Both the position numbers and the translations under genes were made by a program. From positions 7,255 through 71,254 of the forward strand of contig CALRCE010000003.1 in NCBI GenBank assembly GCA_943354505.1: a DNA stretch of 64,000 nucleotides, written 5' to 3'. Under the pieces are notes generated by a model that did not search any database, had not been told where the DNA came from, and worked only from the letters and a program-made list of their open reading frames with translations. Origin of the DNA: Candidatus Peribacteria bacterium (GTDB lineage: Bacteria; Patescibacteriota; Gracilibacteria; UBA1369; 2-02-FULL-48-14). Position 1 is the first letter of the stretch. Each line of letters opens with the position of its first letter. Below are positions 1 through 64,000 of this stretch, piece after piece.

Positions 1-1489
1 CCGTACTAACAGCCGCAGATTGGATCACTCCTGTGTGCAGGCCCTCAGTGAGGGTGTCAGCCACAGCAGATACCGTTACTGTTTGAGAAGTAGACCAGTC
101 ACTAGTACTGAAACTCAAAACGCTCGGTGAGACGGTGATTTGCGCGTCGGGAGTTAAAGTGATGTCCACTCCCGAAGTAGGAGCAGAGTCCAAAACCACT
201 GTATAACTATCAGTGTCCTCACTGCCTTCTGTCACAAAAGTAGTACCCGACTCGACAATAGAGACGCCTGCTCTGAGTTCACTCACGAGATCTTTCCCAA
301 AATCCTGGGTTGAAGCAGAAAAAAGAACATCATAGGCTGCTTTCTTGTATTCCAAAATTTCTTCCGCATAGGCTTTCGCCACATCGTAGTAGTAAAGTCC
401 TCCTTTTACTTCTGCATCGTAAGAGGCATCAGAGGCATGCGCTGCATCATATCCGTCTGAACCTGCATACAAAGTCCCTATATAGTCAGTTAGATCTGCA
501 AGTTCATCGTAACTCGATTCATAAGTCTGTAGTGCAGCATATGTGGTGCCCATATCTGTATAGTCATCAACCGCATCATTATATCCGTTCAAAATTTCTT
601 CACAGGCGGAGTACCCTTCTGAGTTGCCATCACTAGTACCACCTCCAGAAACATAGTCGGGGTAATCAGCCACCGCCGTACAATACTCCTCGTTCTCCGC
701 CTTACTATCCTTATAATTTTCAGCCATACAGCTGTTGTACTCTGAAAAGGCATCAGAACAATATTTTTTCTTACCAGCAGATTCCTCATAGTAATAGTAA
801 CCCTTCGTCCAAGATTCTTCATGCACACCATCCAGTTCACCACTACCATCGTCATCGTATTCGCCGTCCCAAGTACCAGTATACGTCCCTTCGTACAAAT
901 CCCAATATTTTTCTGCATTTGATTTATTACTCTCATAATCACTCATGAAAGCATCGTAACGTGCACTTAAGGTTTGCGTCGGAACATTGTATCCTGCATC
1001 AAAAAGCAAGTCTTCCTCCGCAGTCTGAATGTCAGCCATCGCGGCCGCAACATCCTGGCTCATCTCCACCAACTGAACGTTGTATTCGTGAATATAGGAA
1101 TACCCTTGAATGATCTGATCGTAGTAGTCAGCCAAGTAATCAAAGGCGGCCTCCATGCTCTCAAGGTCATCTTCATATGCGTAGATCCCAAAATCATCAT
1201 ACCTGTCTTTTGCATAGCCATAATACACGTCCGCATAATCACTCCATTTTTGAATCTCAGTGTAGAGCTCATCAGCTTTTTCCTCGCTGTATTCCTCTAA
1301 ATCTTCCACATCCACATCGACAAACTCCACTTCTTCATTCGCACCAATATCTACCGTTTCTTTCGCGCTTTCTATTCCCCATTTACCCTGAAGCAGGCCA
1401 GTCTGCGAAAACCCAAAAGCCACTCCTCCCACAATGAGGACACCCAGTAAAAGGGTAAGGTATTTTTTTGTGTTTGTTGCACCCATCAT
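1..1489 (-). CDS. Partial CDS (first 496 codons; continues beyond the window start). Membrane-anchored or secreted Tyr/Asp-rich surface protein that enters an Ig/Calx-beta-like repeat.
   Basis: Absent from the ORF track because it runs off the edge. The reverse frame is open from ATGATG (1489..1484) to nt 1. N-terminus MMGATNTKKYLTLLLGVLIVGGVAFGF is a signal or anchor. The middle is very Y/D/E-rich. The distal part reads SYTVVLDSAPTSGVDITLTPDAQITVSPSVLSFSTSDWSTSQTVTVSAVADTLTEG. Confidence 0.6.
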   Translation of the reverse strand, partial: MMGATNTKKYLTLLLGVLIVGGVAFGFSQTGLLQGKWGIESAKETVDIGANEEVEFVDVDVEDLEEYSEEKADELYTEIQKWSDYADVYYGYAKDRYDDFGIYAYEDDLESMEAAFDYLADYYDQIIQGYSYIHEYNVQLVEMSQDVAAAMADIQTAEEDLLFDAGYNVPTQTLSARYDAFMSDYESNKSNAEKYWDLYEGTYTGTWDGEYDDDGSGELDGVHEESWTKGYYYYEESAGKKKYCSDAFSEYNSCMAENYKDSKAENEEYCTAVADYPDYVSGGGTSDGNSEGYSACEEILNGYNDAVDDYTDMGTTYAALQTYESSYDELADLTDYIGTLYAGSDGYDAAHASDASYDAEVKGGLYYYDVAKAYAEEILEYKKAAYDVLFSASTQDFGKDLVSELRAGVSIVESGTTFVTEGSEDTDSYTVVLDSAPTSGVDITLTPDAQITVSPSVLSFSTSDWSTSQTVTVSAVADTLTEGLHTGVIQSAAVST

Positions 1490-1508
1490 AGGCCGATTAA
1501 ATCGTATA

Positions 1509-1537
1509 ATTGTACACTAAAAGCTGCGTCTTGGCAA
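1509..1537 (-). promoter_or_regulatory. Sigma70-like promoter for the 1..1489 gene
   Basis: On the minus strand: TTGCCA (1537..1532), 17-nt spacer, TACAAT (1514..1509), about 19 nt before the ATG. Confidence 0.45.
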
Positions 1538-1563
1538 GCTCGGCCCGCCCAACCCTATTTCCT

Positions 1564-2271
1564 CTAAAAGAGCTTGCTCAAGAGGCTTATCGCCCTTCCT
1601 TGCTCAATGAAAAAAGGACTGGTCGCCACCGTGATGAGTGAGGTCGTGGGCAGATGAGCGGCGAGAAAGCGGCGTGCCAGCTCAAAATCGATGTAATCAA
1701 GTTCCGGAGCAAAGAAGTCCAAATCAATGTTGAGAATTTTATTTCCACGCGAGGCAAAGCTCAAATCCTTCAGTGCCTCTTCGCTGGTCACGAATTGGGT
1801 GTCCCTCGCCAGGCCGGCCTTTTGAGCGGGCACAATGTAGTTTCCCACATTCAAATGAAAGTTGGTGTAATCGAAAACGTCTTCCAGAGACTTGCCTTCA
1901 TAAAGCCGCTCGGGAACGCGCATGTCCTTGTGCTGGTCGATGTGAATCAAAGTCGCCCCCTCCTTCAAAAGACCTCGCTCCAAGGCTTCAAACCAAAAGT
2001 AAAAGACGTGGTTGTGGTTGTCCACCACAACAGCAGGCACATCACCCAAAGTCGTCCGCACCAAGTGAGCCAAACCTGGACAAGATTGCAGTTTTTCATA
2101 CTCGTCAAAATCTTCAAACACAACTTCGCTACCAGGCTTCACTTCCTCCAAAGTCCCCTCCACCAAAGATGGCACCCAAAGCTTCGGCGCTGCACCGCGC
2201 CGTTCAAAAGAAAGCGCATTATTCCCAACGAGGCCTTCGATCCAAAACGGCTGAGAATAATCCTTGGACAT
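1564..2271 (-). CDS. UPF0489-family protein (arginase/deacetylase-like fold)
   Basis: 235-aa ORF. Motifs VVVDNHNHVFYFW, IHIDQHKDM, NVGNYI and LNIDLDFF resemble the UPF0489 (C5orf22-like) family. Confidence 0.5.
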   Translation of the reverse strand: MSKDYSQPFWIEGLVGNNALSFERRGAAPKLWVPSLVEGTLEEVKPGSEVVFEDFDEYEKLQSCPGLAHLVRTTLGDVPAVVVDNHNHVFYFWFEALERGLLKEGATLIHIDQHKDMRVPERLYEGKSLEDVFDYTNFHLNVGNYIVPAQKAGLARDTQFVTSEEALKDLSFASRGNKILNIDLDFFAPELDYIDFELARRFLAAHLPTTSLITVATSPFFIEQGRAISLLSKLF

Positions 2272-2672
2272 TAAAACTGAGGTTTAGACCGATTCTGCTT
2301 CACATCCGATCGATGGGCTTTGGCTTGCAACATTTTCTCTTTGGATTTTCGATTTCGTCGCATTTTTTGCTTGCGGAGTTTAAACGCCTTTTGCGCCCGT
2401 GCCGAAGCTTTTCCAAGTTTCTTGTCCTCCATTTTCCCGATGAGCAGTTTGTAGGCCCGGAGTCGATTGAGTTCGCGTTCTCGAAATTCTTGGCACTTCA
2501 CGTCCAAGCCGCTGGGCAAATGTTTAAGCCACACACAACTGCTGGTCTTATTCATTTTCTGGCCACCCGAGCCACTCCCTCGGACAAACTTCTCTTCAAT
2601 GTCTTCAGCAAAGACCTTCAAATTGGCTGCCTTTTGAAGCCACTCTTCCGGAAGTTCAACGGGGAAATCCAT
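2271..2672 (-). CDS. ArfB/ICT1-like GGQ peptidyl-tRNA hydrolase (class-I release factor domain)
   Basis: 133 aa. GGQ motif in RGSGSGGQKMNKTSSCV, plus a long basic C-terminal tail (KLRKQKMRRNRKSKEK). Confidence 0.7.
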   Translation of the reverse strand: MDFPVELPEEWLQKAANLKVFAEDIEEKFVRGSGSGGQKMNKTSSCVWLKHLPSGLDVKCQEFRERELNRLRAYKLLIGKMEDKKLGKASARAQKAFKLRKQKMRRNRKSKEKMLQAKAHRSDVKQNRSKPQF

Positions 2673-2677
2673 AACAG

Positions 2678-5041
2678 TCAGTAGCCTTTATTCTCTATGA
2701 TTTTCTCCAAAAGTTCCAGAGGATACATGGGTTTGGCTTCGGCCAGCCCTTGATGAAACAAAACCGTGGAAGGAGTGAGCGCCGGCAGAGTATTCACCTC
2801 AATGAGAATGAGATCTCCCGTATCGATTTGGATGAACGCATCCAAACGACTGTAGCCTTCAATACCCAGCACTTCACCGACTCGCTCAATCGATTTCTTC
2901 ACTCGAGCAAGCACCTTCGGTTTCACATATTTTTCCGGCGGAGGAGTCATGTTCACACCGGTTCCACCCTGAAATTTTTCTTCCACGGACAACACCTCTC
3001 CTTCTGCAACTGTCAAACTAGGACTGAGCGCGTGCAGCTTTTTCCCATCCTGCAAAACACCCACGGTCACTTCGACCCAGCCTTTTTTTCGTCGCCACTT
3101 GAGACGATTGCCTTTGACTCGCACGGTGTCCACTTCAATGAACTGTTCGAACAAAAGTTTGTCCATCGTGTGCAAGGGCATTTCGATGGGCGTCGTTTGC
3201 CCTCGAAAAGTTCCAGGTGGGATTTGGCTGGCATTGGTCAGAACCAACTCAATATAATTTTGCAAATCCTTGGATTCAAACAAGCGCACAATTCCCGAAG
3301 AGCATCCTTCGTCTTGGGGTTTCACAATGCAGGTGCGTGACTTCAGTTTTCTTTGAAGCTCCGCAAAGTAGCTTTCAAAATCTTTGGCCTTGAAGCCCTT
3401 GAATTCCAACGCTCCCGCCGTTTGTTTGGGCGCCACAAAGATGCCTTCTTTCTCGAGTCCGGCCAGTCGCCTCCCCGTCTCGGCCTTGTCCATGCACACC
3501 GCTGACGTTTCGGCCCCAGGCCCGTTGAACTTCACTCCTGCCTTGTCCAAAATCCGCTGCAAAGTACCATCTTCCCCAATTCCACCATGCAAGCCAATGA
3601 GCACAAAGTCGCTCTGCTTCACGAACTCATTGAGACTCATTTTTTTGGGAATGAAAAAGGTCTCCGTCAGATCATCCGGTTCCAAAGCCAAGCGCAATTT
3701 GACCTTTTCTTCCAAAAACTTGAGGCGTTTTTCACCTTCCTCTGCATGCTCACAATTTTCCAAAATTTCTTCCGCCGTGTGGTTGAGGGTCAGCGCATAA
3801 GGCACCTGCCAAACTCCTCCATTCAAGTCCAAAAAATAAGGTTTTGCCTCGTATTTTTCACTGCGCCTGAGTTTGAGCCACGCATTGGTGCCACTCATCA
3901 CAGAAACTTGCCGCTCCGACGTCGCTCCTCCAAACAGCACATTCACCGGCTTTCGCTTTTTAAGCGAGGGCTCTTTTTTAGGAGGCATTTTTATGCCGTA
4001 GCGGGTCGCCGCGTGCTTCACAACATAGTACAAAAGGTCACGGTGACTGAAGCCAATACGCGAAGTCTGCTGGAACAAAAAGCTGTTTTGCTCCATCCCA
4101 CTGATGGGATTGAAATCCGAAAACCAGATCTTTCCGTCCGGCATCAACCACCCATCGAAGCGCGCAAAGTCGCGCATCCCCATGATTTTGAAGAGCTGCT
4201 CCGCTTGGACTTGAATCCGCTCAATATCCTCGTTGCTAAAACGCGGTGGACAATGGTAACGCACTTGCCGAGTGGGCAAGTATTTTTTGCGGAAATCAAA
4301 AATTTGATTCTTCTCGTAATCCGTTTCAATTTCGGTCGGCAAAATCGCCACCGGCATGTCGAAACGATTCTGCAAGACGATCACCGTGAACTCGATACCA
4401 GTGCAAAAAGGTTCCAACACAACTCGCGTGTCCATTCGACGTCCAAAGAGCAGCTTCGCTTTTTCAAGGGCCTCAGCCGGAGTGGTCACCGAATGGACCC
4501 CGATGCTAGACCCCCCGCTCGCGGGCTTCACCACCGCTCGAGTCACTTTGTTTTCTTTAAAAAAAGCATCGATGATTTTCTTGTGATCGGTTTGATGAAT
4601 CTTCAAAACGGCGCTCGGAGGGGCATAAAACCCATTGGCTCGCACAAACTCGTTGGCCACGTGCTTATCCCAACGCTTGCAAGCCTCGATATCCGCGCCC
4701 ACATAGGGCACTTTGAAGCGTTCCAGAAGTCGCTGAATTCCTCCGTCTTCCCCAAACTGACCATGCATCACCGGAAAGGCCAGATCACAACTTTTCAAGA
4801 GCGTCTTGAGCCCCGTTTGGCTCAGAGCCTTTGCCGTTTCTCGCAACTTGAAGTCAAAATCCGACGGCGTATTCGAATACAGTTGCGAAGTTTGCAGATG
4901 ATAAGCTCGTTTTTTATGGTCAAAGTAGACAGGCACAATTTCAATCCCATCCCCTTCCAAGTGATTCAAAACACTGCGTGCCGAGTTGAGCGAGATGCCT
5001 CGTTCGAGCGAAGGCCCCCCACAAATGAGTGCAATTTTCAT
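2678..5041 (-). CDS. ddl: Tandem D-alanine--D-alanine ligase-like fusion (two complete Ddl/ATP-grasp modules)
   Basis: 787 aa. Module 1 starts MKIALICGGPSLERGISLNSARSV. Module 2 starts VNVLFGGATSERQVSVMSGTNA at about residue 353. Both carry HG.FGEDG-type and ATP-grasp motifs. Module 2 ends with the canonical LIEVNTLPALTPSTV. Confidence 0.8.
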   Translation of the reverse strand: MKIALICGGPSLERGISLNSARSVLNHLEGDGIEIVPVYFDHKKRAYHLQTSQLYSNTPSDFDFKLRETAKALSQTGLKTLLKSCDLAFPVMHGQFGEDGGIQRLLERFKVPYVGADIEACKRWDKHVANEFVRANGFYAPPSAVLKIHQTDHKKIIDAFFKENKVTRAVVKPASGGSSIGVHSVTTPAEALEKAKLLFGRRMDTRVVLEPFCTGIEFTVIVLQNRFDMPVAILPTEIETDYEKNQIFDFRKKYLPTRQVRYHCPPRFSNEDIERIQVQAEQLFKIMGMRDFARFDGWLMPDGKIWFSDFNPISGMEQNSFLFQQTSRIGFSHRDLLYYVVKHAATRYGIKMPPKKEPSLKKRKPVNVLFGGATSERQVSVMSGTNAWLKLRRSEKYEAKPYFLDLNGGVWQVPYALTLNHTAEEILENCEHAEEGEKRLKFLEEKVKLRLALEPDDLTETFFIPKKMSLNEFVKQSDFVLIGLHGGIGEDGTLQRILDKAGVKFNGPGAETSAVCMDKAETGRRLAGLEKEGIFVAPKQTAGALEFKGFKAKDFESYFAELQRKLKSRTCIVKPQDEGCSSGIVRLFESKDLQNYIELVLTNASQIPPGTFRGQTTPIEMPLHTMDKLLFEQFIEVDTVRVKGNRLKWRRKKGWVEVTVGVLQDGKKLHALSPSLTVAEGEVLSVEEKFQGGTGVNMTPPPEKYVKPKVLARVKKSIERVGEVLGIEGYSRLDAFIQIDTGDLILIEVNTLPALTPSTVLFHQGLAEAKPMYPLELLEKIIENKGY

Positions 5042-5060
5042 AGTTTTTACGGAAAAATTA
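5041..5060. repeat. Palindromic motif copy 1 (TAGTTTTTACGGAAAAATTA)
   Basis: The core TTTTT(A/G)CGGAAAAATT recurs at 5117-5136. This copy lies in the predicted 5' UTR of ddl. Confidence 0.4.
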
Positions 5061-5065
5061 ACTGG

Positions 5066-5094
5066 AGTTTACAGGTAAAAATACGGGGAAGCAA
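5066..5094 (-). promoter_or_regulatory. Sigma70-like promoter for the ddl operon
   Basis: Minus strand: TTGCTT (5094..5089), 17 nt, TAAACT (5071..5066). Confidence 0.4.
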
Positions 5095-5116
5095 GTGAAT
5101 TAGACTTAGCATTATA

Positions 5117-5136
5117 AAATTTTTGCGGAAAAATTT
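5117..5136. repeat. Palindromic motif copy 2 (AAATTTTTGCGGAAAAATTT)
   Basis: 8-bp inverted arms AAATTTTT/AAAAATTT around GCGG. It is a direct repeat of the 5041-5060 core. Confidence 0.4.
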
Positions 5137-5164
5137 ACGGTTCAAGAGCTCCCCGCCACACCTC

Positions 5165-5193
5165 TTGAGCCCATCCACATCTTCCCCTATAGT
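5165..5193 (+). promoter_or_regulatory. Sigma70-like promoter for the ABC-F gene
   Basis: TTGAGC (5165-5170), 17 nt, TATAGT (5188-5193), 21 nt before the ATG at 5215. Confidence 0.45.
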
Positions 5194-5214
5194 GTCGGCT
5201 AATTAAAGCCGCTC

Positions 5215-6636
5215 ATGCTCGTCGCAAAAAACCTCGCTTACGAAACCTCTTCCGGACACCTCTTCGAAGGGCTGGACCTATCCCTCGACGGAGCCGCCAA
5301 AAAACGCGTGGCCATCGTCGGCAAAAATGGCTGTGGCAAATCGACACTCCTCAAGCTCCTGCTCGGCGAACTCGAGCCTAGCGATGGAACCGTGAGCCGC
5401 TCCCAAGAAGTGGTAGCTTGTCTGAGGCAAGACATTCAATTCCCCGATGAAACCGTAACCGTGGGGGGCTACCTTCTCAGCAAGTTGGAAGAAGAATGGA
5501 TGAGCTACCAGATCGACATCGCCTTCGAACAAGTGAGTCTCGGCGCAGACCTCCTCGATCAAACCCTAAAAAGTCTCAGTGGAGGCCAACGCGTCCGTGT
5601 GGCCATTGCAGAACTCCTACTCCAAGAGCCCACCATCCTGCTGCTCGACGAGCCAACCAACCATCTTGACGTCGCCAGCGTGGAGTGGCTGATCGGATTC
5701 ATTCAAGACTTCCGCGGAACCGTGGCCTTCGTGTCTCACGACCGAAGCTTCATCAACGCCACCGCCAATCAAATCTGGGAAATCAGCGCCGAACAAAACA
5801 TCGAAGTCTACACCGGCACCTATGAACAGTTCCTGGTCCAACGCTACGAACGCTATCAAAAACGTCTGCAAGACCACGAGTTCAGCCAACGCGAAGTCAC
5901 CGAACTAGAACAGTGGCTCGCCGAAAACGCCAACCACCCCAAGTACAAATTCACCGCGACCGTGGCGCAAAAAAAGAAGGCCCTCGAACGCATGGAAAAG
6001 AAAGCTCCTCCCGCCCCCGTTCCGGACCCTCGCGTCAAAATGAAGTCCGTGCTCACCGGCCAAGCTGGAACGGTACTCAACCTCAAACTCAACTCGAAAA
6101 TCTTTGGCGACACCGAGATCCTCAAAAATGTGCAGCTCAAAGTCGAACAAGGCGACCGCATTCTCATCGAAGGCGCCAACGGCTCAGGCAAAAGCACGCT
6201 GCTCAATATTTTAAGCGGGACGGACAAGGCCTTCGATGGTCAACTGACTCTGCGGAACGGAATCAAAATCGGCATGGTCGGACAATTTTCAAAACTCGAT
6301 CCCGAAAAGACCGTGCTCGAAGAATTCGGCAATAACACTCGCATCGAATACAGCAGCGGTCGCAGCGTGCTCGCCAACTTCCTCTTCCCCGCCGAGTTCG
6401 TGGACAGCAAAATCAAGACCCTCAGCTACGGGCAACAACGCCGCCTTGAATTCGCCATCCTCCTCACCAACAAGCCCGACCTGCTCCTGCTCGACGAACC
6501 CACCAACCACCTAGACATCTTCCTCCGCGAAGACCTCGAGCGCTTCCTCGGCGACCAAGAAATCGCCATGGTCATGATCTCTCACGACAAATACTTCGTG
6601 AGCAAAATCGGAATCACTAAAAAACTCTCCCTATGA
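5215..6636 (+). CDS. ABC-F type ATPase (two ABC cassettes, no TM domain)
   Basis: 473 aa. Walker A motifs GKNGCGKST and GANGSGKST. Signatures LSGGQRVR and LSYGQQRR. LLLDEPTNHLD occurs twice. Confidence 0.8.
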   Translation: MLVAKNLAYETSSGHLFEGLDLSLDGAAKKRVAIVGKNGCGKSTLLKLLLGELEPSDGTVSRSQEVVACLRQDIQFPDETVTVGGYLLSKLEEEWMSYQIDIAFEQVSLGADLLDQTLKSLSGGQRVRVAIAELLLQEPTILLLDEPTNHLDVASVEWLIGFIQDFRGTVAFVSHDRSFINATANQIWEISAEQNIEVYTGTYEQFLVQRYERYQKRLQDHEFSQREVTELEQWLAENANHPKYKFTATVAQKKKALERMEKKAPPAPVPDPRVKMKSVLTGQAGTVLNLKLNSKIFGDTEILKNVQLKVEQGDRILIEGANGSGKSTLLNILSGTDKAFDGQLTLRNGIKIGMVGQFSKLDPEKTVLEEFGNNTRIEYSSGRSVLANFLFPAEFVDSKIKTLSYGQQRRLEFAILLTNKPDLLLLDEPTNHLDIFLREDLERFLGDQEIAMVMISHDKYFVSKIGITKKLSL

Positions 6637-6675
6637 TGATCTTCGTATTCCTTGGCCTCATCATCCTCGTCGCCC

Positions 6676-6933
6676 TCATTTTTTCTCTCTCAAAGAAATG
6701 AGCGCCAGCTTCTCTCCCCGCGTCAACCGCTTGATCTCCGCCTCCCTTTTTCGTGCCGCACTCAAATCGGTACATTCCTCTTTATAAACCAGCTCCACCG
6801 GCCTCCGTGCCCGGGTGTACTTCGCTCCCGACTTCAAATGATTGTGCGCGTGCAAACGTCGGTCTAAATCCACCGCCGTACCCGTGTACAAACTGCCATC
6901 GGAGCACCGAAGCATGTAGACAAAGTGGGTCAT
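6676..6933 (-). CDS. GIY-YIG nuclease superfamily protein (UPF0213/YhbQ-like)
   Basis: Start trimmed to MTHFVYMLRCSDGSLYTGTAVDLDRRLHAHN. It makes an ATGA overlap with the upstream gene stop (6930-6933). Confidence 0.7.
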   Translation of the reverse strand: MTHFVYMLRCSDGSLYTGTAVDLDRRLHAHNHLKSGAKYTRARRPVELVYKEECTDLSAARKREAEIKRLTRGEKLALISLREKK

Positions 6934-7520
6934 GTTTTTGGGGCAAGACGAGGACCCACTCGAAACTGAATCAAGGCAAAGAACGTCAGGCACATCATCC
7001 CGGCATACAAGGGGAAGGAAAGGTGCGCAAAATCCAAGGCTTGAAGGGTCAGCAAGCCGAGCACATAGTTTATGAATCCCAGTAAAAAAGTCCAGGAACT
7101 TTCTGTCTCGGGAGACTTATAGGCCTTAACGATCGTTGGCACTCCCGCCAAGAAGTCCGCAAGGATCGCGAACATAAGGGCGAGATTGGGCCAATCCGTG
7201 ATTTGCCATAAAATATACCCCAAACCCGCGAGCGCTCCGCAGACCCAATCCAAAGCCCCCAATTTCCAGTAGGCTTTCTTATTGAAAAAAGCAGCAAGCA
7301 AAACGACGAAGGAGCAGAACGTCGCACTAAACGTGGGAAGCGCCTGCAAGCCCACACCTTGATCGAGCTGAGCAATTCCCGCAATCAAAGGAAAGATGCC
7401 CCACAGAAACCACGAAACCTTATTGGGCTTGGCCTGCCCACGAAGAACCGCAAGAAAGTAACTCAAACTTCCCAAGAAATTGAGGATGAATCCCACAATG
7501 ACAAACCGTTCATCGAGCAT
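6930..7520 (-). CDS. Integral membrane protein with internal duplication (PQ-loop-like)
   Basis: 196 aa, about 6-7 TM helices. Two related segments: FLAVLRGQAKPNKVSWFLW and IVKAYKSPETESSWTFLL. Confidence 0.45.
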   Translation of the reverse strand: MLDERFVIVGFILNFLGSLSYFLAVLRGQAKPNKVSWFLWGIFPLIAGIAQLDQGVGLQALPTFSATFCSFVVLLAAFFNKKAYWKLGALDWVCGALAGLGYILWQITDWPNLALMFAILADFLAGVPTIVKAYKSPETESSWTFLLGFINYVLGLLTLQALDFAHLSFPLYAGMMCLTFFALIQFRVGPRLAPKT

Positions 7521-7543
7521 AGCTTGAGTCTACCAGGCGCACT

Positions 7544-9010
7544 CTACCTGTCCAAATCCAAGGTCTGATCGATGCGCACTTGCCACACGAATTCGGGAAT
7601 ATGCGAAACCAAAATCATCGCACCTTCGTATTTGTCGAGCGCCGCCGCAATCACCGGCAAGTGTCTAAAGTTGATGTGGTTCGTGGGCTCGTCCAAAATA
7701 AGGAGTCCCGGTTCCATGAGGACCAAGCGCGCAAAAGACACCAAGCCTTTCTGCCCTTCCGAAAGTGTCCCGATTTTCGAGTTGATCCATTCCTTCGTGA
7801 TCAAAAATCCAGCTGCCACCATGCGCATCCGCTCTTCCGAAGGACGCTCCCCTTCCTTGGGCTGCATCACTTCCAAAAGGGATTGGCGAACCGTATGCTC
7901 AAAATTCAAAGTGGAAAAATCCTGGCGGTAGTAGCCCACTCGAACGCCGCGTCCAATCGTCGCGCCCTCCGACTTCCCCGACGCAATTTTCTCGAGCAAA
8001 GTGCTCTTCCCGATTCCGTTCGGACCACACAAAAGCAGGTGTTCTTTTTTGCGAAGCGTGATGTCCACTTTGCGCGTCGTAGCCTTGTGATTGCGAATGA
8101 TCGAAACTTCGCTGAGCTTCAAAATTTCGCCCGACAGCTCTTCTTGCACCGGAATGTCGAACTCACGAATCGTCTTGTCTTCGCGGCGCACCTCCACCAT
8201 GGCTTCTTCCATTTCTTCGGCCTTGTCTCGCATTTTTTTTGCAACCAAACGCAGTTTTCCTCCCTTGTGAGAGAACACGTTCGCCTGTTCTTTGTTCTTC
8301 AAAATCCCTTTCGCCATTTGCGCGTTCTTCATGTTCTCACGCTCACGTCGCGCCTCAATCGCCGCCACCGCGTCGTAGTAATTCCCGACGTATTGCTCCA
8401 CTTTTTTAGTGAACACGTCGAGGTACAAAACCCCTTGGGTGAAGGCATTTAGAAAATCGGCGTCGTGCGAAATCACGATCACCGTTTTGGGATAGTTGAT
8501 CAAAAATTCCGTGAGATGCTCAATCCCAGCCGGATCCAAATTGTTCGTGGGCTCATCCAGCAGCAAAAGATCGGGGTCTTGAATCAGCGCCGACGCGAGC
8601 AAAAGCCTTGCCTGCTGGCCACCCGAAAAAGATTTGACGAGCCGATCGTGGGGCGCCTTCAAATTCACAATCGCCAAAACCTCATCGATGCGTCGCCCAA
8701 TGTCGTATTGTTTTTCTTTGAATCGTTTTTGGAAAAACGCTTCCACCGTGAGTTCGCGCTCCTCGTGCGGCATCACTTGGTGAGAAGTCGCAATGCTGAG
8801 CTTCGGGATCGTATTCACCACTCCAGATTTGGGCTTCAGTCCCCGGTTGATGAGTTTAAAAATCGTACTTTTCCCCGCTCCATTTTGCCCCATAAAAGTG
8901 ATCTTCGTGGCTTCGCGCACATTAAAATCCACTCCATCCAAAAGCGGACGGTTGTGCTCGTACTCAAACGAGACGGCGTCAAAACTGAGAATGGTTTCTG
9001 AATGGGACAT
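7544..9010 (-). CDS. ABC-F type ATPase (second paralog)
   Basis: Start trimmed to MSHSETILSF (ATG at 9010) because the upstream 40 codons overlap the tmRNA. Motifs: GQNGAGKST, GPNGIGKST, LSGGQQAR, LSEGQKG. Confidence 0.8.
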   Translation of the reverse strand: MSHSETILSFDAVSFEYEHNRPLLDGVDFNVREATKITFMGQNGAGKSTIFKLINRGLKPKSGVVNTIPKLSIATSHQVMPHEERELTVEAFFQKRFKEKQYDIGRRIDEVLAIVNLKAPHDRLVKSFSGGQQARLLLASALIQDPDLLLLDEPTNNLDPAGIEHLTEFLINYPKTVIVISHDADFLNAFTQGVLYLDVFTKKVEQYVGNYYDAVAAIEARRERENMKNAQMAKGILKNKEQANVFSHKGGKLRLVAKKMRDKAEEMEEAMVEVRREDKTIREFDIPVQEELSGEILKLSEVSIIRNHKATTRKVDITLRKKEHLLLCGPNGIGKSTLLEKIASGKSEGATIGRGVRVGYYRQDFSTLNFEHTVRQSLLEVMQPKEGERPSEERMRMVAAGFLITKEWINSKIGTLSEGQKGLVSFARLVLMEPGLLILDEPTNHINFRHLPVIAAALDKYEGAMILVSHIPEFVWQVRIDQTLDLDR

Positions 9011-9067
9011 GGGGAACTTATACAGCAAAAGAACAGGATTGGCTAGCCTGTTCAGCTCTAGCAAATT

Positions 9068-9502
9068 TGGTGGAGATGGCGGGAATCGAACCCGCGTCCA
9101 AAAAGGAAGTGCGAAACTCTCTACTTTCATAGTCTATCCTGTGTACGTTGAGCCAATAAAGGACAGACGAAAACGACCTCAACGTGTCTTCAAGGTTTCA
9201 GTTTACGAGTGGAACACAAGCCCCCGCAAACCTAAGCCCCGAGTATGACACCCGATCTCTCTCACAGGGCCTCAGAGAGTGGGCGTGACCGCGCTAAATG
9301 GCAGTCATGAAGAGGCGACTAGGCAAAAGCCAAAGCAGGAGCCAGACGAGCTGGAGCCATAGCCTTGAGAGCTGCTACGAGACCTTCTTCAGTAGTGTTT
9401 TTAGCACTTGAATTTGTCTGGACGGATTAGAGGTGGGACCAGACAACCACCTGAAAGCAAGCTTCGGACTTCGAGTCTTCTTGTCGAAACCTGTACATCC
9501 CC
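9068..9502 (-). ncRNA. ssrA: tmRNA (ssrA), about 435 nt
   Basis: On the minus strand, the 5' end is GGGGATGTACAGGTTTCGAC and the 3' end is GGACGCGGGTTCGATTCCCGCCATCTCCACCA. The acceptor pairing includes a G3:U wobble. An internal frame GCT AAA AAC ... GCT TTT GCC TAG spans 9405..9319. Confidence 0.85.
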
Positions 9503-9617
9503 ACGTTTTCAAAGAGCAAAGAAAGTCTACTAGGAAACCCCTTCTCCGTCCACCTATTTCCAAATGAGCTCGTTTGATGTAGAGTAAGGAGATTTATCAA
9601 AACTAAAACAAATCCTA

Positions 9618-10763
9618 ATGTCCCTCGAGTCCCACGACAACGGTCCCGAAAAGAGCACTGCAGAAAAAGCACGGGATTATCTGCGGGAGGGCGCTCACCT
9701 TTCTCTGTCCAATGTGATGCCAAAACTAGGGGACGATGGAAGTTTTATCGGACGAATAAATTTCATCAAACGAAATCCAAAGTTCGTGACGAATTTTAAC
9801 AAAAACAAACCAGAAGATATGCCGCCCCTGGACACGAAGAAAGACGCATACGGATACAAAGGGACTGAGGGGCAAAATATGGTCTACCTGCAGACCTATC
9901 TTGAAATAAAGGCCGCCGAACCGGAGAAAAAGGTCGAGGTAAAAGAAGTGGCCATCGCAGACCCGGACAAAGACCCCAGCATGCCCGCAAACAGCGAGGA
10001 GGACCTGGATGCGTATCTATCCTTCTTGCCCAAGAAAGAAGAGGTCAACACGGGAACAGTTTCTGAAGTAGAAATACACACATACCGCGAGGACTTAGGC
10101 TCAAATGAAACGGCCACCGTATCGCCTGTTACGAACGATCCTGCTAACCCCAAGGGGACAGAATCCCTTGTCGTCAGTGACAAGAAACCCGTGGTAGATG
10201 TTAAAGCAGGTCCCCTCGCCGACGTGCTTGGCAGCGAAGCTCCTAACGATAGAGCCGCCACTCTCGTCAAAGCATTGGCCAGCGAGTCGGGAGACATGAA
10301 ATACCTTGTTGAAGCCTGGCCCATGGCACTGTCTGCCGCTGCAACAACAGTTCAGGAAGGATTACAAAGCCAGGGCTTGAATCCTTACGACACTCTTGCC
10401 AATACCGTTTCTGCAAGTTTAAAGAGCGGGGATGTTGTCTTAAATTTAAAAGACGGCAGAACTATAACAACAGCCCTCCTGCCAGAGGACGCATGGTACC
10501 CAGCAGTGGACATTCGCGAGGGACTTCACAACGCTCCAATAGCCAAAAGGACTATCGAGCTCTCGGACGACCCCATCGAGTACACAGCGGCAGAACTAGC
10601 AGCAAAGGCTCGCTCCGAACAAATTGCAAGCATCAATGCCAGCAAGGACAAAATCCCTGACCCCTCGGTCTTCAGAGATGATGAGGAGTTCCAGTTCGAT
10701 GACGACGCAACATTCACAGCCAGCGCAAAGAAAGACGACGAGCCCGGCAAAAAGGATTCCTAA
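9618..10763 (+). CDS. Hypothetical acidic protein (orphan)
   Basis: 381-aa ORF with no TM helix, no signal peptide and no recognisable motif. Its codon usage looks more A/T-ending than its neighbours. Confidence 0.45.
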   Translation: MSLESHDNGPEKSTAEKARDYLREGAHLSLSNVMPKLGDDGSFIGRINFIKRNPKFVTNFNKNKPEDMPPLDTKKDAYGYKGTEGQNMVYLQTYLEIKAAEPEKKVEVKEVAIADPDKDPSMPANSEEDLDAYLSFLPKKEEVNTGTVSEVEIHTYREDLGSNETATVSPVTNDPANPKGTESLVVSDKKPVVDVKAGPLADVLGSEAPNDRAATLVKALASESGDMKYLVEAWPMALSAAATTVQEGLQSQGLNPYDTLANTVSASLKSGDVVLNLKDGRTITTALLPEDAWYPAVDIREGLHNAPIAKRTIELSDDPIEYTAAELAAKARSEQIASINASKDKIPDPSVFRDDEEFQFDDDATFTASAKKDDEPGKKDS

Positions 10764-10771
10764 TTCTTAGG

Positions 10772-13700
10772 CTACTTCTCAACCACCGCCCCATTCGCAT
10801 TCTTCATTTTCTTGCCCAGCGCGAGCAGTGATTTCTTGAGTTCCTCGACCCAAGACACTCCCAAGTTCTTGAACGAAATTTTGAGCTTGGTTCCCGAAAT
10901 GATCCACGTGTTGTTGTATTCCAAAAGCGACATGATGTTTTCGGGACGCACAGCCTCGGACATGTGCAAAACGATTTGTCTATCTTCGGTGGAGTGCACG
11001 TTCTCGGCCTTCACGTTGAGAATGCCGGCTTTTTTTGCGAACATTTTAATCTCCAAAACGCGGAATAAATTCGAAACCTCTTCGGGCATTTTTCCGTAGT
11101 CTTCCACGAGCTCCATATGAAGTTCCGTGAGATACTCGAGCGTGTCTGCTCCGGCCAATTTCTGATAAACAGAAATCTTTTCTTTGGAGCTGACGATGTA
11201 CTCGTCGGGCACGTAGGCGGGCAGCGGAATTTCGATGGTCACGTCCTTGAGCGCCGTTTCCCGTTCCTTCACCTTTTTACCTTTCTTTAAATCTTCCACG
11301 GCTTGATTGAGCATGCGCACAAAGTGTGAAACTCCAACCACTTGAATGGCACCGGACTGGTTGGCCCCCAGCACGTCTCCCGCCCCACGGATCTCCAAGT
11401 CCTTCATCGCAATTTGGAATCCAGCTCCGAGTTCGTTGGCCTCCACAATGGCCTTGAGACGCTTTTTCGCGTCGAGCGGCAAGCGTTGCATTTGGTACAA
11501 AAAGTACGAATAGGCTTGTTTTCGAGAACGCCCCACACGCCCTCGCAACTGATAGAGCTGCGAAAGCCCAAAGCGTTCGGCGTTGTTCACGATCAGCGTG
11601 TTAGCATTCGCCAGGTCGATTCCATTTTCAATGATCGTGGAGCTCACGAGTACGTCGTACTCACCATTCTTGAAGGCTAAAATTCGGCGTTCCAGCTCAT
11701 CTGGATTGAGCTTGCCGTGCGTAACCACGATCTTAGCCTTTGGCAGCAAGGACCGCAGCTTAGAGGCCATGTCATCGATGGTTTGCACTCGGTTGTGTAA
11801 AAAATAAATTTGCCCGCCACGCTCCATTTCTTTTTCCACCGCGCCTTTGATCAGCGCCAACGAGTAGCGACGCACTTCGGTGACAATGGGTAAACGTCCG
11901 GGCGGCGGCGTGGTGATCGTCGTAATGTCACGAAGTCCATGCAAACTGATGTTGAGCGTTCGTGGGATCGGCGTCGCCGTCATGGTCAAAATGTGCACTT
12001 CTTTGCGGAAGTCTTTAAGCCGCTCTTTTTGCTTCACTCCAAAACGCTGTTCTTCATCGATGATGAGCAGGCCCAAATCCTTGAACTTGATGTCGTCCTG
12101 CAAGAGACGGTGCGTCCCGATGATGATGTCGATTTCCCCACGTTCGAGGGCCTTCAAAATCTTCTTTTGCTCCGCAGGGGAGCGGAAGCGGCTGAGCATT
12201 TCGATGCGAATATTGAAGCCTTCCATCCGTTTCACAAAACTCTTGTAATGCTGATCGACTAGAATCGTGATGGGCGCCAACACCGCCACTTGCTTTCCGT
12301 TGTCCACCGCCTTGAACGCGGCCCGCATGGCGACTTCGGTTTTTCCAAATCCCACGTCTCCGCACACCAAACGATCCATCGGTTTTTTGCGTTCCATGTC
12401 CCGCTTCACATCCAAAATTGCACGGAGCTGACCGGGCGTGGGCTCGTACTGGAAGTTCTTTTCGAACTCGATCATACGTGCCGTGTCGTCCTCACACATA
12501 AAACCCTGAGCACTTTCTCGTTCCGCGTAGAGCTGCAAAAGTTCGGCGGCGATTTTTTCCGTTTCTTTGCGAACTCGGCTCTGCATCGTTGTCCACTCGG
12601 CACTTCCCAGGCGTGTCAGTTTTGGCACGCGATCTCCCGCTCCAATGAATTTGGAAACTTTGTCTGCCTGATCGATCGGCACAAACAGTTTGTCGTTTTC
12701 CGCGTAGCCGATTTTCAAATATTCACGAGTCACTTCGTCGATCGTGCGCTTGTCCAGTCCCAAAAACTGTCCAATCCCGTGGTCCGTGTGCACCACAAAA
12801 TCACTGGGCTTGAGGCCCGTTAAAAAATCGGTGTAAACCTTCTGGCGCTCGGGGCGTTTTTCTTGTTCTCCAAAACCTCCCACATTTCGATCCGAAACGA
12901 CCATGAATTGCAGTCCTGGATTTTGAAAAGCCTCCGGAAAAATATCCTCTTGATCCACGTGGAACAGAACCACTTGTCGTGCCGAAAAAGACTCGCCTTT
13001 TTTGTATGTGGAGAAGGGTATTTTCTTTTCCTCAAAAAGTCCCGTGTATAGCTCGGGATGTTTCGTGAACAAAAAGATCGTCCAGTCACTCGTCAATTTT
13101 TCGCGCAAATCCGCCACAAAATCCAGCGGGGTGTAGTACTTCAAAACGGACAAATAGTGCAGGTGGTGATGGTACGCCGTCTCCTCCATGAACGACCGGA
13201 ACTCCAAATAGCGCGACTCCGGCAGCCTCGTCTTCATCGCTTCTTCAAAGGCTTCGCTGTCGTCGTCGGGAAATTCCACCTCGTCGTCTAACACTAAAGA
13301 CCCTCGGCCAAAGTAAGGCAGGAGCGGGGTGTCCCCTTCTGGCACATCGATCGGATAGATTTCCACAGAATCGACTTCCTGAATGTCCACTTTTTCCGTT
13401 TGATCGAAGAGCGAAATCTTCTCCACTTCGTCGAAACCCATTTCCAAGCGTATGGGCGTTTCCATGTTCACGGGCCAAATCGTCATCAAATCACCGTGGC
13501 GGTAGTACTCACCCCGTTCCACATAAGCGTCCAGAGCCACTTCGTAACCAATCGAAATCAGTTCTTCAAACACCTCTACGGCATCGATGCTGTCCTTTTT
13601 CTTAAACTTCATGATGCCCCGCTTCACCACTTCGGGCTTAGGATAAAGCACAAAGAGTTCTCGATAAGGGATAACAAAAAAGCCGGTCCGCTTTTCGTCT

Positions 13701-14038
13701 AAAATCAAGGCCAGAAACTGCATCATTCGAACCTTATTTTCGCGCTCAAGTGTGCTCTGTCTCAAAGGGTTCTCCTCACGCTCAAAGCCAAAAGCCGGGA
13801 CGTCCCCCCAAAGGCTAAGATCCCGAAGTGCATTCTCCTTATGCTGAGAGTCACTGGTGAGCCACAAAATCTTATTCAAATCCTTAACCTCACGCATGAG
13901 GTCAGCGATCAAAAAAGCTTTTGATGAAATATTTCCGGCGCCCGAAATCGAGCTATAACCTTGATCTTGAAATTGCTCTATAACCTGCAGGTTCTGTCCG
14001 TGCGGGAAGAGCGTGATCAGATGTTTACAATCTTTCAC
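10772..14038 (-). CDS. mfd: Transcription-repair coupling factor Mfd
   Basis: 1088 aa. Motifs YEPTPGQLRAILDVKRDM, VCGDVGFGKTEVAMRAAF, DEEQRFGV and a TRCF C-terminal region. Confidence 0.9.
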   Translation of the reverse strand: MKDCKHLITLFPHGQNLQVIEQFQDQGYSSISGAGNISSKAFLIADLMREVKDLNKILWLTSDSQHKENALRDLSLWGDVPAFGFEREENPLRQSTLERENKVRMMQFLALILDEKRTGFFVIPYRELFVLYPKPEVVKRGIMKFKKKDSIDAVEVFEELISIGYEVALDAYVERGEYYRHGDLMTIWPVNMETPIRLEMGFDEVEKISLFDQTEKVDIQEVDSVEIYPIDVPEGDTPLLPYFGRGSLVLDDEVEFPDDDSEAFEEAMKTRLPESRYLEFRSFMEETAYHHHLHYLSVLKYYTPLDFVADLREKLTSDWTIFLFTKHPELYTGLFEEKKIPFSTYKKGESFSARQVVLFHVDQEDIFPEAFQNPGLQFMVVSDRNVGGFGEQEKRPERQKVYTDFLTGLKPSDFVVHTDHGIGQFLGLDKRTIDEVTREYLKIGYAENDKLFVPIDQADKVSKFIGAGDRVPKLTRLGSAEWTTMQSRVRKETEKIAAELLQLYAERESAQGFMCEDDTARMIEFEKNFQYEPTPGQLRAILDVKRDMERKKPMDRLVCGDVGFGKTEVAMRAAFKAVDNGKQVAVLAPITILVDQHYKSFVKRMEGFNIRIEMLSRFRSPAEQKKILKALERGEIDIIIGTHRLLQDDIKFKDLGLLIIDEEQRFGVKQKERLKDFRKEVHILTMTATPIPRTLNISLHGLRDITTITTPPPGRLPIVTEVRRYSLALIKGAVEKEMERGGQIYFLHNRVQTIDDMASKLRSLLPKAKIVVTHGKLNPDELERRILAFKNGEYDVLVSSTIIENGIDLANANTLIVNNAERFGLSQLYQLRGRVGRSRKQAYSYFLYQMQRLPLDAKKRLKAIVEANELGAGFQIAMKDLEIRGAGDVLGANQSGAIQVVGVSHFVRMLNQAVEDLKKGKKVKERETALKDVTIEIPLPAYVPDEYIVSSKEKISVYQKLAGADTLEYLTELHMELVEDYGKMPEEVSNLFRVLEIKMFAKKAGILNVKAENVHSTEDRQIVLHMSEAVRPENIMSLLEYNNTWIISGTKLKISFKNLGVSWVEELKKSLLALGKKMKNANGAVVEK

Positions 14039-14068
14039 GATGTTGCCAAAAAAGCTAAACCTTAAAAC

Positions 14069-15172
14069 CTAAACCTTGAGCGGCATAATGATATGCAAAT
14101 AATCCGTTCCCGAGGTCGGCGTCACCATAACAGGGGAAAGACCATCGTTCAAGCCCAAATTCACCTCCTTGCTTCCGAGATGAGCAAGCACGTCCAAAAG
14201 ATACTGCACATTGAGGGCTGTTTCGAGAGGCTCACCCGTCACTTGAGCAGCTAAATCCGAACTTCCCTGCCCAACCTGAGTTTCTTCACTGGCGATTTGA
14301 ACGCCATCCTTGCTGACTTTGAGTCGCACATTATTGCTGTTTTCTCGAACAATCACGGAAACTTTTTTAAGCCCCAGAATCAAATCCTCAGTCAAAAGCA
14401 CCGCATGGGTCTTAATATCCTTAGGTAAAATCTTTTCGTAATCCGGAAAGTTCCCTTCGATGAGCCGGGACATGAGCTCCACTCCATCAACCTTGAACAA
14501 GACCTGACCTTTTCCAACATAAGCTTCGAACTCGGGAACTGTGGTTGAACTCAAAACCTTCATCAATTCTTGCGCCGTCTTCGAGGGAACGATGAAGGAA
14601 AGGGTCTTTTCACTATCCTTCTCGGTGTTTAAAGTTTTTTCCCCCAAACGGTAACTGTCGGTGGCCGCCAGTTTCGTCACCTTCCCCGCTACCTGCCAAA
14701 AAACTCCGGTTAAAACAGGTCTGGAAATGTTTGTGGAAGCCGCAAACACAACCTGCTCCAGGGCATCTAAAATCGCTTTAACGGAAAACTTTAAGATTTC
14801 CGGCTTATCTAGTTTTGGTAAAAGAGGAAATTCTTCACTAGAAATTCCTTTCATTTTCGTCGTGGACCCCTTACTTTGAACCTGTAGAGTGTTCCCTCCC
14901 GTGACAGAAAGGCCTACATCTTTGTCATTCAAAAGAGACACGTAAGAACTTAAAATTTTCGCGGGTACCGTCAACGTTCCTTCGTTTTCCACCTCTGCTT
15001 CAAAAGAAGCTGAGATCGCAATCTCTAAATTGGTTGCCGATAAAAATAGCCGCTTCCCTTCCGCTTTCATTAAAATATTATTCAAAACAGGAAGTGTGTT
15101 GTTCGGACTCACCGCTCTATTCACCAATGAAAGAGCTAAGGAAAGATCCGCTTGAGAACAATTGAGTTTCAT
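14069..15172 (-). CDS. dnaN: DNA polymerase III beta sliding clamp
   Basis: 367 aa. N-terminus MKLNCSQADLSLALSLVNRAVSPNNTLPVLNNILMKAEG is typical of DnaN, and the protein has three-domain length. Confidence 0.9.
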   Translation of the reverse strand: MKLNCSQADLSLALSLVNRAVSPNNTLPVLNNILMKAEGKRLFLSATNLEIAISASFEAEVENEGTLTVPAKILSSYVSLLNDKDVGLSVTGGNTLQVQSKGSTTKMKGISSEEFPLLPKLDKPEILKFSVKAILDALEQVVFAASTNISRPVLTGVFWQVAGKVTKLAATDSYRLGEKTLNTEKDSEKTLSFIVPSKTAQELMKVLSSTTVPEFEAYVGKGQVLFKVDGVELMSRLIEGNFPDYEKILPKDIKTHAVLLTEDLILGLKKVSVIVRENSNNVRLKVSKDGVQIASEETQVGQGSSDLAAQVTGEPLETALNVQYLLDVLAHLGSKEVNLGLNDGLSPVMVTPTSGTDYLHIIMPLKV

Positions 15173-15211
15173 GAAATTTGGCTAAGTGAACGCAAAAAGT
15201 GAAGCAAACTT

Positions 15212-15537
15212 TTATGCACATGTCTATAAGAAAAGAACTAACTAAATAATATATAAATATAAATTGTAGTGATTACAGAGGACCCTTGCCAAAGTGGACA
15301 AAAAACGAGCAAAACAAACAAATCCAGCGCAAAGTTTTAGCCTGTCATGTGCAAAACTTTAATCTTAAAAAGTGAAAAATTGTGCAAAACTCGTGGAAAA
15401 CACCTAGACACCTTTAAAACTTGTGAACGACACGGCCATTGCCACGCAAAATCATAAGAAGGCTCCAGACATCCCGTGCAGAGTAAGGGTCAAAACAACA
15501 AAAAATCCCGTGCAAAACAAAATCCCACTTTTGCACA
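15212..15537. other. Candidate replication origin (DnaA-box-like cluster plus AT-rich tract)
   Basis: TTATGCACA at 15212-15220. TGTGCAAAA at 15348-15356 and 15381-15389. CGTGCAAAA at 15509-15517. TTTTGCACA at 15529-15537. A nearly pure AT tract lies at 15241-15266. Confidence 0.4.
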
Positions 15538-15542
15538 GAAAA

Positions 15543-17399
15543 CTAAGCCACCAGCACCGTGGTGTTGATAAGTGGACGACGGTCAAAGCGTCTCAAAATC
15601 AGCCCAGCCACCTCACTCCGTACGGCCCCTTCAAAGTCCACCACATCCAAGCGGCGCTTTTCGCGGGCCACCAATTTGTCCACCCCAGCCTTTGCCGCAT
15701 TCTCGATGTCGCGGATGAACTTGAGCTGTTCTTTTTGGTAGAAAAAGCCACGAGTGACCACAATCGGCGTCCCCAGGGCCTTCCCTTTGCTGACTTTAAT
15801 GACAATGCTCACCATTCCGTTTTGCGCCATGATCTCGCGCTCCTTGAGCACATGAGAGCCCAAATCTCCACGCATTTCTCCGTCCACGACCACAAAGCGC
15901 ACCTTAATGTCTTCGTTCTTCATTTCGACTTTTCCGTCGCGAATTTCAATCACCGTTCCGTTGTCCATCATATGCACATTTTTCTCAGGGATTCCCACCT
16001 GTGGCCCCAAGTTTCCGTGGGCACGACGCATATAAAAGTTTCCGTGGATCGGCACCAAATGATCGGGTCGAATGAGACTCATCATGAGCTTCAAATCCTC
16101 CTGCTGCCCGTGCCCGGACGTGTGCACGTCCATGATGCCATTGTGCACGACATTCGCGCCCAAACGGGCCAAAGCATCCACCAAGAACGCCACCGATTTT
16201 TCATTTCCAATGATTGGCGAAGAAGAAACCACTACCGTGTCCCCCGGCTTGATTTTGACCTGCGCATGCGAACCGCCCGCCATACGAGACAGCGCCGCCA
16301 TCGGCTCTCCTTGCCCTCCTGTGGTCAGAACCAAAACCTCACGGTCTGCAAATTTATTCACCTCTTTGAGCGGCTTCAGCTGATCCTTGTGAAATTTAAT
16401 AAACCCGAGCTTATGCCCAATCTCCACGTTTGCCTCCAAACTTCCGCCGGACAAAAAGACCTTTCGTCCATTGGCCTGGGCAAAGTCGATGAGCTGCTGA
16501 ATGCGTCCGATGAGGGAAGCAAAGCAAGTCACCACCACGCGCCCCGTGGCATCGGAGATCGCCTTTTCGAGATTGTCCGCCACCACACGTTCCGAAATGG
16601 TGTGGCCTGGTTTCGTGGCGTTGGTGCTGTCCGCAAACAAAATGTTCACGCCACGCTTGCCCAGCTCATTCATCTTGCGAATGTCGCATTCAATGCCGTC
16701 GGCGGGAGTGAAGTCGAACTTAAAATCCCCGGTGTGCACGATGCTTCCCGCGGGGCTCTTGATAAAAATTCCCATGGAGTCCGGGATCGAGTGATTCACG
16801 CGGAAGAACTCCACGCTGAATTGCCCAAAATGATAAACCTGCTCGTTGTCCACGACCTTGAGCCGAGTTTGCTTGAGCAGCTTGTGCTCCTCGAGTTGTT
16901 TCTGCACCAGGCCCAAAGAAAGCTTGGAACCAAACACGGGAGGGAAGCCAAGGTCCGGCAACACATACGCGAGCCCGCCAATATGATCCAAGTGAGCGTG
17001 CGTGATCAAAATTCCACGGATGCGATCCTTGCGCTCCACCAAATATTGAATGTCGGGAATGATGTAATCCACCCCAAACATTTCATCGTCGGGGAATTGA
17101 AAACCCATGTCCACGATCACAATGTCGCGTTCGTATTCAATGATCATGCAGTTCTTCCCCACTTCTTCAAGTCCACCCACCGGAATCATGCGCATGACTT
17201 TAGGGTGAACAGCCAAATTCTGCTTCGGCGCAGGTCGGCTTTGAGGATGAGGAGCTTGGGGCTCATGCCGACGGTCGGGAGGGCGGGGCTTCTTCATCGG
17301 ACCCGCTAAAACCTCGCCCTGGGGCGTTGCCAAAGGCGCCTTAGACCCGCCTTGCACGGCAGTCCTAAGCCATTCTGAAAGTTTATCGATTTTGCTCAT
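15543..17399 (-). CDS. rnj: Ribonuclease J (metallo-beta-lactamase/beta-CASP)
   Basis: 618 aa. Motifs MIPVGGLEEVGKNCMIIEY and ILITHAHLDHIGG, followed by a beta-CASP region. The N-terminal extension is Pro/Arg-rich. Confidence 0.9.
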   Translation of the reverse strand: MSKIDKLSEWLRTAVQGGSKAPLATPQGEVLAGPMKKPRPPDRRHEPQAPHPQSRPAPKQNLAVHPKVMRMIPVGGLEEVGKNCMIIEYERDIVIVDMGFQFPDDEMFGVDYIIPDIQYLVERKDRIRGILITHAHLDHIGGLAYVLPDLGFPPVFGSKLSLGLVQKQLEEHKLLKQTRLKVVDNEQVYHFGQFSVEFFRVNHSIPDSMGIFIKSPAGSIVHTGDFKFDFTPADGIECDIRKMNELGKRGVNILFADSTNATKPGHTISERVVADNLEKAISDATGRVVVTCFASLIGRIQQLIDFAQANGRKVFLSGGSLEANVEIGHKLGFIKFHKDQLKPLKEVNKFADREVLVLTTGGQGEPMAALSRMAGGSHAQVKIKPGDTVVVSSSPIIGNEKSVAFLVDALARLGANVVHNGIMDVHTSGHGQQEDLKLMMSLIRPDHLVPIHGNFYMRRAHGNLGPQVGIPEKNVHMMDNGTVIEIRDGKVEMKNEDIKVRFVVVDGEMRGDLGSHVLKEREIMAQNGMVSIVIKVSKGKALGTPIVVTRGFFYQKEQLKFIRDIENAAKAGVDKLVAREKRRLDVVDFEGAVRSEVAGLILRRFDRRPLINTTVLVA

Positions 17400-17506
17400 G
17401 AAATGTTTTTACAATTAAAGTATTCGTCTTCCCTCGAATTTTTTCAAAAGAAGTTTAACAACCGACGAGACTGAAGTCCAGAAAGAAGAACACAGAAAGC
17501 CTCTGG

Positions 17507-17535
17507 TTGAGGCGGCCTCACCCTCGTGCTATTTT
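17507..17535 (+). promoter_or_regulatory. Sigma70-like promoter for the murL-like/murD fusion
   Basis: TTGAGG (17507-17512), 17 nt, TATTTT (17530-17535), 9 nt before the ATG at 17545. Confidence 0.4.
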
Positions 17536-17544
17536 ATCCCCAGC

Positions 17545-20055
17545 ATGAGCCTTACGCCCACCGCCTTTGTCTTCAAGACCGCGAGCTTCCACCACAAAGA
17601 ACGCCGCGTCGACTTTTCTTATCGCATCACATTCAAAAACAGCAAGCCCCTCAACTTCAAAGAGACCCTCACGCTTCCCAAACAGAAAACTCAGAAACTG
17701 CCGCCCGCGCTGCTCAAAGAGTTGATCAAAAACCTGCACCTCGTTTTAGGCCTGAGCTACTACAAGCTCTACTGCCCGAAGAAAATCGAAGTTCCCTACA
17801 AGCTCACCGAGTGGGAAGCCGGCTTTTGGCACGACCTTTACGAGAGAGGACTTGGCGAATTCTTTTATCGCAACCAAATCGATTACCGTGGGCTCATCCG
17901 CTTCCCGTTCAGCAAAAAAAAGAACCCCTTTGTGCCCGTTTCACTTCCCACCAAAGAGAGCGCGCTTCTGGGCATTGGAGGTGGAAAAGACTCCATCGTC
18001 GCGGGCGAATTCCTCAAAAAAAGAAGACTGCCCCTCACCGGCTTCGTCCTTGAGACCGGCAAGGCCTCGCCCGTTGTCAAAGACGTGGCCAAAACCATGG
18101 AGCTCAAACTCCTCACGGTTAAACGAAGCTTAGACCCCCAACTCTTCAAAACACTGCCCGGCTCCTTCAACGGACACATCCCCATCTCCTCCATCTTCGC
18201 CTTTGTCGGACTCTTCACTGCGGCGCTCTACGGGCACCGCTACGTCGTGGTTGCCAACGAGGCGAGCAGCAGTTTCGGCAACCTCACCTACCTCGGCCAA
18301 GAGGTCAATCACCAGTGGAGCAAGTCCATCGACTTTGAGCGCCGCTTCCAAACGCACACGTGGCTGAATTTGACCCGTGACGTCACCTACTTCTCCGCCA
18401 TCCGCCACCTCTACGAAATCCGCGTCGTGGAAGAGTTCGTCAAGCACCCCAAGTACTTCAAAAAGTTCACCAGCTGCAACCGCAGCTTCCGGGTGGATAA
18501 AGAGCGCCCAAAAACCTTGTGGTGCGGAGAATGCGCCAAGTGCGCCTTCGTCTTTGCGGAACTCGCCGCCTTTTTAAAGCCGGCCGAACTCCTCCCCATT
18601 TTTGGCAAGAATCTTTTCGAAGACGAGGCCCTCCTACCGATGTATAAAGACCTTTGCGGCCTGGGCAAGCTCAAGCCCTTCGACTGCGTGGGCACCTTTG
18701 AAGAGAGCCGCGCCGCCTTGCGTCGTGCCAGCAAAAACTGGGGCAAGGCCAAGCTTCTCAAAACCCTGAATCCTCTCCTCCAGAAAAACTTTCCAAAAGA
18801 CGATGAAGCACCTCTCTTTAAAGTCCAAGATGCACCTTCGCTCCCCGCGCATTTCAAATTTCTCGGCCTGAAAGACGTGCTCATCCTCGGCTATGGAAAA
18901 GAAGGCAAAGTCACCGAAAAGTACCTCAAAAAATTCTACCCGAACTTGCCCCTCCGCATCGGGGACCAAGCGACGAACGCCCACTACCTCGAGCTCCAAA
19001 AGCAAGCAGATTTTGTGGTGAAAACCCCCGGACTCCCCGGCTCCAAAGTCACCGTCCCCTACGCCACTGCGACCCAAATCTTCTTTGCCCACGACCGCCA
19101 CTTTAAATTCGGAGTAACAGGCAGCAAAGGCAAAAGCACCACGGCTTCTCTGCTCGCACACATCCTCAAAACCGCAAAAAAACCAGTCCAACTTCTGGGC
19201 AACATCGGCAGCCCCATGCTCGACGTACTGCTCAAAAAATCGAGCCCAAAAACAAACTACGTGCTGGAGCTTTCCAGCTACCAGTTGGAAGAACTTCGCC
19301 AATCCCCGAACGTCGCCGTGATCACCAACCTCTTCCCCGAGCACATGAACTACCACGGGAACGTGGACAACTACTACGACGCCAAATTGAATCTCCTTCG
19401 GTTCCTCGGACACGATGGCCTCTTCGTCTGCAACACCGCTCATCCTCTCCTTAAAAAATGGAGCAAAATGGGAATGAAAACGGTGCCTTTTTCCAAATGG
19501 GCTCCTGCCAAAACCAACTTACTCGGCGAACACAATCGCTCCAACGCCGCGGCCGCCATCGCCGCCGCCACAGCCGTTTACAAAATCCCAAAAACCACAC
19601 TCAGCAAGGCCGTGGCCAGCTTCCAGCCTCTCCGTCACCGCCTCCAAAAAATCGGCACCTTTCGCGGCATCACTTTTTACGACGACGCCATTTCCACTTC
19701 GCCCGAGTCCACCATCGAGGCCCTCAAAGCCCTCGCTCCGCTCGGGCCGATCGGCACCATTTTCTTGGGCGGAGAGGACCGCGGTTACGACTTCACCGAA
19801 CTTGAAAAAGAACTGCGCCGTCGCAAAATCCCGAACCTCGTGCTCTTCCCAGACACCGGCAAACGCATTCTAAAATCTCGCAAAGGCTTCAAGGTGCATG
19901 AGGCCACTTCCCTCAAAGAAGCCGTCAAGCTTGGTTACAAACTCACGCCAAAAGGCCACATCTGCCTCCTCTCCACCGCCTCTCCTCACGCCTTCGGGAT
20001 GAGTTTCGAAGATCGCGGGGATGAGTTCCAGCGCCTAGCCAAAGCAGCCCGCTAA
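17545..20055 (+). CDS. murD: Fusion protein: N-terminal PP-loop ATPase-like domain (MurL-like candidate) plus C-terminal MurD-type UDP-MurNAc-L-Ala:glutamate ligase
   Basis: 836 aa. The N-terminal half has GIGGGKDS (17971-17994) and CGECAKCAF. The C-terminal half has GVTGSKGKSTT, NLFPEHMNYHG, GEHNRSN and DDAISTSPEST (Mur ligase). Confidence 0.75.
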   Translation: MSLTPTAFVFKTASFHHKERRVDFSYRITFKNSKPLNFKETLTLPKQKTQKLPPALLKELIKNLHLVLGLSYYKLYCPKKIEVPYKLTEWEAGFWHDLYERGLGEFFYRNQIDYRGLIRFPFSKKKNPFVPVSLPTKESALLGIGGGKDSIVAGEFLKKRRLPLTGFVLETGKASPVVKDVAKTMELKLLTVKRSLDPQLFKTLPGSFNGHIPISSIFAFVGLFTAALYGHRYVVVANEASSSFGNLTYLGQEVNHQWSKSIDFERRFQTHTWLNLTRDVTYFSAIRHLYEIRVVEEFVKHPKYFKKFTSCNRSFRVDKERPKTLWCGECAKCAFVFAELAAFLKPAELLPIFGKNLFEDEALLPMYKDLCGLGKLKPFDCVGTFEESRAALRRASKNWGKAKLLKTLNPLLQKNFPKDDEAPLFKVQDAPSLPAHFKFLGLKDVLILGYGKEGKVTEKYLKKFYPNLPLRIGDQATNAHYLELQKQADFVVKTPGLPGSKVTVPYATATQIFFAHDRHFKFGVTGSKGKSTTASLLAHILKTAKKPVQLLGNIGSPMLDVLLKKSSPKTNYVLELSSYQLEELRQSPNVAVITNLFPEHMNYHGNVDNYYDAKLNLLRFLGHDGLFVCNTAHPLLKKWSKMGMKTVPFSKWAPAKTNLLGEHNRSNAAAAIAAATAVYKIPKTTLSKAVASFQPLRHRLQKIGTFRGITFYDDAISTSPESTIEALKALAPLGPIGTIFLGGEDRGYDFTELEKELRRRKIPNLVLFPDTGKRILKSRKGFKVHEATSLKEAVKLGYKLTPKGHICLLSTASPHAFGMSFEDRGDEFQRLAKAAR

Positions 20056-21539
20056 AACTGCACCTTCTTTCGCACCTCTTCGGGGAAAACATTGAACGCA
20101 AACAAAAGCCCGATGTACACGCCTGCGCCCAGCACCGTGAGCAAAGCCACGTTGAAGTTTTGCAGCCCCCACAAATGGTAGGTGGGATCTTTCAAAAAGT
20201 AGACCACCATGCCCATCGCAAGACCCGCCGCCGAGATTTTAACGAAATTCCCCCACTCCACTTTGTAGGCAAGAAAGCGTCGTGCCGTCCAACCGGCCAC
20301 CAGCAAAATAAACACCTCGGTCGCCACCGTAGTCCAAGCCGCTCCACGGAAGCCCCAACGAGGAATAGCCCACAAGTTGATCAAAATATTGAACACCGCC
20401 GCACCTCCGTTGATCCAGAGCAACTTGCTCTGTTTGCCCAGCGCCACCAAAGAATAGTTGTACAAACTGCTGCTGAACGAAATGCACATTGCAATCGCCA
20501 AAACCTGCAACGCAATGTCCGAGCCGTAAATCCCCTTGTCGAGCTGGCTCATGAATTCAGGCTGCGTGATAATAAAAATGATCGGATACGCCAGCAAGTA
20601 GAGCCCGATGGCCATGGGCAAGCCCGCCATGTACAAAAAGTTCATGCACAGCTGCAAAATGCGCTCGACCTTCTTCTTCTCGGTGAGGGAGCGACTGAGC
20701 ACCGGCAAAACACTGTTCATGAAAAAGACCGGGATCACATTCAGGATTTCCAAAATGCGCATGGCCGGCCCGTAGAACCCCAACTCATGCGGACCTTTGA
20801 TAAACAAAATCAGAAGGCTATCGATGTGGAAGTAAACCATGTTGAGGACCAAGGCGATTCCATAGGGGAAAGCGCCCACGATCACTTCCTTCCAGTAGAC
20901 TTTATCGAAGCAAGGCAAGAGTTTAGCGTAACGAGCCGCATAGTAGTAGGTCGCAAGAAAAGAAAAAAGATTCCCAAGGAGCCCCGCGATCATGAGTTGA
21001 TTGAACGAGGTTTGATTGGGCTCACCCACAAAAAAGTAAAAAATCACCGCGAGCATCCAGCCGAAGGAAAGCAGTTTGCCGCTCACCAAGGCCAACGTCG
21101 CATATTGCATCTTGAGCTCCACCTGCAAAACACTCGAAACGGTTCCCTGCAAAATAGCAAAAAACACGGCGAAAGCCGCAATCGAAACACCTTCCGGTAT
21201 GAAGGTTCCTTGATAAGCCGGAATCACAAAAGCTCCGACCACCGCGAGCGCCATGGCCACGGCAGCCGTCACGACGCGCATCCCAAGAATGTTGCCCGCC
21301 ACAAAGTTTCGATCGCGCACGCCACGACTCATTTCGCGCACGCCAATGGTGAACAGACCAAAATCCGCAGCGATTCCAAAGAACCCCAAAAACTCGTAGA
21401 CCGCGGTGTACTGCCCATACCCCTCCACACTCAAAAAATGCGAAATCGATTTAAGGATCCCAATGCTGGTCACCGCCATTATGCCGCGCCCAGCGACTTG
21501 AATCACGGTGTTCCCCAGAATTTTCTTTGCAGTCGTCAT
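20052..21539 (-). CDS. MOP-superfamily flippase (Wzx/MurJ-like polysaccharide or lipid II flippase)
   Basis: Start trimmed to MTTAKKILGNTVIQVAGRG. About 12-14 TM helices. The N-terminus is typical of the oligosaccharide flippase family. Confidence 0.65.
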   Translation of the reverse strand: MTTAKKILGNTVIQVAGRGIMAVTSIGILKSISHFLSVEGYGQYTAVYEFLGFFGIAADFGLFTIGVREMSRGVRDRNFVAGNILGMRVVTAAVAMALAVVGAFVIPAYQGTFIPEGVSIAAFAVFFAILQGTVSSVLQVELKMQYATLALVSGKLLSFGWMLAVIFYFFVGEPNQTSFNQLMIAGLLGNLFSFLATYYYAARYAKLLPCFDKVYWKEVIVGAFPYGIALVLNMVYFHIDSLLILFIKGPHELGFYGPAMRILEILNVIPVFFMNSVLPVLSRSLTEKKKVERILQLCMNFLYMAGLPMAIGLYLLAYPIIFIITQPEFMSQLDKGIYGSDIALQVLAIAMCISFSSSLYNYSLVALGKQSKLLWINGGAAVFNILINLWAIPRWGFRGAAWTTVATEVFILLVAGWTARRFLAYKVEWGNFVKISAAGLAMGMVVYFLKDPTYHLWGLQNFNVALLTVLGAGVYIGLLFAFNVFPEEVRKKVQF

Positions 21540-21672
21540 CGGCGCCCATTGTAAAGCTTCTTCCTCGGCAAAACAAACCCTGGTCTTGTCCCAGCGACAT
21601 GCTCCCACGGGCCTTCACAAAAACGCTATCTTTTTGCTATCCTTTTTGCGACTGACCCTAGCCAGCACCTTC

Positions 21673-21948
21673 ATGCCCGCCACAAAACAGATCATCATTC
21701 GGATCGACCCTAAACTCTACGAACAAGCTCGTTTCAAGTGCCAAAATGAATGGGGCATCGGCCTCAGCCCGCTCCTCAAAGTTTTTCTAAAGGCCTTTGT
21801 CACCCAAGATGGAGTGGGTTTCTGCATCGGAGATCAAAATCTACGCAGAAAGTTCAACAACTGGTTGGTCAAGAAAGGACTCGAGAAAAACCGAAAAGGC
21901 TGCGCGCCGCTCCCCGGCCCTCGTCTCAAAGATCTTTACGAGCTATAA
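21673..21948 (+). CDS. DinJ/RelB-like ribbon-helix-helix protein (orphan antitoxin-like)
   Basis: Start trimmed to MPATKQIIIRIDPKLYEQARFKCQNEWGIGLSPLLKVFLKAFV, which matches the RHH pattern of DinJ/RelB. No adjacent toxin gene. Confidence 0.45.
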   Translation: MPATKQIIIRIDPKLYEQARFKCQNEWGIGLSPLLKVFLKAFVTQDGVGFCIGDQNLRRKFNNWLVKKGLEKNRKGCAPLPGPRLKDLYEL

Positions 21949-21955
21949 TCACCCC

Positions 21956-23041
21956 ATGCAAGAACTCAAAGACCGCCTCAGCGCACTTCAAGAAGAGGTT
22001 AAAAAATCCATCGCCCACCTGGATTTGCCCGGCAAAAAAGACCGTCTCACCGGGCTCGAAGCGGAAATGTCCGCGCCTGATTTTTGGTCGGATCAAGCCA
22101 AGGCCAAAGTCGTGTCCAAAGAGGCAGGCCTCATCCGCAACACCATCGCCGCCTGGGAAGAACTCGCCGCCGACACCCAAGACCTTTGCGAGCTCCTAGA
22201 CCTCACGGACGAAGAAGACAAATCCGCCCTCGCCCAGCTCGAAGCCAGCCTCAAAGAAGTGGAAGCTCAGCACCACAGCCTCAGCGTGCAGCTCTACCTT
22301 TCCGGCCCCTACGACACCGCGAGCGCCATCCTCTCTTTTCATGCGGGAACCGGAGGCGTCGATGCCCAAGATTGGGCCGAAATGCTCATGCGCATGTACC
22401 TGCGTTACTGTGAAAACAAGGGTTGGAAAACCACTCAACTGGATCTGTCCACCGCCGAAACTGCAGGCATCAAGTCCGCGTCCTTTCGCGTTGAAGGCGA
22501 CTACATCTACGGCTACCTCAAACACGAACGAGGAGTCCATCGCCTGGTGCGCATCTCACCCTTCAACTCCAAAGGCACCCGCGAAACCTCCTTTGCAATG
22601 GTGGACGTGTCTCCCGAAATCGAACAAGCCGAACTCGAAATCCGCGACGACGAACTGGACTGGGAATTCATCCGTGCCAGCGGAGCCGGCGGCCAAAACG
22701 TAAATAAAGTCTCCAGCGCCGTGCGCCTCATTCACGTCCCAACGGGCCTCGTCGTGACCTGCCAAACCGAGCGCAGCCAAATCCAAAACCGTGAAAACGC
22801 CCTCAACATGCTCAAGTCCAAACTCCTCGCCATGCAAGAGCAAAACCATCTCAAAACCATTCAAGAGCTCACCGGCGAACACTTCAAAAACTCTTGGGGC
22901 AACCAGATCCGCTCCTACGTGCTCCAGCCCTACCAAATGGTCAAAGACCACCGCACCGATCACGAAACCAGCCAAGTGGATAAGGTCCTCAACGGAGACC
23001 TGGACGAATTCATCGAGGCTGAGTTAAAATCACAGTCATGA
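21956..23041 (+). CDS. prfB: Peptide chain release factor 2
   Basis: Start trimmed to MQELKDRL. SPF motif (RISPFNS) and GGQ (SGAGGQNVNK). The frame is continuous with no programmed frameshift site. TATAAT (21944-21949) lies 6 nt before the ATG. Confidence 0.9.
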   Translation: MQELKDRLSALQEEVKKSIAHLDLPGKKDRLTGLEAEMSAPDFWSDQAKAKVVSKEAGLIRNTIAAWEELAADTQDLCELLDLTDEEDKSALAQLEASLKEVEAQHHSLSVQLYLSGPYDTASAILSFHAGTGGVDAQDWAEMLMRMYLRYCENKGWKTTQLDLSTAETAGIKSASFRVEGDYIYGYLKHERGVHRLVRISPFNSKGTRETSFAMVDVSPEIEQAELEIRDDELDWEFIRASGAGGQNVNKVSSAVRLIHVPTGLVVTCQTERSQIQNRENALNMLKSKLLAMQEQNHLKTIQELTGEHFKNSWGNQIRSYVLQPYQMVKDHRTDHETSQVDKVLNGDLDEFIEAELKSQS

Positions 23042-23541
23042 CCCTCCCCGTCGAGCAAGGCACCGAGAACACCATTCTGCGCACGGTTTCCAAACCGGTG
23101 ACCCAGTTCACCGCCGAGCTGAAGAGTTTTGCCGAAAAAATGATCAAAACCATGCACGCCGAAAAAGGCGTGGGCATCGCAGCCCCTCAGGTTGGCCGCA
23201 ACATTCGTATGGCCATTGTGATGCTGAACCCTGGTGAAAAAAACGAGATCGTCTTCCCCATCGTCAACCCAGTGATTGTGGAGCGGTCTGAAGAAACCGA
23301 AGACGGTGAAGAAGGCTGCCTCAGCCTCCGTGGAGTGTGGGGAAAAGTCGCCCGTGCCTCTCACCTGGTGCTGCGCTTCAAAAATCTCAGAGGACAAGAA
23401 CAAACGCTCGTCTTGGAACACTTCAACGCCCGCATCATCCAACACGAAATCGACCACCTCGACGGGGTGCTCTTCATCGACCGCGCCTTCGACATCGAAG
23501 AGAAGAAACGCATCAAAAAACCAAAGAACGCAGAGATTTGA
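23038..23541 (+). CDS. def: Peptide deformylase
   Basis: 167 aa. Motifs GIAAPQVG, EGCLS and QHEIDHL. 4-nt overlap with prfB. Confidence 0.9.
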   Translation: MTLPVEQGTENTILRTVSKPVTQFTAELKSFAEKMIKTMHAEKGVGIAAPQVGRNIRMAIVMLNPGEKNEIVFPIVNPVIVERSEETEDGEEGCLSLRGVWGKVARASHLVLRFKNLRGQEQTLVLEHFNARIIQHEIDHLDGVLFIDRAFDIEEKKRIKKPKNAEI

Positions 23542-23549
23542 AAGAGGTC

Positions 23550-24098
23550 TTAAGCTTCATCGCCCTCTACAAAAACCCAAGCCGTTACCTCATCTGCTTC
23601 TCGGGCAGAGGTTTGTTCATCGCTAGACAGAGCAGTGTCCATGACTTGCTCAATAAGAGCGCGGTCCCCGCCCTGAGGAAGGTGAGGGGTGAGCTTGCCT
23701 CGAGCCTCGGCACCAAAAGTCTGAATGGCCCAGGCCACAACCACTGCTGCAGAGCGTGGGGTGGCCATCTCCAAAAGTGATAACTTAGTGTCCTCGGGGC
23801 AGCTGGGATTGGCCAATAACCTTTCAATGAACGGAAGGACGCCAGCCTTATTCGTGGACGTGCCAATGAACAAAGAACGGCTCACAAAGGCTTCGTAGGC
23901 ATGGGCCGGCAAGCCCTCCATTTTAGCGGCCTGAAAGGCACCTCGGTCTAGAACCAATTCGGGTAAACTCAACACGGCTGAAGCATCAGCACAAGTGTCC
24001 ACTGCGGCCCTAAAGGCCTGTTCGTCAAAAAAGCCAGAAATAACAGGGCCAACATTGGGTCTATCAGAGAAGCTTGGGCTTGGTGAGGCTGCATTCAT
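23550..24098 (-). CDS. Hypothetical acidic protein, candidate immunity/antitoxin partner of the upstream 878-aa protein
   Basis: 182-aa ORF starting 11 nt after the stop of the 878-aa gene. Acidic C-terminus (EADEVTAWVFVEGDEA). No recognisable domain. Confidence 0.45.
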   Translation of the reverse strand: MNAASPSPSFSDRPNVGPVISGFFDEQAFRAAVDTCADASAVLSLPELVLDRGAFQAAKMEGLPAHAYEAFVSRSLFIGTSTNKAGVLPFIERLLANPSCPEDTKLSLLEMATPRSAAVVVAWAIQTFGAEARGKLTPHLPQGGDRALIEQVMDTALSSDEQTSAREADEVTAWVFVEGDEA

Positions 24099-24109
24099 AA
24101 GTAAAGGGT

Positions 24110-26746
24110 TTAAAGATTGCGGTACACGGCATCGTGACTTCCCATGGTGTCCACGCGGAAACTTTTTGGGTCCCTGACGTTATCGCCAATACGGGCAAAT
24201 ATGATGCGATAATTTCCAGTGATTCTACACGCGTACGTGTTCCCGCCATTGCCTTTCAATCTGTGGAAATCAAGACCTCCGGCATTGGGGTCTTCACCTC
24301 GTATCACGGCGCCGACGGCTCCAAGAGCAGCAAGGGCATCAGCCTGCAGCCCTGCATCCAGCTTATTAAACGCGTTTTGTCCTGAAGGGGCAATATTTAG
24401 CTCGGGGAAACGAGCCACCAAGTCAATTTGTGGAGCAGGACCCTTGCCGTTGGATTCCAGGTCTTTCTTCTGAACATAATCATCCAGGAACTCTCGCATC
24501 ACGGGCTTCCTCCCCTTGGCGAGGGCATTTCTTAAAGCACCAAATAAGCTTCTCCTCTCTTCAAGGGTACAAGCCTGGATCTCCGGCAAAATCTCGTCTA
24601 AGAAGCTCTCCCAAACAGCTCTCTCAGAACCTGCTTCCGCAAGCAGCGCATCAATGGATGCTTGCACCTCATTAGGCCTCCGCACAACATCCGATTGGCC
24701 AGCAGCCAGTTTTTGCTCCAGAGGCGCAACGCCCTCCGCCCAAATAAAGTCGAGAGCCTCCGCAAACTGAGGCCATTTTGCCTTCACAAGGTCGGGGACT
24801 CCCAGCAAGGCATAGTTTATTGTAGTGGAACCACTCTCTTCACGAGCCAGCCTGGCGAGAGTTTTCCCCAGCTCCCCACTAATAGACGAAAGACCTTCGG
24901 TTGCCGCTACGCCCACTCCAGCCATAGCCAGTGCGACAGCATAATCTTCAGGAGACAATGTTTTGCCCTGCACGTCAGCTCCGAGCCAGCTTGACCCTAG
25001 GCCGATCGTAGCATCCGTGCCCGCTTCGCCAAGAGTTGCGGTTAAAGGGTTTGCGCCAGCAGCCACCAATCCTGTGCGGATCAGGCCTCCAGCAGCACCT
25101 CCCACCGCTCCCCCCAGAATCACGGGGACCCCGTATTCGCCAGCCAATTCCTCGGGACTATCCCATCCTTTTCCACTCGCCAATTGAGCGCCTCCAGCAC
25201 TGATCGCACCCGCAAGAGCCAAAGGAGCAGCGCCTCCACCCGTTGCCGCAATCACCCCGAAAGCAACTCCCATTCCAGCCAAAAACAAACCAACAGCCCG
25301 TCCCCCGGCAGCAACCCCTTGAGTGGTTTGGTCAGAAAAGTTAAGCCATCCGGAACCGGTGGCTGCCATCAACTGGTCAAAAGCCAATCTTTTATCTTCA
25401 GACAAAGCCACGCCAGCCAATTCCTCTAAGTCCTCAACAGACATGGCGGAGGCACCACCGCTCATCGCAGCATCAAAATCTGCCGAAGCGGTTTGGAGAA
25501 AAGGAAGAGCAACTTCACACAATTCATTTTGCACGGCAGCAGGATCCAAAACCTCTCCACGCTGGCTCTCTTCAAGATAACGACACGCCGTGTACTGCAT
25601 GGCCAAAGCCTTCATGTCGCAGGGGTCTGCCGAAGTCGCCAGTAAACCCTGCATCGCAGTCAATAAGCTTTTTGTGTCGTCATTTTGTTCTGCTTCTATC
25701 AAGGCGGGCAAATCTGTCGCCCAAGTGCTGCGTTGCTGTTCAACAAAAGCAACGAGAGGGTTCTCCACCCCCTGCCGCTCTTCGTATCGGAGGGCTAAAG
25801 TCTCCCAGTCCAAGCCTTCTTTCAAGAGTTTAATAGCGGTATCCGAGTCCACAAGATCACTATCAATATCACCACCCTCTCCTCGCAAAAAAGTTGCCAC
25901 ACGAGTGTTTAAAGCTTGATAAGAATCCGGATCAGTTTGAGAGCGCAAAGCAAGTTTCAGTCGAATGGAAGAAACGCTGGCGTCCCTAAAACGACGGTAA
26001 CGCCCTTTTAAAACCTCACTTTGGCAGTCATCTTCGTCGATCTCGGCCATTCGTTGCTCAAACCACTCGATAGAATCCTCAGCACTTTTAGGAGCAAGAG
26101 TCGCTTCCACGTAGCCCTCCACGTCCACATCCTGGCCATAGGCGAGGGCATTCACATTCGCCCTAATGCCAGCCGCAAAGTCGGCGAAGAGCGAAACATC
26201 CTCTGCTTGCGCTGTCACCAAAAGACGACGATTTGGCAACGCTTCCCACTCCGTTCCAAGCGGGGCAGTGGCCCCAAGGGCCAGTCCAATTTCATGCAAA
26301 GAAGCATCCGTTTCGTGCATTAAAGCAGCAGCAGAGGCTTCATAGCTGTCAGGAGGGAAAAGAGAAGCCATTGGACGAGTAGGATCGAAAGTTTGAGCAA
26401 GCTCCAGGTAACCGGCAAGAAAAGAAGGATCCGCATACGAGGGTGCAACACCAGCAAAGTCGCCGAGTTCGTCAGGAGAAGGGGCTGTATTTCGAAGCCG
26501 ATCGCGTATGGATAAATACATACCAGCAGCGCCCTCAAATTCACCCGAATTCGCAGCAGTTGCGGTCTCCAAAACACCAGTGGAGGCACGCGAAGCCAGT
26601 CCCAGCTGTTCCATGACCGCAGCATTGCCATACGCTGCCCCAACCCCAAGGGGAATCCCTGAACTCTCTAACGAACCAGAAAGGTCTTGAGAAACATCGC
26701 CAGAACTCTCGTCCGGCTCAGAGTAACGTTGTCTGGAAGCTCCCAT
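24110..26746 (-). CDS. Large orphan protein with a Gly-zipper hydrophobic block and a C-terminal RelE/ParE-fold toxin-like module
   Basis: 878 aa. Residues about 477-618 are Gly/Ala-rich and hydrophobic. The last ~90 aa read LDFHRLKGNGGNTYACRITGNYRIIFARIGDN..FRVDTMGSHDAVYRN, which matches the RelE/ParE core pattern. Confidence 0.6.
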   Translation of the reverse strand: MGASRQRYSEPDESSGDVSQDLSGSLESSGIPLGVGAAYGNAAVMEQLGLASRASTGVLETATAANSGEFEGAAGMYLSIRDRLRNTAPSPDELGDFAGVAPSYADPSFLAGYLELAQTFDPTRPMASLFPPDSYEASAAALMHETDASLHEIGLALGATAPLGTEWEALPNRRLLVTAQAEDVSLFADFAAGIRANVNALAYGQDVDVEGYVEATLAPKSAEDSIEWFEQRMAEIDEDDCQSEVLKGRYRRFRDASVSSIRLKLALRSQTDPDSYQALNTRVATFLRGEGGDIDSDLVDSDTAIKLLKEGLDWETLALRYEERQGVENPLVAFVEQQRSTWATDLPALIEAEQNDDTKSLLTAMQGLLATSADPCDMKALAMQYTACRYLEESQRGEVLDPAAVQNELCEVALPFLQTASADFDAAMSGGASAMSVEDLEELAGVALSEDKRLAFDQLMAATGSGWLNFSDQTTQGVAAGGRAVGLFLAGMGVAFGVIAATGGGAAPLALAGAISAGGAQLASGKGWDSPEELAGEYGVPVILGGAVGGAAGGLIRTGLVAAGANPLTATLGEAGTDATIGLGSSWLGADVQGKTLSPEDYAVALAMAGVGVAATEGLSSISGELGKTLARLAREESGSTTINYALLGVPDLVKAKWPQFAEALDFIWAEGVAPLEQKLAAGQSDVVRRPNEVQASIDALLAEAGSERAVWESFLDEILPEIQACTLEERRSLFGALRNALAKGRKPVMREFLDDYVQKKDLESNGKGPAPQIDLVARFPELNIAPSGQNAFNKLDAGLQADALAALGAVGAVIRGEDPNAGGLDFHRLKGNGGNTYACRITGNYRIIFARIGDNVRDPKSFRVDTMGSHDAVYRNL

Positions 26747-26859
26747 ATGTTTTAATTAAGGTTTAAAACCGTATCAAAATAATATTTATTACGTCAAGCG
26801 AAGTTTTGCGCTCCCTGTCCCATTTCCCCAGGAGCAACGTTTTCAAGCGCAGAGGCCGG

Positions 26860-28485
26860 TTATCTTTTAGGCGGGCTGTCGCTAGTAGTTTGTGCACTTG
26901 AGTATTGCGAAGGTCCGTAAAACCACGCGTAAGCACCAGCAAGGGACGAAAGGGCAAAAATGGTTCCTAGGACGGCCAAAACGCGCTTACAGTCACCCAG
27001 ATTTGTGCCGGTCAATTGAAGGGGAAAAGGCCGAGCCGCCGCTACTCCTCCAAGAATAGGGGCTCGTCTCTCAACTGCATCTGAGCCCCGCCCCACCCCA
27101 GCATACTGTTTCGGCTCAGGAATGTGGTTACTAAGATCGTAGAAGGGGTCGTCATCGGGCTCAATCTCGATAGGGCCGTCTGCCATTGGCATCATTTCTA
27201 AAAACCTGTCACCCGTAGCTCTATCAGAAGCGAGACTCGGCGTGATTGGACCCTCGTGCGAATTACCATCTAATTCCGGAGCCATTTGACCCAAAACTTC
27301 GTCCGGGTTGTTTGCACAAACAGTGTCACCATCGCTGATAAAAGAGCGATGAGGAAGAGTTTCTAGACCTTCATCATCCACGCGACTCAGCAAAGTCTCT
27401 CTTGCTACCTCACACGCATTTCTCATATGCGTCAAATATCCTACCGCATCTTCAACACGACCTTGAAGGCTTGGTACAGTCGGGCAGCGAAGAAAGTCCA
27501 GTAAGTAATCCTTGATCAAAGCAAGACCCCTTCCTTCTAGCCCATTCTCATCCATTACACACACGCTTTCTGGAACAAGATTAGCCACTCTTATGAGCCT
27601 AGCCCACACATCATGCAATTGTTTTGCGTTGATGCCCACGTCACAGCCACGAAACTGTTCGATCAGCGCCTCTAAAAAATGAATGAAGCAGCGGGCTTCT
27701 TTTGCCGTGATCTTACCAGTCTGTTTAGTACCGACTAAGACCCACACATAGTCGTCTTTAAAGTCACTGGTCGCACCAAGATCTTTAGGCAGTGTAGAAG
27801 CAGAAGTGAATTCAACAGAATAGGCAGCGGGAGGTGAAACCTCGAATCTCTCCACAGCACCCTTCAGTCGTCCAAGAGCACTTTGCAAACCTCGAGCCAA
27901 CGTAAGTACCTCGTCATGAGTTCTTGTGCAGCATAACTCCCTAAGGAACGATTGAAATTCTTCATCCAACTTCAGTTGACTTCCCCCATCGCGTCTATTG
28001 ACCATTTCTACTGAGACGTTATAGACCGCCCTTATATCACCAAAAAACCGAACCAAAGCCTCACGGATTTCCTCGACGGGAAGGGCCGCACATTGAAGGA
28101 TTTCATCAACACGCTTGATCGCAGGGGCCAAACCGAGTGAAAGAGCCGACGGCTGATGGCCCAGCACAGGGAATACTGCCACAGGGGGAATGGGTCTGGG
28201 CGGCACCACTTTAGCAGCCTCTCTCGCACTGGCCGCCTCCTCTGCCCGACGAGCCCCCTCTCGCTCAGCCTCCTCGCGATCTCTAGCTTTTTGCAAAGGA
28301 GCATCCGCTACTCGAGCACGATAAGCTTCCATAAATCGGCTTACTTCAAATTCACTCATTACCGTTGTCCCATCGCCATCCAAAGCATCCATTTGTCCAA
28401 GAGCATCAACATCGTCACAACCTAGGCTTACCGTTGAGGCGTCAGCGAAGGCATCTTCACAGGTGAGAGCTAAAGTATCTGACAT
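26860..28485 (-). CDS. Hypothetical tail-anchored protein
   Basis: 541 aa. Acidic N-terminus, a charged helix KARDREEAEREGARRAEEAASAREAAK, and a single C-terminal TM helix VLAVLGTIFALSSLAGAYAWFYG. Confidence 0.5.
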   Translation of the reverse strand: MSDTLALTCEDAFADASTVSLGCDDVDALGQMDALDGDGTTVMSEFEVSRFMEAYRARVADAPLQKARDREEAEREGARRAEEAASAREAAKVVPPRPIPPVAVFPVLGHQPSALSLGLAPAIKRVDEILQCAALPVEEIREALVRFFGDIRAVYNVSVEMVNRRDGGSQLKLDEEFQSFLRELCCTRTHDEVLTLARGLQSALGRLKGAVERFEVSPPAAYSVEFTSASTLPKDLGATSDFKDDYVWVLVGTKQTGKITAKEARCFIHFLEALIEQFRGCDVGINAKQLHDVWARLIRVANLVPESVCVMDENGLEGRGLALIKDYLLDFLRCPTVPSLQGRVEDAVGYLTHMRNACEVARETLLSRVDDEGLETLPHRSFISDGDTVCANNPDEVLGQMAPELDGNSHEGPITPSLASDRATGDRFLEMMPMADGPIEIEPDDDPFYDLSNHIPEPKQYAGVGRGSDAVERRAPILGGVAAARPFPLQLTGTNLGDCKRVLAVLGTIFALSSLAGAYAWFYGPSQYSSAQTTSDSPPKR

Positions 28486-28634
28486 ACTCGAATAGCAAAA
28501 GTACAGAAAGGCTGAATTTCAGCATATAATGATAGTTAAGTCAATAGTAAACGCCGTGAGTGACGAAATTCGGTAAGTGGCCAAAGAAGGTGCCCACGTT
28601 TAATCCTGCCGTGGCTGCTTCTCGCTGTGAGGAG

Positions 28635-29669
28635 TTACAAAAAATCACGCAAAAACCTCCCCAGTCTGTACAAGGACCACCATAGCCGTCGGTACACAAA
28701 GACCCTTGCCCCGGGGTATTCGACACGGCTCCCGCCAAAACGCGTTTTGAACTGGGTCACTCCCGCCAAGGCATGCTTCTCGCCCGCCACTCCTTCGGGA
28801 GCGATGCCTAAGAAGTCGTAGCTTTTAAACCCGGCCTTTTTAGCCTCGTAGATCGCATGCCACTGCAAAAGGTAAGGCGCCATGACCTTGCGGTCTTCGT
28901 TGGACGAAGCACCGAAGTAATACGTGGCCGTATCGCCAAACAAAGTGACGAGCATTCCGCCCACAATCCGCCCTTCAAAATCCGCGACATACAGCACCGC
29001 ATCGTCACCCAAAATCCGCAAAAAATCCTTATAGAACGAAAGAGGGTGCACTCCAAAGCCATCCCGCGCTCCCGTTTGGGCCAAGATGGCATAGAAAGCG
29101 GCCAAATCCTTCTCCTCGCCCCGTCGCACGACAACACCCGCCTTTTCAGCCATCTTGATGTTGTAGCGGCCTTTTTGTGCCATTTGTTCCAGCAGCGCTT
29201 TTTCAGAAAGCCCCAAATCTACAGGCAGCGTATGCGAAGGCAAATATTCCTCTTTCCCGGGCGCGCCTTTTAGCGTCAACCCTTCGGGCAAGATTCCAGG
29301 CTCCAACCGCAAAAAAACATCTCCGTTCAGGCGCGCCCAATTCCGGCACGCTTCTTGCAAAAGATCCCACGCTTCTTCGGCTTCCTCATCCGCGAGCCCA
29401 TTCTTTAAAACCGCCCCCCGCGGCGCCCAGAGCCAGGTTTTTCCAAAGCCCATTTCTTGCCGCACCACCAAAAGACTCGCCAAAAACGCACCCTTTTTTT
29501 CATCGCCTTCCTCTTCAACCACCGCGAAAACTCTAAAGCCAGGCCGCCCCTTCAGGCTAGTCTGCAATTCTCCCCACGCCCAAGTCTGCTCAATCGGGCT
29601 GCCCGCCTGCCCCGCCACAAACTTCGCCAATTCCTTCTGATGAGATGAGTCGAGAACAGTGCTGTGCAT
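28635..29669 (-). CDS. FemAB-family peptidyltransferase (lipid II peptide-bridge/branch formation)
   Basis: 344 aa with the length and pattern of the FemX/FemAB family (QTWAWGELQ ... FKTRFGG). Confidence 0.75.
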   Translation of the reverse strand: MHSTVLDSSHQKELAKFVAGQAGSPIEQTWAWGELQTSLKGRPGFRVFAVVEEEGDEKKGAFLASLLVVRQEMGFGKTWLWAPRGAVLKNGLADEEAEEAWDLLQEACRNWARLNGDVFLRLEPGILPEGLTLKGAPGKEEYLPSHTLPVDLGLSEKALLEQMAQKGRYNIKMAEKAGVVVRRGEEKDLAAFYAILAQTGARDGFGVHPLSFYKDFLRILGDDAVLYVADFEGRIVGGMLVTLFGDTATYYFGASSNEDRKVMAPYLLQWHAIYEAKKAGFKSYDFLGIAPEGVAGEKHALAGVTQFKTRFGGSRVEYPGARVFVYRRLWWSLYRLGRFLRDFL

Positions 29670-29740
29670 GAGTGAAGTTTAACAGAAGGAGTCATGAGCG
29701 GTGGGCTGAAGCTATTTACAAAACGCAAAAAGATGCTAAA

Positions 29741-30085
29741 ATGATTGGCCCTAACCAAAATTCTATGGGAGGCCGTCCAGGTGAAAATGAAAGTTCCGAA
29801 AATATTTATTCCCGAGTAGGCGTGATGGTCCAACGTGGGGCAGGAGCGCAAATTGAGCTTTTAGCAGCTCCTTTCTCGCCTGCGACCTTCGACAGTGCCC
29901 TGATGTGCACAGCGGGCGAAAGCACTCGCGCAGATCGAGACGCTTTCGGCCCAGTAGGGAAAGAACCCCAAACGACAGAGGCCCCAAGAGGAACCTTGCC
30001 AGAAGGAACCGACCTCACAGAGGTATACGGATGCACGGCAGATGAACTGCAAGCATTTTTTGCGAGACCAGAGAACAAGCTTTAG
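29741..30085 (+). CDS. Small hypothetical protein
   Basis: The ORF frame is open from 29672; the first ATG is at 29741. A strong intrinsic terminator follows. The composition is low-complexity, so coding status is uncertain. Confidence 0.3.
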   Translation: MIGPNQNSMGGRPGENESSENIYSRVGVMVQRGAGAQIELLAAPFSPATFDSALMCTAGESTRADRDAFGPVGKEPQTTEAPRGTLPEGTDLTEVYGCTADELQAFFARPENKL

Positions 30086-30102
30086 TCACCCGACCACCTA
30101 AA

Positions 30103-30131
30103 AGAGCCCCAGTCGGGGCTCTTTATTTTTT
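30103..30131 (+). terminator. Rho-independent terminator
   Basis: Hairpin AGAGCCCC-AGTC-GGGGCTCT (30103-30122) followed by TTATTTTTT. Confidence 0.6.
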
Positions 30132-30179
30132 CTTAAAGCAGAGAATCCGGTAACATCCTCACGTTCACCCACCCCTCCC

Positions 30180-31205
30180 ATGCCAAACAAAATCACACTT
30201 TCCCTGCTTAGCCTCAGCCTTTTGTTCGCCACGGCTTGCAACAGCGGCGAAGTCCAGCCCGAGCCTGTCACTCCAGAGGCCACTCTGGATCCAAAAGACA
30301 CAAGGTACACGATGTTTATTTTGAACGTCCACGACTGGCTTCTCGGCGAAGATTCCATCGAAACGGTGAACAAAGTCATCGACATTCACGAGGAGTACGA
30401 CATCCCAGTCAACATTTACTTAACCGACCCCATTGTTCAGCTCTACGTCGAGCAAGCGCCTGACCTCATCGAACGGCTGAAAACCTCAGAAGTGGTGACC
30501 GTTTCTTACCACACCCGTCCACCCACCCCTTACTACTCGGACTTTGACATTATTGGCCTCCACGAACTCAGCGACCAAGAGATCTACGACACGATCATGG
30601 ACTACGAAACCCACCGCCTCGACTTGAGCACCGGCCTGCCCACCGAAGAAGAAGGCGGTTACGCCTATCTCACCGAACTCATGGGCTACGCGCCAGTGAC
30701 GGTTGGGGTTTTCAGCACCTATAAAAACGTAGAAACTCAAGCCTTAAAGGTCTACAAAGACCTTGGAGCGACCTTCACGCTGGTGCACGAAAAAACCAGC
30801 GCCCTGGGCGACACCAAAGGCGGTCTTTACTTGAGACCAGAACAGATCGAACTGAAGCTGTACGAATCCAAGGCCTTAGACTCAACGGCCCAAGGAGTCA
30901 TCGAAGACGCCATGAACGCTTACACCGGGGACACGAGCGACGGAATCTTCATGAACATCAAATTCCACGAAGACAATTTTTACCTCAACGGCACCCCCTG
31001 GCTTTCCAACTTTTACACAGATGGAAAGGACTCCGCGCGCAAAGAAACGCCCTTCGACATCGAAACGGTGGACGTAAAGGAAAAAACAAACGTCGAAAAA
31101 ACTCACATGTGGGAGCTTTACGAACAAGGGGTAAAATACGTCAAAGACAACGCAGAAACCATGCACCCCATCAGCGAGGCGGACCTTCAGGACATGCTCA
31201 ACTAG
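30180..31205 (+). CDS. Putative lipoprotein of unknown function
   Basis: 341 aa. Signal peptide with lipobox-like LLFATAC followed by NSGE. Confidence 0.55.
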   Translation: MPNKITLSLLSLSLLFATACNSGEVQPEPVTPEATLDPKDTRYTMFILNVHDWLLGEDSIETVNKVIDIHEEYDIPVNIYLTDPIVQLYVEQAPDLIERLKTSEVVTVSYHTRPPTPYYSDFDIIGLHELSDQEIYDTIMDYETHRLDLSTGLPTEEEGGYAYLTELMGYAPVTVGVFSTYKNVETQALKVYKDLGATFTLVHEKTSALGDTKGGLYLRPEQIELKLYESKALDSTAQGVIEDAMNAYTGDTSDGIFMNIKFHEDNFYLNGTPWLSNFYTDGKDSARKETPFDIETVDVKEKTNVEKTHMWELYEQGVKYVKDNAETMHPISEADLQDMLN

Positions 31206-31212
31206 GCAACGC

Positions 31213-32445
31213 CTACTTTTGCATCTTCTGCCTAATGAACGCAGGAATGTCGTATTCGCTGCCGCCGTCTTCACTCATAGGGAGTGAAGGATTGCTGGGG
31301 CGAAGTTCCGTGTTGGATTTTGGAAGTCCAGAAGGCTGTTGCATGGGCTTTTGCATTCCAACCGCACTCGTTCCCATCGGGCGGAATTCGCCGAGAGGAC
31401 GAGTGATCGAAACACCCCGTTTGATGTCGTCGAATCCAGTCGCCACCACCGTGATCTTGATTTCTCCAGTGTAAGAGTCGTTGATGACCGCTCCGAAGAT
31501 GATGTTGGCCTCAGGGTCCGCCGCTTCCGTGATGATGCGAGCCGCTTCATCCACTTCAAACATAGACAAGTCGCTTCCTCCAGTGATGTTGAACAAAATT
31601 CCTTTTGCTCCTTGGATATCGAGTTCGAGCAAAGGACTTTCTACTGCAGCACGAGCCGCTTCGGTCGCACGGTTTTCTCCTGTTCCATATCCGATTCCCA
31701 TGAGGGCGGATCCGGCGTTTTCCATGATCGCTTTCACATCGGCAAAGTCCACGTTGATCATTCCGTGTACGGTGATCAAATCGGAGATGCCTTGGACACC
31801 TTGTCGGAGTACATCGTCCACCACCATGAAGGCCTCCGTGAGAGGAGTCTTTTTGTCGATGAGCGACAAAATCTTGTCGTTCGGGATCGTGATCAGCGTA
31901 TCAACCTTATTTTTGAGGTTCTCGAGTCCTTCTTCGGCTTGTGTACGACGACGGTGTCCTTCAAACGTGAAGGGTTTGGTCACCACAGCGACGGTCAGAA
32001 TTCCCATGTTGCGAGCGATCTCGGCAATGACCGGTGCAGCTCCCGTTCCCGTTCCTCCTCCAAGTCCACAAGTGATGAAGAGCATCTCAGTTCCCTCCAA
32101 CGCCTGTTTGATTTCTTCTGTGGATTCCTCCGCCGCTTGTCGGCCCACATCGGGGTGACTTCCAGCGCCAAGACCACGAGTCGTGGCCTTACCAATGTTG
32201 ATTTTGGTGGCCGCTTCGCTGTGGTACAAAGCTTGAGCATCGGTGTTCACCGCAATGAACTCAATCCCCTTGATGTTGGATTTGATCATGCGGTTGAGCG
32301 CGTTTCCGCCTCCCCCTCCGGCACCCATCACTTTGATGCGGGCAACAGGAGTCACTTCAGAAGGGTTCACTTCGAAGTTTTTACGGGGCTTGGAGCCGGA
32401 GAACAGCGTTTTCAAGCTGTCGTCGTTTTGAGATGAGCTGGCCAT
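31213..32445 (-). CDS. ftsZ: Cell division GTPase FtsZ
   Basis: 410 aa. Motifs [31 protein letters not shown] and NVDFADV. Confidence 0.95.
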
Positions 32446-32539
32446 AGGGACAGGGTAAAGGAGTTAGGGGCGGCGTAGATCACTCAGCGGAGCTGAGTTT
32501 TAATAACAAAAGGAATTTTTATTTTGGAGAACCACTGTA

Positions 32540-33784
32540 TCACGGAAGCAGTCCGCGGAACCAGTTTTTGATTCCTTGGCCCATCTTTTCGAAGTTCAGG
32601 TTCTTCATATCGAACTTAAAACTGTAGTTGTCGCCTTGAAAGCGAGACCCCCAGACCACGAGCCCGAGCACACTGGCGTAGGCAGGATCTTCAATCTTAT
32701 CCACCACGCCTTCGTAGTTGGTGGGGAATCCGATTTGAATGGGCAAGTTGAGAACTTCACGAGCGAGGTCAATCACGCCGGGCATCTTCACGGCAGCGCC
32801 ACACAAAATGGCTCCGGCAGGCAACATTCCGTCGCGTTGAACGCGAGCGAGTTCATCCTTCACCATCGCAAAAATCTCGTGATAACGCGCTTGAATGATT
32901 TCAGCGAGTTGCTTTTTGGAAACGGTTTGAGTGTCGATTTTAGAAAGCAAGGAAAGGTCGATGGTTTCACGGTCGTGAATGTCTTCGGGAATGCAAGATC
33001 CATATTCGATCTTAATCTTTTCAGCGGTGTCGATAGACGTGCGCAGTCCAATCGCAATGTCGTTGGTCACATTGTCTCCGCCTACTGGCAAAGAAGCGCT
33101 GTGCAGCACCGTTCCTTCTTCAAACACAGCCACGTTGGTTCCTCCACATCCAATGTCTACGACCACCACGCCAAGTTCTTTCTGGCGTTTTGTCAAAACC
33201 GCTTCCGCAGCCGCAAGGCCACAAGGGATGATGTCGTTGATGTCCACGCCGGCTTGGTGCACACACTTTTCAATGTTCTTCACGGCAGGAACGAGTCCCG
33301 TAACAAGATGCGCGAGCACTTCGAGACGAATTCCGGTCATGCCCACAGGGTATTTGATGCCCATCTGTTCATCCACGGTGAAGCTCTTTGGAATGATGCG
33401 CAAAATGCGTCGATTGTTCGGAATGGCCACGGCCTGAGCCGCTTCCAGCACACGATCCACGTCGTCTTCGATGATTTCATTCCCGGTGTGAGAAATAGCG
33501 ATCACGCCCTTGCTGTCCATGGACGCAATGTGGTCTCCCGAAATTCCCAAGAACACGGCATGAATCGGTTCCCCCGCCATGCGTTCGGCGTCTTCCAAAG
33601 CCGACGAAATGTTCGCAACGGTTTCTTCCACATCGATGATGTTTCCTTTTCGTAGTCCTCCCGATGGAGAAACTCCGACCCCGATAATATTAGGCTGAGT
33701 GCTCTCCTCGTCCAGAACGGCAACCGCCGCACGGATTTTAGAGTTTCCAATATCAAGCCCAGCAATGATTCTGTGTTTTGGCAT
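32540..33784 (-). CDS. ftsA: Cell division protein FtsA
   Basis: 414 aa. Actin-like ATPase motifs (GLDIGNSKIRAAV, VVVDIGCGGTNVAVF), located upstream of ftsZ. Confidence 0.9.
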   Translation of the reverse strand: MPKHRIIAGLDIGNSKIRAAVAVLDEESTQPNIIGVGVSPSGGLRKGNIIDVEETVANISSALEDAERMAGEPIHAVFLGISGDHIASMDSKGVIAISHTGNEIIEDDVDRVLEAAQAVAIPNNRRILRIIPKSFTVDEQMGIKYPVGMTGIRLEVLAHLVTGLVPAVKNIEKCVHQAGVDINDIIPCGLAAAEAVLTKRQKELGVVVVDIGCGGTNVAVFEEGTVLHSASLPVGGDNVTNDIAIGLRTSIDTAEKIKIEYGSCIPEDIHDRETIDLSLLSKIDTQTVSKKQLAEIIQARYHEIFAMVKDELARVQRDGMLPAGAILCGAAVKMPGVIDLAREVLNLPIQIGFPTNYEGVVDKIEDPAYASVLGLVVWGSRFQGDNYSFKFDMKNLNFEKMGQGIKNWFRGLLP

Positions 33785-33790
33785 GGCACG

Positions 33791-33819
33791 ACTTTAGACC
33801 AGCCAGACCAGCTTTTCAA
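33791..33819 (-). promoter_or_regulatory. Sigma70-like promoter for ftsA, leaderless geometry
   Basis: Minus strand: TTGAAA (33819..33814), 17 nt, TAAAGT (33796..33791), exactly 6 nt, then the ATG at 33784. Confidence 0.5.
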
Positions 33820-34053
33820 GAGCATGTATTTAAAAAATAGCGCAGCAGGAAGCCAATCTTAGGCTCTTGACTCAAAAATGTATGCGGATTTTACGGCTTC
33901 AAACAGCCCGAAGCGCGCAAATTTTACGCCCCCAAAAAAAGCCCTTGCCTAAGGATGAAATTATGGAGAAAAGAAACCCGCCTCCTCGCAAGCGCGAACA
34001 AACGCTTTATGCAAGCCAAAAACAGATGAACAAGAAAGTTGTGCACAGTAAGC

Positions 34054-34986
34054 CTAAAACAACTTCCCCTGAGCCTCACGCAGTTCGAGCTCGCGGCTGT
34101 AGTCCCAGCCTTTATTCAGCCCCTCTAAACGTCGCCATAAGGTTCGGAACCCCATTTTTTCAAAGGTGGCACGAGCTTTCTCTAGGTCAAAATCGTGGAC
34201 TTTGCACGCGGCCAAGTCGAAAACAATGCCATCCTCTCTTAAAATGGTCGCCACTTTTTTACAGAGCCGCGCCTCTGCTTCATGCGCACGCATGAGCTCT
34301 CGAATCCGGACCGGCTCCACCTCTTCGATCCGCTCATAAATGCCTTCCACGCTGCCGAACTGCTCGAGCAACTTGCACGCCGTCTTCTCGCCAATGCCCG
34401 GCACGCCCGGAATATTGTCGCTGTGATCGCCCGAAAGCCCCTTAAAGTCCGGCACTTGCTCGGGCCACACGCCCATTTTTGCCTTCACCGCCTCGCGGTC
34501 GTAACGCACCACCTTGGTATAGCCACTGACCGGCGTGACCACCGTAGTCTGCCCTCTCACCAGCTGAAAAGCATCTTTATCGCCCGTCACAATGATCGTT
34601 TGCACCTCAGGGTGTTTCTGCTCCACTTCCTCAGAAACAATGCCCAAAAAATCATCCGCCTCCAAGCCCTCCTTCTCATAAGCAGGGATCGAGAGCGAGT
34701 CCAAAACCTGGCGCACCAAAGGAAACTGCACGATCAGCGCATCATCGGTTTTCACCCGTGTCGCCTTGTATTCGGTAAAAATTTCATCCCGGAAGGTCGG
34801 CCCCTTCATATCCCACGCGGTGACCAGGTAGTCCGGCTTCTCGGCCTCTAAAATTCCCAAAACAATGCTCGTGAATCCGTAAACCGCATTGGTTTGCGTC
34901 CCATCCGGAGCCCGCAAAGTCGGCGGAACCGCATGATAACAGCGGTGCACCAGAGCGTTTCCATCGATGAGGATGAGTTTTTTCAT
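34054..34986 (-). CDS. 5'-3' exonuclease / flap endonuclease (Pol I N-terminal domain type)
   Basis: 310 aa. N-terminus MKKLILIDGNALVHRCYHA, motif GIPGVPGIGEKTA (H3TH), and no polymerase domain. Confidence 0.85.
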   Translation of the reverse strand: MKKLILIDGNALVHRCYHAVPPTLRAPDGTQTNAVYGFTSIVLGILEAEKPDYLVTAWDMKGPTFRDEIFTEYKATRVKTDDALIVQFPLVRQVLDSLSIPAYEKEGLEADDFLGIVSEEVEQKHPEVQTIIVTGDKDAFQLVRGQTTVVTPVSGYTKVVRYDREAVKAKMGVWPEQVPDFKGLSGDHSDNIPGVPGIGEKTACKLLEQFGSVEGIYERIEEVEPVRIRELMRAHEAEARLCKKVATILREDGIVFDLAACKVHDFDLEKARATFEKMGFRTLWRRLEGLNKGWDYSRELELREAQGKLF

Positions 34987-35088
34987 GGGGTGGATACCGC
35001 CATCTTATAATAAATCGAGCCTAAGGGTTAGGCATTTTTACAGTGAGTGCAGGCTCACTGGACGTAGTCTAGCGCCAATTGAAATGGA

Positions 35089-35607
35089 CTAAAAATCCCC
35101 GCAACGATCCTTCACGGGAAGGCACCGAGCAAAACCTAAAGGCCCAAAAGCAGGTTCCAATAGATAAGCCGAACGATAAAAATCCTCCTCTTTCCCACCA
35201 GGACACGCCCCCTGCCACTGATCGTGGTAAGGCTTCAGGGCGGCCGTTCCATCTCTGTAGATTGTGTGTCCAACCTCTGCCAAAAAGCCAGAAGCGCCTT
35301 TGCCGTCCAACCCTTCGTTGAGGGCCCAGTTCAGCTGAATGGCCGGGCCTTTGTCTTCTTGAGAGTATTGAAAAGGGAAACCTCTCTGGGTGAGAGTGCT
35401 GTTCTTAGGAGAGCCCCAAAACGCCTCCAGCTGGACCTTCAGATCATCGATTTCTTCCTTCAAACACGCCTCAGGGCTTGCTGCAACCGTGAGGGTTGAG
35501 AAGTCCGCACGTGGCACTTCAGCCTGTTCGGAGCTGGCATTCGCCGGATGGCCCGAAGGACTACATCCCTCCAAAAGAGTAAACAGCAGAGCAGCAGGAG
35601 CGTTCAT
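35089..35607 (-). CDS. Putative lipoprotein
   Basis: Start trimmed to MNAPAALLFTLLEGCS (lipobox-like). No known domain. Confidence 0.4.
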   Translation of the reverse strand: MNAPAALLFTLLEGCSPSGHPANASSEQAEVPRADFSTLTVAASPEACLKEEIDDLKVQLEAFWGSPKNSTLTQRGFPFQYSQEDKGPAIQLNWALNEGLDGKGASGFLAEVGHTIYRDGTAALKPYHDQWQGACPGGKEEDFYRSAYLLEPAFGPLGFARCLPVKDRCGDF

Positions 35608-35689
35608 ACGAGCAGAAAAAGATAGACGAAACAATAACACAATCACGCTTTAAGACAATAGCTCCTCCCTAGAATCCCCACAGAGGCAA

Positions 35690-35718
35690 TTGAAAAACCC
35701 GCTTCTTTCTGGTACAAT
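35690..35718 (+). promoter_or_regulatory. Near-consensus sigma70 promoter, leaderless geometry
   Basis: TTGAAA (35690-35695), 17 nt, TGgTACAAT (extended -10; hexamer 35713-35718), 6 nt, then the ATG at 35725. Confidence 0.5.
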
Positions 35719-35724
35719 GAGCTA

Positions 35725-36204
35725 ATGTCTTCACGTATGGCAAAAACAAAAATCCAAGCCCTCAAGCTAAAAGTCCGCATTCCAAAACTGATCCTGGATG
35801 TGCGCGGTGCAGACCCCAGGCTCCTGGAAGAGCTGCTCCCCGCCCTCGAAAACCTCGATGCGCGCGTTCGAGTGCTGGGCACCGGACTCAAGACGCTTTC
35901 TCACACCTTTTCTCTGGAAGAGGCCTTAGAAGAGGCTCACCTCTGGGTTTTTTTAGGAGACAAGCTTCCCAAAGACTTTGAAATGATCGTGGAACGTGGA
36001 ATCGTTCCGGTGATGAAAGAAGGACTCCATCACGACGCCGAAAACTACAATCCCGTAGAAGAACACGGAAACGCCTTCCTCTTTCACGAACTCAGCGCCT
36101 GGCAAGTCTACGGCTCCATCGTGCGCGCCGTCGAAAACTTCGCCTTCAGCTACGACTGGGAAAACCTCCGCAGCCAAGGCCGCTGCCTAATGGAGCGTGC
36201 TTAG
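35725..36204 (+). CDS. Stand-alone protein resembling the C-terminal tail of glycogen/starch synthase (GT-B)
   Basis: 159 aa. The segment GIVPVMKEGLHHDAENYNPVEEHGNAFLFHELSAWQVYGSIVRAVENF..WENL follows the GlgA C-terminal pattern. The catalytic N-terminal parts are absent. Confidence 0.35.
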   Translation: MSSRMAKTKIQALKLKVRIPKLILDVRGADPRLLEELLPALENLDARVRVLGTGLKTLSHTFSLEEALEEAHLWVFLGDKLPKDFEMIVERGIVPVMKEGLHHDAENYNPVEEHGNAFLFHELSAWQVYGSIVRAVENFAFSYDWENLRSQGRCLMERA

Positions 36205-36602
36205 TCCAAATTGTCGACACCTCCCGTCGCGGAAGAGCCACCTTCTGGCAGGCGGAAATTTGAAATGAAGTCGAAAACCTCACCCAGGTTGATGTACTGA
36301 ACGACGTTCAGTCCAACCGCATTTCCCACCATGATCACAATCACCACCGAAAGCATGGTCACCACCAGCCCCACAATCGCGTAACGGATCGTGGCAACGG
36401 CTTGTTTGATCTTGCCCTCGTCTCCTCCAGAAAGGATGAAAGAAATACCTCCAAAGAAGATGAACACCACGCTCAAAAATCCAGCGACGATGATCCCATA
36501 GGCAATCGTGCGATTCACAATTTCTAAGGCATTGTAGTTTTGAGCCACGTCCAAAATAGAACCTTCGTTCACAGTAGCCACAATCAGCGGAAGAAAAGAC
36601 AT
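36201..36602 (-). CDS. TrbC/VirB2-like (T4SS-pilin-like) small membrane protein
   Basis: 133 aa with two TM helices flanking ILSGGDEGKIKQAVATIRYAIVGLVV, the motif typical of CPR T4SS_pilin-type proteins. Confidence 0.5.
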   Translation of the reverse strand: MSFLPLIVATVNEGSILDVAQNYNALEIVNRTIAYGIIVAGFLSVVFIFFGGISFILSGGDEGKIKQAVATIRYAIVGLVVTMLSVVIVIMVGNAVGLNVVQYINLGEVFDFISNFRLPEGGSSATGGVDNLD

Positions 36603-36630
36603 AGCAAGGGCGCGTTAAAGTGCTGCCATA

Positions 36631-36906
36631 CTAGCGCACCGTTCCATCCGGTTCAACAATTTTCAAGTTGAAGCGAGCGTCGTTCTTGGCTCCCATCATA
36701 CGAAGGAGCACACGAAGAGACTTGGCGGTTTGGCCGGCCTTACCGATGATTTTCCCCATGTCGGCTTGAGCCACCTTCAGTGTGATGAGCACACCCAGGT
36801 CATCCACAGACATCGTCACTTCCACCTCATCGGGGGCATCGACAATGTTTTTTACGACAAACTCAATAAAATCTCGAGCGGCATTTCCTGATACATCAGA
36901 AGACAT
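36631..36906 (-). CDS. KH-domain RNA-binding protein (YlqC/UPF0109)
   Basis: 91 aa. GKIIGKAGQTAKSLR (GXXG loop). Conserved position after rpsP. Confidence 0.8.
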   Translation of the reverse strand: MSSDVSGNAARDFIEFVVKNIVDAPDEVEVTMSVDDLGVLITLKVAQADMGKIIGKAGQTAKSLRVLLRMMGAKNDARFNLKIVEPDGTVR

Positions 36907-36933
36907 AGTGCGGAGTGTTAGTGAAGTAGGGAA

Positions 36934-37320
36934 TTACTGAGCTGCGACTTCTTCAGCTGGAGCCTCTTCAGCAGCGGGTGCTTCGGGGGCAGGAGCTTCT
37001 TGTTGTGCAGGCGCTGCTGCTACTTCGGCAGGAGCTTTGGTGGCTTTGCGTTTCTTGTTGCGGTTTCCGATGAATTTTTCCATTCCAGAAACACCTTGAG
37101 CTTTCATCATGGAAGCCATGGTATCCGAAGGAGTAGCTCCCTTGGAAACCCAGTATTCAAAACGATCTTTTTTAACCTCCAACTTCTTTTTTTCAGAAGG
37201 ATTGTAGAAACCAATCACTTCCATGTGCGCTCCTTTCACAGCGTTACGTTTTTCAGCCACCACAATGCGATAAGCAGGTTCATTGGTCTTCCCGATACGA
37301 GTCAAACGGATTACGAGCAC
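36934..37320 (-). CDS. rpsP: 30S ribosomal protein S16 with an Ala/Pro/Glu-rich C-terminal extension
   Basis: A GTG start at 37320 gives (M)LVIRLTRIGKTNEPAYRIVVAEKR, the canonical S16 N-terminus. The ORF-track start at 37377 would add 19 atypical residues. Confidence 0.8.
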   Translation of the reverse strand: MLVIRLTRIGKTNEPAYRIVVAEKRNAVKGAHMEVIGFYNPSEKKKLEVKKDRFEYWVSKGATPSDTMASMMKAQGVSGMEKFIGNRNKKRKATKAPAEVAAAPAQQEAPAPEAPAAEEAPAEEVAAQ

Positions 37321-37369
37321 AGAAATTAGGTTAAATTGCCTATCGATTTTAGTGTTGAACGGCCAATTG

Positions 37370-37690
37370 TCAAGCAAAAAGCTCGTTCTCCACTTGCGTG
37401 CGAATGTCGTCTACACCGCTATTCTCAGCCATATTTAAGTTGAGCTGCACCAAAAGTTCGTGGCGATGCACGTAGACCCGCTGAGCCCACACACTGCTAG
37501 GCACGGCAATATAGAGGGTTCTACCCTTCACAAATTTAGGCTTCACCGCAGTGGGCGCGTCTTCTCCTAAAATCGTAGGCATCAAGGTTCTGAACCGTTG
37601 GCACACCAAGGCAGCGCGAGCCTCACGCTCTATTTTATACTTGGCGAGCGCTTTAGGCACCAATTCCGCAAAAGAAAAAAAATCGTCCAT
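37370..37690 (-). CDS. dciA: DUF721/DciA-like protein (candidate replicative helicase operator)
   Basis: 106 aa. The segment KGRTLYIAVPSSVWAQRVYVHRHELLVQLN matches the DUF721 core pattern. Confidence 0.55.
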   Translation of the reverse strand: MDDFFSFAELVPKALAKYKIEREARAALVCQRFRTLMPTILGEDAPTAVKPKFVKGRTLYIAVPSSVWAQRVYVHRHELLVQLNLNMAENSGVDDIRTQVENELFA

Positions 37691-37699
37691 TGCTTAAAA

Positions 37700-38833
37700 C
37701 TACTTCTTAGATTCTAGCACATTTTCATAAACCTCCAGAGTTTCCTTGGCCATTTTCTCCCAAGAAAATTTGAGGCTGTGCTTGAGTCCGCATTCCCGCA
37801 TCTCTGCTTGCAGCGTGGGATCGAGCAAGACTTTGCGCACATTGTTGGCGATGTCTTCAGGGTCATAAGGATCAAAGAACAGTGCATTGTGCTCCCCACA
37901 AATCTCGGGAATACACGAGGTTTTGGAAGCCACCACCGGTGTGCCACAACGCATCGCTTCGAGAGGAGGAAGGCCAAAACCTTCGTACAAGGAAGGGAAA
38001 ACGTAAATCTTCGCCGATTGATACAAAGCCACCAACTCATTCTCGGGAACCATGCCCGTGTAAATCACATGATGTTCGAGGCCCAGTTCCCCCACCGTGC
38101 GTTTCACTTCGGGGTAGTAAGGGTCTTCTTCACCCGTGATCACCAAGGACAAGTCGAAGCCTTCAGGTCCTTCGCGAAGCATGGCAAAGGCTTTGATCAA
38201 GTTGACCAGATTTTTATGGCCACGCCACACCCCGGTGTACAAAAGAAAGTCTTTAGAAATCCCATACTTCCGCCTCACGTGCTCCACCTGCTCTTTGTTG
38301 ACGCGAGGGCCAAATTGCTCACACACTCCTTCGTAGATCACCTCGATTTTGGAGGAAGGATAGCCCACCACCTCGATCAAATCCTGCTTGGTGTTTTCAG
38401 AAACGGCAATCACCTCTTTGCTATGATTGACCGCCGCCTTGAGCACGATGTTGTAAGCCGCACGGTAAAACGCGGAATTCATTTTTTTGCCCGGATAGAA
38501 CGAAAGCGTCAAATCATGAATCGTCACCACACTAGGTTTGCGGTATAAAATCGGCGCATTGAAATGCGTGAAGTGCATGAGATCGAGTTTCGCCTTCTTT
38601 AAAATTCGCAGGTACACCAATTGTTCCTTGAGCGTATAGTGCTTGGCGTTCACCAAAACTTTGCTGAAACGTTTATTCGGCGGTTCAAAAGTGTCGAACT
38701 CGGGCCGGTTCATAAAGATCACGTACTCGTTTTTCTTGTCGAGCTCCGCGAGTTGACGGATGAGTTCATAGACATAGCGTCCGATTCCTGTGAATTCGGC
38801 GCTGTACATCCGTGCATCGATTCCAATTCGCAT
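37700..38833 (-). CDS. Glycosyltransferase, GT4 family (GT-B, group 1)
   Basis: 377 aa. Motif FPSLYEGFGLPPLEAMRCGTPVV. Confidence 0.85.
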   Translation of the reverse strand: MRIGIDARMYSAEFTGIGRYVYELIRQLAELDKKNEYVIFMNRPEFDTFEPPNKRFSKVLVNAKHYTLKEQLVYLRILKKAKLDLMHFTHFNAPILYRKPSVVTIHDLTLSFYPGKKMNSAFYRAAYNIVLKAAVNHSKEVIAVSENTKQDLIEVVGYPSSKIEVIYEGVCEQFGPRVNKEQVEHVRRKYGISKDFLLYTGVWRGHKNLVNLIKAFAMLREGPEGFDLSLVITGEEDPYYPEVKRTVGELGLEHHVIYTGMVPENELVALYQSAKIYVFPSLYEGFGLPPLEAMRCGTPVVASKTSCIPEICGEHNALFFDPYDPEDIANNVRKVLLDPTLQAEMRECGLKHSLKFSWEKMAKETLEVYENVLESKK

Positions 38834-38837
38834 AAGT

Positions 38838-39401
38838 TTATTTAAGAAGATTGTGAACCCTGTATCCCATCAATGCCGTGCACAACAAGCGATCGCCTGC
38901 GTCGGTGCCTTTTTCAAAAACGAGGTCAAAATTCTCATGAAAGCCCACAAGGCCGCCTCCACAAACCAAAGTCGCCATCACGCTGTCGCCTTTCACAATT
39001 TGATACGCCTCGGTGGCGTGAGCGATGTCCACTTCGTTGGGCACGTCGTGAGCCACCTTTGCTTTTTCCACTGGCCACAAGTAAAGGTAGGGATTCAGCC
39101 CATCCTCAGAAATGCACCAAAGGTCACGCACGTCGGAGAAGAAAGCCTTCACCGAGAATTTCAGCAACTTCACAGAACCTAACTTCTTTTCTTTAGCATC
39201 GTAGAGCTCCGCCTTCACTCCGATTTGGAGCTTGGCTTTCACAAGCGCGTTTCCTTCCGCATCTAAGACAGAAGCGTGTTGAGCCCAAGACTTTTTAAGT
39301 CGTGCAACCACCTCTCCTTTCTCGTTCAACAGAGCGCGATCCATGCGCATCCAAAACTTCCACTTAGGCAGAGACGCATGCAAATGATCAGGGAAACTCA
39401 T
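38838..39401 (-). CDS. Hypothetical protein (possible LURP-one-related/tubby-like barrel)
   Basis: Start trimmed to ATG (MSFPDHL); the ORF-track start is a TTG. The family guess rests on a weak pattern only. Confidence 0.35.
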   Translation of the reverse strand: MSFPDHLHASLPKWKFWMRMDRALLNEKGEVVARLKKSWAQHASVLDAEGNALVKAKLQIGVKAELYDAKEKKLGSVKLLKFSVKAFFSDVRDLWCISEDGLNPYLYLWPVEKAKVAHDVPNEVDIAHATEAYQIVKGDSVMATLVCGGGLVGFHENFDLVFEKGTDAGDRLLCTALMGYRVHNLLK

Positions 39402-39744
39402 AAGAATTTTATTAAAGCGGAAAGAGTCTAGCACCCCCTCCTCGAAATGCAAACGCCCCCTCCCCCTCTGCTTCTGTACCCGCCTTCAAAGTTTTTGGCC
39501 GGAGTCTTTGCTTTGACGACTGACGAAGTCGGCGAGCAGCAGCGAGTGCCGACGTAGGCTCCGGAGGCGCCCTATGGGCCCGCAAAGCGGCGGGTCCCGT
39601 TTCGAGGAAGGCGGCGAAGCAAAGACTTTATAGAAGCTATTGCACCACAAGGTTGCTTTTGCTAAAGTGCATCCGCTCCGCTTGGCAAGCCGCAGCGAAG
39701 CGTAGGCTAAGCGAGAAGGTGGCGTAGCCACACACCCCCTTTAT

Positions 39745-39821
39745 GGGATGGTAGCTCAGTTGGTTAGAGCGCTGCCCTGTCACGGCAGAGGTCGCGGGTT
39801 CGAGTCCCGTTCATCCCGCCA
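39745..39821 (+). tRNA. tRNA-Asp (GTC), CCA encoded
   Basis: GGGATGGTAGCTCAGTTGGTTAGAGCGCTGCCCTGTCACGGCAGAGGTCGCGGGTTCGAGTCCCGTTCATCCCGCCA folds as a cloverleaf with anticodon loop CTGTCAC. Confidence 0.9.
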
Positions 39822-40347
39822 TTTTGGCGTTCCCTTGCACTCCATGTTTCACCTCGTTGATCTTTTTGTATTGGTACTCCGGCCGTGGAACAAGATCGAT
39901 GGTCATGGAACTGCCGCTCCCTGAGAGCATGAAGACCAAAGAGCCATAGTCGAAGAAAGTCTCCAGAAAACCGGCCTGATGCTTTTGGATGTCTTGAATG
40001 TTCACCAAGTCGATGGAGGTTTTCAGATCCTTAAAATAAACCGACTTCTCCACGATCACCACTCGCCTATCGGTGAGCACCACGGTTTGAAGATAGTACT
40101 TAAAAATGATCAAAAATTGGCGATGGATGAAGCCATGGAGCACCAGCATCCCTAGCACCAGCAAAAAGTCCATCCCGTTGATTTCGCGCATGAGGTTCGG
40201 CAAGTTGTAAAACACTAAAAAAATCACAAAAAACAGAAGCGGAATAGAAAGTAGATGAGGAAGAAGTCCAATCCAATGGCGACGGAACACGCAGACCACG
40301 CGCTCATCATCCAGTTGCCCTTTGAAGTTTTTATTCATGGGGCTCAT
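39811..40347 (-). CDS. Membrane protein with a bacterial PH domain (YdbS/YdbT-like)
   Basis: 178 aa. An N-terminal TM hairpin is followed by VVLTDRRVVIVEKS...GSLVFMLSGS. Its 3' end overlaps the tRNA on the opposite strand. Confidence 0.55.
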   Translation of the reverse strand: MSPMNKNFKGQLDDERVVCVFRRHWIGLLPHLLSIPLLFFVIFLVFYNLPNLMREINGMDFLLVLGMLVLHGFIHRQFLIIFKYYLQTVVLTDRRVVIVEKSVYFKDLKTSIDLVNIQDIQKHQAGFLETFFDYGSLVFMLSGSGSSMTIDLVPRPEYQYKKINEVKHGVQGNAKMAG

Positions 40348-40574
40348 GAAGGAAGGAGTGAAAAAGCATAAATCGTTTCCGCCACCACGGCCACCGCCAC
40401 GGTGACGATGTACAGCACCACAAAATAACGCAAATGCAGAAAGCCAAAGTGCAGCGTGTAAACCGACTCATCAAAACGATACAAATGAATGTAGGCGTAC
40501 AGACGCTTCACGCTCACGAACACCACAAAAAGTGAAATGAATTGGACCGCAAAAAGGAAGACGAAAAGGGTCAT
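40344..40574 (-). CDS. Small hydrophobic membrane protein
   Basis: Start trimmed to MTLFVFLFAVQ. The longer ORF would overlap the divergent dagK-like promoter and start. Confidence 0.3.
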   Translation of the reverse strand: MTLFVFLFAVQFISLFVVFVSVKRLYAYIHLYRFDESVYTLHFGFLHLRYFVVLYIVTVAVAVVAETIYAFSLLPS

Positions 40575-40679
40575 GAACGGCAGCGGTGAGAAAGGGGAAT
40601 CGGCCGAATCCACCGAGTTTCTCAATTCTATTCCCAATCGAGAAATGCATCCAGCAAAACCCTTTGCTATACTGAGCTC

Positions 40680-41483
40680 ATGCCGCACGCCCTCGTGATC
40701 TACAACCCAGTTTCGGGAAGCAAAAAATGGAAGGATGTTCCTTTGATGATTCGCCATACTCTAAAAAAGCACAATTTTGAACACACGTGGTTCGAGACGC
40801 AGCCCGTCAAACGTCAAGATTTTAGCATCTTGAAAAGTAAAAAATTTGACAGGATCATTGTGGTGGGTGGAGATGGCACGGTGGCAGAAGTGGCCAGCTG
40901 GATGGTGCAAAGCAAGTGCAAAACACCACTGGTGATTTTGGCCCAAGGCAGTGCGAACGTGCTGGCCCACAGTTTGGGCATTCCCTTCCTCAACTTAAAA
41001 AAAGCCTTGGAAGAAGGACTCACGCAGCCCGGCAAGCCCTTGGACGCCATGCTCGTGAACCGAAAACACGTGGCCTTGATTGCTGTGGGCCGCGGCTACG
41101 ACGCCCTCCTCATGAAGAAAACCCTTCGCGCAGACAAACGCAAATGGGGAGCGCTCGCCTATCTATGGTCTTTTTTAAAAACCTTTCTTTTTTATCGTTC
41201 GCAACCTTATAAAATCACCATCGATGGCGAGCGCATCTATACAGTTTCCAAACAAATCCTCGTGCTGAACATCACCCCTGCTCCCGAAGCATTCATCAGT
41301 GGCAAAGACGGCTTGCTCAACATCTTCACCGCGAGCCGTTTTCATCGAGTCAAAATGTGGAAAGGAAAACGAATCTCCATCAAAACAAAAAAAGAACTCA
41401 CCTTCGACTGCGACGGCGAAGTCTTCAAAAGCAAAACCGTGAACATCGAAGTGCTGCCCAGCGCGATTTCGGTGGTTCATTGA
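40680..41483 (+). CDS. Diacylglycerol/lipid kinase family protein (YegS/DAGK catalytic domain)
   Basis: 267 aa. Motifs ALVIYNPVSGS and IIVVGGDGTVAEV. An extended -10 TGcTATACT (hexamer 40668-40673) lies 6 nt before the ATG. Confidence 0.75.
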   Translation: MPHALVIYNPVSGSKKWKDVPLMIRHTLKKHNFEHTWFETQPVKRQDFSILKSKKFDRIIVVGGDGTVAEVASWMVQSKCKTPLVILAQGSANVLAHSLGIPFLNLKKALEEGLTQPGKPLDAMLVNRKHVALIAVGRGYDALLMKKTLRADKRKWGALAYLWSFLKTFLFYRSQPYKITIDGERIYTVSKQILVLNITPAPEAFISGKDGLLNIFTASRFHRVKMWKGKRISIKTKKELTFDCDGEVFKSKTVNIEVLPSAISVVH

Positions 41484-41524
41484 AGAGCTCAAGGCTTGCA
41501 TTCCAGGCGGATCCCAGCTATTAT

Positions 41525-41562
41525 ATTTCTGTAAAAGGACATAAAAGTCCTGCTACAGAAAT
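41525..41562. promoter_or_regulatory. Nested imperfect palindrome (candidate AbiEi operator)
   Basis: ATTTCTGTA (41525-41533) pairs with TACAGAAAT (41554-41562). An inner pair AGGAC (41536-41540) / GTCCT (41547-41551) shares the same centre. The element ends 3 nt before the abiEi ATG. Confidence 0.4.
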
Positions 41563-41565
41563 AAT

Positions 41566-42189
41566 ATGCAGTTTATAAACTTTCAAAAACAACTCTCAGC
41601 TTATCCGATCTTTTCTCTACAAGAGGTGAAAAAGTTGGTGAACAGCTTCTCTTATAGGCAGCTGGATCGTTGGGAAAAGAAAGGCTACCTGAAAAAGGTG
41701 AAGCGAAGGTTTTACTGTCTCAGCTCTCAAGAGGTGGATCAGAATTTTCTATTTTATACGGCAAATAAGATTTACGCGCCTTCCTATGTGTCTTTAGAAA
41801 TGGCATTGAAGTATTACGGACTCATCCCTGAAGAGATTTTTCAGATCACTTCTGTGGGAACAAAAAAGACAACGAACTTCGAAACGCCCGTCGGAAATTT
41901 CAGCTACAAACATATCAAGACTAGCCTTTACTTCGGGTATAGATTGATCGAGTTTGGCCCGCAAAAAGTTCTTTTAGCAGAGTTGGAAAAGGCCATTTTG
42001 GACTATCTGTACATCCATACAAGACTCAAGACGGCCGCAGACTTTGAAGGGATGCGCATCAATAGAGACGAGTTGAACTCCCAACTGAACCTTGAGAAGT
42101 TTCAAAACTATTTGGCCGTTTTTAACAACAAGCAGCTCTCTAAACGCGCAAAACTATTTTTAACCACTATGCACGCCAGTGCGCTTTAA
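41566..42189 (+). CDS. abiEi: AbiEi-like antitoxin/transcriptional regulator (type IV TA)
   Basis: 207 aa. The N-terminal wHTH-like segment FSLQEVKKLVNSFSYRQLDRWEKKGYLKKVKRRFY and its pairing with a downstream DUF1814-type gene support the call. Confidence 0.65.
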   Translation: MQFINFQKQLSAYPIFSLQEVKKLVNSFSYRQLDRWEKKGYLKKVKRRFYCLSSQEVDQNFLFYTANKIYAPSYVSLEMALKYYGLIPEEIFQITSVGTKKTTNFETPVGNFSYKHIKTSLYFGYRLIEFGPQKVLLAELEKAILDYLYIHTRLKTAADFEGMRINRDELNSQLNLEKFQNYLAVFNNKQLSKRAKLFLTTMHASAL

Positions 42190-42194
42190 TAATT

Positions 42195-42971
42195 ATGATA
42201 AGTCTTGATCAAATCCTGCAAGCCTATCCTGAAAACCTCAGGGCTTTTAAAGAGAGTATTTTAAAGGAGTATTTGCAGTACAAAATTTTGAACAGCATTT
42301 TTAGTAGTGAACACGCGAACAAGCTGGCCTTTCTGGGAGGAACCGCCCTTCGCATCGTTCATGGCAGCACACGCTTTTCTGAGGACTTGGATTTCGACAA
42401 TTTCGCACTGACTGAAGCCGAATTCACAGAGTTGAGTAAAATCATTCAAAAAGATCTGACGCTGGAGGGGCTCGAAGTGGAAGTGAACACGGTCACAAAA
42501 AACGCGTACCGAATTAAAATTCGCATTCCAAAACTCCTCTTTAATTCTGGACTTTCAGCCCTCAGCGAGCACAAGATTCTAATCCAGGTGGATACGGTAC
42601 CGCAGAACTTTGGATATGAAGTAGAGAAACCCCTTCTGAACAAGTTCGATATTTTCACCCAGATCAATGCTGTCCCAAAAGGTTTACTCCTTGCCCAGAA
42701 GATTTTCGCCTCAGTGAACCGCAAGCGCATCATGGGGAGAGATTTCTTTGACATTGTTTTTCTACGCGGTCTGGGAGCGGAGCCGAATTTTGCTTATTTA
42801 AAAAAGAATATCGACATCGACAATGAAAAGGATTTGAAAAAGTACTTGCTTGAAAAGACAGCTCCCCTGGATTTTGAGGATTTAGCCAAGGACGTAGAGC
42901 CATTGCTTTTTGACCCGAGAGATCAGAAGAAGGTGCTTCTCTTCAGGGAGTTTGTGGAACAAAGCTTCTAA
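42195..42971 (+). CDS. abiEii: AbiEii/DUF1814 nucleotidyltransferase toxin
   Basis: 258 aa. Motif LAFLGGTALRIVHGSTRFSEDLDFD. AT-rich relative to the flanks. Confidence 0.75.
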   Translation: MISLDQILQAYPENLRAFKESILKEYLQYKILNSIFSSEHANKLAFLGGTALRIVHGSTRFSEDLDFDNFALTEAEFTELSKIIQKDLTLEGLEVEVNTVTKNAYRIKIRIPKLLFNSGLSALSEHKILIQVDTVPQNFGYEVEKPLLNKFDIFTQINAVPKGLLLAQKIFASVNRKRIMGRDFFDIVFLRGLGAEPNFAYLKKNIDIDNEKDLKKYLLEKTAPLDFEDLAKDVEPLLFDPRDQKKVLLFREFVEQSF

Positions 42972-43906
42972 GACTCCGTATAAAGCTCCCCTTTAAAACC
43001 CTCGCTTCTCCAAATCTGACCCTTCGGTCCCACGAGCATGGCCTCGAGCGGCAACTGAGGCACCAAAGCCCGAGCTTCGTCAAAACCCAACACGAAAAGT
43101 GCCGTTGAATAAGCGTCTGCCAAAAGTGCCGCCGGGGCCTGCGTGTACACCGCCAGCATGTGTGCCGCCGGCTCACCCGTCCGCGGATCCACCAGGTGGT
43201 GCCGAGTTTTTTCGCCATTCTTCCAACTCCGTCTACTCGGGCTGCTCGCCGCCAAAGCCAAGGGCCCGTAAAGGCGAACCTCGCCCATCGCCAGGCTCGT
43301 GTCCGTGGGATGCTCAAACAAAACTCTCCAGGGCTCGCCGTTTTCGTCACTGCCTTGCACGAACAAATCGCCACCCGCATTGATGCAAAATCCGCGCACG
43401 GCTCGCCCTTCTCCACACTCCCCAATCAAGGCATTCACCATCCGGTCGATGGCGTAACCCTTGCCCAAACCACCCAGTTCCACCGGGACCGCCAGCCTCA
43501 CTTCAAAGCCTTCTTCCAAGGAACCACGCAATTCCATACGCCCCGTGGCACCAGACTCGCCAGCCGAAAACGAATAATTTTTATCGTAACCCCAGCTGTC
43601 TAAAATGCCTTTCACGGAAAGGTCAAAAGCTCCGCTCGTCCGCTCACGCAAATGCTCGCCAAACTCCAGCAGACGGTAAAATTCCTCCTCCACCGCAAGC
43701 CATTCTTCCAGGCTCGCGTTGAGCCGAGCGAGTGCATTGTCTTCCAAAAAACGCGAGTAGGCGCTTTCAATTCGGGCACACTCTTCAAAACAAAGCCCAG
43801 CCAGTTGTTGAGCCCTTTGCGCCGCTTCAATCTCCTCCCCACCCACGACAAGTTGAAGCACAATAGGCGTGCCTAAATGCCGTTCTTCAAAAGTGAAGCG
43901 GTTCAC
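42968..43906 (-). CDS. apbE: FAD:protein FMN transferase (ApbE family)
   Basis: 312 aa. Motifs GGLGKGYAIDRMV and INAGGDLFV. Confidence 0.85.
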   Translation of the reverse strand: MNRFTFEERHLGTPIVLQLVVGGEEIEAAQRAQQLAGLCFEECARIESAYSRFLEDNALARLNASLEEWLAVEEEFYRLLEFGEHLRERTSGAFDLSVKGILDSWGYDKNYSFSAGESGATGRMELRGSLEEGFEVRLAVPVELGGLGKGYAIDRMVNALIGECGEGRAVRGFCINAGGDLFVQGSDENGEPWRVLFEHPTDTSLAMGEVRLYGPLALAASSPSRRSWKNGEKTRHHLVDPRTGEPAAHMLAVYTQAPAALLADAYSTALFVLGFDEARALVPQLPLEAMLVGPKGQIWRSEGFKGELYTES

Positions 43907-44418
43907 GCTTGTGCGTCAGCCATAATAGCCTTCACCGCAGCGTTGAATCCCACGGGGGTCAAAGACGCTCCATTCACGGCTCCAATAGAACCCAGGCTAT
44001 CGATGGATTTGCCGACCACCACGGAAGAAATGCCGTCGGCGAAGAGATTTTGATAAGCGATGCTGGCCTCATTGGTGGCCAAGTTTTGAATGCTCACAGC
44101 AGTGATCACCCCGTCTTTCAAAGTCAAAGAAACCCCAACGGTGTCTTGACCCGCTGGACTCATGTAGCTTGTGTTTTCGGAATAGGTTCCGTCTTTGTAC
44201 GTTGACTCGGAACTGCTTGACCCCTCAGTCTCTTCCAAAGTTCCATTGAAGTCTTCGAAGTTCACAGCCTCACTGGTCTCTTCGGTTTCAACTCCCAAAC
44301 TCTCTTCCAAAGAGCCGCTCACCTCCTCTTCAGTTCCGGTAGAGGTCTTTTCACAACCCGTAAAAAGCATGCCCGTGACTAAGAACAAGAAAAGGGCGAA
44401 GTGGATGGTTTTTTGCAT
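43903..44418 (-). CDS. FMN-binding-domain lipoprotein (candidate ApbE substrate)
   Basis: 171 aa. Lipobox LFTGC, an acidic linker, and a C-terminal FMN_bind-like region with GAVNGASLT (GA[ST] flavinylation-type motif). 4-nt overlap with apbE. Confidence 0.6.
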   Translation of the reverse strand: MQKTIHFALFLFLVTGMLFTGCEKTSTGTEEEVSGSLEESLGVETEETSEAVNFEDFNGTLEETEGSSSSESTYKDGTYSENTSYMSPAGQDTVGVSLTLKDGVITAVSIQNLATNEASIAYQNLFADGISSVVVGKSIDSLGSIGAVNGASLTPVGFNAAVKAIMADAQA

Positions 44419-44464
44419 ACAGTTTGGTTAAAATGGCGCAGGAAGCATCCTATCCCACCCCGCC

Positions 44465-45253
44465 ATGACTTTCAAGTTCGACCCCATTCAACGCTGTGCA
44501 GCGTTCCTGATCCTCTTTTCAGCCTTCGCTTTTGGCTTCAACGCCTCCAGCCAACTCACCCTGCACTTGACCGCAACCTTGGGCTTCAGCTTGGTCCTCT
44601 TCGCGCTCTACAGCACTTTCTTCCCCAGCAAACATAAAAACGTGTGGGACACGGTGATCACCGGCCTCATCTTATTTTTGATCCTGCATTACGGGTCGAC
44701 CTGGGCGGATCTGGTCTTCCCACTCACCGCAACCTTTCTCGCCATCACGATTAAGTTTTTCGTGGAATACAAGGGTTCTCCGGTGGTGAATCCCGCTGCC
44801 GCCGCTTTGCTGCTTTCGGCTTTGATCTTGGCGTTCATCCCTGGTCTGGAACACCCTTTCGTGTCTTGGTGGGGCGCATCCTTCCACGGAGTCTACTCAT
44901 TGGTCCTGATCGGCCTTTGGGTCGTGATCGGGGTTCCCTCCTGGCACCGCTGGACGGCCGTGCTCAGTTTCTTAGTGGTTTATGCCCTGGGCCTTTTGAT
45001 TCGTGGTCAGGGTTTAGAATCGGTGCAGTTCGTGTTCACCGATTCCATGCTGTACTTCTACGCCACCATCATGCTCATGGAACCCAAAACTTCCCCGTTC
45101 AGAACGGGACACCAAGTGGCTTACGGAACCTTCGCCGCCGCCCTCACCCATCTGCTGATGTTCTTTGTGGCCCCTTACCCGGAACTCTTTGGCTTGGTGG
45201 GAGCGAATCTTTTCCAGACCGCGCTCCGAAACTGGCCTAAGAAGAAAGTCTAG
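44465..45253 (+). CDS. Truncated RnfD/NqrB-like membrane protein
   Basis: 262 aa and polytopic. VVNPAAAALL and IMLMEPKTSPFRTGHQVAYG resemble the RnfD/NqrB NPA and TDPxTSP motifs. Confidence 0.45.
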   Translation: MTFKFDPIQRCAAFLILFSAFAFGFNASSQLTLHLTATLGFSLVLFALYSTFFPSKHKNVWDTVITGLILFLILHYGSTWADLVFPLTATFLAITIKFFVEYKGSPVVNPAAAALLLSALILAFIPGLEHPFVSWWGASFHGVYSLVLIGLWVVIGVPSWHRWTAVLSFLVVYALGLLIRGQGLESVQFVFTDSMLYFYATIMLMEPKTSPFRTGHQVAYGTFAAALTHLLMFFVAPYPELFGLVGANLFQTALRNWPKKKV

Positions 45254-45255
45254 GC

Positions 45256-45663
45256 CTACTTCACCGCCTTACCATTGAGGTAAACTTGCACTTCTTTTTG
45301 AGTTTGCAAACGGAAAGGAGCGCCTTGCACGACCACGGTTTGGTCGAGGTCTCCGTGTTCACGACTTTGGTTGGCCGCCTCGGTGAAGATTTTGAGCTTG
45401 GCTTCAGCGATTTCTTCTTTGGCTTCGAGCACGTGTTCGCGGTATTCGTTGTACTCGGTGTTTTGTTCGATGATGAGTTTGATGTGCGCATCTTTCAAAT
45501 CCTTGGCCTGTTTCTTGAGGTCTTTGATTTGCAAATTGAGCTCTTCTAATTCCATGGGGATGTCGTCCTCGATTTCTTTCATCAGACTCTTGAACTCCTT
45601 GAGAGCCGCCAGTTTGTCGGTTAAACGCAAAATTTCTTCTTGAAGGATGGTGTTGTCAGCCAT
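45256..45663 (-). CDS. Coiled-coil protein of unknown function
   Basis: 135 aa, heptad-rich and charged (LKEFKSLMKEIEDD..LKKQAKDLKDAH). Confidence 0.4.
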   Translation of the reverse strand: MADNTILQEEILRLTDKLAALKEFKSLMKEIEDDIPMELEELNLQIKDLKKQAKDLKDAHIKLIIEQNTEYNEYREHVLEAKEEIAEAKLKIFTEAANQSREHGDLDQTVVVQGAPFRLQTQKEVQVYLNGKAVK

Positions 45664-45753
45664 AGAGGTTTTTTAAAAGCTCGCCCAACTTAGCCAAAAA
45701 CTTGTTTCTTTTCCAGCGCCCGTGCGTATACTCAATTGACTTAATACTTTTAT

Positions 45754-47481
45754 ATGAAGAAACAACCCCTCGCCCTCCTTCTTTTGCTCAGCTTTGCCGC
45801 GTGCAATACGCCGCCTGTCGAAGACGTCGAGGTGGTGGACGAAAACGAAGTCATTGAAAATCAAGAGACCGAAAACCTCTATTCCCAAACCGTGGACTTT
45901 TTGGACACCGCAGAAGCACTCTCCGCAGTGGAGATCGTGGAAAACAATCGGGACAAGTACCAAGATCCTGAGAACGCAAAACTCATGCTGCACATGTGGA
46001 AGACGGGAACGTTTAAAGGTGCAGATTACGAAGGGCAAAGCCTGGTCCTGGTCCAAGAGAGCTGCGACGGACCTTGTGGCCCAGCGTTCTTCCGCTACGC
46101 CGTAGATGAGGCCACCGACACCTGGACCTTGCTCAGCAACTATTCGACAAGCGCTGAGGCCTGGTTGGGCGGACCCATGGATGCCCAAGACGGCAGCGTC
46201 AACATTCCAGAACTCGAAGTGCCGGCCACACTCGCCGGTTACGACAACGACAGCGTTGCCCTTTTGGATGCTTTCTCTCGCTTGAATGCCAATCAATTCC
46301 CCGAGAATCAAGAAGTCATTTCGAGCATGGACGGCCTCACGCGTCTGAATGTCTTTGAGGACCCTGCCTTTCCCATGTATTTCACCGCAGGCGGCTGTCT
46401 CTACGGGGTTTCTCCCGATGGAGTGATGGCTCGTTATACCGTGCTGCCCAACCTATTCATGGCCACCGATAAAGAAGGCAACTTCGATAGCAGTGTCCTA
46501 GAGAACACCGAATTCAACTTCACTGGTAAAGACGGAAAATCCGAAGAAAAAACCTTCTCCCTCACCGCAGGCGGTTGTGGCTTGGCGTGGTCCTGCATCG
46601 ACACTTACGAGCCCACGGACGATGAAATGGCCAACCTCGAAGAAGTGGGAACCCTGGATGGACGCAGCGTCTACCAGCCCATAAACATAAACCCTCGCGA
46701 GGGACTGAGCATCGATTATAACAATTATGACTTGGAACAACGCGTGTACAACGCCTTCGACAATTACTTGATGGCCAAAGCCTACGACCTCGGTGAAGAC
46801 CCCCTTGAGTACAAGGAAACTTCCGTAGAAACCGTGCAAGATTTCTTGGCCTTGAGCAGCGTGTTCTTCATTAAAATGGACAATGGCAGCGTAACCCTGA
46901 CCTATGAATCCAAGTACGCCCCTGCCGCAGAATGCGGAAAGCCCGTCATTTACCTCTACCCCGAAAAGAACACCCTCGTTCGCGTGAAAGTAGGCATCGA
47001 GGAATTCACCAAAACCATTCCGGACTACGGAACGGAAGGATGGACCGTGCTCGCCCGAGCCAGCGGACTCCTCACCAACATCGCAGACAAATTGAACTAC
47101 CCTTACCTCTTTTGGGAAGGAACTTCTTCTGAGACTATGGACGCGGGAACGACCTGGACCCTCGCAAAAGAGGATGTGTCCACGAAGCTTCCCAAAGCCT
47201 TGCTCGCCATGGGCTTGAACGAAAAAGAAAGCAGAGACTTCATGGAATTCTGGCAGCCCAAGTTGGAAGCGGTCACGGATCCTTACATCGAATTTTCTTT
47301 TGTGGGCAAGGAAGTCATGGACCAAATCGCCCCACTCACCATTTTGCCCGCACCGGATCAGGTGCTTCGCCTCTTCATGTTCTACCGTGGAACCACCACG
47401 GTTGGCCTTGCAATGCCCACGTACAAACATGAAGCCCGCCACGGATTCACCGCTGTAGAATGGGGAGGAATCTTGTACTAG
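45754..47481 (+). CDS. Large lipoprotein of unknown function
   Basis: 575 aa. Lipobox LLSFAAC. The C-terminal part has conserved-looking KPVIYLYPE and YPYLFWEG motifs. Confidence 0.55.
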   Translation: MKKQPLALLLLLSFAACNTPPVEDVEVVDENEVIENQETENLYSQTVDFLDTAEALSAVEIVENNRDKYQDPENAKLMLHMWKTGTFKGADYEGQSLVLVQESCDGPCGPAFFRYAVDEATDTWTLLSNYSTSAEAWLGGPMDAQDGSVNIPELEVPATLAGYDNDSVALLDAFSRLNANQFPENQEVISSMDGLTRLNVFEDPAFPMYFTAGGCLYGVSPDGVMARYTVLPNLFMATDKEGNFDSSVLENTEFNFTGKDGKSEEKTFSLTAGGCGLAWSCIDTYEPTDDEMANLEEVGTLDGRSVYQPININPREGLSIDYNNYDLEQRVYNAFDNYLMAKAYDLGEDPLEYKETSVETVQDFLALSSVFFIKMDNGSVTLTYESKYAPAAECGKPVIYLYPEKNTLVRVKVGIEEFTKTIPDYGTEGWTVLARASGLLTNIADKLNYPYLFWEGTSSETMDAGTTWTLAKEDVSTKLPKALLAMGLNEKESRDFMEFWQPKLEAVTDPYIEFSFVGKEVMDQIAPLTILPAPDQVLRLFMFYRGTTTVGLAMPTYKHEARHGFTAVEWGGILY

Positions 47482-48359
47482 TCTTGGCGCTGGCGCTGTT
47501 TTGCGCTTGCACCACACCGGCTCAGCCCTCTGAACTTTCGGAAGACCTCTTTCCCGGCTGCGGAAACTCAGCCGAACTCGGCAACGGCATCGTGCTCCTG
47601 CCCCACCATCTTTTGGTGAAGGATTACATCGAAGCCATGTACACCTCACTTTCTTCGCAGGACTGGAAGCACGTGGTCATCGTGAGTCCCGACCATTTTC
47701 ACGCCGGAGCCACGCACATTTCCACGCCTCCCGAAACCGAACACGGTTTTACGGTGCATCGAGATCTAGTGAACGAATATTTCCCGGACGCCACCGTGGA
47801 AGGCTTTATGCTACAAACCGAAACGACCGAAGAAGAAGTGGTGGACCTTGTGCAAACCTTGCAAGGCCGCGAGAATACACTCTTCATTTTCAGCATCGAC
47901 TTTTCTCACTACTTGCCCGGCGACATCGCTTACGTGCACGACCTCCGTTCCATGGACATTTTAAGCGCTCGCGACGTGACCGCCGCCCGCAGCGTAGAAG
48001 TGGACAGCCCCGTCGCCGTTGAGGTCCTTCTCCGCTTGCTCATTGAAAAAGACGAAGTGCTCACCAACATGTTGAACACCAATCCCTCGAAAGACATTGG
48101 CATCGATACTTTTGAAAACACGACCCACGTTTTTGCTTGTTCCACCAGCCTCGGTCTCGACGAGGCGCCCACCCGCGACCTCACCATCGACATGTTTTTC
48201 GCCCACCCTCGCGATTGGTACCTCGGCCGCACCGCCGAAGACCGCTACCTTTATGGCACCGACACCACTCACTTCGACCAGGGCGGCACCGACCACGCGA
48301 TCGTGACCAACTCGTTCAAGGGCACCACCACCGAGTTCACTTTCGATTACTTCGAGTGA
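47460..48359 (+). CDS. Memo/AmmeMemoRadiSam-B-like protein with a lipoprotein signal
   Basis: 299 aa. Lipobox ALFCAC. Motifs GIVLLPHH, VVIVSPDHF, EHGF and FSIDFSHY. 22-nt out-of-frame overlap with the previous gene. Confidence 0.5.
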   Translation: MGRNLVLVLALALFCACTTPAQPSELSEDLFPGCGNSAELGNGIVLLPHHLLVKDYIEAMYTSLSSQDWKHVVIVSPDHFHAGATHISTPPETEHGFTVHRDLVNEYFPDATVEGFMLQTETTEEEVVDLVQTLQGRENTLFIFSIDFSHYLPGDIAYVHDLRSMDILSARDVTAARSVEVDSPVAVEVLLRLLIEKDEVLTNMLNTNPSKDIGIDTFENTTHVFACSTSLGLDEAPTRDLTIDMFFAHPRDWYLGRTAEDRYLYGTDTTHFDQGGTDHAIVTNSFKGTTTEFTFDYFE

Positions 48360-48394
48360 GGCCCCTTCAAAGGGCCAAAAATCGTTAAAGTTCT

Positions 48395-48415
48395 TATTTG
48401 GACATTGTCCAAATA
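48395..48415. promoter_or_regulatory. Perfect 21-bp palindrome (candidate operator)
   Basis: TATTTGGACA-T-TGTCCAAATA. It overlaps the predicted -35 of the Fur-like gene. Confidence 0.5.
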
Positions 48416-48433
48416 GCAGCTTTTTCATAAAAT
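48405..48433 (+). promoter_or_regulatory. Sigma70-like promoter for the Fur-like gene
   Basis: TTGTCC (48405-48410), 17 nt, TAAAAT (48428-48433). Confidence 0.4.
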
Positions 48434-48454
48434 GGACTCCTAACACTCGAGCCC

Positions 48455-48901
48455 ATGCCAAGACTTGAAAAAGACACGATCAAAGAAACAGTTCCAAAAA
48501 CAGAACTTGTTGGCTTTCTGCAAGTGCATAGATACAGATGCACTCTCGAAAGAGACCTCATCGCGAAAGCCCTCGACGAAAGTTGGAAAGCACTCACCGT
48601 GCTTGAACTGAAAGAAGAAACAGGTCTGCCTCGCTCCACCATTTATAGCGTGCTGAAGGCCTTTCAGAAAGAAGGACTGGTCCACTATTCCCCCAGTTTC
48701 AACGCCTACTTCTCCTGTCGTCGTCTCATGCAGGCTCGACGAAAAACATCGTGTCACAGTTTTGGCATTTGTAAAAAATGCAAGGCTGTAAAAGAAAAAG
48801 TCGAAGAAACCCACGAGCATCCCAAATTCCCAAATTTTTACAACGAAGCGAGGGAACACGAGTGGCCTGGGCTCTGCACGACGTGTAAACTCAAACCATG
48901 A
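48455..48901 (+). CDS. Fur-family-like metalloregulator
   Basis: 148 aa. wHTH segment LPRSTIYSVLKAFQKEGLV, then CHSFGICKKC and GLCTTC (two CxxC pairs). Confidence 0.5.
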   Translation: MPRLEKDTIKETVPKTELVGFLQVHRYRCTLERDLIAKALDESWKALTVLELKEETGLPRSTIYSVLKAFQKEGLVHYSPSFNAYFSCRRLMQARRKTSCHSFGICKKCKAVKEKVEETHEHPKFPNFYNEAREHEWPGLCTTCKLKP

Positions 48902-49389
48902 GCATTGTCACAAAAACCGGCGACCAAGGGCAGACCAGCCTCTACAGCGGCGAACGGGTGGCAAAGTCCGATCCACGCATCGAAGCCGTGGGGGCTTTGG
49001 ATGAGCTCAACGCCCACCTCGCGGGTCTAGGCTTAGATCAGATTCAGAGCGAACTCTTCAGCCTGGGAGCCGCCGTGGCCGACCTGCGCCGCAAAGAGGA
49101 ACCCGGGTTCCTCGCCGCCGAACTCCAAAAAATGGAAGAGACCATCTACGCCATGGAGGCCGAACTTCCACCACTCAAAAACTTCATCCTGCCGGGTGGC
49201 CACGAAAAAGCCATCCGCGCGCACCAAGCCCGCGCTGTGTGTCGCCGTGCCGAACGTCAGCTCAGCCAAGTCCAGCCGCTCCCAAAGAACGTCCTCTCCT
49301 ACGTCAATCGCCTATCCGACTTTCTCTTCATGTTTGCACGCAAGCTCAATTTCAAAGAAGGCATTTCCGAAACCATTTGGAAATGCTAA
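48898..49389 (+). CDS. ATP:cob(I)alamin adenosyltransferase, PduO type
   Basis: 163 aa. N-terminus MSIVTKTGDQGQTSLYSGERVAKSDPRIEAVGALDELNAHL. Confidence 0.7.
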   Translation: MSIVTKTGDQGQTSLYSGERVAKSDPRIEAVGALDELNAHLAGLGLDQIQSELFSLGAAVADLRRKEEPGFLAAELQKMEETIYAMEAELPPLKNFILPGGHEKAIRAHQARAVCRRAERQLSQVQPLPKNVLSYVNRLSDFLFMFARKLNFKEGISETIWKC

Positions 49390-49437
49390 GCTTGAAAATC
49401 CCAAACACTGGGATGTTTACTCCTAACACCTTGTCCT

Positions 49438-49755
49438 ATGCGAGTCCAAAAACGCATCAAAAATTTGACGGAACCCGAGAAGGAACAGTTCGAGGCTTAT
49501 CTCGATAAAAAATTGGCAACGCTCAGCACGCTGCTCGACGCCCATCATCCGGGTGAAGACGAGGTGGTGGTGAACGCAAACATCCAGAAACACGACAAGC
49601 ACACCGCCTTCGAATTCGATTACGTTTTTGAGCTCCCCAAAGCACGTCTGACATCCAGTGAAGTGAAGCACAGCATCACCGAGAGCCTCGACTTTGCCAC
49701 GGACAAACTGGAACAACAGCTCGTGAAGCACTTTAAAAAAATGGTTCGCGAATGA
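49438..49755 (+). CDS. hpf: Ribosome hibernation promoting factor / RaiA family
   Basis: 105 aa. The pattern is compatible with the short HPF (S30AE) family. Confidence 0.6.
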   Translation: MRVQKRIKNLTEPEKEQFEAYLDKKLATLSTLLDAHHPGEDEVVVNANIQKHDKHTAFEFDYVFELPKARLTSSEVKHSITESLDFATDKLEQQLVKHFKKMVRE

Positions 49756-50903
49756 GTGCGAAGAGGACTCCCATCTACTTGGACTACGCCGCCAGCACTC
49801 CTTTGGACCTTCGGGTTTTAAAGGCCATGCAGCCCTACCTTAAGGAGTGTTTTGGGAATCCTTCTTCCATTCACCAGTTGGGGCAGACGGCGCGTCGTGC
49901 CATTGACGAGGCTCGCCTCAAATGCGTAACCCTGCTCGGCGCCTTCTCGGTGCACGAAATCATTTTCACCGGGAGCGGAACAGAATCCTGCAATGCTGCT
50001 GTGTTCGGCGCGGCCTTTGGAAGAAAAAAGCCCGGCGACTCACCGGGCCACCTTGTCGTTTCTGCCATCGAGCACCCCGCTGTGCTCGAACCGGCCCGTT
50101 TTTTGCGCGACAACTTTGGCTTCGACCTCACCGAAGTCCTCCCGGATTCCGAGGGCATCGTGCACCCCGAAGCCGTTGAAGCTGCCCTTCGCCCAGACAC
50201 CGTGCTCATTTCGGTAATGCTGGTGAACAACGAAGTCGGCACCATTCAACCCGTGAAAGAAATCGCCAAGCTCGCCCGCGAACGCGGCATCCTCATGCAC
50301 ACGGACGCCTGCCAAGCCCCCGGTTTTGTGGATCTCAACATGGAAGAGCTGGGCGTGGATCTACTCTCGCTCAACGGATCCAAAATCTACGGACCCAAAG
50401 GAGTGGGACTTTTATACATCCGTGAAGGAGTGAAAATCACGCCTTTCATTCACGGCGGCGGCCAGGAATTCCGCATGCGGGGCGGCACCGAAAGCGCAGC
50501 CCTCATCGTCGGCTTCACCAAAGCCTTGGAGCTGGTTTTGAAGGACGCCAAAAAAGAGGCCGCTCGCCTCGGCAAAATCCGGGGCATTTTGATGAAAGAA
50601 CTTCTAAAAATTCCAGGCGTGACCGTGAACGGATCGCTCGTGCATCGCAGCGAAAACAACCTCAACCTCCATATTCCCGATCATCTCGGCGAAACTCTGG
50701 TGATGCGTCTGGATCTGGAAGGCCTCGCCGCCTCCAGCGGCTCGGCCTGCTCCTCGGGCAAAACCGAACCCTCTCACGTGCTCCTCGCCATGGGTCAAGA
50801 CAAGCAACGCGCCCTCGAGTCTCTGCGCCTGACTCTCGGGCGCCCCACGACGAAAGCCGAGATCGAAAAAGCAGTGAACTTAGTACGCAAAGTACTCCTC
50901 TAA
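49752..50903 (+). CDS. Cysteine desulfurase (class V aminotransferase, NifS/IscS-like)
   Basis: 383 aa. Motifs IYLDYAASTP, SLNGSKIYGPKG and SSGSACSSG. Confidence 0.85.
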   Translation: MSAKRTPIYLDYAASTPLDLRVLKAMQPYLKECFGNPSSIHQLGQTARRAIDEARLKCVTLLGAFSVHEIIFTGSGTESCNAAVFGAAFGRKKPGDSPGHLVVSAIEHPAVLEPARFLRDNFGFDLTEVLPDSEGIVHPEAVEAALRPDTVLISVMLVNNEVGTIQPVKEIAKLARERGILMHTDACQAPGFVDLNMEELGVDLLSLNGSKIYGPKGVGLLYIREGVKITPFIHGGGQEFRMRGGTESAALIVGFTKALELVLKDAKKEAARLGKIRGILMKELLKIPGVTVNGSLVHRSENNLNLHIPDHLGETLVMRLDLEGLAASSGSACSSGKTEPSHVLLAMGQDKQRALESLRLTLGRPTTKAEIEKAVNLVRKVLL

Positions 50904-50906
50904 ACC

Positions 50907-51611
50907 ATGGAACTTGAGCTTGAAACCATAGAGGGGGAAACGGAAGTGGTGGAATGCGATGCAGCCCTCTTTGATGGGGATGAAACGCTTTTCACAGGTT
51001 TTGAAAGGGGGCCCGTTGAAGAAGCACGAAGCCTGGCCCTGAGCTCCCTTGGTTTTGTCGTACCACCGTTCGAAAGATTGAGAGGCTTGGCAAGCGAACA
51101 CGCACGCATTGTGATAGAAAAATTCCAGAGCTCTGAAGGAAAACACCGTTTAATAACAGAGTGGGAAGAAGTCGCAGCTCGCTTTCAAGCGGCCCTCGCC
51201 ATGCCAATGCAATTGACGCCTCTGCATGACGCGAGTGGATTGCTCACAAGAGCACAAACCGCAGCTTTGCCCACCGCAGTCGCAACCAACTCCACTCTGC
51301 CGAGCTGGGGAGTCAAGGTCTCTCGAATACCCCCCGAAGTACTTTTCCCGGTCAGTACGGTCGTGACCATGACCTGCGTGGGCGATAAACCTAAACCTCA
51401 CCCCGACATGCTTTTGGAGGGGGCCCGTCGCTTGGGCGCTCGACGTCCGGTCTTGTTTGGAGATGCAAAAGTGGACGCAAGAGCCGCCGCCAACGCTCAT
51501 ATGCCAGCGATCATTCGCCGTGCGGACAGAACTGCTGAAGAGCTGCAATGGATACTCGCTCACGGCGCCAAGATTGTGGACGATTTCTCGAAAGTACGCA
51601 TTCTTGGTTGA
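50907..51611 (+). CDS. HAD-superfamily hydrolase
   Basis: 234 aa. DxDxT-like motif FDGDETL, and GDKPKPHPDML. Confidence 0.5.
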   Translation: MELELETIEGETEVVECDAALFDGDETLFTGFERGPVEEARSLALSSLGFVVPPFERLRGLASEHARIVIEKFQSSEGKHRLITEWEEVAARFQAALAMPMQLTPLHDASGLLTRAQTAALPTAVATNSTLPSWGVKVSRIPPEVLFPVSTVVTMTCVGDKPKPHPDMLLEGARRLGARRPVLFGDAKVDARAAANAHMPAIIRRADRTAEELQWILAHGAKIVDDFSKVRILG

Positions 51612-51691
51612 ACCAACACTTTAGAAAATCGAGCACGCAGGCTTCCCAATCCTATCCCGTTGAGTTAAACTAATCCCACTTACCCAGCGCA

Positions 51692-53245
51692 ATGTTCCTG
51701 AACCTTTTAGCTCTCGTCCTCGGACTCGCCGTTTCTGCGGGAGCCGTCTTTGCACTCACTCGAGGGGAAAACGTCGAAAAAGTGGATCCCACGGAAGCTT
51801 TGAAAAAGGCCGAGGAAGAAGCCAAGCGCCTCAAACACGAATCCAAGGAAGCCGTGGAACGCATCCAAAAAGCCATTGAACGTGAAGAAAAAGAAGCGGA
51901 AGAAAGCCTAGAAAAGATGGAAAAAACTCTGGCTCAAAAAGAAGAAATCTTGAAGCGCCGTGAAGAACGCAACAAAGCTCAACAAGACCTTGTTGCGGCG
52001 CTTAAGTCCGAAGTGGAAAGTCTCAAAACACAAGAAAAATCCGCTCAAGAAAAACGTGTCGAACTGCTCAGCAAACAAGCCAAGCTCAGCCAGGAACAGG
52101 CCCTCGAAACATCCAAGAGCAATCTCGAAAAGTTGATCACCGCCAACTCGGACGTGCGTGCCAAAGTGGCCATCGAAGAAATGACCGAAGACGCTCCTCG
52201 TCACGCCAAAGCCATCCTCCAGGTGGTCATTCAACGCCTCGGTGTCGAAAGTTCCGTGGACAAAAACAGCACCAGCATGGTCCTCAAGGACGACAAGTTC
52301 AAAGGGCTCCTCATTGGCAAGGCCGGCACCAACGCCATCTACCTCGAAAGTCTTTTGCCCGTTTCCCTCATCTTCAACCATGGCGCTCCGGATGTACTGC
52401 ACGTGGGCGGTGTGAACCTCTTCCGCCGAAACATCGCCAAACGCGCGATTGAAAAACTTCAAAACCGAGCCAAAAAAGTCGGGACCCTCGACCACGCCAT
52501 GATCAAAGCCGCCGTGGACGAAGCCAACACCGAAATGATGGCCCTCTGCGACAAAAAAGGAGAGGAATCCATCCGCCTCATGGGCCTCGATCCCAAAAAG
52601 ATGGATCGTGAAGTCGTGAACTACACGGGCCGCCTTTACTATCGAACCAGTTACGGACAGAACGTCACCGGTCACTCCAACGAAATGGGCTTTGCGGCTC
52701 GCATGCTCGCCGAGATGATCGGCCTCAAAGATCCTTCCCTCGCCATGCAAGGTGCGTTCTTCCACGACATCGGCAAAGCCATCGACCACGACGTCGGCGG
52801 CGCGCACGACGATCTTTCACGAGAAATTTTAGACAAGCACGGCTTCGATCCCATCATCGTGCACGCCGCCTTCGCCCACCACGACAAAGTGCCCTGCGAA
52901 AGCCCCGAAGACTTCCTTGTCAAAGCCGTGGACGCCATCTCCGGCGGCCGCCCCGGTGCTCGTCAAGAATCCGTGACCAATTACTTCGAACGCATCCAAG
53001 CCCTCGAGCAAGCCGCCCTCTCCTTCCAAGGAGTGAACCGAGTCTTTGCCATGTCTGCCGGACGCGAATTGCGCCTGATCGTGGACACCAATCGCATCCA
53101 AGACACAGACATGAAAGAGCTCGCCGACGGAGTTGCCGGCAAAATCCAAGACGAAATCGCCTTCCCCGGAGTCATCAAAGTGAACTTGATCCGCACCACC
53201 AAGTCGGTAGACTACGCTCGAGAAAAGCCCCAGTTTAAACGTTAG
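51692..53245 (+). CDS. rny: Ribonuclease Y
   Basis: 517 aa. N-terminal TM helix, coiled coil, KH domain (LIGKAGTN) and HD domain (FFHDIGKAIDHD). Confidence 0.85.
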   Translation: MFLNLLALVLGLAVSAGAVFALTRGENVEKVDPTEALKKAEEEAKRLKHESKEAVERIQKAIEREEKEAEESLEKMEKTLAQKEEILKRREERNKAQQDLVAALKSEVESLKTQEKSAQEKRVELLSKQAKLSQEQALETSKSNLEKLITANSDVRAKVAIEEMTEDAPRHAKAILQVVIQRLGVESSVDKNSTSMVLKDDKFKGLLIGKAGTNAIYLESLLPVSLIFNHGAPDVLHVGGVNLFRRNIAKRAIEKLQNRAKKVGTLDHAMIKAAVDEANTEMMALCDKKGEESIRLMGLDPKKMDREVVNYTGRLYYRTSYGQNVTGHSNEMGFAARMLAEMIGLKDPSLAMQGAFFHDIGKAIDHDVGGAHDDLSREILDKHGFDPIIVHAAFAHHDKVPCESPEDFLVKAVDAISGGRPGARQESVTNYFERIQALEQAALSFQGVNRVFAMSAGRELRLIVDTNRIQDTDMKELADGVAGKIQDEIAFPGVIKVNLIRTTKSVDYAREKPQFKR

Positions 53246-53292
53246 GCACGCTAGTGCTAGGTAATAACCGTCGCGCAAGCGACACCGCTTAT

Positions 53293-53604
53293 ATGGCAGA
53301 CGAAAAAAACAAATCCACCCTCGATAAAATCGTGATGGGAGCCCTCATCGGCACCGCGATCGGATCGGCCGTGAGCTTGACCTTCGCTCCCCAAAAAGGA
53401 AAAGAAACTCGAGACATGGTCAAAGAAAAAGCCAAAGATGTGGGTGCTGCCGCTAAAGAAACGGGAACGGGATTCTTCCGCCTATTCAAAGTCCTGCTTC
53501 GAAGAATTCTCTTCGGAAAGAAAAAAGCAGCTCCTGTGAAGCAGATGAAAGAACTTCCCGACGAAATGGAAGTGCTTCCGCCCGAAACTCAGGACAAGGA
53601 ATAA
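53293..53604 (+). CDS. YtxH-like protein
   Basis: Start trimmed to MADEKNK. Motif GALIGTAIGSAVSLTFAPQKGKETR. Confidence 0.55.
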   Translation: MADEKNKSTLDKIVMGALIGTAIGSAVSLTFAPQKGKETRDMVKEKAKDVGAAAKETGTGFFRLFKVLLRRILFGKKKAAPVKQMKELPDEMEVLPPETQDKE

Positions 53605-53610
53605 TTCTTC

Positions 53611-55437
53611 ATGAAAAAAAAGAAACGACCTCATCTCAAATGGGCGCTCCTCGTGACGGGCGTCGCAGCCCTTGCTCTTGGAGGCACCGCCTTGGCTTAC
53701 CAAGCAGCCCACCTTCCCGAAGAAGCCTATGCGGCGAAGACGCGCATCACAGGTCTCTTTGACGAAACCCCAGCCTTGGAAGGCAGCTTCACGACCTTCG
53801 AAGCACTCGATGAGGCCACCCAAGAGTGGGCTCAGGCTCGCCTGTTGCAACCCCTCACCCTGACTTCCGAACGAGGTTCTCTGCCCGTGACCCTCACCGC
53901 TTTGGGAGTGAACCCAGGCTTCGACACCGTGGACCAAGAACTCAAAGAATTCATGAGCACCGCCAGTGCGTTTGAAAAAATCCGCACCTTCCTTTTTGGC
54001 CAAAGTTTCGAAGTGCCTCTTTCTATCGACCAGACTGTTTTCGACCGAACCCTCGCTGAAACCGGCTTCGAACAAGCGAACAAAAACGCCAGCTTCATGT
54101 GGGACGGAAAAGCCGTGACCATTCAGCCCGGCCAAATCGGCTACGCGATTCAAAAAGAGGAACTGCTCACCTTCCTTCAAAGCAGCTTCACTGAAGCAAG
54201 CCTGCCAGAATCCTTCACGCTGACCTTGCTCGCCGACGAACCCGAAGTCACCGACGCCGAATTGGTGGCCCTGCTCCCCACCGCCGAAGAACTCGCCACA
54301 AAAGTGGTGACGCTCCAAGACGAGTTTGGCAACACCTGGGACTTGGCCATGAAAGATCACTTGGATTGGGTCCTGCCCGCCGACCCATGGACTCTCGATG
54401 AAGCGGCCTTCGTGAGCTACGCCGAAAGCACCCTCGTGCCCGAAGTGGAAGAAGATCCCACGGGAGCGGTGATCACCCAAAACGAAGACGGAAGCATCAC
54501 CTTTGAAGGCAGCGCCCGCTTCGGAAAAGAATTGGACAAACTCGGCCTCTTAGATTTGGTGCTTGAAAAACTGATGCCCGAGTCCGAAGGCGCACCCATT
54601 GCTCTCCCCATCAACAAAGTCATGCCCGCCGTCACCGTTCCCGACGCGCTCAAAGAAAAAGGCATCACCGATTTGGTGGGCCTCGGCTACTCCGATTTTG
54701 GTGGGTCTCCCAGCGGACGCATCCACAACATTCAAACCGGGATCGCTCAATACAACGGCATCCTCATTGAGCAAGGTGCCGAGTTCTCCTTCATGGGCCA
54801 GATGAGTCCCGTGGACGCGGAACACGGCTTCCTTCCCGAACTCGTGATCAAAGGTGACGAAACCATTCCCGAATACGGAGGCGGACTCTGCCAAATCTCT
54901 TCCACGATGTTCCGCGCCGCTTTGTACACCGGCCTCCCCATCACCTCGAGACGCAACCACTCCTACGCGGTTTCCTACTACGCTCGTCCTTATGGGTACG
55001 GTTTGGACGCCACGGTTTACGATCCAGCCCCCGACCTTAAATTCGTGAACGACACGCCCGCCGCCCTCTTGGTTCAAGCCTACACCGACGGCAATTCAGC
55101 CTTCTATGTTTTCTACGGAACCAACGATCAGCGCACCGTGACCATGGAAGGGCCTTACGCCTACGACTACCGCTCCATTCCGGACTCCGTAATCACCTAC
55201 ACCGACAAGCTCGAACCCGGCGTCCAGGAGCTCAAAGAACACGGCCACACCGGCTTCACCGTGGCTTGGTACCGCATCGTCACCTACCCCACTGGCTCTA
55301 CAAGCACCTACGCCGCCACCGTCAGTGGAGTGAAGGAACAAATTCACTCCGTTTACGAAGCCCGCCCAGCCAAGTATTGGGAAGGACAAGCGGGGGCCAC
55401 CGGAGCAGACGCAGAAAGTGCCACCCCCAGTAACTAA
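53611..55437 (+). CDS. VanW-family protein (YoaR-like)
   Basis: 608 aa. N-terminal TM helix and a VanW core (GGGLCQISSTMFRAALYTGLPITSRRNHSY). Confidence 0.8.
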   Translation: MKKKKRPHLKWALLVTGVAALALGGTALAYQAAHLPEEAYAAKTRITGLFDETPALEGSFTTFEALDEATQEWAQARLLQPLTLTSERGSLPVTLTALGVNPGFDTVDQELKEFMSTASAFEKIRTFLFGQSFEVPLSIDQTVFDRTLAETGFEQANKNASFMWDGKAVTIQPGQIGYAIQKEELLTFLQSSFTEASLPESFTLTLLADEPEVTDAELVALLPTAEELATKVVTLQDEFGNTWDLAMKDHLDWVLPADPWTLDEAAFVSYAESTLVPEVEEDPTGAVITQNEDGSITFEGSARFGKELDKLGLLDLVLEKLMPESEGAPIALPINKVMPAVTVPDALKEKGITDLVGLGYSDFGGSPSGRIHNIQTGIAQYNGILIEQGAEFSFMGQMSPVDAEHGFLPELVIKGDETIPEYGGGLCQISSTMFRAALYTGLPITSRRNHSYAVSYYARPYGYGLDATVYDPAPDLKFVNDTPAALLVQAYTDGNSAFYVFYGTNDQRTVTMEGPYAYDYRSIPDSVITYTDKLEPGVQELKEHGHTGFTVAWYRIVTYPTGSTSTYAATVSGVKEQIHSVYEARPAKYWEGQAGATGADAESATPSN

Positions 55438-57677
55438 GGCCGACGGTCAGTCGCGAGTTCCATGAACACGTCCTCTAGATTTTTGTCCTTTGGCTGCACT
55501 CCTCTTTTTTGCAGCTCAATCACTTCACGAAAGCCAACCGAGTGGCCATTTAACATTTTAGGATAAGCATTGGCCAGTTCTGAATTCACACCCGCCTTCA
55601 GCAGTTCTGCCGCGCCAAAAAAATAGAAACGTTCGGCATAGGGCCGCAACTCTTCAAGAGCATGGTCTTTAAGGCTCCACCAGGAATCCCCTGCAATAAC
55701 TCGAGGGTCGTTGGCCAATTCTGGAGCTATTCCCGCTGCCACCATTTGCACAATGGACCAACCGGCGTAATGCTTATCATAAAGGGCAGCCACCTCCGGG
55801 CTCACAGACTCGGGCAACAAATCGTTTTTGAGTAAACACTGGATATCTAGAGCGTCAAACCGTTTGGGATAAGCCTCCACTTGCTCCACGCTCACGCCAC
55901 TGGCGATCCAGTCTAGAACGATATCGGTATCCAAGCCGGCCGGGTAAGCCAAGATTTTGTCTTTCAAGCTCGGGTCCTCATGAACAGCCAGCACCGCACG
56001 GAAAGAGAAATTCGAAGGCAAGGCAAGCACTTCTGCCGCGCCAATCCCATCCGTCAAAAGACTCTCCACTTCCCATCCACTGAAACGGTCTGGGAACGAG
56101 TTCACCGTTTTAGCTGGATATCCTTTCTCAATAAAACCCTCAATATCCCAAGGGCCAAAATGATTGTCAAAAGGCCGTACCACTTTGCGAGTCAAGTCAC
56201 TGGCGGCAAAATCACAAGCCGTTCTTGAGTCGTAACCCAATTGCATCCAAGAACTTGCTTCAGGCCCGTTAACGTCTTTACCTAAGCAGTCCTTAACTTC
56301 ATTTCCCCACATGTCGGCAGGAAAAGTTCGCGCAACGGCAGGACTGATCCCTGCCTCATACCAAGATTGACGATGGCTGAACCTCAAGAGAGTTTCAAAA
56401 GGGTCACCTTCTGGGTAAGTGAAATAGTCCTTCAACGGAATGCCAGAACTCAGAACTTGACCAAGATTTTCTTCAGCACAAAGGCCGTCTTTGTAAGGCC
56501 CAGCCAGCGCCGCACTTAGGTCTTTGACGGGAACGTCCAAACGAGCAAGGTCCATCAGCTGTCGAGCGAGAACATCAGAACCGCTCTCAGCGTCCGGGGA
56601 ACACAGCTCGGAGAGAGTGGGAGCGTAAGGATTTATGCTCCGGGGAGTGTAGCCATACTCTCGATACCAAGGAATATTGAGAGGCTCGATGCTGGGGTCA
56701 AATGACGCAGCCATAGAAGGGCTGACCCCTTTTTCTACAAAATAGAGGATCTCATCAAAAGTGAAACGAACATCATAAGCCAAATAGTGTTGAGCTTTCA
56801 AAGGAGGAGTCTTAGCATCAAGCACCCGAGCGATTTCTCCCACAGAAAAACGTCCAGCCAAAAAGGCATAAGGATTCACCTGCTCCGCTTGCAGTTTGCT
56901 GCTCACAAAGTAAACAATTTGGCTTGCAGAAAAAGCAGGGTCGAAAGCCGCCGCAACTTCTGTCCATACACTCGCACGGTGCATCAGGGCCACCTCCTCA
57001 AAATTGAAACGTTGAGGGTAGCTGAGCAAGGATTCAAAAGAGATTCCCTCATAGTTTGGACGTTCTCCAAAACGGGCACTGACTTTTTCCCGTTCTTTCA
57101 TGTAAGCAGCCACTTCCTCGGTCGCCAGCTCGGTTCTAGCCTTTGTAAGGTCGGTGAAGCAACCCCACTCTGAAGGGGTGAGCGTAGAAGTCAGAAAGCC
57201 TCCGTCATCACAGGAGCCAAAAATAAAGTCACGAGTGCAGTTGTGAGGCCCCACCTTGAGTTTTTCAGAACCAAACCCACTTTCATAAAGATCGTGACCA
57301 TTCCAGTACCCGACTTGAGAAGTGTGGGAGTCGGCAACACCAGAAGGAGTTTGCCCACGATAGACTTCATCATAAAAGAACGGAGCGTAAAACCTGTTGG
57401 GAGTGACGTAACCGGGCCCAGCACCAAGATCCGACCAACGAGGCTGAGCACTTGCATTGATACGCTCTATTTGAGCCTTAGCGTCCTCTTCGGAAGGAAA
57501 ATCTTCTGCCAACGCTCTCGCCATCGGGGAGCTCAAGGTCACACCACACTTCTCTTGAATCACCTGAATTTTTGCAGAAAGCATCTCGAGGGAACCCGGT
57601 TGAGCTAAAAGAAGAGGCAGGAATTTGGGGCTCCCTTTCACTAGGTTACCGATGGTGCTCAGGATGTTCGATCCCAA
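55434..57677 (-). CDS. Orphan protein built of about 16 tandem ~25-residue helical repeats
   Basis: 747 aa. The ORF-track start is a TTG, so the start is uncertain. Repeat units have the form [YF]PxRF..[ED][IV]..L...G[VI].[PA]E.A.A across residues ~220-730. The N-terminal ~215 aa form a Cys-containing domain of unknown type. Confidence 0.5.
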   Translation of the reverse strand: MGSNILSTIGNLVKGSPKFLPLLLAQPGSLEMLSAKIQVIQEKCGVTLSSPMARALAEDFPSEEDAKAQIERINASAQPRWSDLGAGPGYVTPNRFYAPFFYDEVYRGQTPSGVADSHTSQVGYWNGHDLYESGFGSEKLKVGPHNCTRDFIFGSCDDGGFLTSTLTPSEWGCFTDLTKARTELATEEVAAYMKEREKVSARFGERPNYEGISFESLLSYPQRFNFEEVALMHRASVWTEVAAAFDPAFSASQIVYFVSSKLQAEQVNPYAFLAGRFSVGEIARVLDAKTPPLKAQHYLAYDVRFTFDEILYFVEKGVSPSMAASFDPSIEPLNIPWYREYGYTPRSINPYAPTLSELCSPDAESGSDVLARQLMDLARLDVPVKDLSAALAGPYKDGLCAEENLGQVLSSGIPLKDYFTYPEGDPFETLLRFSHRQSWYEAGISPAVARTFPADMWGNEVKDCLGKDVNGPEASSWMQLGYDSRTACDFAASDLTRKVVRPFDNHFGPWDIEGFIEKGYPAKTVNSFPDRFSGWEVESLLTDGIGAAEVLALPSNFSFRAVLAVHEDPSLKDKILAYPAGLDTDIVLDWIASGVSVEQVEAYPKRFDALDIQCLLKNDLLPESVSPEVAALYDKHYAGWSIVQMVAAGIAPELANDPRVIAGDSWWSLKDHALEELRPYAERFYFFGAAELLKAGVNSELANAYPKMLNGHSVGFREVIELQKRGVQPKDKNLEDVFMELATDRRP

Positions 57678-57780
57678 GGGTGGGGAGGTTTAGGAGTGTG
57701 TATTCTAGCATAGTTAAAATTCCTGTCAACTACGCCACGCTATTGTTTGTATTAGCCACAAGAGTAGCGGAATAAATGCT

Positions 57781-58413
57781 CTATCGTCGCTTGCTCCCCA
57801 CGCCAAAGCCTCCCGCACTCACAACATGGATAGTGCCCTCCCAGCGTCCAGCAGAATCCGCCCAACTTCGAAGGTGAGCAGTATCAAGAGCAGCCTGGGC
57901 AAGTCCTTTCTCGTCACGCAATCGAGTGCCAAGCGCATGCTGCTGGGGTCTTAGAGGGTGCGGAGCAGCGTAAGAAACCAAGGGAAACCGCACAGGAAGG
58001 CCATTTTCTCTAGATACACCAGCCATCCCAGGGTACCTGGGGTGCACGGCAGCCCCAAGGTCATAGGCAAAGGTTCCGATCACACGATCTCTCAAACTTT
58101 CGCCTAGAGTTGAAGGATCAAAACCTCTCTGCACGAGAAGGTGAGCACCCGTCGGGGCATCCTTTAAGCCCCCTTTCACCTTGAGCGCAGAAAAACGTTC
58201 GGGAGTGGACCTTGAAGGGATCCTTGTTTCAAGGGTAATTCCTCTTTCGTGGTAAACGTGTTGAAAGGCCGCAAGCAACTCATTGTCGAAACCAGGCAGG
58301 TCAGGAACCTGAAACAAGTCCTCCGCCACTTCTCCAGCAACCAAACCTCGCAGAAGCTCTTGATTGAGCACAGGGGCAGCGGCCAATCGTTCTGAATCAA
58401 CACGGCCTTTCAT
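57781..58413 (-). CDS. Hypothetical protein
   Basis: 210-aa ORF with no recognisable motif and no TM helix or signal peptide. Confidence 0.4.
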   Translation of the reverse strand: MKGRVDSERLAAAPVLNQELLRGLVAGEVAEDLFQVPDLPGFDNELLAAFQHVYHERGITLETRIPSRSTPERFSALKVKGGLKDAPTGAHLLVQRGFDPSTLGESLRDRVIGTFAYDLGAAVHPRYPGMAGVSRENGLPVRFPLVSYAAPHPLRPQQHALGTRLRDEKGLAQAALDTAHLRSWADSAGRWEGTIHVVSAGGFGVGSKRR

Positions 58414-58516
58414 AAAAAGAGGATAGGCTACAACTTAGAGTATATTATATTATAAAAACAAAGCAAGTCAATAGAGCAGGCCGCCACAAAAGGTGCCGCC
58501 TCGCAAGGCTCTCCAT

Positions 58517-58544
58517 TTGCCTCTATAAAGCCATCGATTACAAT
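58517..58544 (+). promoter_or_regulatory. Sigma70-like promoter for the aminotransferase-like gene
   Basis: TTGCCT (58517-58522), 16 nt, TACAAT (58539-58544). Confidence 0.4.
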
Positions 58545-58571
58545 TATGACTTAGATTTAACATTCCTCCCC

Positions 58572-59894
58572 ATGATAGATCTCAATGACCCAGAAGCAGT
58601 GGACGCTCAGTACGAACGTTATAGGGGCCATCGTGGCGCCTACACCGGCGCGGGAATGGGCAACTTAGCACGCCGTGACGGGCACTATCTAGTGGACACG
58701 GACGGAGTCCCTCATCTGGACGCCCACAGCCAAATTCTGTGCAGCATTTTGGGAGGAAGAAACACGACGGCGGAGGTCAGCACTCTCACTGATCATACAG
58801 GCCTCAATGCGGTAGGAGCCGACTTCACTCATTCCTACATTGATGAGCTGCGCGGACGTTTGCAGCGGCACTTGGCCGCAGAACTAGGTGGCGACTACGA
58901 AGTGGAATTCGCTTCCAGCGGAACCGCTGCCAACACCGCAGCTCTACGGGTGAGCCAAGCTGCTTTGGAAGGGAAAATGCACGTCATGGGTCTGGACGAA
59001 GGCTATCACGGGAACGGAGCCACGCTCTTTCTTTTGCGACATCCCGCTTGGCAGCAACCTCATGGATCAGATTTACCCAGCAGACTGCCAGTGAGCTTCG
59101 CAGGCTTTGAAGAAACCTCAGTGGGAAGGAATTTTTTTGAGGATTACGTAGCAAAAACCGAAGAAGACCTTGCTCGCGGCTTCTCTCCGCATTTGATCGC
59201 CGAAGGAGGAGTACAAGGAGTAGCCGGATTCCGAAACATCGATCTCGCGAGTCTACAAGACATGGCCAGAGACGCTCACCGCCGTGATGGACATGTCCAC
59301 TTCGATGGAGTACAAACCCAACCCTGGCGCACCGGCACCGGACGCTTCTTCCCCGCCGGCCTCGTGGACTCCAGCGATCCTTTGACCATCCCTGACTTCG
59401 TAACCAGCGCCAAAGGCTCTGGAGACGGCGAACCTCTTGCTTGGGCGGCATTTCGTAAAGAAGTGATGGAGGCAGCACGAGCCAACGGCCTTGGAAAAGG
59501 TTACGACACCTACGGGCAAACCATTCGTGGAGCAGTGGCAGGAATCCTGGTGGATGAGGCCGTTTCCGACCCCGCTTTTCAAGGCAATGTCCGTGCCCGT
59601 GGAGAACAAATCGAAGCTGGTTTCGCTGAACTCATGGCTCGCTTCCCTGGCATTGTGACCGGTCAAAATGGCATGGGTCTGATGCGTGCTCTAGACTTGA
59701 GGACGCCTGAAAACGTAGCTGCCTTCCGCAGAATTGGAGTCAGTGGCCCTGCGCGTTTGAGAATGGTCGTGGGCGCAGGCGGTCTTCGAGGCAACATCTT
59801 GCGTTTTGGTCCACGTCTGGACATCACCGAAGAAGTCGCCGCAAACCTCCTCAGTCGCACAGGTGGTATCTTAGAGCAAATGGAACGAGCCTAA
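58572..59894 (+). CDS. Divergent class-III PLP aminotransferase-like protein
   Basis: 440 aa. SSGTAANTAALRV, EGYHGNG and FDGVQT..RTG are present, and TSAKGSGDG carries a candidate Schiff-base Lys. The usual DE.Q motif reads DGVQ. Confidence 0.6.
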   Translation: MIDLNDPEAVDAQYERYRGHRGAYTGAGMGNLARRDGHYLVDTDGVPHLDAHSQILCSILGGRNTTAEVSTLTDHTGLNAVGADFTHSYIDELRGRLQRHLAAELGGDYEVEFASSGTAANTAALRVSQAALEGKMHVMGLDEGYHGNGATLFLLRHPAWQQPHGSDLPSRLPVSFAGFEETSVGRNFFEDYVAKTEEDLARGFSPHLIAEGGVQGVAGFRNIDLASLQDMARDAHRRDGHVHFDGVQTQPWRTGTGRFFPAGLVDSSDPLTIPDFVTSAKGSGDGEPLAWAAFRKEVMEAARANGLGKGYDTYGQTIRGAVAGILVDEAVSDPAFQGNVRARGEQIEAGFAELMARFPGIVTGQNGMGLMRALDLRTPENVAAFRRIGVSGPARLRMVVGAGGLRGNILRFGPRLDITEEVAANLLSRTGGILEQMERA

Positions 59895-60691
59895 AGCCCT
59901 TTGAGTCTCTCTTTGAGATCCTCATTGTAAGGATCCATATCGAGCAGCTCTTCGAGCATTCGTTTGGCACGCTCCACGTCTCCGAGGCGTTCGTAGTAAT
60001 CCGCCAAGATGAGCTTTAAACCCTCATCTTTAGGTTTGCGGCGAGCGGCACGTTCAAAGTTGTGCAGGGCTTTTTCATCTTCCCCGAGTTCGAAATACAC
60101 TTGAGCCAAACTTTGTAGGCGTTCGGCGCGGCGGTCATCGAGCGAAATAGCGTTCTCGTAGGCTTCAGCGGCTTCGATCAAACGCTGTTGTTGGTACAGC
60201 GCTGCACCCAGGTTGCTGAAGTAAACAGGGTCTTGTTTGAGGTTCACGAGCTTAGAAAAATACAATTCCGCATTCTGAAAGTCGCCGCGCTTCATGTACA
60301 AAAGGCCCAGCTTATGATGAGCATCCAAGTGACCCGGCTCCTCATTCAAGATGGCGATGAGCAAAGGCTCTGCTTCATCCAACTGGTTGCGGCCAAAAAA
60401 AACATCCGCACGTAGAAAGGCTTTGCGAACGCCGCCTTCGAGATCCGGGAGCTCCTCTTCTTGAGCGGGCAGCACGGCACAAGGCACACGTTCTTCCTCC
60501 GGAGCGACTGCACGCACGGGTTCAGCGTTGTCAGAGGGGAAATCTTCCAAATCTTCACTCGCGAACTCACCACGCTCTTCACTCAGCAACTTCACTTGCA
60601 GCTTCAAATCTTGCCGAGTGAGGCGCAGACGACGAATGAACATGAGGCTCAGGCAGAACCCGGAGAGAAAGAGGAGGATATAAGCAATCAT
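59891..60691 (-). CDS. TPR-repeat protein with an N-terminal TM anchor
   Basis: 266 aa. N-terminus MIAYILLFLSGFCLSLMFI followed by about 5 TPR-like units (A..YF.KA..L.P). Confidence 0.65.
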   Translation of the reverse strand: MIAYILLFLSGFCLSLMFIRRLRLTRQDLKLQVKLLSEERGEFASEDLEDFPSDNAEPVRAVAPEEERVPCAVLPAQEEELPDLEGGVRKAFLRADVFFGRNQLDEAEPLLIAILNEEPGHLDAHHKLGLLYMKRGDFQNAELYFSKLVNLKQDPVYFSNLGAALYQQQRLIEAAEAYENAISLDDRRAERLQSLAQVYFELGEDEKALHNFERAARRKPKDEGLKLILADYYERLGDVERAKRMLEELLDMDPYNEDLKERLKGL

Positions 60692-60702
60692 CAGGTTGAA
60701 AT

Positions 60703-61578
60703 TTAAGGGACAAAGGGCAAAAGCAGGTTTTCAAGCAAAAGCTTGGCATTCACATTGTTGCGCAGGGCCAGTTTAGCATCTTCGGTCTGATCTAGCACGC
60801 GGCTAAAATCCAGATGCGCCAAAGCTTGATGCGACTCCCTCGAAAGCAGTTGAGTGCGGCAACGGCGCAGCAGCACATCCAAGAATTCAGAGAGTAGTTC
60901 GCCGCCTTCGTACTTGCGGGTGAGAGCAAAAACCCGCGCGGTTTGAGGACGTTCCATGAACTCCGTGAGGTCTCGAAGCATGGTTTCGTGGGCGTCCAAA
61001 TAAGCGGTGTCGTTCATGAGCCTCAGCAGTTTGCCGGGCCGCCCCATCGCAAAAAACAAGAGGCGTTGCGAAAGCGGATGACCTTCTAAAAGGGGAAGCA
61101 TGGTTTCATCCGGAAGCGTCTGAAAAAAATGCACCTGCGTGCGGGATCGAATCGTGGGCAACACGTCTTCTTCATGGTTCGCCGTGAGCAGAAACAAAGC
61201 CCCCGGATGAGGTTCCTCCAAAGTCTTGAGCAGTGCATTGCAGGCCTCTGCTTTGAGACGGCCTAGATTCTCAATCACCACGATCAAGTAGGGCTTTTGG
61301 TGACCTTGGTTGCAACGCTCCACGATGCTGCGCACCACTTCAATGCCCAAGCCCTCACCGGTGTCTAAAAACAAAAGTGTGTCCGGATCCAGACCTTCCA
61401 GAAGGTGTTTTTTTCCAAGAACCTTATCCTCCGCTCCTTGCAAAGTCACCGCCAAAGTCAGCGCGGCTTTGGTCTTACCAACATGCTCGGGCCCCAAAAA
61501 CAAATGCGCATGATGGAGCGTGCCGCGCGCCGCATCTTTTTGTAGTTTCTCAAGAATAGTTTGATGTCCAACGAGCAT
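60703..61578 (-). CDS. holB: DNA polymerase III delta' subunit
   Basis: 291 aa. Motifs HAHLFLGPEHVGKTKAA and NALLKTLEEP. Confidence 0.8.
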   Translation of the reverse strand: MLVGHQTILEKLQKDAARGTLHHAHLFLGPEHVGKTKAALTLAVTLQGAEDKVLGKKHLLEGLDPDTLLFLDTGEGLGIEVVRSIVERCNQGHQKPYLIVVIENLGRLKAEACNALLKTLEEPHPGALFLLTANHEEDVLPTIRSRTQVHFFQTLPDETMLPLLEGHPLSQRLLFFAMGRPGKLLRLMNDTAYLDAHETMLRDLTEFMERPQTARVFALTRKYEGGELLSEFLDVLLRRCRTQLLSRESHQALAHLDFSRVLDQTEDAKLALRNNVNAKLLLENLLLPFVP

Positions 61579-61581
61579 GAT

Positions 61582-62856
61582 TTAAGCGTGACGGGACCAA
61601 TAGCTATCTTGCCGCACCAACAGCTCGCGCGCCTCTTCGGGGTGTTTCATGCACATCTTCACCAAGTGCTCCATGCGGACTCGATTCTGCGAACCCTTGG
61701 CCAGCACCGTGTCGTGTTTGTCTAGAATTTTGCTCAAAAATTGCCCCGCCTCTTTGGAGTGACTGAAGACGTGAATCATCGAGGCGGACATGCCGCCGCG
61801 TTGCGCGCCTTCCGCCAAGTCCTTGGCGTGCTCGCCGACGGCGAGCAGCATGTCCGCATGTTCCGCAGCCAACTTGCCCACCTTGATGTGTTCGCTCACC
61901 GACAACTCACCGAGTTCATTCATCGTTCCAAGCGCCGCAATTTTTCGCCCATGAAACAGACTCAAAATCTCCAACGCAGACTCCATGGTATCTGGAGAAG
62001 CATTGTAGGTGCTGTCCAAAAGCAAGGAGCCATTCTTGCCCTCAATCCGGTTCATACGACCCGGAGGCAAACGGAAGTCTTCCAAGGCTTTTTGGATCGC
62101 CTTCCACGGCATGCCGTTCACAAAGCCCACCGCCACGGCCGCCAAAACCAAAGTGATGTGAGCCTGCCCCAAAATGTGTGGCATGCGCACAAACAAGTCC
62201 CGTTGATCGTAAGAAAGCGTGAACATCAGTCCTTCGGTGGTCATTTCGATGTCTCGCGCTTGCAGGTCGGCTCCATCTTCCGTCCCAATCGTGATGCTGT
62301 GGGCGGGCAATTTGCCTTCCAGCTGACGAACAAAAGGGTCGTCATGATTCAAAATCACCCATCCCCCCGGGGGCACCGCCACCACAGCTTTGGATTTTTC
62401 TTCGTACACCGCCTGGCGATTGGCAAATTGCCCATTGCCAATGTGCACATTTTTCACATTCAAAAATACCATGATGTTCGGCGTCAAAACCTTCAAGATC
62501 TCGTCCATGTCTCCGGGCTTGTCCACCCCCATTTCCAAAACCAACATCTGATACCGTTCAGGCATTTTAAAAGCGTCCCAAAGTGCGCGCCAGAAGACCG
62601 AAAGCCACGCCGTAGCCGAAGAGTAACCCGACTTGAGCCCCAAAATGGTGAGCACCGTGCCAAATTCCGTGTTCAAGTTTTTTTCACTTTTTCGAACACT
62701 GAATCGTCGAGACAAGACCTCCGCAATCGCATCTTTCGCTCCAGTTTTCCCCACGCTGCCCGTGATGCCCACAATCAAAGGATGGATTTGGCTCAGCCTT
62801 CGCTTGGCAAGGAAGCGAAGAAGTTGCAGGGCCCATTGCTTGAAAATGGCTTTCAT
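61582..62856 (-). CDS. murF: UDP-MurNAc-tripeptide--D-Ala-D-Ala ligase MurF (short N-terminus)
   Basis: Start trimmed to MKAIFKQ. Motifs GITGSVGKTGAKD, MGVDKPGDM and DSTYNASPDTM. Confidence 0.8.
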   Translation of the reverse strand: MKAIFKQWALQLLRFLAKRRLSQIHPLIVGITGSVGKTGAKDAIAEVLSRRFSVRKSEKNLNTEFGTVLTILGLKSGYSSATAWLSVFWRALWDAFKMPERYQMLVLEMGVDKPGDMDEILKVLTPNIMVFLNVKNVHIGNGQFANRQAVYEEKSKAVVAVPPGGWVILNHDDPFVRQLEGKLPAHSITIGTEDGADLQARDIEMTTEGLMFTLSYDQRDLFVRMPHILGQAHITLVLAAVAVGFVNGMPWKAIQKALEDFRLPPGRMNRIEGKNGSLLLDSTYNASPDTMESALEILSLFHGRKIAALGTMNELGELSVSEHIKVGKLAAEHADMLLAVGEHAKDLAEGAQRGGMSASMIHVFSHSKEAGQFLSKILDKHDTVLAKGSQNRVRMEHLVKMCMKHPEEARELLVRQDSYWSRHA

Positions 62857-62923
62857 AAGCAGTAAATTTGAGGTTTGAAGACTAGCAGAAAGAGGTCTAA
62901 AATACAAATGAACACTCCCGCCC

Positions 62924-64000
62924 ATGCCTCAACGGAAATCCGTGCCTCAAAAAACACTGGAAAGAGCCTACTTGTTCACGCTCTTCGCACTGCCCCTCCT
63001 CTTTTATCCGCAGGGCTTTGATGCTTACGAAATTCCCAAGAACATATTCTTTGGGGTTATGACGAGTCTACTCATAGTGGGTACTTTGGCGTATTCGCTC
63101 AGCAAAGAGCAGGTGTCCTTTCCTCTTTCGAAAGGACAAAAGAGAGGACTGATCTTGCTGCTCACCGTGCTGGCGCTCTCACTCCTCACTTCCCTACGTC
63201 CGGAAATCAGTTTTTTTGGAACCTACTACCGGCAAGGTGGCGTTTTGAACGCACTCACTTATATCGGTTTCTTCTTAGTGGGGCTTGTTTACCTGCAAGG
63301 CACTCCAAAAGAAGAGGAAAGAAAGGTGCAACTCTTCTTCAAGACCGTGTTCTTCTCAGGATTGCTTGTTGCACTTTACGCCATACTGCAAAAATTGGGC
63401 TTGGACATTTACGAAAGCACCACCACGGACATCTTTGCCGGGAGGAGTTTTTCCACGCTCGGGAACCCAACTTCCCTGGGGACTTTTTTACTCTTTCCTC
63501 TCGGAGCAGCAGCTTATTTCTTAGCCACCCAAAAACGAGCACGACTTCTTTATGGGTTCGGCTTCCTTTTCTTACTCACGGCGATGATCTGCAGCCAAAG
63601 CAGAGGGGCTCTCCTCGCGGTCTTGCTGTGCACGGCGCTGCTCTTCGTCAGGCACTTTAAAGAAAACAAGAAGGTGCTCGCGCTTTTAGCGCTCGCCAGC
63701 CTGCTGAGCCTCATCGGCTTCGCCCTCGTTTTCAGTTCAAACACGCGATCGTTGAGTTCCCGTTTCACCATCTGGGAGAGCAGCGCCGAAATCCTAAAAG
63801 AATCGCCCTTCTTCGGGATCGGTCTAGAGAACTTTTCCACCGCCTTCGAAGCCCATGTGGAAGAGGAGTTTTTCCAATACGAAGATTACCGAGATCTGGT
63901 GGATCGCCCTCACAACGAACTCTTGGAAGCGTGGATCCATTTAGGCTTCCCCGGCCTGCTCGTGTTTCTAGTCTACGCACTCTTCCTCGTGAAGAACGTT
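62924..64000 (+). CDS. Partial CDS (359 codons; continues past the window end): O-antigen ligase/polymerase-like (Wzy_C) membrane protein
   Basis: Absent from the ORF track. ATG at 62924, and the frame is open to nt 64000. Polytopic, with motifs SQSRGALLAVLL, GIGLENF and RPHNELLEAW. Confidence 0.65.
   Translation, partial: MPQRKSVPQKTLERAYLFTLFALPLLFYPQGFDAYEIPKNIFFGVMTSLLIVGTLAYSLSKEQVSFPLSKGQKRGLILLLTVLALSLLTSLRPEISFFGTYYRQGGVLNALTYIGFFLVGLVYLQGTPKEEERKVQLFFKTVFFSGLLVALYAILQKLGLDIYESTTTDIFAGRSFSTLGNPTSLGTFLLFPLGAAAYFLATQKRARLLYGFGFLFLLTAMICSQSRGALLAVLLCTALLFVRHFKENKKVLALLALASLLSLIGFALVFSSNTRSLSSRFTIWESSAEILKESPFFGIGLENFSTAFEAHVEEEFFQYEDYRDLVDRPHNELLEAWIHLGFPGLLVFLVYALFLVKNV

Follow-up and report, generated by a model that had tools for sequence, protein, structure and literature searches.

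A predicted single-chain MurL-MurD2 enzyme for the alternative D-glutamate route of peptidoglycan precursor synthesis in a Patescibacteria-type bacterium

In Xanthomonas oryzae, the glutamate of peptidoglycan is introduced by a ligase, MurD2 (XOO_1320), and inverted by an epimerase, MurL (XOO_1319), which reportedly converts the nucleotide dipeptide from the L to the D form in one direction only, requires ATP and Mg, and releases AMP. Orthologues occur in Stenotrophomonas, Micromonospora and Salinispora, and the Xanthomonas, Micromonospora and Salinispora systems combine the same activities, an L-Glu ligase and an ATP/Mg-dependent, one-way, AMP-forming epimerisation (Feng et al. 2017; PMC8788868, PMC5808125). 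According to reviews, only a few genera of Gamma- and Alphaproteobacteria and rare actinobacteria have the pathway (PMC8788868, PMC5808125), and MurL is described in reviews as a protein without known domains.

We analysed a 64-kb stretch of DNA, called the window below, in which one open reading frame, for a protein of 836 residues, lies on the plus strand at positions 17545-20055, exactly as an earlier note on this DNA had given it. The product of this gene is very probably a bifunctional enzyme that serves the alternative route to D-glutamate in the synthesis of peptidoglycan precursors. As the pathway is restricted to few genera in the reviews, the fusion represents a new architecture for a known system. 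The AlphaFold2 model of the full-length protein has a pLDDT of 93.9 and a pTM of 0.91, and the gene is laid out as follows.

17545..20055, plus strand: whole gene, 836-aa MurL-MurD2 fusion; ATG start, stop codon at 20053-20055
17545..18858, plus strand: MurL half, aa 1-438, delimited by the NF041275 match, identity to X. sacchari MurL, split MurL ORFs and fold
18859..18870, plus strand: fusion junction, aa 439-442, corresponding to the murL stop and murD2 start in related genomes
18871..20052, plus strand: MurD2-type Mur ligase domain, aa 443-836 (UDP-binding, ATPase and C-terminal subdomains), supported by Pfam, TIGR01087, Foldseek and X. sacchari MurD2

The boundary was placed by BLASTP comparison of the window protein with the split ORFs of three related loci: their separate MurL ORFs cover aa 1-438, and the split-to-fused junction maps to aa 438-443.

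The MurL half and its predicted fold

By its sequence, the segment from residue 1 to residue 438 is a full-length MurL homologue. It matches the NCBIfam MurL model NF041275 over model positions 9-417 of 447 (E=1.1e-95, 320.8 bits) and shares 39% identity with the MurL annotated by PGAP in X. sacchari (BLASTP, E=1e-71). Moreover, the Pfam domains MurL_N and MurL_epimerase_C are recorded on a syntenic relative of 85% identity and on all of the best 120 homologues. The earlier note had proposed MurL with reservation, having recognised only PP-loop features, and these matches bear the proposal out. The alternative it had raised, another PP-loop family, did not appear: no tRNA-modifying or other named PP-loop family (QueC, TilS, TtuA) was found in Pfam or among the best 25 NCBIfam matches. 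The score lies below the equivalog cut-off of NF041275 (700 bits), a model built for Xanthomonadales; X. sacchari MurL reaches 836 bits and one split MurL of the candidate phyla radiation (CPR) 403. A standalone homologue on a Pseudonocardia plasmid, which has no MurD2 neighbour, scores 321.7 bits, equal to the window MurL, and therefore the MurL score alone is not sufficient to assign function. Kinship with viral L polymerase, suggested by a 65-residue local PDB sequence match (E=4e-4), was rejected, as the match has no domain-level coverage and disagrees with the fold.

The following motifs were located in this half.

17971..17994, plus strand: PP-loop GIGGGKDS, aa 143-150, presumed to bind the alpha/beta-phosphates of ATP for adenylation; kept in X. 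sacchari MurL
18307..18324, plus strand: NHQWSK, aa 255-260, invariant in 72 fusions and X. sacchari MurL; a gap in the QueC alignment
18475..18543, plus strand: four-Cys cluster C311 ... C327-x2-C330-x2-C333, presumed structural Zn site; all four Cys invariant
18673..18696, plus strand: KPFDCVGT, aa 377-384, invariant; KPFECVG in X. sacchari MurL

GIGGGKDS and CGECAKC, the two motifs on which the earlier reading was built, are thus both present, the latter at nt 18523-18543 (aa 327-333). Residues G143, G145-K148, S150, C311, C327, C330, C333 and C381 are identical in all 72 full-length homologues, and D149 in 71 of them; with such conservation, neither motif can be a chance match. Every strongly conserved motif of the window N-half recurs in X. 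sacchari MurL: IGGGKDS, NGHxP, NHQWSK, SCNRxF, WCxxCxKC and KPF[DE]CVG.

In the fold search, the full-length model gave matches dominated by MurD, and the N-domain was therefore modelled and searched on its own (pLDDT 95.5). Its best PDB matches in Foldseek were QueC (E=1.9e-5, TM 0.67, target-normalised) and Cap9 (TM 0.71), followed by TtuA, NcsA, NAD synthetase, argininosuccinate synthetase and MnmA, all of them adenylate-forming PP-loop enzymes. A MAFFT alignment places the GGGKDS of MurL on the SGGQDS of E. coli QueC, and C311, C327, C330 and C333 on QueC Cys188, Cys197, Cys200 and Cys203. The predicted fold of MurL is therefore that of a QueC-like PP-loop ATP pyrophosphatase; the suggestion of such a fold, made beforehand from the motifs, is supported both by the fold matches with QueC, Cap9, TtuA and NcsA and by the motif-for-motif alignment with E. 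coli QueC. That the PP-loop and the four cysteines correspond to those of QueC agrees with adenylation as the proposed mechanism and with the release of AMP that has been reported for MurL. The four-Cys site is probably a Zn site. NHQWSK appears as a MurL-specific insertion relative to QueC and is a candidate for substrate binding or acid/base catalysis, and C381, within KPFDCVGT, is a candidate for the catalytic thiol of C-alpha proton exchange.

Ligase half and glutamate specificity

The C-terminal half belongs to the MurD type, as had been noted from the sequence. It contains Pfam Mur_ligase_M (E=1e-26) and Mur_ligase_C, it scores 230 bits against a cut-off of 212 with TIGR01087 (NCBIfam murD), and the best Foldseek matches of the full-length model are MurD structures. 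Its best PDB sequence match is the canonical MurD of S. agalactiae (149 bits), and X. sacchari MurD2 gives 121 bits. Neither overall similarity nor TIGR01087 was retained as a criterion for telling MurD from MurD2, since the genuine Xanthomonas MurD2 also passes the murD equivalog model (298 bits). The residues that bear on this question are listed here together with the nucleotide-binding loop.

19111..19143, plus strand: Mur-ligase P-loop GVTGSKGKSTT, aa 523-533, with K530 in the alignment column of Lys115 of E. coli MurD
19339..19344, plus strand: E599-H600; position that determines stereospecificity, Glu here as in Xanthomonas MurD2 (Glu197), Asp182 in E. coli MurD
19681..19698, plus strand: DDAIST; Ile716 at Lys319 of the MurD DSKxTN motif; DSIST in X. 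sacchari MurD2
19780..19782, plus strand: R746, equivalent to Lys348 of E. coli MurD and Arg358 of MurD2; Arg in 72 of 72
19981..19995, plus strand: S813-P814-H-A-F817; Pro and Phe at MurD2 Pro433 and Phe435 (E. coli Ala414 and Leu416)

The catalytic Mur-ligase residues are kept, with equivalents of K115, N138, E157, H183, K198, H301/R302 and T321. At the four specificity positions, E599, R746, P814 and F817 are the residues of X. sacchari MurD2 (E, R, P, F), unlike those of E. coli MurD (D, K, A, L). Mutagenesis has established that these positions set L- versus D-Glu specificity, and the K319T substitution makes E. coli MurD accept L-Glu (PMC8788868). Conversely, exchanging the Glu and Arg of MurD2 for Asp and Lys reportedly shifts that ligase towards D-Glu. 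The canonical signature of five solved MurDs (DH or TH, DSK[AGS]TN and SPA[CN]AS) is replaced in the window protein by EH, DDAIST and SPHAF. Not all of these positions are uniform or exclusive: Glu occupies position 599 in 67 of the 72 fusions, Asp stands there instead in 7% to 26% of the CPR partners, depending on the set, and Arg at the Lys348 position is also found in canonical Gram-positive MurD. The Glu-pocket segment has diverged in the window's clade (SP-HAFGMSF), SPHAF being a clade-specific variant of the CPR consensus SPSYSL. The MurD2 residue signature is kept in fused and split CPR partners alike. According to its specificity residues, aa 443-836 would thus be a MurD2-type ligase, an assignment that similarity does not separate from MurD; the earlier choice of MurD2 over MurD stands on the presence of the L-Glu residues and the absence of the MurD ones.

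Distribution, proposed reaction and alternatives

Single-ORF proteins of this architecture form at least 120 protein clusters of 778-885 aa. Among 80 related loci from GTDB species, 36 are fused, and about 40 carry murL followed by an adjacent murD2, often with a 4-nt overlap; such recurrence means that the fusion is not a sequencing or assembly artefact. The rarity that the earlier note had implied for it did not hold up, since the fusion is common in Patescibacteria. Chromosomes that carry the pair include OZ246396.1 (1.31 Mb), where it is fused, and CP066689.1 (1.10 Mb), where it is split. In X. sacchari, murD2 comes directly after murL, which is also the order of the two domains in the fusion, and a neighbour-joining tree implies a split ancestor and two to three fusion events. 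GTDB species genomes contain at least 587 matching stretches, and the MurL domain has matches in about 1,200-2,500 protein clusters (50% identity). Judged from its genes, the alternative D-Glu route is common throughout the candidate phyla radiation, either fused or as adjacent genes. Literature searches on MurL with CPR or Patescibacteria, and on glutamate racemase with the candidate phyla radiation, found no relevant paper.

The 64-kb window also holds the wall and division genes for Ddl, MurF, FemAB, FtsA and FtsZ, and the single MurF-like protein is its only other Mur ligase. The 50 window ORFs scanned, each of 130 aa or longer, gave no match to glutamate racemase (Asp_Glu_race) or to a class-IV (D-amino-acid) aminotransferase, a result that covers these 64 kb only. 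The sole linkage conserved in the 80 related loci is that of MurL with MurD2; no neighbour is conserved, as Mfd, DnaN, RNase J, MOP flippase, RF, Def, MurF and FemAB each occur in at most one locus. Around the gene, a search for promoters and terminators found no signal stronger than in the shuffled background, and no regulatory RNA was found near it with Rfam.

We propose the following scenario. The MurD2 domain (aa 443-836) would add L-glutamate to UDP-MurNAc-L-Ala, converting ATP to ADP and Pi via an acyl-phosphate. The MurL domain (aa 1-438) would then spend a second ATP on adenylating the terminal L-Glu at its alpha-carboxylate, yielding AMP and PPi; C381, H256, K260 and H211 are candidates for the catalytic base. 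Free D-Glu and glutamate racemase would become unnecessary. The fusion would guarantee a 1:1 stoichiometry and may pass the L-Glu intermediate straight from one active site to the other. By analogy with the characterised orthologues, we infer that both activities reside in the window protein. The earlier reading of a single-chain MurL-MurD2 is in fact favoured by the homology of both halves, the specificity residues, the fold and the split operons. We lean towards a broader view as well, in which several CPR lineages have welded the route into one enzyme, perhaps handing on the L-Glu intermediate, and in which the QueC-like four-Cys fold offers a first structural rationale for an adenylation-driven, one-way epimerisation.

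Three other explanations were weighed. A true MurL-MurD2 fusion could be redundant or accessory beside murI and a canonical murD, serving in salvage or in the proofreading of L-Glu precursors. Genomes of the Patescibacteria-type group are small and rarely keep redundant pathways, which counts against such a role, as does the lack of a second MurD or a MurI in 64 kb that include Ddl, MurF, FemAB, FtsA and FtsZ. The Xanthomonas pair, moreover, is the sole D-Glu route of its host. Support for an accessory role comes from Saccharimonas, one CPR lineage, for which an active MurI is reported according to a reference cited in PMC11974145; on the whole we hold this explanation to be improbable. The QueC-like N-domain could alternatively act on the stem-peptide Glu by amidation or another modification of its alpha-carboxylate (for example to iso-glutamine, as MurT/GatD), with no epimerisation, next to an ordinary D-Glu MurD. 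Indeed, QueC, the closest solved fold, makes first an amide and then a nitrile from an adenylated carboxylate; the C-half is accepted by the murD equivalog model, and the MurL score remains under the equivalog cut-off. However, every invariant motif of the CPR domain is also present in Xanthomonas MurL, and epimerase activity has been demonstrated for the MurL family in three genera of two phyla; the ligase half has the L-Glu determinants and lacks the D-Glu ones, and no glutaminase partner is fused or conserved nearby. We consider amidation improbable as well.

The possibility that the N-half is another PP-loop enzyme (a tRNA thiolase, lysidine synthase or QueC), joined to MurD by chance or mis-assembly, deserves practically no weight. 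QueC, TtuA and NcsA do share the PP-loop and CxxCxxC, but MurL is the sole family match (E=1e-95), with no QueC, TilS or TtuA in Pfam or among the best 25 NCBIfam matches. The architecture also recurs in hundreds of independent assemblies, its split forms are always paired with a MurD2-type ligase, and the 85%-identical relative has the same gene in the same synteny. Chance fusion is thus effectively refuted by the MurL match, the X. sacchari identity, the recurring architecture and the split loci.

If the gene is a MurL-MurD2 fusion, the alternative D-Glu pathway would extend beyond the handful of genera reported so far into a major radiation of uncultivated bacteria. Metabolic reconstructions of CPR bacteria that score D-Glu supply by murI would then be misled. 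Hundreds of such proteins are annotated as 'D-glutamate ligase' or 'hypothetical', which would hide the epimerase and mis-state the substrate. A QueC-like PP-loop core with a four-Cys site in MurL backs the adenylation mechanism and points to residues for mutation, and a single-chain MurL-MurD2 would be a handy object for expression, structure determination, channelling tests and one-gene complementation.

Comparison with known systems

The closest described system is the Xanthomonas MurL/MurD2 pair, with which the window protein shares full-length homology, the order murL then murD2, the MurL motifs, and in the ligase the L-Glu residues E, R, P and F together with Ile for Lys319. The differences lie in the single polypeptide, whereas Xanthomonas has two overlapping genes, in the low identity of the two parts (39% in MurL, about 30% in MurD2), and in a Patescibacteria-type host outside the stated distribution. 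The N-terminal subdomain of the window MurD is also shorter than that of Xanthomonas MurD2, and its Glu-pocket is the variant SP-HAFG.

Canonical MurD (E. coli, P. aeruginosa, A. baumannii, S. agalactiae) has the same three-domain fold (Foldseek E=1e-27, TM at most 0.77, target-normalised), and the P-loop, the catalytic Lys, Asn, Glu and His and the carbamyl-Lys position are common to both; TIGR01087 is passed. In contrast, the window protein has Glu for Asp or Thr ahead of the catalytic His, ISTxP for SKxTN, Pro for Ala at position 414, and a fused MurL.

With QueC and the QueC-like Cap9, and more distantly with TtuA and NcsA, the MurL half shares the PP-loop core, equivalents of the QueC Zn-site cysteines and, as proposed, carboxylate adenylation as the first step. 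Identity to QueC-like enzymes is only about 15-22% (about 22% with E. coli QueC, over the core only), and QueC proper gives no family match to the N-half in Pfam or among the best 25 NCBIfam matches. Compared with QueC, the window MurL has an extra N-terminal domain of about 130 residues, the NHQWSK insertion and a C-terminal helical extension with KPFDCVG, and the first Ser of SGGxDS is Gly. The MurL adenylate would be hydrolysed after stereoinversion, whereas in QueC-like enzymes it is attacked by ammonia or sulfur.

Finally, the MurE-MurF, MurC-Ddl and MurF-Alr fusions recorded in NCBIfam also place consecutive steps of one pathway in a single chain. Those proteins join two ligases, or a ligase and a racemase for a free amino acid, whereas the window protein would join a ligase to an epimerase whose substrate is the nucleotide-peptide made by that ligase.

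The two halves of the fusion protein

The earlier note had described an open reading frame in which a PP-loop-like motif and a cysteine motif precede a MurD-type ligase, and we located all of these elements:

17545-20055, plus strand: fusion gene, an uninterrupted ORF of 836 codons with an ATG start
nt 17971-17994, plus strand: GIGGGKDS motif, in the fusion ORF
nt 18523-18543, plus strand: CGECAKC motif, in the fusion ORF

The note was uncertain whether the N-terminal half is MurL. Against the NCBIfam MurL model this half matched positions 9-417 of 447 (E=1.1e-95, 320.8 bits), and no other PP-loop family occurred among its 25 best NCBIfam matches. The score lies below the 700-bit equivalog cut-off of this model, which is specific to Xanthomonadales; on the same model X. 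sacchari MurL scored 836, a stand-alone CPR MurL 403 and a Pseudonocardia homologue 322. A tblastn search of plasmid records with the N-half picked out an X. sacchari replicon of 508 kb on which murL is annotated, and the N-half is 39% identical to the MurL encoded there (BLASTP, E=1e-71). Moreover, all the strongly conserved motifs in an alignment with nine sequences, IGGGKDS, NGHxP, NExS, NHQWSK, SCNRxF, WCxxCxKC and KPF[DE]CVG, are common to the CPR and X. sacchari proteins. Precomputed Pfam annotation assigns PF26299 (MurL_N) and PF26298 (MurL_epimerase_C), names taken from the 85%-identical relative P0002, to all top homologues; the Pfam set scanned here, which lacks these two families, gave no match over the N-half. 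A short local match of aa 248-312 (nt 18286-18480) to viral RNA-directed RNA polymerase L chains in the PDB (E=4e-4) was judged a chance similarity.

The C-terminal half is indeed a MurD-type ligase, with Pfam Mur_ligase_M and Mur_ligase_C and an NCBIfam murD score of 230 bits (cut-off 212). Overall similarity does not discriminate between MurD2 and MurD: the C-half scored 121 bits with X. sacchari MurD2, 97 bits with E. coli MurD and, by a different scoring method, 149 bits with S. agalactiae MurD, and the murD equivalog model accepts true MurD2 too (298 bits). The MurD2 assignment is therefore based on the determinant residues together with the MurL coupling. Near the glutamate, X. oryzae MurD2 has Glu197, Arg358, Pro433 and Phe435, whereas E. 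coli MurD has Asp182, Lys348, Ala414 and Leu416; the double mutation E197D/R358K turns MurD2 to D-Glu, and K319T makes E. coli MurD accept L-Glu (PMC8788868). In a three-way alignment, the fusion has E599, R746, P814 and F817, with Ile716 at the Lys319 position, matching the E, R, P, F and I of X. sacchari MurD2 and arguing for MurD2 rather than MurD. The solved canonical MurDs read DH or TH, DSK[AGS]TN, K or R, and SPA[CN]AS. Among 72 full-length homologues, the residues at E599, R746, P814 and Ile716 are conserved in 67, 72, 72 and 71, respectively. Altogether, the MurL match and the MurD2 determinants support the single-chain interpretation first put forward in the note, and the protein is very probably a bifunctional MurL-MurD2 enzyme.

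The segment aa 811-821 (window 19975-20007), the counterpart of the glutamate-pocket lining in MurD, reads SPSYSLWKNF in 66 of the 72 fusions and SP-HAFGMSF in the window clade (homologues P0001-P0007, at least 69% identity). The clade differs by a one-residue deletion and by substitutions, among them Y to H and W to G, and its variant is closer to Xanthomonas MurD2 (APSFGAY) than the CPR consensus is.

Predicted fold and mechanism

AlphaFold2 gave confident models for the full-length protein (pLDDT 93.9, pTM 0.91) and for the N-domain alone (pLDDT 95.5). The C-half model superposes on MurD structures. The best PDB matches of the N-domain were QueC (E=1.9e-5, TM 0.67 normalised to the target), the QueC-like Cap9 (0.71), TtuA, NcsA, NAD synthetase, argininosuccinate synthetase and MnmA, all of them substrate-adenylating PP-loop enzymes; QueC adenylates a carboxylate. 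A plain MAFFT alignment places SGGQDS of E. coli QueC on GGGKDS of MurL, and QueC Cys188, Cys197, Cys200 and Cys203 on MurL C311, C327, C330 and C333; the homologous B. subtilis cysteines are Zn-binding. MurL requires ATP and Mg, releases AMP and acts from L to D only; it was said to 'lack known conserved domains', and adenylation of the alpha-carboxylate was proposed (PMC8788868, PMC5808125). The QueC-like PP-loop fold predicted here supports this proposal. The N-terminal beta domain, NHQWSK and KPFDCVG with C381 are invariant in MurL and absent from QueC, and they would be candidates for nucleotide-peptide binding and proton exchange.

Genes around the fusion

Several cell-wall and division genes lie in the window:

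2678-5041, minus strand: 786-aa Ddl plus Ddl-like protein; aa 1-346 are a complete D-Ala-D-Ala ligase (TIGR01205, 324 bits)
28635-29669, minus strand: FemAB-family transferase
31213-33784: FtsA and FtsZ
53611-55437, plus strand: VanW-domain protein
61582-62925, minus strand: MurF-like ligase (267 bits, slightly below the 288.6-bit cut-off)

The second half of the Ddl protein is a diverged Ddl-like ATP-grasp, 22% identical to the first (E=4e-7). The Ddl protein is a further peptidoglycan-pathway enzyme in the window with an unusual tandem or fused architecture. The FemAB, VanW and MurF-like genes suggest a wall with an interpeptide bridge; they are scattered across the window and form no dcw cluster. 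Neither a glutamate racemase, a class-IV aminotransferase nor a second MurD was found among the 50 scanned ORFs of at least 130 aa in these 64 kb; for the genome as a whole this is weak evidence. An active MurI is reported for one CPR lineage by a reference cited in PMC11974145.

Other features are:

9068-9502, minus strand: tmRNA gene (Rfam, 120.7 bits), tag peptide AKNTTEEGLVAALKAMAPARLAPALAFA
15423-17309, plus strand: 628-aa ORF, antiparallel to and overlapping the RNase J ORF
15543-17399, minus strand: RNase J (beta-CASP, RNase_J_C)
20052-21608, minus strand: MOP-family (Polysacc_synt) flippase, convergent with the fusion gene, their ends overlapping by 4 nt (20052-20055)
42195-42971, plus strand: AbiEii-type nucleotidyltransferase toxin, preceded by a 207-aa ORF (region 41566-42971)

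The flippase, which may act on lipid II or on a polysaccharide, also neighbours the fusion in the 85% relative; no homologue was found in the best 80 of at least 587 related species loci. The 628-aa ORF has no family match and is most likely a shadow ORF. Since the 3' part of the tmRNA gene overlaps the longest-ORF start of an ABC-F ATPase gene (7544-9130), the true start of the latter is probably further downstream. The 207-aa ORF and the toxin probably form an AbiEi/AbiEii type IV toxin-antitoxin pair.

Distribution, evolution and relation to the known pathway

A protein search gave 1,255 matches. Each of the best 120 has a length of 778-885 aa and carries the same set of four Pfam domains; their sources are MAGs of Moranbacteria, Uhrbacteria, Parcubacteria, Buchananbacteria, Gracilibacteria and Paceibacterota. 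For most of them the recorded name is 'D-glutamate ligase', 'Mur ligase family protein' or 'hypothetical', whereas two JGI entries name the epimerase. When one genome per GTDB species was scanned, at least 587 stretches matched, and nearly all of the best 80 are labelled CPR, with a few other labels such as 'uncultured Gammaproteobacteria'. By ORF and HMM analysis, 36 of these 80 loci are fused; in about 40, murL is followed on the same strand by an adjacent murD2, the two genes often overlapping by 4 nt; and a contig end cuts 5. The split point corresponds to window aa 438-443, and the ligase partners bear the MurD2 signature, fused and split alike. In a neighbour-joining tree of the MurL parts, with Xanthomonas as the root, the window falls inside the largest fused clade; the topology, which has no support values, implies that the ancestor was split and that fusion took place two or three times. 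Among 50%-identity representatives, the MurL domain matched 2,546 clusters at E<=1e-3 and 1,180 at E<=1e-30, and about one sixth of the best 150 have fused length. No conserved neighbour other than the MurL/MurD2 partner was found in the related loci. The window and the 85% relative share the order Mfd-like, DnaN, RNase J, fusion, MOP flippase, RF, Def, FemAB.

Some MAGs titled 'uncultured Gammaproteobacteria', 'Weeksellaceae', 'Bacillota' or 'Candidatus Saccharibacteria' (loci L011, L027, L033, L034, L040, L043, L046 and others) carry CPR-type murL/murD2 that nest among Patescibacteria sequences in the neighbour-joining tree, and these titles are probably unreliable taxonomic labels. The X. 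sacchari record L002 (NZ_CP010410.1, a non-mobilizable 'plasmid' of 508,653 bp) contains murL, murD2, aspartate kinase/diaminopimelate decarboxylase and ssb. It resembles a chromosome fragment or chromid more than a plasmid. On the Pseudonocardia sp. plasmid pFRP1-2 (L084, 4959-6353) there is a stand-alone MurL-like gene annotated as hypothetical (NF041275, 322 bits), as on two further plasmid hits (H3 and H4). These Pseudonocardia plasmids are mobilizable, and the gene adjoins a WD40-repeat protein and integrases, with no MurD2 neighbour, so the MurL family may also act on other substrates or in other contexts.

The pathway has been described as confined to rare actinobacteria together with some Gamma- and Alphaproteobacteria, homologues elsewhere being of low similarity (PMC8788868, PMC5808125). 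Our literature search, which covered few of the subscription journals, found no paper on a MurL-CPR link or a MurL-MurD2 fusion; the domain architecture is already displayed in domain databases. In X. sacchari, murL lies directly before the MurD2 gene, the two overlapping by 20 nt, and the domains of the fusion protein have this order too. The fusion belongs to the known MurL/MurD2 pathway, and differs from it in its single-chain architecture and its host group.

Follow-up and report, generated by a model that had tools for sequence, protein, structure and literature searches.

Do the three minus-strand genes that lie between def and a FemAB-family gene in this Candidatus Peregrinibacteria genome form a toxin effector system, or are they unrelated accessory genes that share a slot? 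The locus is part of a stretch of 64,000 nt, referred to here as the window. The organism is a tiny and probably host-dependent bacterium. The original prediction, made from the letters of the window, described three co-directional ORFs of 541, 878 and 182 aa in a CPR-like organism. The ORFs (named A541, B878 and C182) and the spacings of 113 nt (A541 to B878) and 11 nt (B878 to C182) are exactly as claimed, and the assignment to Candidatus Peregrinibacteria agrees with the proposed lineage. The features of the locus are as follows, with their basis in brackets:

23038..23541, plus strand: def, convergent with the cassette and ending 8 nt from the end of C182
23509..28676, minus strand: lineage-specific insertion of 5.17 kb (cassette and intergenic DNA) in the femAB-def slot (blastn synteny)
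23550..24098, minus strand: C182, acidic protein of 182 aa (ORF)
24110..26746, minus strand: B878, modular protein of 878 aa, carrier and predicted C-terminal toxin domain (ORF, relatives, AlphaFold model)
24113..24421, minus strand: predicted HigB-type RelE/ParE-superfamily toxin domain, B878 aa ~776-878 (profile matches)
24422..24829, minus strand: helical linker between carrier module and toxin domain, B878 aa ~640-775 (AlphaFold)
24827..26269, minus strand: conserved module that defines the family of B878, aa ~160-640, a helical domain with Gly/Ala-rich hydrophobic segments (27 HMMER matches)
24872..25318, minus strand: Gly/Ala-rich hydrophobic block of B878, aa 477-625, putative membrane-inserting helices (hydropathy, composition)
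26747..26859, minus strand: AT-rich gap of 113 nt between A541 and B878 (sequence read)
26860..28485, minus strand: A541, 541 aa (ORF)
26920..26985, minus strand: predicted transmembrane helix at the C-terminus of A541, aa ~501-522 (Kyte-Doolittle 19-residue window, maximum 1.87)
28635..29669, minus strand: FemAB-family gene, 149 nt upstream of A541

Blastn synteny with related Peregrinibacteria genomes breaks at position 23508 and picks up again at 28677. The original prediction had named invariant, housekeeping-like homologous loci as a finding that would speak against it; instead, the cassette is missing from every related Candidatus Peregrinibacteria genome examined. In eight related contigs the slot is empty or otherwise filled (nothing, or one to two unrelated small genes): femAB and def overlap in L025, and unrelated small genes are found there in L026, L029 and L032 to L036. 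The femAB-def slot is an accessory-gene hotspot in the Peregrinibacteria lineage. No flanking repeats were found at the insertion borders, and a search for an integrase or a border tRNA was also negative. The cassette genes show GC3 values of 0.43, 0.47 and 0.51, compared to 0.55-0.70 in 21 of the 24 other window genes; the exceptions outside the cassette are dnaN (0.48), a 747-aa orphan (0.49) and the gene at 58572..59894 (0.53). Antisense ORFs over the cassette do not exceed 110 aa, whereas those over the neighboring housekeeping genes reach 359 to 628 aa. Both the different codon usage and the lack of long antisense ORFs had been anticipated from the sequence. A single sample is the only known source of the cassette. 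Both of its junctions are spanned by independent Logan contigs from that sample (L001 and L024), which rules out an assembly chimera.

The AT-rich gap between A541 and B878 is possibly the site of an internal promoter; a scan for consensus promoters detected no site in these 113 nt. RNA elements were looked for in the cassette region and none was found. A Shine-Dalgarno comparison is of no help here, since such a sequence is absent from all genes of the window. Orphan toxin/immunity cassettes are lacking downstream of C182, where the end of def is reached within 8 nt. B878 and C182 are probably co-translated from one transcript.

The C-terminus of B878 gave the clearest family assignment in the cassette. 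Pfam PF05015 matched it at E 0.0044 (17.9 bits, under the gathering score of 27) and TIGR02385 at 13.1 bits (cut-off 27.9), and phrog_3066, annotated as toxin of TA system, matched the toxin domain at E 8e-5. In a tblastn search of plasmids, 21 of the top 25 matches were annotated RelE/ParE-family toxins and one further match was a "plasmid maintenance system killer". Alignment by hhalign to six HigB toxins gave a probability of 97.4%. With a HigB HMM from which the query had been left out, the domain scored 39.3 bits, compared to a maximum of 7.1 bits in 5000 shuffles; the toxins behind this HMM match HigB in PDB at E 7e-26. The RelE/ParE-like module that had been proposed from the letters is recovered by several profiles, and on this profile evidence the last ~100 residues of B878 are a HigB-type RelE/ParE-superfamily domain. 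The catalytic residues of HigB are H54, D90, Y91 and H92 (PMC5027501). H828 and H871 of B878 align with H54 and H92, and B878 has G869 and S870 at the positions of Asp90 and Tyr91, with a Tyr (Y875) in the extra tail. Since only two of the four catalytic residues are kept (His828 and His871), the domain could be inactive or act differently. For the C-terminus, AlphaFold models a helix at 803-815, strands at 828-832, 837-843 and 847-853, and a helix at 869-877; this order of secondary structure is compatible with a microbial-RNase fold (N-terminal helices, antiparallel beta-sheet, C-terminal helix or tail), at pLDDT values mostly below 50.

The remainder of B878 belongs to a family of its own. 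An exhaustive HMMER search found 27 relatives, all large proteins of 700 to 3200 aa (E 2e-26 to 4e-5), and every match is confined to B878 aa ~160-640 (alignments A1 and A3). All relatives with a taxonomic label are from Peribacteria/Peregrinibacteria. The original prediction had called all three proteins orphans; this holds for A541 and C182, for which no relatives were found, but not for B878. A word-indexed homology search with B878 and with the family alignment A1 returned no relatives, probably due to swamping of the word index by Gly/Ala words. No close relative was found in GTDB representative genomes or in JGI metagenomes. The conserved module shares no Pfam or NCBIfam family, a Foldseek comparison of the B878 AlphaFold model to PDB gave generic alpha-solenoid matches only (E ≥ 0.016), and sequence searches of PDB were uninformative for B878 and its C-terminus as well as for C182 and A541. 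In sequence terms, the B878 carrier thus appears to represent an undescribed family, seen so far only in Peregrinibacteria/CPR.

Within the conserved module, aa 477-622 consist of hydrophobic segments with 45% Gly+Ala, modeled by AlphaFold at low confidence; the corresponding part of the relatives is a conserved hydrophobic hairpin of ~40 residues. GxxxG counts in B878 are no higher than in shuffles of the same composition, and a glycine-zipper enrichment was dropped as explained by composition. A colicin/pyocin pore domain likewise found no support: the PDB profile matches (paramyxovirus F fusion peptides at E 0.014 and pyocin S5 at E 0.14) reach only E ≥ 0.014, are not significant and look compositional, and the pyocin S5 match was lost once the profile was trimmed. 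In the linker, AlphaFold places helices at aa 690-765 (pLDDT ~60-70); this region has no matches in the relatives and gives only sub-threshold Pfam noise. As predicted, none of the three proteins carries a signal peptide, judged by the lack of a hydrophobic N-terminus in hydropathy plots, and no known delivery domain was detected (no Pfam or NCBIfam match to Rhs, LXG, WXG, PAAR, TPS/FHA-1, MafB or MuF at E ≤ 1).

The C-termini of the relatives are mutually unrelated, even at orthologous loci. In L007, L008 and L010 the flanking genes are 81-97% identical and the family proteins 67-80% identical over ~700-800 aa, with unrelated sequence thereafter. A similarity break near aa 800 is also seen in P0002, P0003, P0005 and P0006 and corresponds approximately to B878 aa 770, the start of the HigB-like domain. 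Payloads among the relatives include a calpain-like protease and GGDEF, FHA, AAA and metallophosphoesterase domains, and they are preceded by Pro-rich linkers. A conserved N-terminus with swapped C-termini, including swaps between close relatives, is a hallmark of polymorphic toxins, and the polymorphic-toxin-like architecture proposed for the cassette gains support from relatives in which the N-terminal ~600-800 aa are retained and the remainder is exchanged. The loci of the relatives sit amid housekeeping genes. In the closest clade a conserved small helical ORF of 109 aa lies 1-3 nt upstream of the family gene, which is followed after 15-16 nt by a small ORF that varies when the C-terminus varies (n = 2). 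The P0004 locus encodes 606, 1164 and 122 aa with gaps of 9-10 nt. A small orphan ORF downstream is not universal among relatives: in L009 a Dtd-like gene and then a 636-aa RelA/SpoT-like ORF follow (both by reading of the sequence), and the nearest downstream ORF in L007 is PP2C-like at a sub-threshold score (PF13672, 23.5 bits, cut-off 24).

C182 has 25 D+E and 13 K+R residues (net charge about -12). No family matched it significantly (phrog_28971 came closest, at E 0.072), PDB gave no match either, and Pfam and NCBIfam revealed no HTH, RHH, HigA-like or other DNA-binding domain. Its orphan status is defined by family libraries and a 90% cluster look-up, in which its cluster has one member. 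A single-sequence AlphaFold model is all-helical at pLDDT 49. Judged by position alone, C182 is probably the cognate immunity/antitoxin protein of B878.

A541 is acidic and its sole hydrophobic segment, at aa ~501-522, agrees with the tail-anchored topology that had been proposed. It has no Pfam, NCBIfam, PADLOC, PHROG or PDB match, and its orphan status comes from a word-indexed search of 5.8 billion proteins that returned the self-match only. Neither A541 nor C182 resembles the genes beside B878 relatives or other genes in the window. A541 is tied to B878 and C182 by position alone, and its membership of their system is uncertain; it may be a membrane accessory factor.

How might these parts work together? 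We give about an even chance to a reading in which the cassette is a horizontally acquired islet encoding a polymorphic-toxin-type effector (B878) and its partner (C182), with the payload acting in another cell. The cassette would be an accessory islet with the effector and partner as its core. The carrier of B878 (~770 residues) would run from an all-helical domain through Gly/Ala-rich hydrophobic helices, which presumably attach to a membrane or enter it, to the helical linker, and the carrier family would hold interchangeable C-terminal payloads. B878 may be anchored at the cell envelope or exported across it, so that the payload would act on a competitor or host bacterium. The HigB/RelE-type domain of ~100 residues would most likely cut mRNA on the ribosome, and in the producer C182 would most likely bind and neutralize it. 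The reading draws on the insertion and its deviant GC3, on the family with its swapped C-termini, on the partner genes beside relatives and on the HigB-type homology. Counting against export, there is no N-terminal hydrophobic segment or known secretion-associated domain, and the GGDEF, FHA and AAA payloads of relatives are typical cytoplasmic signaling domains. Further points against the reading are the unremarkable downstream genes in L009 and L007, the incomplete HigB catalytic set, the low-confidence model of the C-terminus, the lack of relatives in which A541 or C182 could be seen to co-vary, the lack of downstream orphan cassettes and the single sample of origin. A bolder version, which we regard as unlikely, is that the carrier module (~600-800 residues) is a CPR-specific self-inserting or self-translocating device that delivers interchangeable enzymatic payloads (RNase, protease, cyclase and others) into host cells, aided by the 109-aa helper in some clades.

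The cytoplasmic character of those payloads also fits a different explanation. B878 could be an intracellular, membrane-tethered TA or defense protein of the abortive-infection kind, its N- and C-terminus both cytoplasmic: C182 would restrain the toxin until the N-terminal module senses a membrane or infection signal and frees the RNase, resulting in cell arrest, and the relatives would do likewise with other effectors. The absence of a signal peptide is expected here, the two-helix hairpin suggested by the hydrophobic block of relatives would put both ends on one side of the membrane, and GGDEF, FHA, AAA and metallophosphoesterase payloads need cytoplasmic substrates. The toxin-first order is that of higBA loci, and fast turnover of C-termini is known in defense systems too. 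However, no match to PADLOC-DB at E ≤ 1 was obtained with any of the three proteins, and C182 shows no detectable DNA-binding or HigA-like domain. A conserved carrier of ~770 residues, together with Pro-rich linkers in the relatives, is commoner in exported or surface effectors, and the conserved small helical ORF upstream recalls the helpers and chaperones of export systems. Taken together, we consider the tethered arrangement somewhat unlikely.

It is quite improbable, in our judgment, that there is no functional system at all, i.e., that three unrelated accessory genes came to lie in a variable slot, with B878 playing a structural part in the membrane or at the surface and ending in a degenerate, inactive HigB-like remnant, and with A541 and C182 unrelated hypothetical proteins. 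The loss of two of four HigB catalytic residues is compatible with this, as are the orphan status of A541 and C182 (structure information poor or absent), the 113-nt separation of A541 from B878, and the fact that the slot takes unrelated genes in other genomes. Nevertheless, the deviant codon usage is common to all three genes, the 11-nt spacing of B878 and C182 is akin to the 9-16 nt at relatives, and the HigB core motif is well kept (39 bits). Least probable by far is a prophage or mobile-element remnant in which B878 would be a tape-measure-like or polyvalent protein. B878 is indeed long and helical with Gly/Ala-rich hydrophobic segments, it lies within an insertion of deviant codon usage, and a PHROG family matches its toxin domain; but a second PHROG match was not found, the borders lack an integrase, repeats or a tRNA, no B878 relatives were detected in 2.9 million viral contigs, and the relatives are placed among housekeeping genes. 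A phage or mobile-element origin thus went unsupported by the PHROG, border-repeat and viral-contig searches.

The locus bears on the ways in which CPR/Patescibacteria exploit, kill or otherwise interact with the cells that sustain them; no effector or toxin-delivery family for Peregrinibacteria was described in the literature searched. The family found here appears to combine a conserved carrier with rapidly exchanged payloads, and neither Pfam, NCBIfam nor solved structures offer a match to it. In one member, B878, a recognizable and experimentally tractable predicted RNase toxin is paired with a candidate immunity gene. If the delivery-device reading were true, the family would be the first candidate for a host-directed effector system in Peregrinibacteria, and the window cassette would be its toxin/immunity version.

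Among known systems, "Tox-RelE" is a recognized polymorphic-toxin payload (Zhang et al., 2012, PMC3482391). Like these toxins, B878 is large, is conserved in its N-terminal part and ends in a small exchangeable domain of predicted RelE (BECR) fold, with a small gene directly 3', and closely related members of its family differ by replaced C-termini. Known Tox-RelE toxins are associated with T2SS-type export, RHS repeats, HINT peptidases and Imm54 (PMC3482391). The cassette differs in having none of these features, and also by its undescribed carrier family, the lack of a secretion signal and the lack of downstream orphan cassettes. In comparison with HigB-HigA (Proteus vulgaris HigB, PDB 4MCT/4PX8), the end of B878 aligns over the whole 92-residue HigB, equivalents of His54 and His92 are present, and the toxin is encoded first and the partner second. 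The differences are a toxin fused to a predicted membrane-associated carrier of ~770 residues, Gly/Ser in place of Asp90/Tyr91, and a 7-residue extra tail; C182, acidic and 182 aa long, shows no HTH or HigA similarity. With neither a stand-alone toxin nor a partner with a detectable DNA-binding domain, B878/C182 departs from the layout of a type II TA (higBA) module.

The gene order of the closest clade has parallels elsewhere. T7SSb LXG toxins are accompanied by small helical Lap helpers, and T6SS prePAAR/Rhs effectors carry transmembrane segments and are accompanied by Eag chaperones. The closest clade likewise encodes a small helical helper ORF, a large toxin with a conserved N-terminus and a variable C-terminus, and a small variable ORF, in this order, and Gly/Ala-rich hydrophobic helices lie inside the family effector; in contrast to those systems, no LXG, WXG100, PAAR, Rhs or DUF1795 match was obtained. 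The window cassette departs from this order in that the 109-aa helper is absent and the tail-anchored A541 stands in its place. As in pore-forming colicins/pyocins and viral fusion peptides, an Ala/Gly-rich hydrophobic hairpin of ~40 residues follows amphipathic helices. In contrast to the pore-forming colicins/pyocins, the hydrophobic block of B878 is part of the conserved carrier and not of the variable payload.

The cassette consists of three minus-strand ORFs between femAB and def, and the ORF calls place them and their gaps as in the original prediction:

26860..28485, minus strand, A541, upstream ORF of 541 aa
24110..26746, minus strand, B878, 878-aa carrier with a toxin-like C-terminal end
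23550..24098, minus strand, C182, downstream ORF of 182 aa
28486-28634 and 23542-23549, femAB-def junction flanking the cassette

A541 and B878 are separated by 113 nt of AT-rich DNA and B878 and C182 by 11 nt. The FemAB-family gene lies 149 nt upstream of the cassette, and convergent def stops 8 nt short of the C182 end. By hydropathy, all three proteins lack a hydrophobic N-terminus, in line with the claimed lack of signal peptides, and A541 has a single C-terminal hydrophobic helix (aa ~501-522) where a tail anchor had been proposed. B878 contains Gly/Ala-rich hydrophobic segments within aa 477-622. The small acidic ORF expected after the 878-aa protein is C182. The gene arrangement is no assembly artefact, as each cassette junction is crossed by independent Logan contigs of the same sample (ERR5863123). 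So far one sample has yielded the cassette, and all evidence is computational.

Housekeeping genes of the window encode Ddl, ABC-F, Mfd, DnaN, RNase J, a Mur ligase, a flippase-like protein, PrfB, Def, FemAB, FtsZ, FtsA and a 5'-3' exonuclease. The window's FtsA shares a cluster (at least 90% identity) with the FtsA protein from a complete 1.34-Mb Candidatus Peregrinibacteria genome. That genome and several related MAGs are collinear with the window from ftsA to the flippase-like gene, at nucleotide identities of 66-82%. Positions 23509-28676, exactly the cassette, have no counterpart in them.

Content of the femAB-def slot in related loci (L numbers) and in the window
L025: empty; femAB and def overlap
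L026: 167-aa and 104-aa genes
L029/L030: single 199-aa gene
L032-L036: single 110- or 149-aa gene
Window: 5.17-kb cassette

A slot gene family of ~104-149 aa (42-97% identical) is found in L026 and L032-L036; the 199-aa gene of L029 is unrelated to it. None of the slot genes in L026, L029/L030 and L032-L036 resembles the cassette. In this Peregrinibacteria lineage, femAB and def enclose a slot with variable accessory-gene content. Since the related genomes have no counterpart and their slot genes are unlike it, the cassette is a 5.17-kb lineage-specific insertion in that slot. A check of its borders for flanking repeats, an integrase, a tRNA or RNA families found none. A remnant of a mobile element is very improbable: no viral relatives were found, and no PHROG matches other than the toxin match described below.

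The region between femAB and ftsZ (29605-31214) is likewise not conserved, with different genes there in related genomes. Its 341-aa ORF (30180-31205, plus strand) lacks Pfam matches and opens with a lipoprotein-like signal (LLFATAC). Beside ftsA, L026 has a PemK-family toxin gene (113 aa) with a 77-aa partner (9095-9653) that the window lacks; small toxin modules are thus gained and lost in this part of the genome.

The GC3 values of the cassette genes are 0.43, 0.47 and 0.51. Among the other window genes, 21 of 24 range from 0.55 to 0.70, the lower ones being dnaN, a 747-aa orphan and the gene at 58572..59894. GC1 and GC2 are both higher in the cassette. The divergent codon usage that had been predicted is borne out, and it explains the absence of the long antisense ORFs that lie over neighbouring genes. 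Across the window, third-position bias is strongly strand-specific (C3 ~0.45-0.52 in plus-strand genes, G3 ~0.34-0.41 in most minus-strand housekeeping genes) and GC skew is negative throughout. This bias accounts for the very long antisense ORFs over housekeeping genes (e.g., 464 aa against the flippase-like gene, 628 aa against RNase J). The 747-aa ORF (55434-57677, minus strand; GC3 0.485, low like the cassette) has no Pfam or PHROG match and shows internal repeats with recurring SFDP and YP.RF motifs; this, too, may be a foreign or accessory gene. None of 29 gene starts examined in the window has a Shine-Dalgarno-like motif; an A/T-rich TTAAA-like element precedes the ATG by ~8-15 nt in many genes, including B878 and C182. 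A tmRNA gene is located at 9068-9502 (minus strand; tag peptide AKNTTEEGLVAALKAMAPARLAPALAFA).

All three proteins had been considered orphans. This holds for A541 and C182, which show no significant match in Pfam, NCBIfam, PADLOC, PHROGs or PDB sequences. It does not hold for B878: word-indexed searches found no relatives, and exhaustive HMMER searching of 1.84 billion representatives found 27 (E 2e-26 to 4e-5). They are 369-3221 aa long (26 of them at least 724 aa), and all 27 align to B878 only over aa ~160-640, which comprise an all-helical domain and the Gly/Ala hydrophobic block, with conserved motifs in both (family alignments A1 and A3). All taxonomically labelled relatives come from Peribacteraceae, Peribacteria or Peregrinibacteria MAGs. 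The AlphaFold model of B878 from the family alignment is helical, confident at aa 50-470 (pLDDT 70-94) and of low confidence at aa 479-692. Because family members have no Pfam/NCBIfam family in common and Foldseek found no PDB match to the model below E 0.016, the module is an undescribed family. Family profiles A1 and A6 gave repeated weak matches (E 0.014-0.2) at aa ~440-510 to the paramyxovirus F fusion-peptide region; these are probably compositional and are consistent with a membrane-inserting segment. Colicin-like and glycine-zipper readings of the hydrophobic block were tested and unsupported.

The polymorphic-toxin-like architecture of the original prediction is reflected in the relatives, which keep the N-terminal part and exchange the C-termini, also between close loci. 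In three Peribacteria loci with flanking genes 81-97% identical (L007, L008 and L010), the family proteins (1252, 997 and 1390 aa) share 67-80% identity across their first ~700-800 residues and are unrelated beyond. In the clade closest to B878 (P0002, P0003, P0005 and P0006), similarity likewise breaks near aa 800, which aligns with ~aa 770 of B878, the start of its HigB-like end. Recognisable payloads include calpain-like protease (three), GGDEF, FHA, AAA and metallophosphoesterase; most have no match. Judged from these proteins, the family behaves as polymorphic toxins do. Peribacteria relatives (L007, L009, L010, L017; P0020) have in common a conserved GFTREQ..LL.MGVCG motif followed by a Pro-rich linker (G[VI]PPPPP), and a recurrent unannotated C-terminal module (LPESEA.AL...HP...R.FF; twice in L017), which points to cassette-like shuffling of payload domains.

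In the clade nearest to B878, a 109-aa helical ORF is conserved 1-3 nt upstream of the family gene (L003 5105-5434, L023 8991-9320 and L038 273-602; 33-61% identical across the three loci). It is translationally coupled to the 5' end of the large gene, could be a chaperone or export helper, and has no counterpart in the window. A small ORF follows the family gene of this clade by 15-16 nt; those of P0002 (127 aa) and P0006 (112 aa) are mutually unrelated, and the C-termini of the two family proteins differ too. The P0004 locus has 606-aa, 1164-aa and 122-aa genes 9-10 nt apart. The small-downstream-ORF pattern is not universal: L009 is followed by genes that, reading their sequences, we take to be Dtd-like and RelA/SpoT-like, and L007 by a PP2C-like ORF with a sub-threshold score.

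The RelE/ParE-like module proposed at the B878 C-terminus was recovered by several methods. It matched Pfam HigB-like_toxin below threshold (E 0.0044 for the isolated end), NCBIfam RelE_StbE at E 0.1 and phrog_3066 'toxin of TA system' at E 8e-5. Plasmid tblastn gave only weak matches; of the best 25, 21 fall on genes annotated as RelE/ParE-family toxins and another on a 'plasmid maintenance system killer'. Six plasmid toxins were retrieved, each a 92-aa HigB followed by HigA; their profile matched Proteus vulgaris HigB structures at E 7e-26. Against the six, the B878 end reached 97.4% probability in hhalign, and an HMM built from them without B878 scored the end at 39.3 bits, with 7.1 as the highest score among 5000 shuffles. 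In a global alignment, HigB is matched over its entire length. These comparisons give good support to homology with the RelE/ParE superfamily. HigB activity requires His54, Asp90, Tyr91 and His92 (PMC5027501). The catalytic histidines are kept as His828 and His871; B878 has Gly-Ser in place of Asp-Tyr, and an extra 7-residue tail with Tyr875. RNase activity is plausible, not assured.

C182 and A541 resemble no gene beside the B878 relatives. The single-sequence AlphaFold model of C182 is all-helical and unreliable (pLDDT 49). Its 11-nt spacing, cassette codon usage and parallel to the small downstream ORFs of relatives argue for C182 as a candidate neutralising partner. A541 is tied to the cassette by position and common codon usage only; it stands where relatives have small upstream ORFs, without resembling them. 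That the three genes are a non-functional assortment is improbable.

B878 may well be a polymorphic-toxin-type effector, the likeliest reading, to which we give an even chance: the carrier would deliver the C-terminal payload, C182 would act as immunity protein against it, and the hydrophobic block would mediate membrane anchoring or translocation. The main rival, a membrane-tethered intracellular toxin-antitoxin or defence module, is favoured by the missing signal peptide of B878 and the cytoplasm-type payloads of relatives; we consider it rather unlikely. A candidate for the export route could be a T4SS-like apparatus. The window gene at 36213-36593 (minus strand) shares 78% identity with an ORF that carries the PF18895 (T4SS_pilin) annotation in related genomes. 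The next gene after this ORF in L026/L027 (L026 5445-6977) encodes a 378-aa NADase_transloc-domain (PF25302) protein without a tblastn match in the window.

Polymorphic toxin systems follow the same logic as the cassette, and its payload is of a known kind: 'Tox-RelE' is already recognised among them (PMC3482391). The cassette is placed outside the higBA type II family because its toxin is fused and has no HigA-like partner. As originally noted, B878 has no known delivery domain: hydropathy and Pfam/NCBIfam searches found neither a signal peptide nor a known trafficking domain, and it fits none of the known trafficking classes. New here are the absence of any known delivery element, the carrier module and its lineage restriction.

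What the first reader, a model, noticed from the sequence alone, without database searches (positions are those of the whole stretch)
24113..24391. RelE/ParE-fold toxin module fused to the C-terminus of an 878-aa protein
The last ~90 residues read NAFNKLDAGLQADALAALGAVGAVIRGEDPNAGGLDFHRLKGNGGNTYACRITGNYRIIFARIGDNVRDPKSFRVDTMGSHDAVYRN. This follows the RelE/ParE signature: a helical N-part, then LKG...Y..RI.g.YR[IL][IV][FY], then a final beta strand ending G.H..VY.

Free-standing RelE/ParE toxins are about 90 aa and pair with an upstream antitoxin. Here the module is the tail of a giant protein, and the only tightly linked small ORF lies downstream, in the position typical of an immunity gene. 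RelE belongs to the BECR fold group, whose members are known as cargo domains of polymorphic toxins.
Basis: partly seen in the sequence, partly recalled or inferred. Interest (0 to 1): 0.7.

Follow-up and report, generated by a model that had tools for sequence, protein, structure and literature searches.

The report
HigB-like RNase tail on membrane protein
The last ~90 residues of an 878-residue protein from a candidate-phylum (Peribacteria) bacterium are a real HigB/RelE-type toxin domain, attached as the swappable end-piece of a previously undescribed family of large membrane-associated proteins.

Summary
The 878-aa ORF lies on the minus strand (24110..26746) and ends with the quoted sequence.

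**Domain identity.** The tail is a RelE-superfamily domain of the HigB-like (PF05015) type.
- PHROG 'toxin of TA system': E = 2e-6.
- HMM built from 120 PF05015 proteins: 32 bits, against at most 6.3 bits for 2000 shuffles.
- Pfam and NCBIfam curated cut-offs are not reached.
- The structural evidence is only moderate: pLDDT 64; the top PDB fold hits are almost all RelE/YoeB/YafQ/HigB, but with E >= 0.019.
- Counterparts of HigB His54, Lys57, Asn71, Arg73 and His92 are present. Asp90 and Tyr91 are not at the aligned positions.

**Carrier family.** An exhaustive search found 27 distant relatives. They share only the N-terminal module and a Gly/Ala-rich hydrophobic block. Their C-termini differ (calpain, GGDEF, FHA, AAA, phosphatase or unknown), and none has a HigB tail. 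The RelE module is therefore one variable cargo on a polymorphic carrier.

**Genomic setting.** The gene lies in a three-ORF island absent from the closest relative.

**What remains open.** The 'immunity gene' argument is weak. In canonical higBA operons the antitoxin also lies downstream, and the 182-aa ORF matches no known family. Whether the toxin acts on another cell or on the producer is unresolved.

**Verdict.** This is a new variant of a known kind.

The parts
24110..26746 (-). 878-aa ORF (stop codon included); the carrier protein together with its cargo
   Evidence: ORF list; numbered sequence. The annotated frame is the best of six by codon usage, but its score is atypically low: 0.11 against 0.38-0.44 for core genes.
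25337..26329 (-). Conserved N-terminal module (about residues 140-470), with motifs W..(x)..ID.N.(W)QS..LK..Y and GDIDSDLVD.D
   Evidence: phmmer against 1.84 billion representatives gave 27 hits, E=1.9e-26 to 3.7e-5, all aligned to query residues ~140/210-560. See also alignment A6. There is no Pfam family and no convincing PDB relative.
24881..25318 (-). Gly/Ala-rich hydrophobic block (residues 477-622). It holds about 4 weakly hydrophobic segments, the first two forming a 'bilobed' hairpin with GxxxG-type spacing.
   Evidence: Kyte-Doolittle windows above 1.4 at residues 477-516, 538-556 and 604-622. The block is conserved across the family. The flank richest in K/R lies on the C-terminal side.
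24374..24880 (-). Linker or unknown region (residues 623-791) between the hydrophobic block and the toxin domain
   Evidence: There is no significant family match; FdhE_N at E=0.004 is below its cut-off. This region is not covered by the relatives.
24113..24373 (-). HigB-like RelE-superfamily domain (residues 792-878). Putative active-site residues are H828 (nt 24263-24265), K831, N845, R847 (nt 24206-24208), H871, D872 and Y875.
   Evidence: Profile matches are. Alignments to verified HigB (4MCT_B), verified RelE (4V7K) and five plasmid HigB-like toxins are. The AF2 model with an MSA is and the Foldseek PDB search.
23550..24098 (-). 182-aa acidic ORF (pI 4.5) starting 11 nt downstream; a candidate neutraliser (antitoxin or immunity protein), unproven
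   Evidence: No family match and no HigA similarity. The annotated frame is the best of six by codon usage.
26860..28485 (-). 541-aa acidic ORF with one C-terminal hydrophobic anchor (residues 499-522), 113 nt upstream on the same strand. It is part of the same island and its role is unknown.
   Evidence: No family match. It is not similar to the 878-aa protein or its relatives.
23542..28634 (.). Variable island between def and the femAB-like gene, holding the three orphan ORFs
   Evidence: In the closest relative, L001 (Ca. Peribacteria MAG; Def 89% and FemAB 78% identical), def and femAB are separated by one unrelated 199-aa ORF. DNA similarity stops at the def stop codon and at the femAB stop codon. 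No flanking repeats or mobile-element signature were found.

Best explanation
**Shown.**
- The window comes from a Candidatus Peribacteria (CPR/Patescibacteria) chromosome.
- The 878-aa protein belongs to an uncharacterised family of large proteins. Members share a conserved N-terminal module and a Gly/Ala-rich hydrophobic block, followed by a C-terminal region that differs completely from member to member.
- In this member the C-terminal cargo is a HigB-type RelE-superfamily domain.

**Inferred.**
- The domain is a ribosome-dependent mRNA endonuclease. It would enter the ribosomal A site and cleave mRNA, with H828 as general base (HigB His54), R847 stabilising the transition state (HigB Arg73) and a C-terminal His/Asp/Tyr cluster (H871, D872, Y875) on the leaving-group side.
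- The hydrophobic block inserts the protein into a membrane, leaving the cargo on a cytoplasmic face.
- The acidic 182-aa protein encoded 11 nt downstream binds and silences the basic tail (pI about 9) in the producer.
- The protein acts as a toxin or effector whose cargo was exchanged by recombination. The target is most likely the cytoplasm of a contacted cell (host or competitor of this episymbiotic lineage). The same parts would also work as a self-directed, membrane-tethered toxin-antitoxin pair.
For: **Domain identity.**
- phrog_3066 E=2.1e-6 and phrog_1213 E=6.7e-4.
- PF05015 and TIGR02385 are the only or top hits.
- My own PF05015-derived HMM gives 32.2 bits, against at most 6.3 bits for 2000 shuffles.
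- 97 weak tblastn hits in plasmids fall almost exclusively on annotated RelE/ParE toxins next to HigA.
- The Foldseek top 40 are almost all RelE/YoeB/YafQ/HigB (TMq 0.43-0.56, probability up to 1.0).

**Residues.** H828, K831, N845, R847 and H871 align with HigB H54, K57, N71, R73 and H92. The roles of those HigB residues come from PMC5027501.

**Polymorphic carrier.**
- 27 relatives match only residues ~140-620.
- Their C-termini carry Peptidase_C2 (three members), GGDEF, FHA, AAA, Metallophos or nothing known.
- None has a HigB-like tail.

**Island.** It is absent from the nearest relative and its codon usage is atypical.

**Neutraliser candidate.**
- The downstream ORF has an 11-nt gap and is acidic (pI 4.5) against the basic tail (pI 9.0).
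- Relatives P0001, P0003 and P0011 also have a tightly linked small downstream ORF. Those of P0001 and P0011 are unrelated to p182 and to each other; no DNA was available for that of P0003.

**Precedent.** Tox-RelE is a documented cargo of polymorphic toxins (PMC3482391).
Against: - Pfam and NCBIfam curated thresholds are not reached (18.3 against 27 bits; 16 against 27.9 bits).
- The AF2 model is of moderate quality (pLDDT 64, pTM 0.52) and depends on a HigB-family MSA. No Foldseek hit reaches E<=1e-3.
- HigB Asp90 and Tyr91, both essential in vivo, align with G869 and S870, so catalysis is not assured.
- No signal peptide, secretion-system domain, repeat array, releasing peptidase or orphan cassette was found.
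- Several relatives carry typical intracellular signalling domains (GGDEF, FHA, AAA). Some have housekeeping genes directly downstream: a Dtd-like gene (my reading of its sequence, not a profile result), LigA and an oxidoreductase. The family is therefore not uniformly a toxin-immunity system.
- The even number of hydrophobic segments and the K/R-rich C-flank suggest that the tail faces the producer's own cytoplasm.
- The 182-aa ORF has no homologue and no recognisable fold.
- No close relative of this exact protein exists in any collection searched, so conservation of the fusion cannot be tested.
Confidence: 0.5

Rival explanations
1. Self-directed, membrane-tethered toxin-antitoxin or abortive-infection module. 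The protein stays in the producer's membrane with the HigB-like domain in its own cytoplasm. The downstream 182-aa protein is its antitoxin, in higBA gene order. Envelope stress or phage entry releases the RNase to shut down translation.
For: - There is no signal peptide. About 4 hydrophobic segments and a K/R-rich C-flank predict both termini inside the cell.
- A toxin followed by a downstream partner 11 nt away is exactly the canonical higBA layout.
- Membrane-associated BECR toxins (ToxM/ToxR) have been proposed as defence modules (PMC11980606).
- Relatives carry cytoplasmic-type domains (GGDEF, FHA, AAA).
Against: - The downstream protein lacks any HTH or RHH and has no HigA similarity.
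- PADLOC finds nothing.
- ToxM has the opposite layout, with an N-terminal BECR domain and an upstream antitoxin.
- This reading does not explain why the same carrier bears proteases, a phosphatase and similar domains in other genomes.
Confidence: 0.27
2. Degenerate or co-opted RelE fold. The tail keeps the fold but not RNase activity, and serves as a ribosome-, RNA- or protein-binding module on a membrane scaffold. The neighbouring ORFs are unrelated to it.
For: - HigB Asp90 and Tyr91 align with Gly and Ser.
- RelE Lys52 aligns with Ala.
- There is a 5-6-residue insertion before the last strand.
- Scores against curated models are sub-threshold.
- Island codon usage is poor.
- No recognisable antitoxin is present.
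Against: - The general-base His, the transition-state Arg, the A-pocket Asn and the terminal His are all retained.
- A RelE/StbE-like G-x-H-D-x-V-Y ending supplies a Tyr at the position equivalent to RelE Tyr87.
- A tightly coupled acidic ORF fits a need for neutralisation.
Confidence: 0.13
3. Artefactual or very recent fusion. A free-standing higB-like gene was joined to the upstream ORF by an assembly or sequencing error or by loss of a stop codon, or it is still translated separately from the internal TTG or GTG codons at residues 776 and 777.
For: - TTG and GTG codons lie just upstream of the domain, and a product starting there would be about 102 aa, toxin-sized.
- No relative has this tail.
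- No second copy of this exact protein exists in any collection.
Against: - The reading frame is open and continuous for 878 codons.
- There is no Shine-Dalgarno-like sequence at a suitable distance from those codons.
- GC and GC3 of the tail match the rest of the gene.
- C-terminal domain swapping is the rule in this family.
Confidence: 0.07

Closest known systems
HigB-like toxins (Pfam PF05015; Proteus vulgaris Rts1 HigB, PDB 4MCT/4YPB) of type II higBA modules
   Same: - Best profile and fold matches.
- 27-33% identity to five plasmid HigB-like toxins over the whole domain.
- Shared E-D-x-N-x-x-G-L-x-x-H-x-L-K-G and G-N-[WY]-R-I-x-F motifs.
- His54, Lys57, Asn71, Arg73 and His92 equivalents are present.
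- A partner gene lies immediately downstream.
   Different: - It is not a 92-aa stand-alone protein but the end of an 878-aa membrane-associated protein.
- The C-terminal D-Y-H triad is replaced by G-S-H-D-A-V-Y-R-N-L, and there is a 5-6-residue insertion before the last strand.
- The downstream partner is 182 aa, lacks an XRE-type HTH and is unrelated to HigA.
- The Pfam gathering score is not reached.
Tox-RelE cargo domains of classical polymorphic toxins (Zhang et al. 2012, PMC3482391)
   Same: - A RelE-fold RNase forms the extreme C-terminal domain of a large protein.
- Homologues of that protein carry other C-terminal domains.
- A small ORF directly downstream is a candidate immunity protein.
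   Different: - The described Tox-RelE proteins have RHS repeats, HINT peptidases, Sec/T2SS export and Imm54 immunity. None of these is detected here.
- The carrier is a new family with a glycine-rich hydrophobic block.
- Its other cargoes are mostly signalling-type or unknown domains rather than recognised toxins.
- There are no orphan cassettes.
ToxM/ToxR membrane-associated BECR toxins (Gerdes 2025, PMC11980606)
   Same: A RelE/ParE-superfamily domain is fused to a transmembrane region, which suggests a membrane-coupled toxin.
   Different: - ToxM has the BECR domain at the N-terminus, a single central TM region and a periplasmic C-terminal domain, with an upstream RHH/HTH antitoxin.
- Here the order is reversed, the protein is far larger, and neither neighbour has a DNA-binding domain.
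E. coli RelE / RelE-StbE family (TIGR02385; PDB 4V7K, 4FXE)
   Same: - NCBIfam match over profile positions 2-73/88.
- The C-terminal G-x-x-x-x-V-Y ending resembles RelE G79...Y87.
- Arg61 and Lys54 equivalents are present (R847, R841).
   Different: Only 18% identity. Lys52 aligns with Ala839 and Arg81 with His871. The score is sub-threshold.

Membership tests
RelE/ParE superfamily, HigB-like branch (PF05015) | Significant sequence-profile match over most of the ~90-aa domain | tested here: met
   - phrog_3066 E=2.1e-6, profile positions 20-83/94.
- An HMM of 120 PF05015 proteins gives 32.2 bits, against at most 6.3 bits for 2000 shuffles.
- TIGR02385 covers profile positions 2-73/88.
RelE/ParE superfamily, HigB-like branch (PF05015) | Score above Pfam's curated gathering threshold for PF05015 (27 bits) | tested here: not met
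   18.3-18.6 bits, E about 0.003, with only profile positions 50-78 aligned. TIGR02385 gives 16 bits against a cut-off of 27.9.
RelE/ParE superfamily, HigB-like branch (PF05015) | BECR/RelE fold (two N-terminal helices packed on a 3-4-stranded antiparallel sheet) | tested here: inconclusive
   - The single-sequence AF2 model is useless (pLDDT 40).
- With a HigB-family MSA the model reaches pLDDT 64 and pTM 0.52, with H-H-E-E-E-E order.
- Foldseek top hits are almost all RelE/YoeB/YafQ/HigB, with TMq 0.43-0.56, but the best E is 0.019.
- The MSA presupposes the family.
RelE/ParE superfamily, HigB-like branch (PF05015) | HigB catalytic set: His54, Arg73, Asp90-Tyr91-His92 (PMC5027501) | tested here: inconclusive
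   H828, R847 and H871 align with His54, Arg73 and His92, and N845 and K831 with Asn71 and Lys57. Asp90 and Tyr91 align with G869 and S870, although D872 and Y875 follow closely.
RelE/ParE superfamily, HigB-like branch (PF05015) | Bicistronic module with a HigA (XRE-HTH) antitoxin directly downstream | tested here: not met
   A downstream ORF is present 11 nt away, but it has no HTH, Pfam or NCBIfam match and no hit to an HMM of five HigA proteins.
RelE/ParE superfamily, HigB-like branch (PF05015) | Ribosome-dependent mRNA cleavage and growth arrest | not testable with these tools
   This needs expression and cleavage assays.
Polymorphic toxin systems (sensu Zhang et al. 2012) | Homologues share the N-terminal region but carry unrelated C-terminal domains | tested here: met
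   27 relatives align only to residues ~140-620. Their C-termini carry calpain, GGDEF, FHA, AAA, Metallophos or unknown domains, and none carries HigB.
Polymorphic toxin systems (sensu Zhang et al. 2012) | Recognisable N-terminal trafficking or secretion domain (signal peptide, T5/T6/T7SS-linked domain, RHS/FilH repeats, PT domain or releasing peptidase) | tested here: not met
   No Pfam, NCBIfam or PHROG match occurs outside the tail. The N-terminus is acidic, with no hydrophobic leader.
Polymorphic toxin systems (sensu Zhang et al. 2012) | Cognate immunity gene immediately downstream, varying with the toxin domain | tested here: inconclusive
   - An acidic 182-aa ORF starts 11 nt downstream.
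- P0001, P0003 and P0011 also have small downstream ORFs. Those of P0001 and P0011 are unrelated to p182 and to each other; that of P0003 could not be compared because no DNA was available.
- P0010, P0013 and P0017 have housekeeping genes there instead.
- There is no Imm-family match.
Polymorphic toxin systems (sensu Zhang et al. 2012) | Downstream orphan toxin/immunity cassettes | tested here: not met
   The next gene after the 182-aa ORF is def, on the opposite strand. A six-frame HMM search of the window finds no other HigB-like segment.
ToxM/ToxR (PMC11980606) | N-terminal BECR domain, central TM region, extracytoplasmic C-terminal domain, and an upstream RHH/HTH antitoxin | tested here: not met
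   The BECR domain is C-terminal. The upstream gene encodes a 541-aa protein with a C-terminal anchor and no DNA-binding domain.

The most novel reading that the evidence does not exclude
The 878-aa protein and its 27 relatives are a CPR-specific family of 'Inc-like' contact effectors. The conserved N-module and the bilobed glycine-zipper hydrophobic block would insert the protein into the membrane of the host bacterium to which the episymbiont attaches. The interchangeable C-terminal enzyme (HigB-type RNase here; calpain protease, GGDEF cyclase, FHA, AAA or phosphatase elsewhere) would then face the host cytoplasm. That would be a new delivery platform for polymorphic effectors in bacteria that lack T3SS, T5SS, T6SS and T7SS. 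It would also be the first case of a ribosome-dependent mRNA interferase used as a membrane-tethered, host-directed weapon.
Probability: 0.2. Interest if true: 0.85.

Novelty: new variant of a known kind. Interest (0 to 1): 0.55.

Why it matters
RelE/HigB domains are known mainly as small, self-directed toxins of toxin-antitoxin pairs. A few are known as cargo on RHS-type polymorphic toxins.

Here a HigB-type domain is the end-piece of a membrane-associated carrier with no described relatives. The same carrier holds proteases, a cyclase, a phosphatase and many unknown domains in other uncultured bacteria.

CPR/Patescibacteria live attached to other cells, and almost nothing is known about the proteins they use on their partners. 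This family is a concrete, testable candidate for such an effector platform. The RelE-bearing member is the easiest to assay, using toxicity, rescue by the downstream gene, and mRNA cleavage.

If the protein instead acts on its own cell, it extends the recently proposed class of membrane-coupled type II toxins.

Tried and rejected
**Searches that found nothing**
- Word-indexed homologue searches with the full protein and with the tail found nothing.
- An exact-sequence contig look-up found nothing.
- Scans of genome and metagenome collections with the 878-aa protein found no close relative. An alignment including the window protein was too divergent to give search patterns.
- phmmer of the tail against PDB sequences gave only noise, Cu/Zn superoxide dismutase at E>2.
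- PADLOC gave no defence-system match for any of the three island proteins.

**Structure**
- Single-sequence AF2 of the tail was unusable (pLDDT 40).

**Carrier module**
- A profile of the carrier family against PDB gave only weak SRP68 and alpha-catenin helical matches (E>=6e-4, about 21 bits). I treat these as compositional.

**Neighbouring ORFs**
- The idea that the 182-aa ORF is a cryptic HigA was rejected; it gave no hit to a HigA HMM.
- The idea that the 541-aa upstream ORF is a paralogue of the carrier was rejected.
- The idea that it is the counterpart of the small upstream ORF seen in some relatives was also rejected.

**Island**
- A mobile-element origin was rejected: there are no flanking direct or inverted repeats of note, no integrase, and no sigma-70-like promoters above chance.

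**Relatives**
- From memory, the 'GWKLHL...FTIYIG' C-termini of relatives P0015, P0018 and P0023 resemble phosphothreonine lyases. Pfam gives no support at E<=0.05 for the two scanned, P0015 and P0023, so I do not claim it.
Full report
**1. The observation**

The window holds one 878-aa ORF on the minus strand (24110..26746). A 182-aa ORF (23550..24098, minus strand) begins 11 nt after the stop codon. A 541-aa ORF (26860..28485, minus strand) lies 113 nt upstream.

**2. Is the tail a RelE/ParE-type domain?**

Four independent profile libraries point the same way and to nothing else.

| Library | Model | E-value | Bits | Coverage / note |
|---|---|---|---|---|
| Pfam | PF05015 HigB-like_toxin | 0.003 | 18.3 | below the 27-bit cut-off |
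| NCBIfam | TIGR02385 RelE/StbE | 0.012 | 16 (cut-off 27.9) | profile 2-73/88 |
| PHROGs | phrog_3066 'toxin of TA system' | 2.1e-6 | 28.8 | tail 16-79 to profile 20-83/94 |
| PHROGs | phrog_1213 'RelE-like toxin' | 6.7e-4 | – | – |

Further evidence:
- tblastn of the tail against 72,556 plasmids gave 97 hits. Each is weak on its own (E=0.06-9), but nearly all fall on annotated RelE/ParE toxins next to HigA antitoxins.
- I fetched five of these loci and confirmed my recalled HigB and RelE reference sequences as identical to PDB chains 4MCT_B and 4V7K.
- In a joint alignment the tail is 27-33% identical to the five plasmid HigB-like toxins over the whole domain.
- A profile search seeded with that alignment returned thousands of PF05015 proteins.
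- An HMM built from the best 120 of them, without the tail, scores the tail at 32.2 bits. The best of 2000 shuffles scores 6.3 bits. There is mild circularity here, because the retrieval profile contained the tail as one of nine sequences.
- The aligned stretch spans the second helix, the E-D-x-N-x-G-G-L-x-F-H-x-L-K-G loop and two strands.

Structural evidence is weaker.
- AF2 without an alignment failed (pLDDT 40).
- With a 121-row HigB-family alignment the model reaches pLDDT 64 and pTM 0.52, with helix-helix-strand-strand-strand-strand order.
- Foldseek against the PDB ranks RelE, YoeB, YafQ, HP0894 and HigB structures in almost all of the top 40 places (TMq 0.43-0.56, probability up to 1.0). 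No hit reaches E<=1e-3.
- I count this as consistent with the assignment, not as independent proof.

**3. Active-site residues**

In HigB, His54 is the proposed general base and Arg73 stabilises the transition state. Tyr91, supported by Asp90 and His92, acts on the leaving group. Asn71 forms the adenosine pocket (PMC5027501).

- In alignments A4 and A5 the tail has H828, K831, N845, R847 and H871 at the positions of His54, Lys57, Asn71, Arg73 and His92.
- Asp90 and Tyr91 align with G869 and S870.
- The tail instead ends G-S-H-D-A-V-Y-R-N-L. This resembles the RelE/StbE ending (RelE G79...Y87) and supplies D872 and Y875.
- Against RelE, R841 and R847 match Lys54 and Arg61, but Lys52 aligns with Ala.
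- Catalysis is therefore plausible but not assured.

**4. What the tail is attached to**

- Word-indexed searches found no homologue.
- The exhaustive phmmer search of 1.84 billion representatives found 27 (E=1.9e-26 to 3.7e-5). All are aligned only to query residues ~140/210-560/620, and their lengths range from 369 to 3221 aa.
- They share an N-terminal module with the motifs ID-x-N-x-WQS-xx-LK-xx-YG, LAKLFTDRG-xx-IDSDL-x-D-x-DFA and NPL.
- They also share a Gly/Ala-rich hydrophobic block, for example GAKIAAMIAAGIAVGVATGGLGVVAAALAGGAAMTA...NQQGFD.
- Their C-termini are unrelated to each other. Pfam finds calpain-type Peptidase_C2 in three members, GGDEF, FHA, AAA and Metallophos in one each, and nothing in most.
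- None has a HigB-like tail.
- The one member with a taxonomic name (P0006) is a 'hypothetical protein' of Candidatus Peribacteraceae; P0003 and P0022 are also named only 'hypothetical protein', without lineage, and the others looked up carry no name.
- No Pfam family and no convincing PDB relative covers the shared module.
- The 878-aa protein is thus the shortest complete member of an undescribed family with a conserved front and a polymorphic end. The HigB-like domain is its particular cargo.

**5. Genomic setting**

- The window is chromosomal. It carries tmRNA, mfd, dnaN, RNase J, a Mur-ligase fusion, prfB, def, femAB, ftsZ and ftsA.
- It belongs to Candidatus Peribacteria. The nearest genome contig is L001 (Mur-ligase fusion 70% identical, Def 89%, FemAB 78%).
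- In L001, def and femAB are separated by one unrelated 199-aa ORF. In the window they are separated by the three orphan ORFs.
- DNA similarity ends at the two stop codons.
- The island has no flanking repeats and no mobile-element genes.
- For each of the three ORFs the annotated frame is the best of six. Their codon-usage scores (-0.08 to 0.11) are far below those of core genes (0.38-0.44). This fits foreign origin or rapid evolution.

**6. The downstream ORF**

For the HigB branch this does not hold. All five plasmid loci have the 92-aa toxin first and HigA 11-71 nt downstream.
- The 182-aa protein is acidic (pI 4.5) against a basic tail (pI 9.0), and the two genes are tightly coupled.
- It matches nothing in Pfam, NCBIfam, PHROGs or PADLOC, nor a HigA HMM.
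- Across the relatives for which I could get context, the picture is mixed:
  - P0001, P0003 and P0011 have a small ORF 10-16 nt downstream. Those of P0001 and P0011 are unrelated to p182 and to each other; no DNA was available for P0003.
  - P0022 has one 267 nt away.
  - P0013, P0010, P0017 and P0031 are followed by a Dtd-like gene, LigA, an oxidoreductase and a sortase-domain protein.
- A neutraliser role for the 182-aa ORF is reasonable but unproven.

**7. Mechanism**

*Shown:*
- the domain identity;
- the polymorphic architecture;
- the island.

*Inferred:*
- The tail is a ribosome-dependent mRNA endonuclease.
- It is silenced in the producer by the 182-aa protein.
- The hydrophobic block inserts into a membrane with the cargo on a cytoplasmic side.

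*Unresolved:* whose cytoplasm that is.

- For delivery to another cell:
  - the interchangeable cargo;
  - the variable island;
  - the attached lifestyle of CPR bacteria;
  - protease cargoes and proline-rich linkers in relatives.
- For action in the producer:
  - no signal peptide or secretion domain;
  - an even number of hydrophobic segments with a K/R-rich C-flank;
  - higBA-like gene order;
  - intracellular-type domains (GGDEF, FHA, AAA) in relatives;
  - the ToxM precedent (PMC11980606).

I rate delivery to another cell somewhat higher than a self-directed module. I keep a degenerate, non-catalytic domain and an artefactual fusion as minor rivals.

**8. Comparison with what is known**

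- RelE-fold cargo on polymorphic toxins is documented (Tox-RelE, with RHS/HINT and Imm54; PMC3482391).
- Membrane-associated BECR toxins have been proposed (ToxM/ToxR).
- The present protein meets neither definition. It lacks every trafficking hallmark of classical polymorphic toxins, and its domain order is the reverse of ToxM, with no DNA-binding antitoxin.
- It works like a HigB toxin domain on a polymorphic carrier. By curated Pfam and NCBIfam thresholds it is not a formal member of PF05015 or TIGR02385, although more sensitive and targeted profiles place it firmly in that superfamily.

**9. Verdict**

This is a new variant of a known kind. The new element is the carrier family and its lineage, not the idea of RelE as cargo. 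Interest is moderate (0.55). It would be high if the carrier proves to be a CPR effector-delivery platform.

Noticed in passing
P0001-P0027 (relatives of window 24110-26746); loci L065-L074: Many relatives contain long poly-proline runs (PPPPPPP). They also share a recurrent ~50-aa motif after the membrane block: 'AH..G.....Y[ST]..EL..K..IL..AGF[TS]..E...L...GI.G'. Neither feature is present in the window protein, and neither is covered by Pfam.
   Followed up: partly
L066 4668-4997, L067 4612-4998, L073 2506-2925: A small helical ORF (109-139 aa) overlaps or abuts the start of the carrier gene in relatives P0001, P0022 and P0031. It is conserved between them (E=9e-15 for the first pair, about 0.003-0.005 to the third). 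It may be a chaperone or adaptor. The window has a 541-aa ORF with a C-terminal hydrophobic anchor at that position instead.
   Followed up: partly
L067 1122-3620 (near relative P0022): An 832-aa DUF87/TrwB/TraG-type (VirD4-like coupling-protein) ATPase lies ~1.4 kb upstream of a family member, on the opposite strand. This is a possible link to a secretion apparatus, seen in one locus only.
   Followed up: no
L064 2899-5205 (Streptomyces griseoaurantiacus plasmid CP146838.1; also hits H6 and H8): An annotated 'UvrD-helicase domain-containing protein' (768 aa) begins with a RelE-like domain. That domain aligns with the window tail at 33% identity over 61 residues, including a RelE-type '...HRK..VY' ending. 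It is another multidomain RelE fusion.
   Followed up: partly
window 17545-20055 (+): An 836-aa fusion joins an unknown ~400-aa N-terminal domain to a MurD/MurE-type ligase. Outside CPR, its full-length relatives (33-42% identity) are in Luteibacter/Rhodanobacteraceae (Gammaproteobacteria). The N-terminal domain alone also occurs in filamentous cyanobacteria. This is an odd phyletic pattern that suggests lateral transfer.
   Followed up: no
window 9068-9502 (-): A tmRNA gene with an unusually long predicted tag peptide, AKNTTEEGLVAALKAMAPARLAPALAFA.
   Followed up: no
window 23542-28634 versus L001 15885-16504: The def-femAB interval is a replacement hotspot. The closest relative carries an unrelated 199-aa ORF there, which looks HEAT-repeat-like by eye only. 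The window carries three orphan ORFs with atypical codon usage.
   Followed up: yes
Fold search result, (PDB 7XBJ): The top Foldseek hit by E-value for the tail model was the Xenorhabdus insecticidal toxin Txp40 (TMq 0.43, 82 aligned columns of a 296-aa chain). This hints that Txp40 contains a RelE-like subdomain.
   Followed up: no
window 30180-31205 (+): A 341-aa ORF has an N-terminal hydrophobic leader, no Pfam match and typical core-gene codon usage. It lies between femAB and ftsZ and is probably a lineage-specific envelope protein.
   Followed up: no
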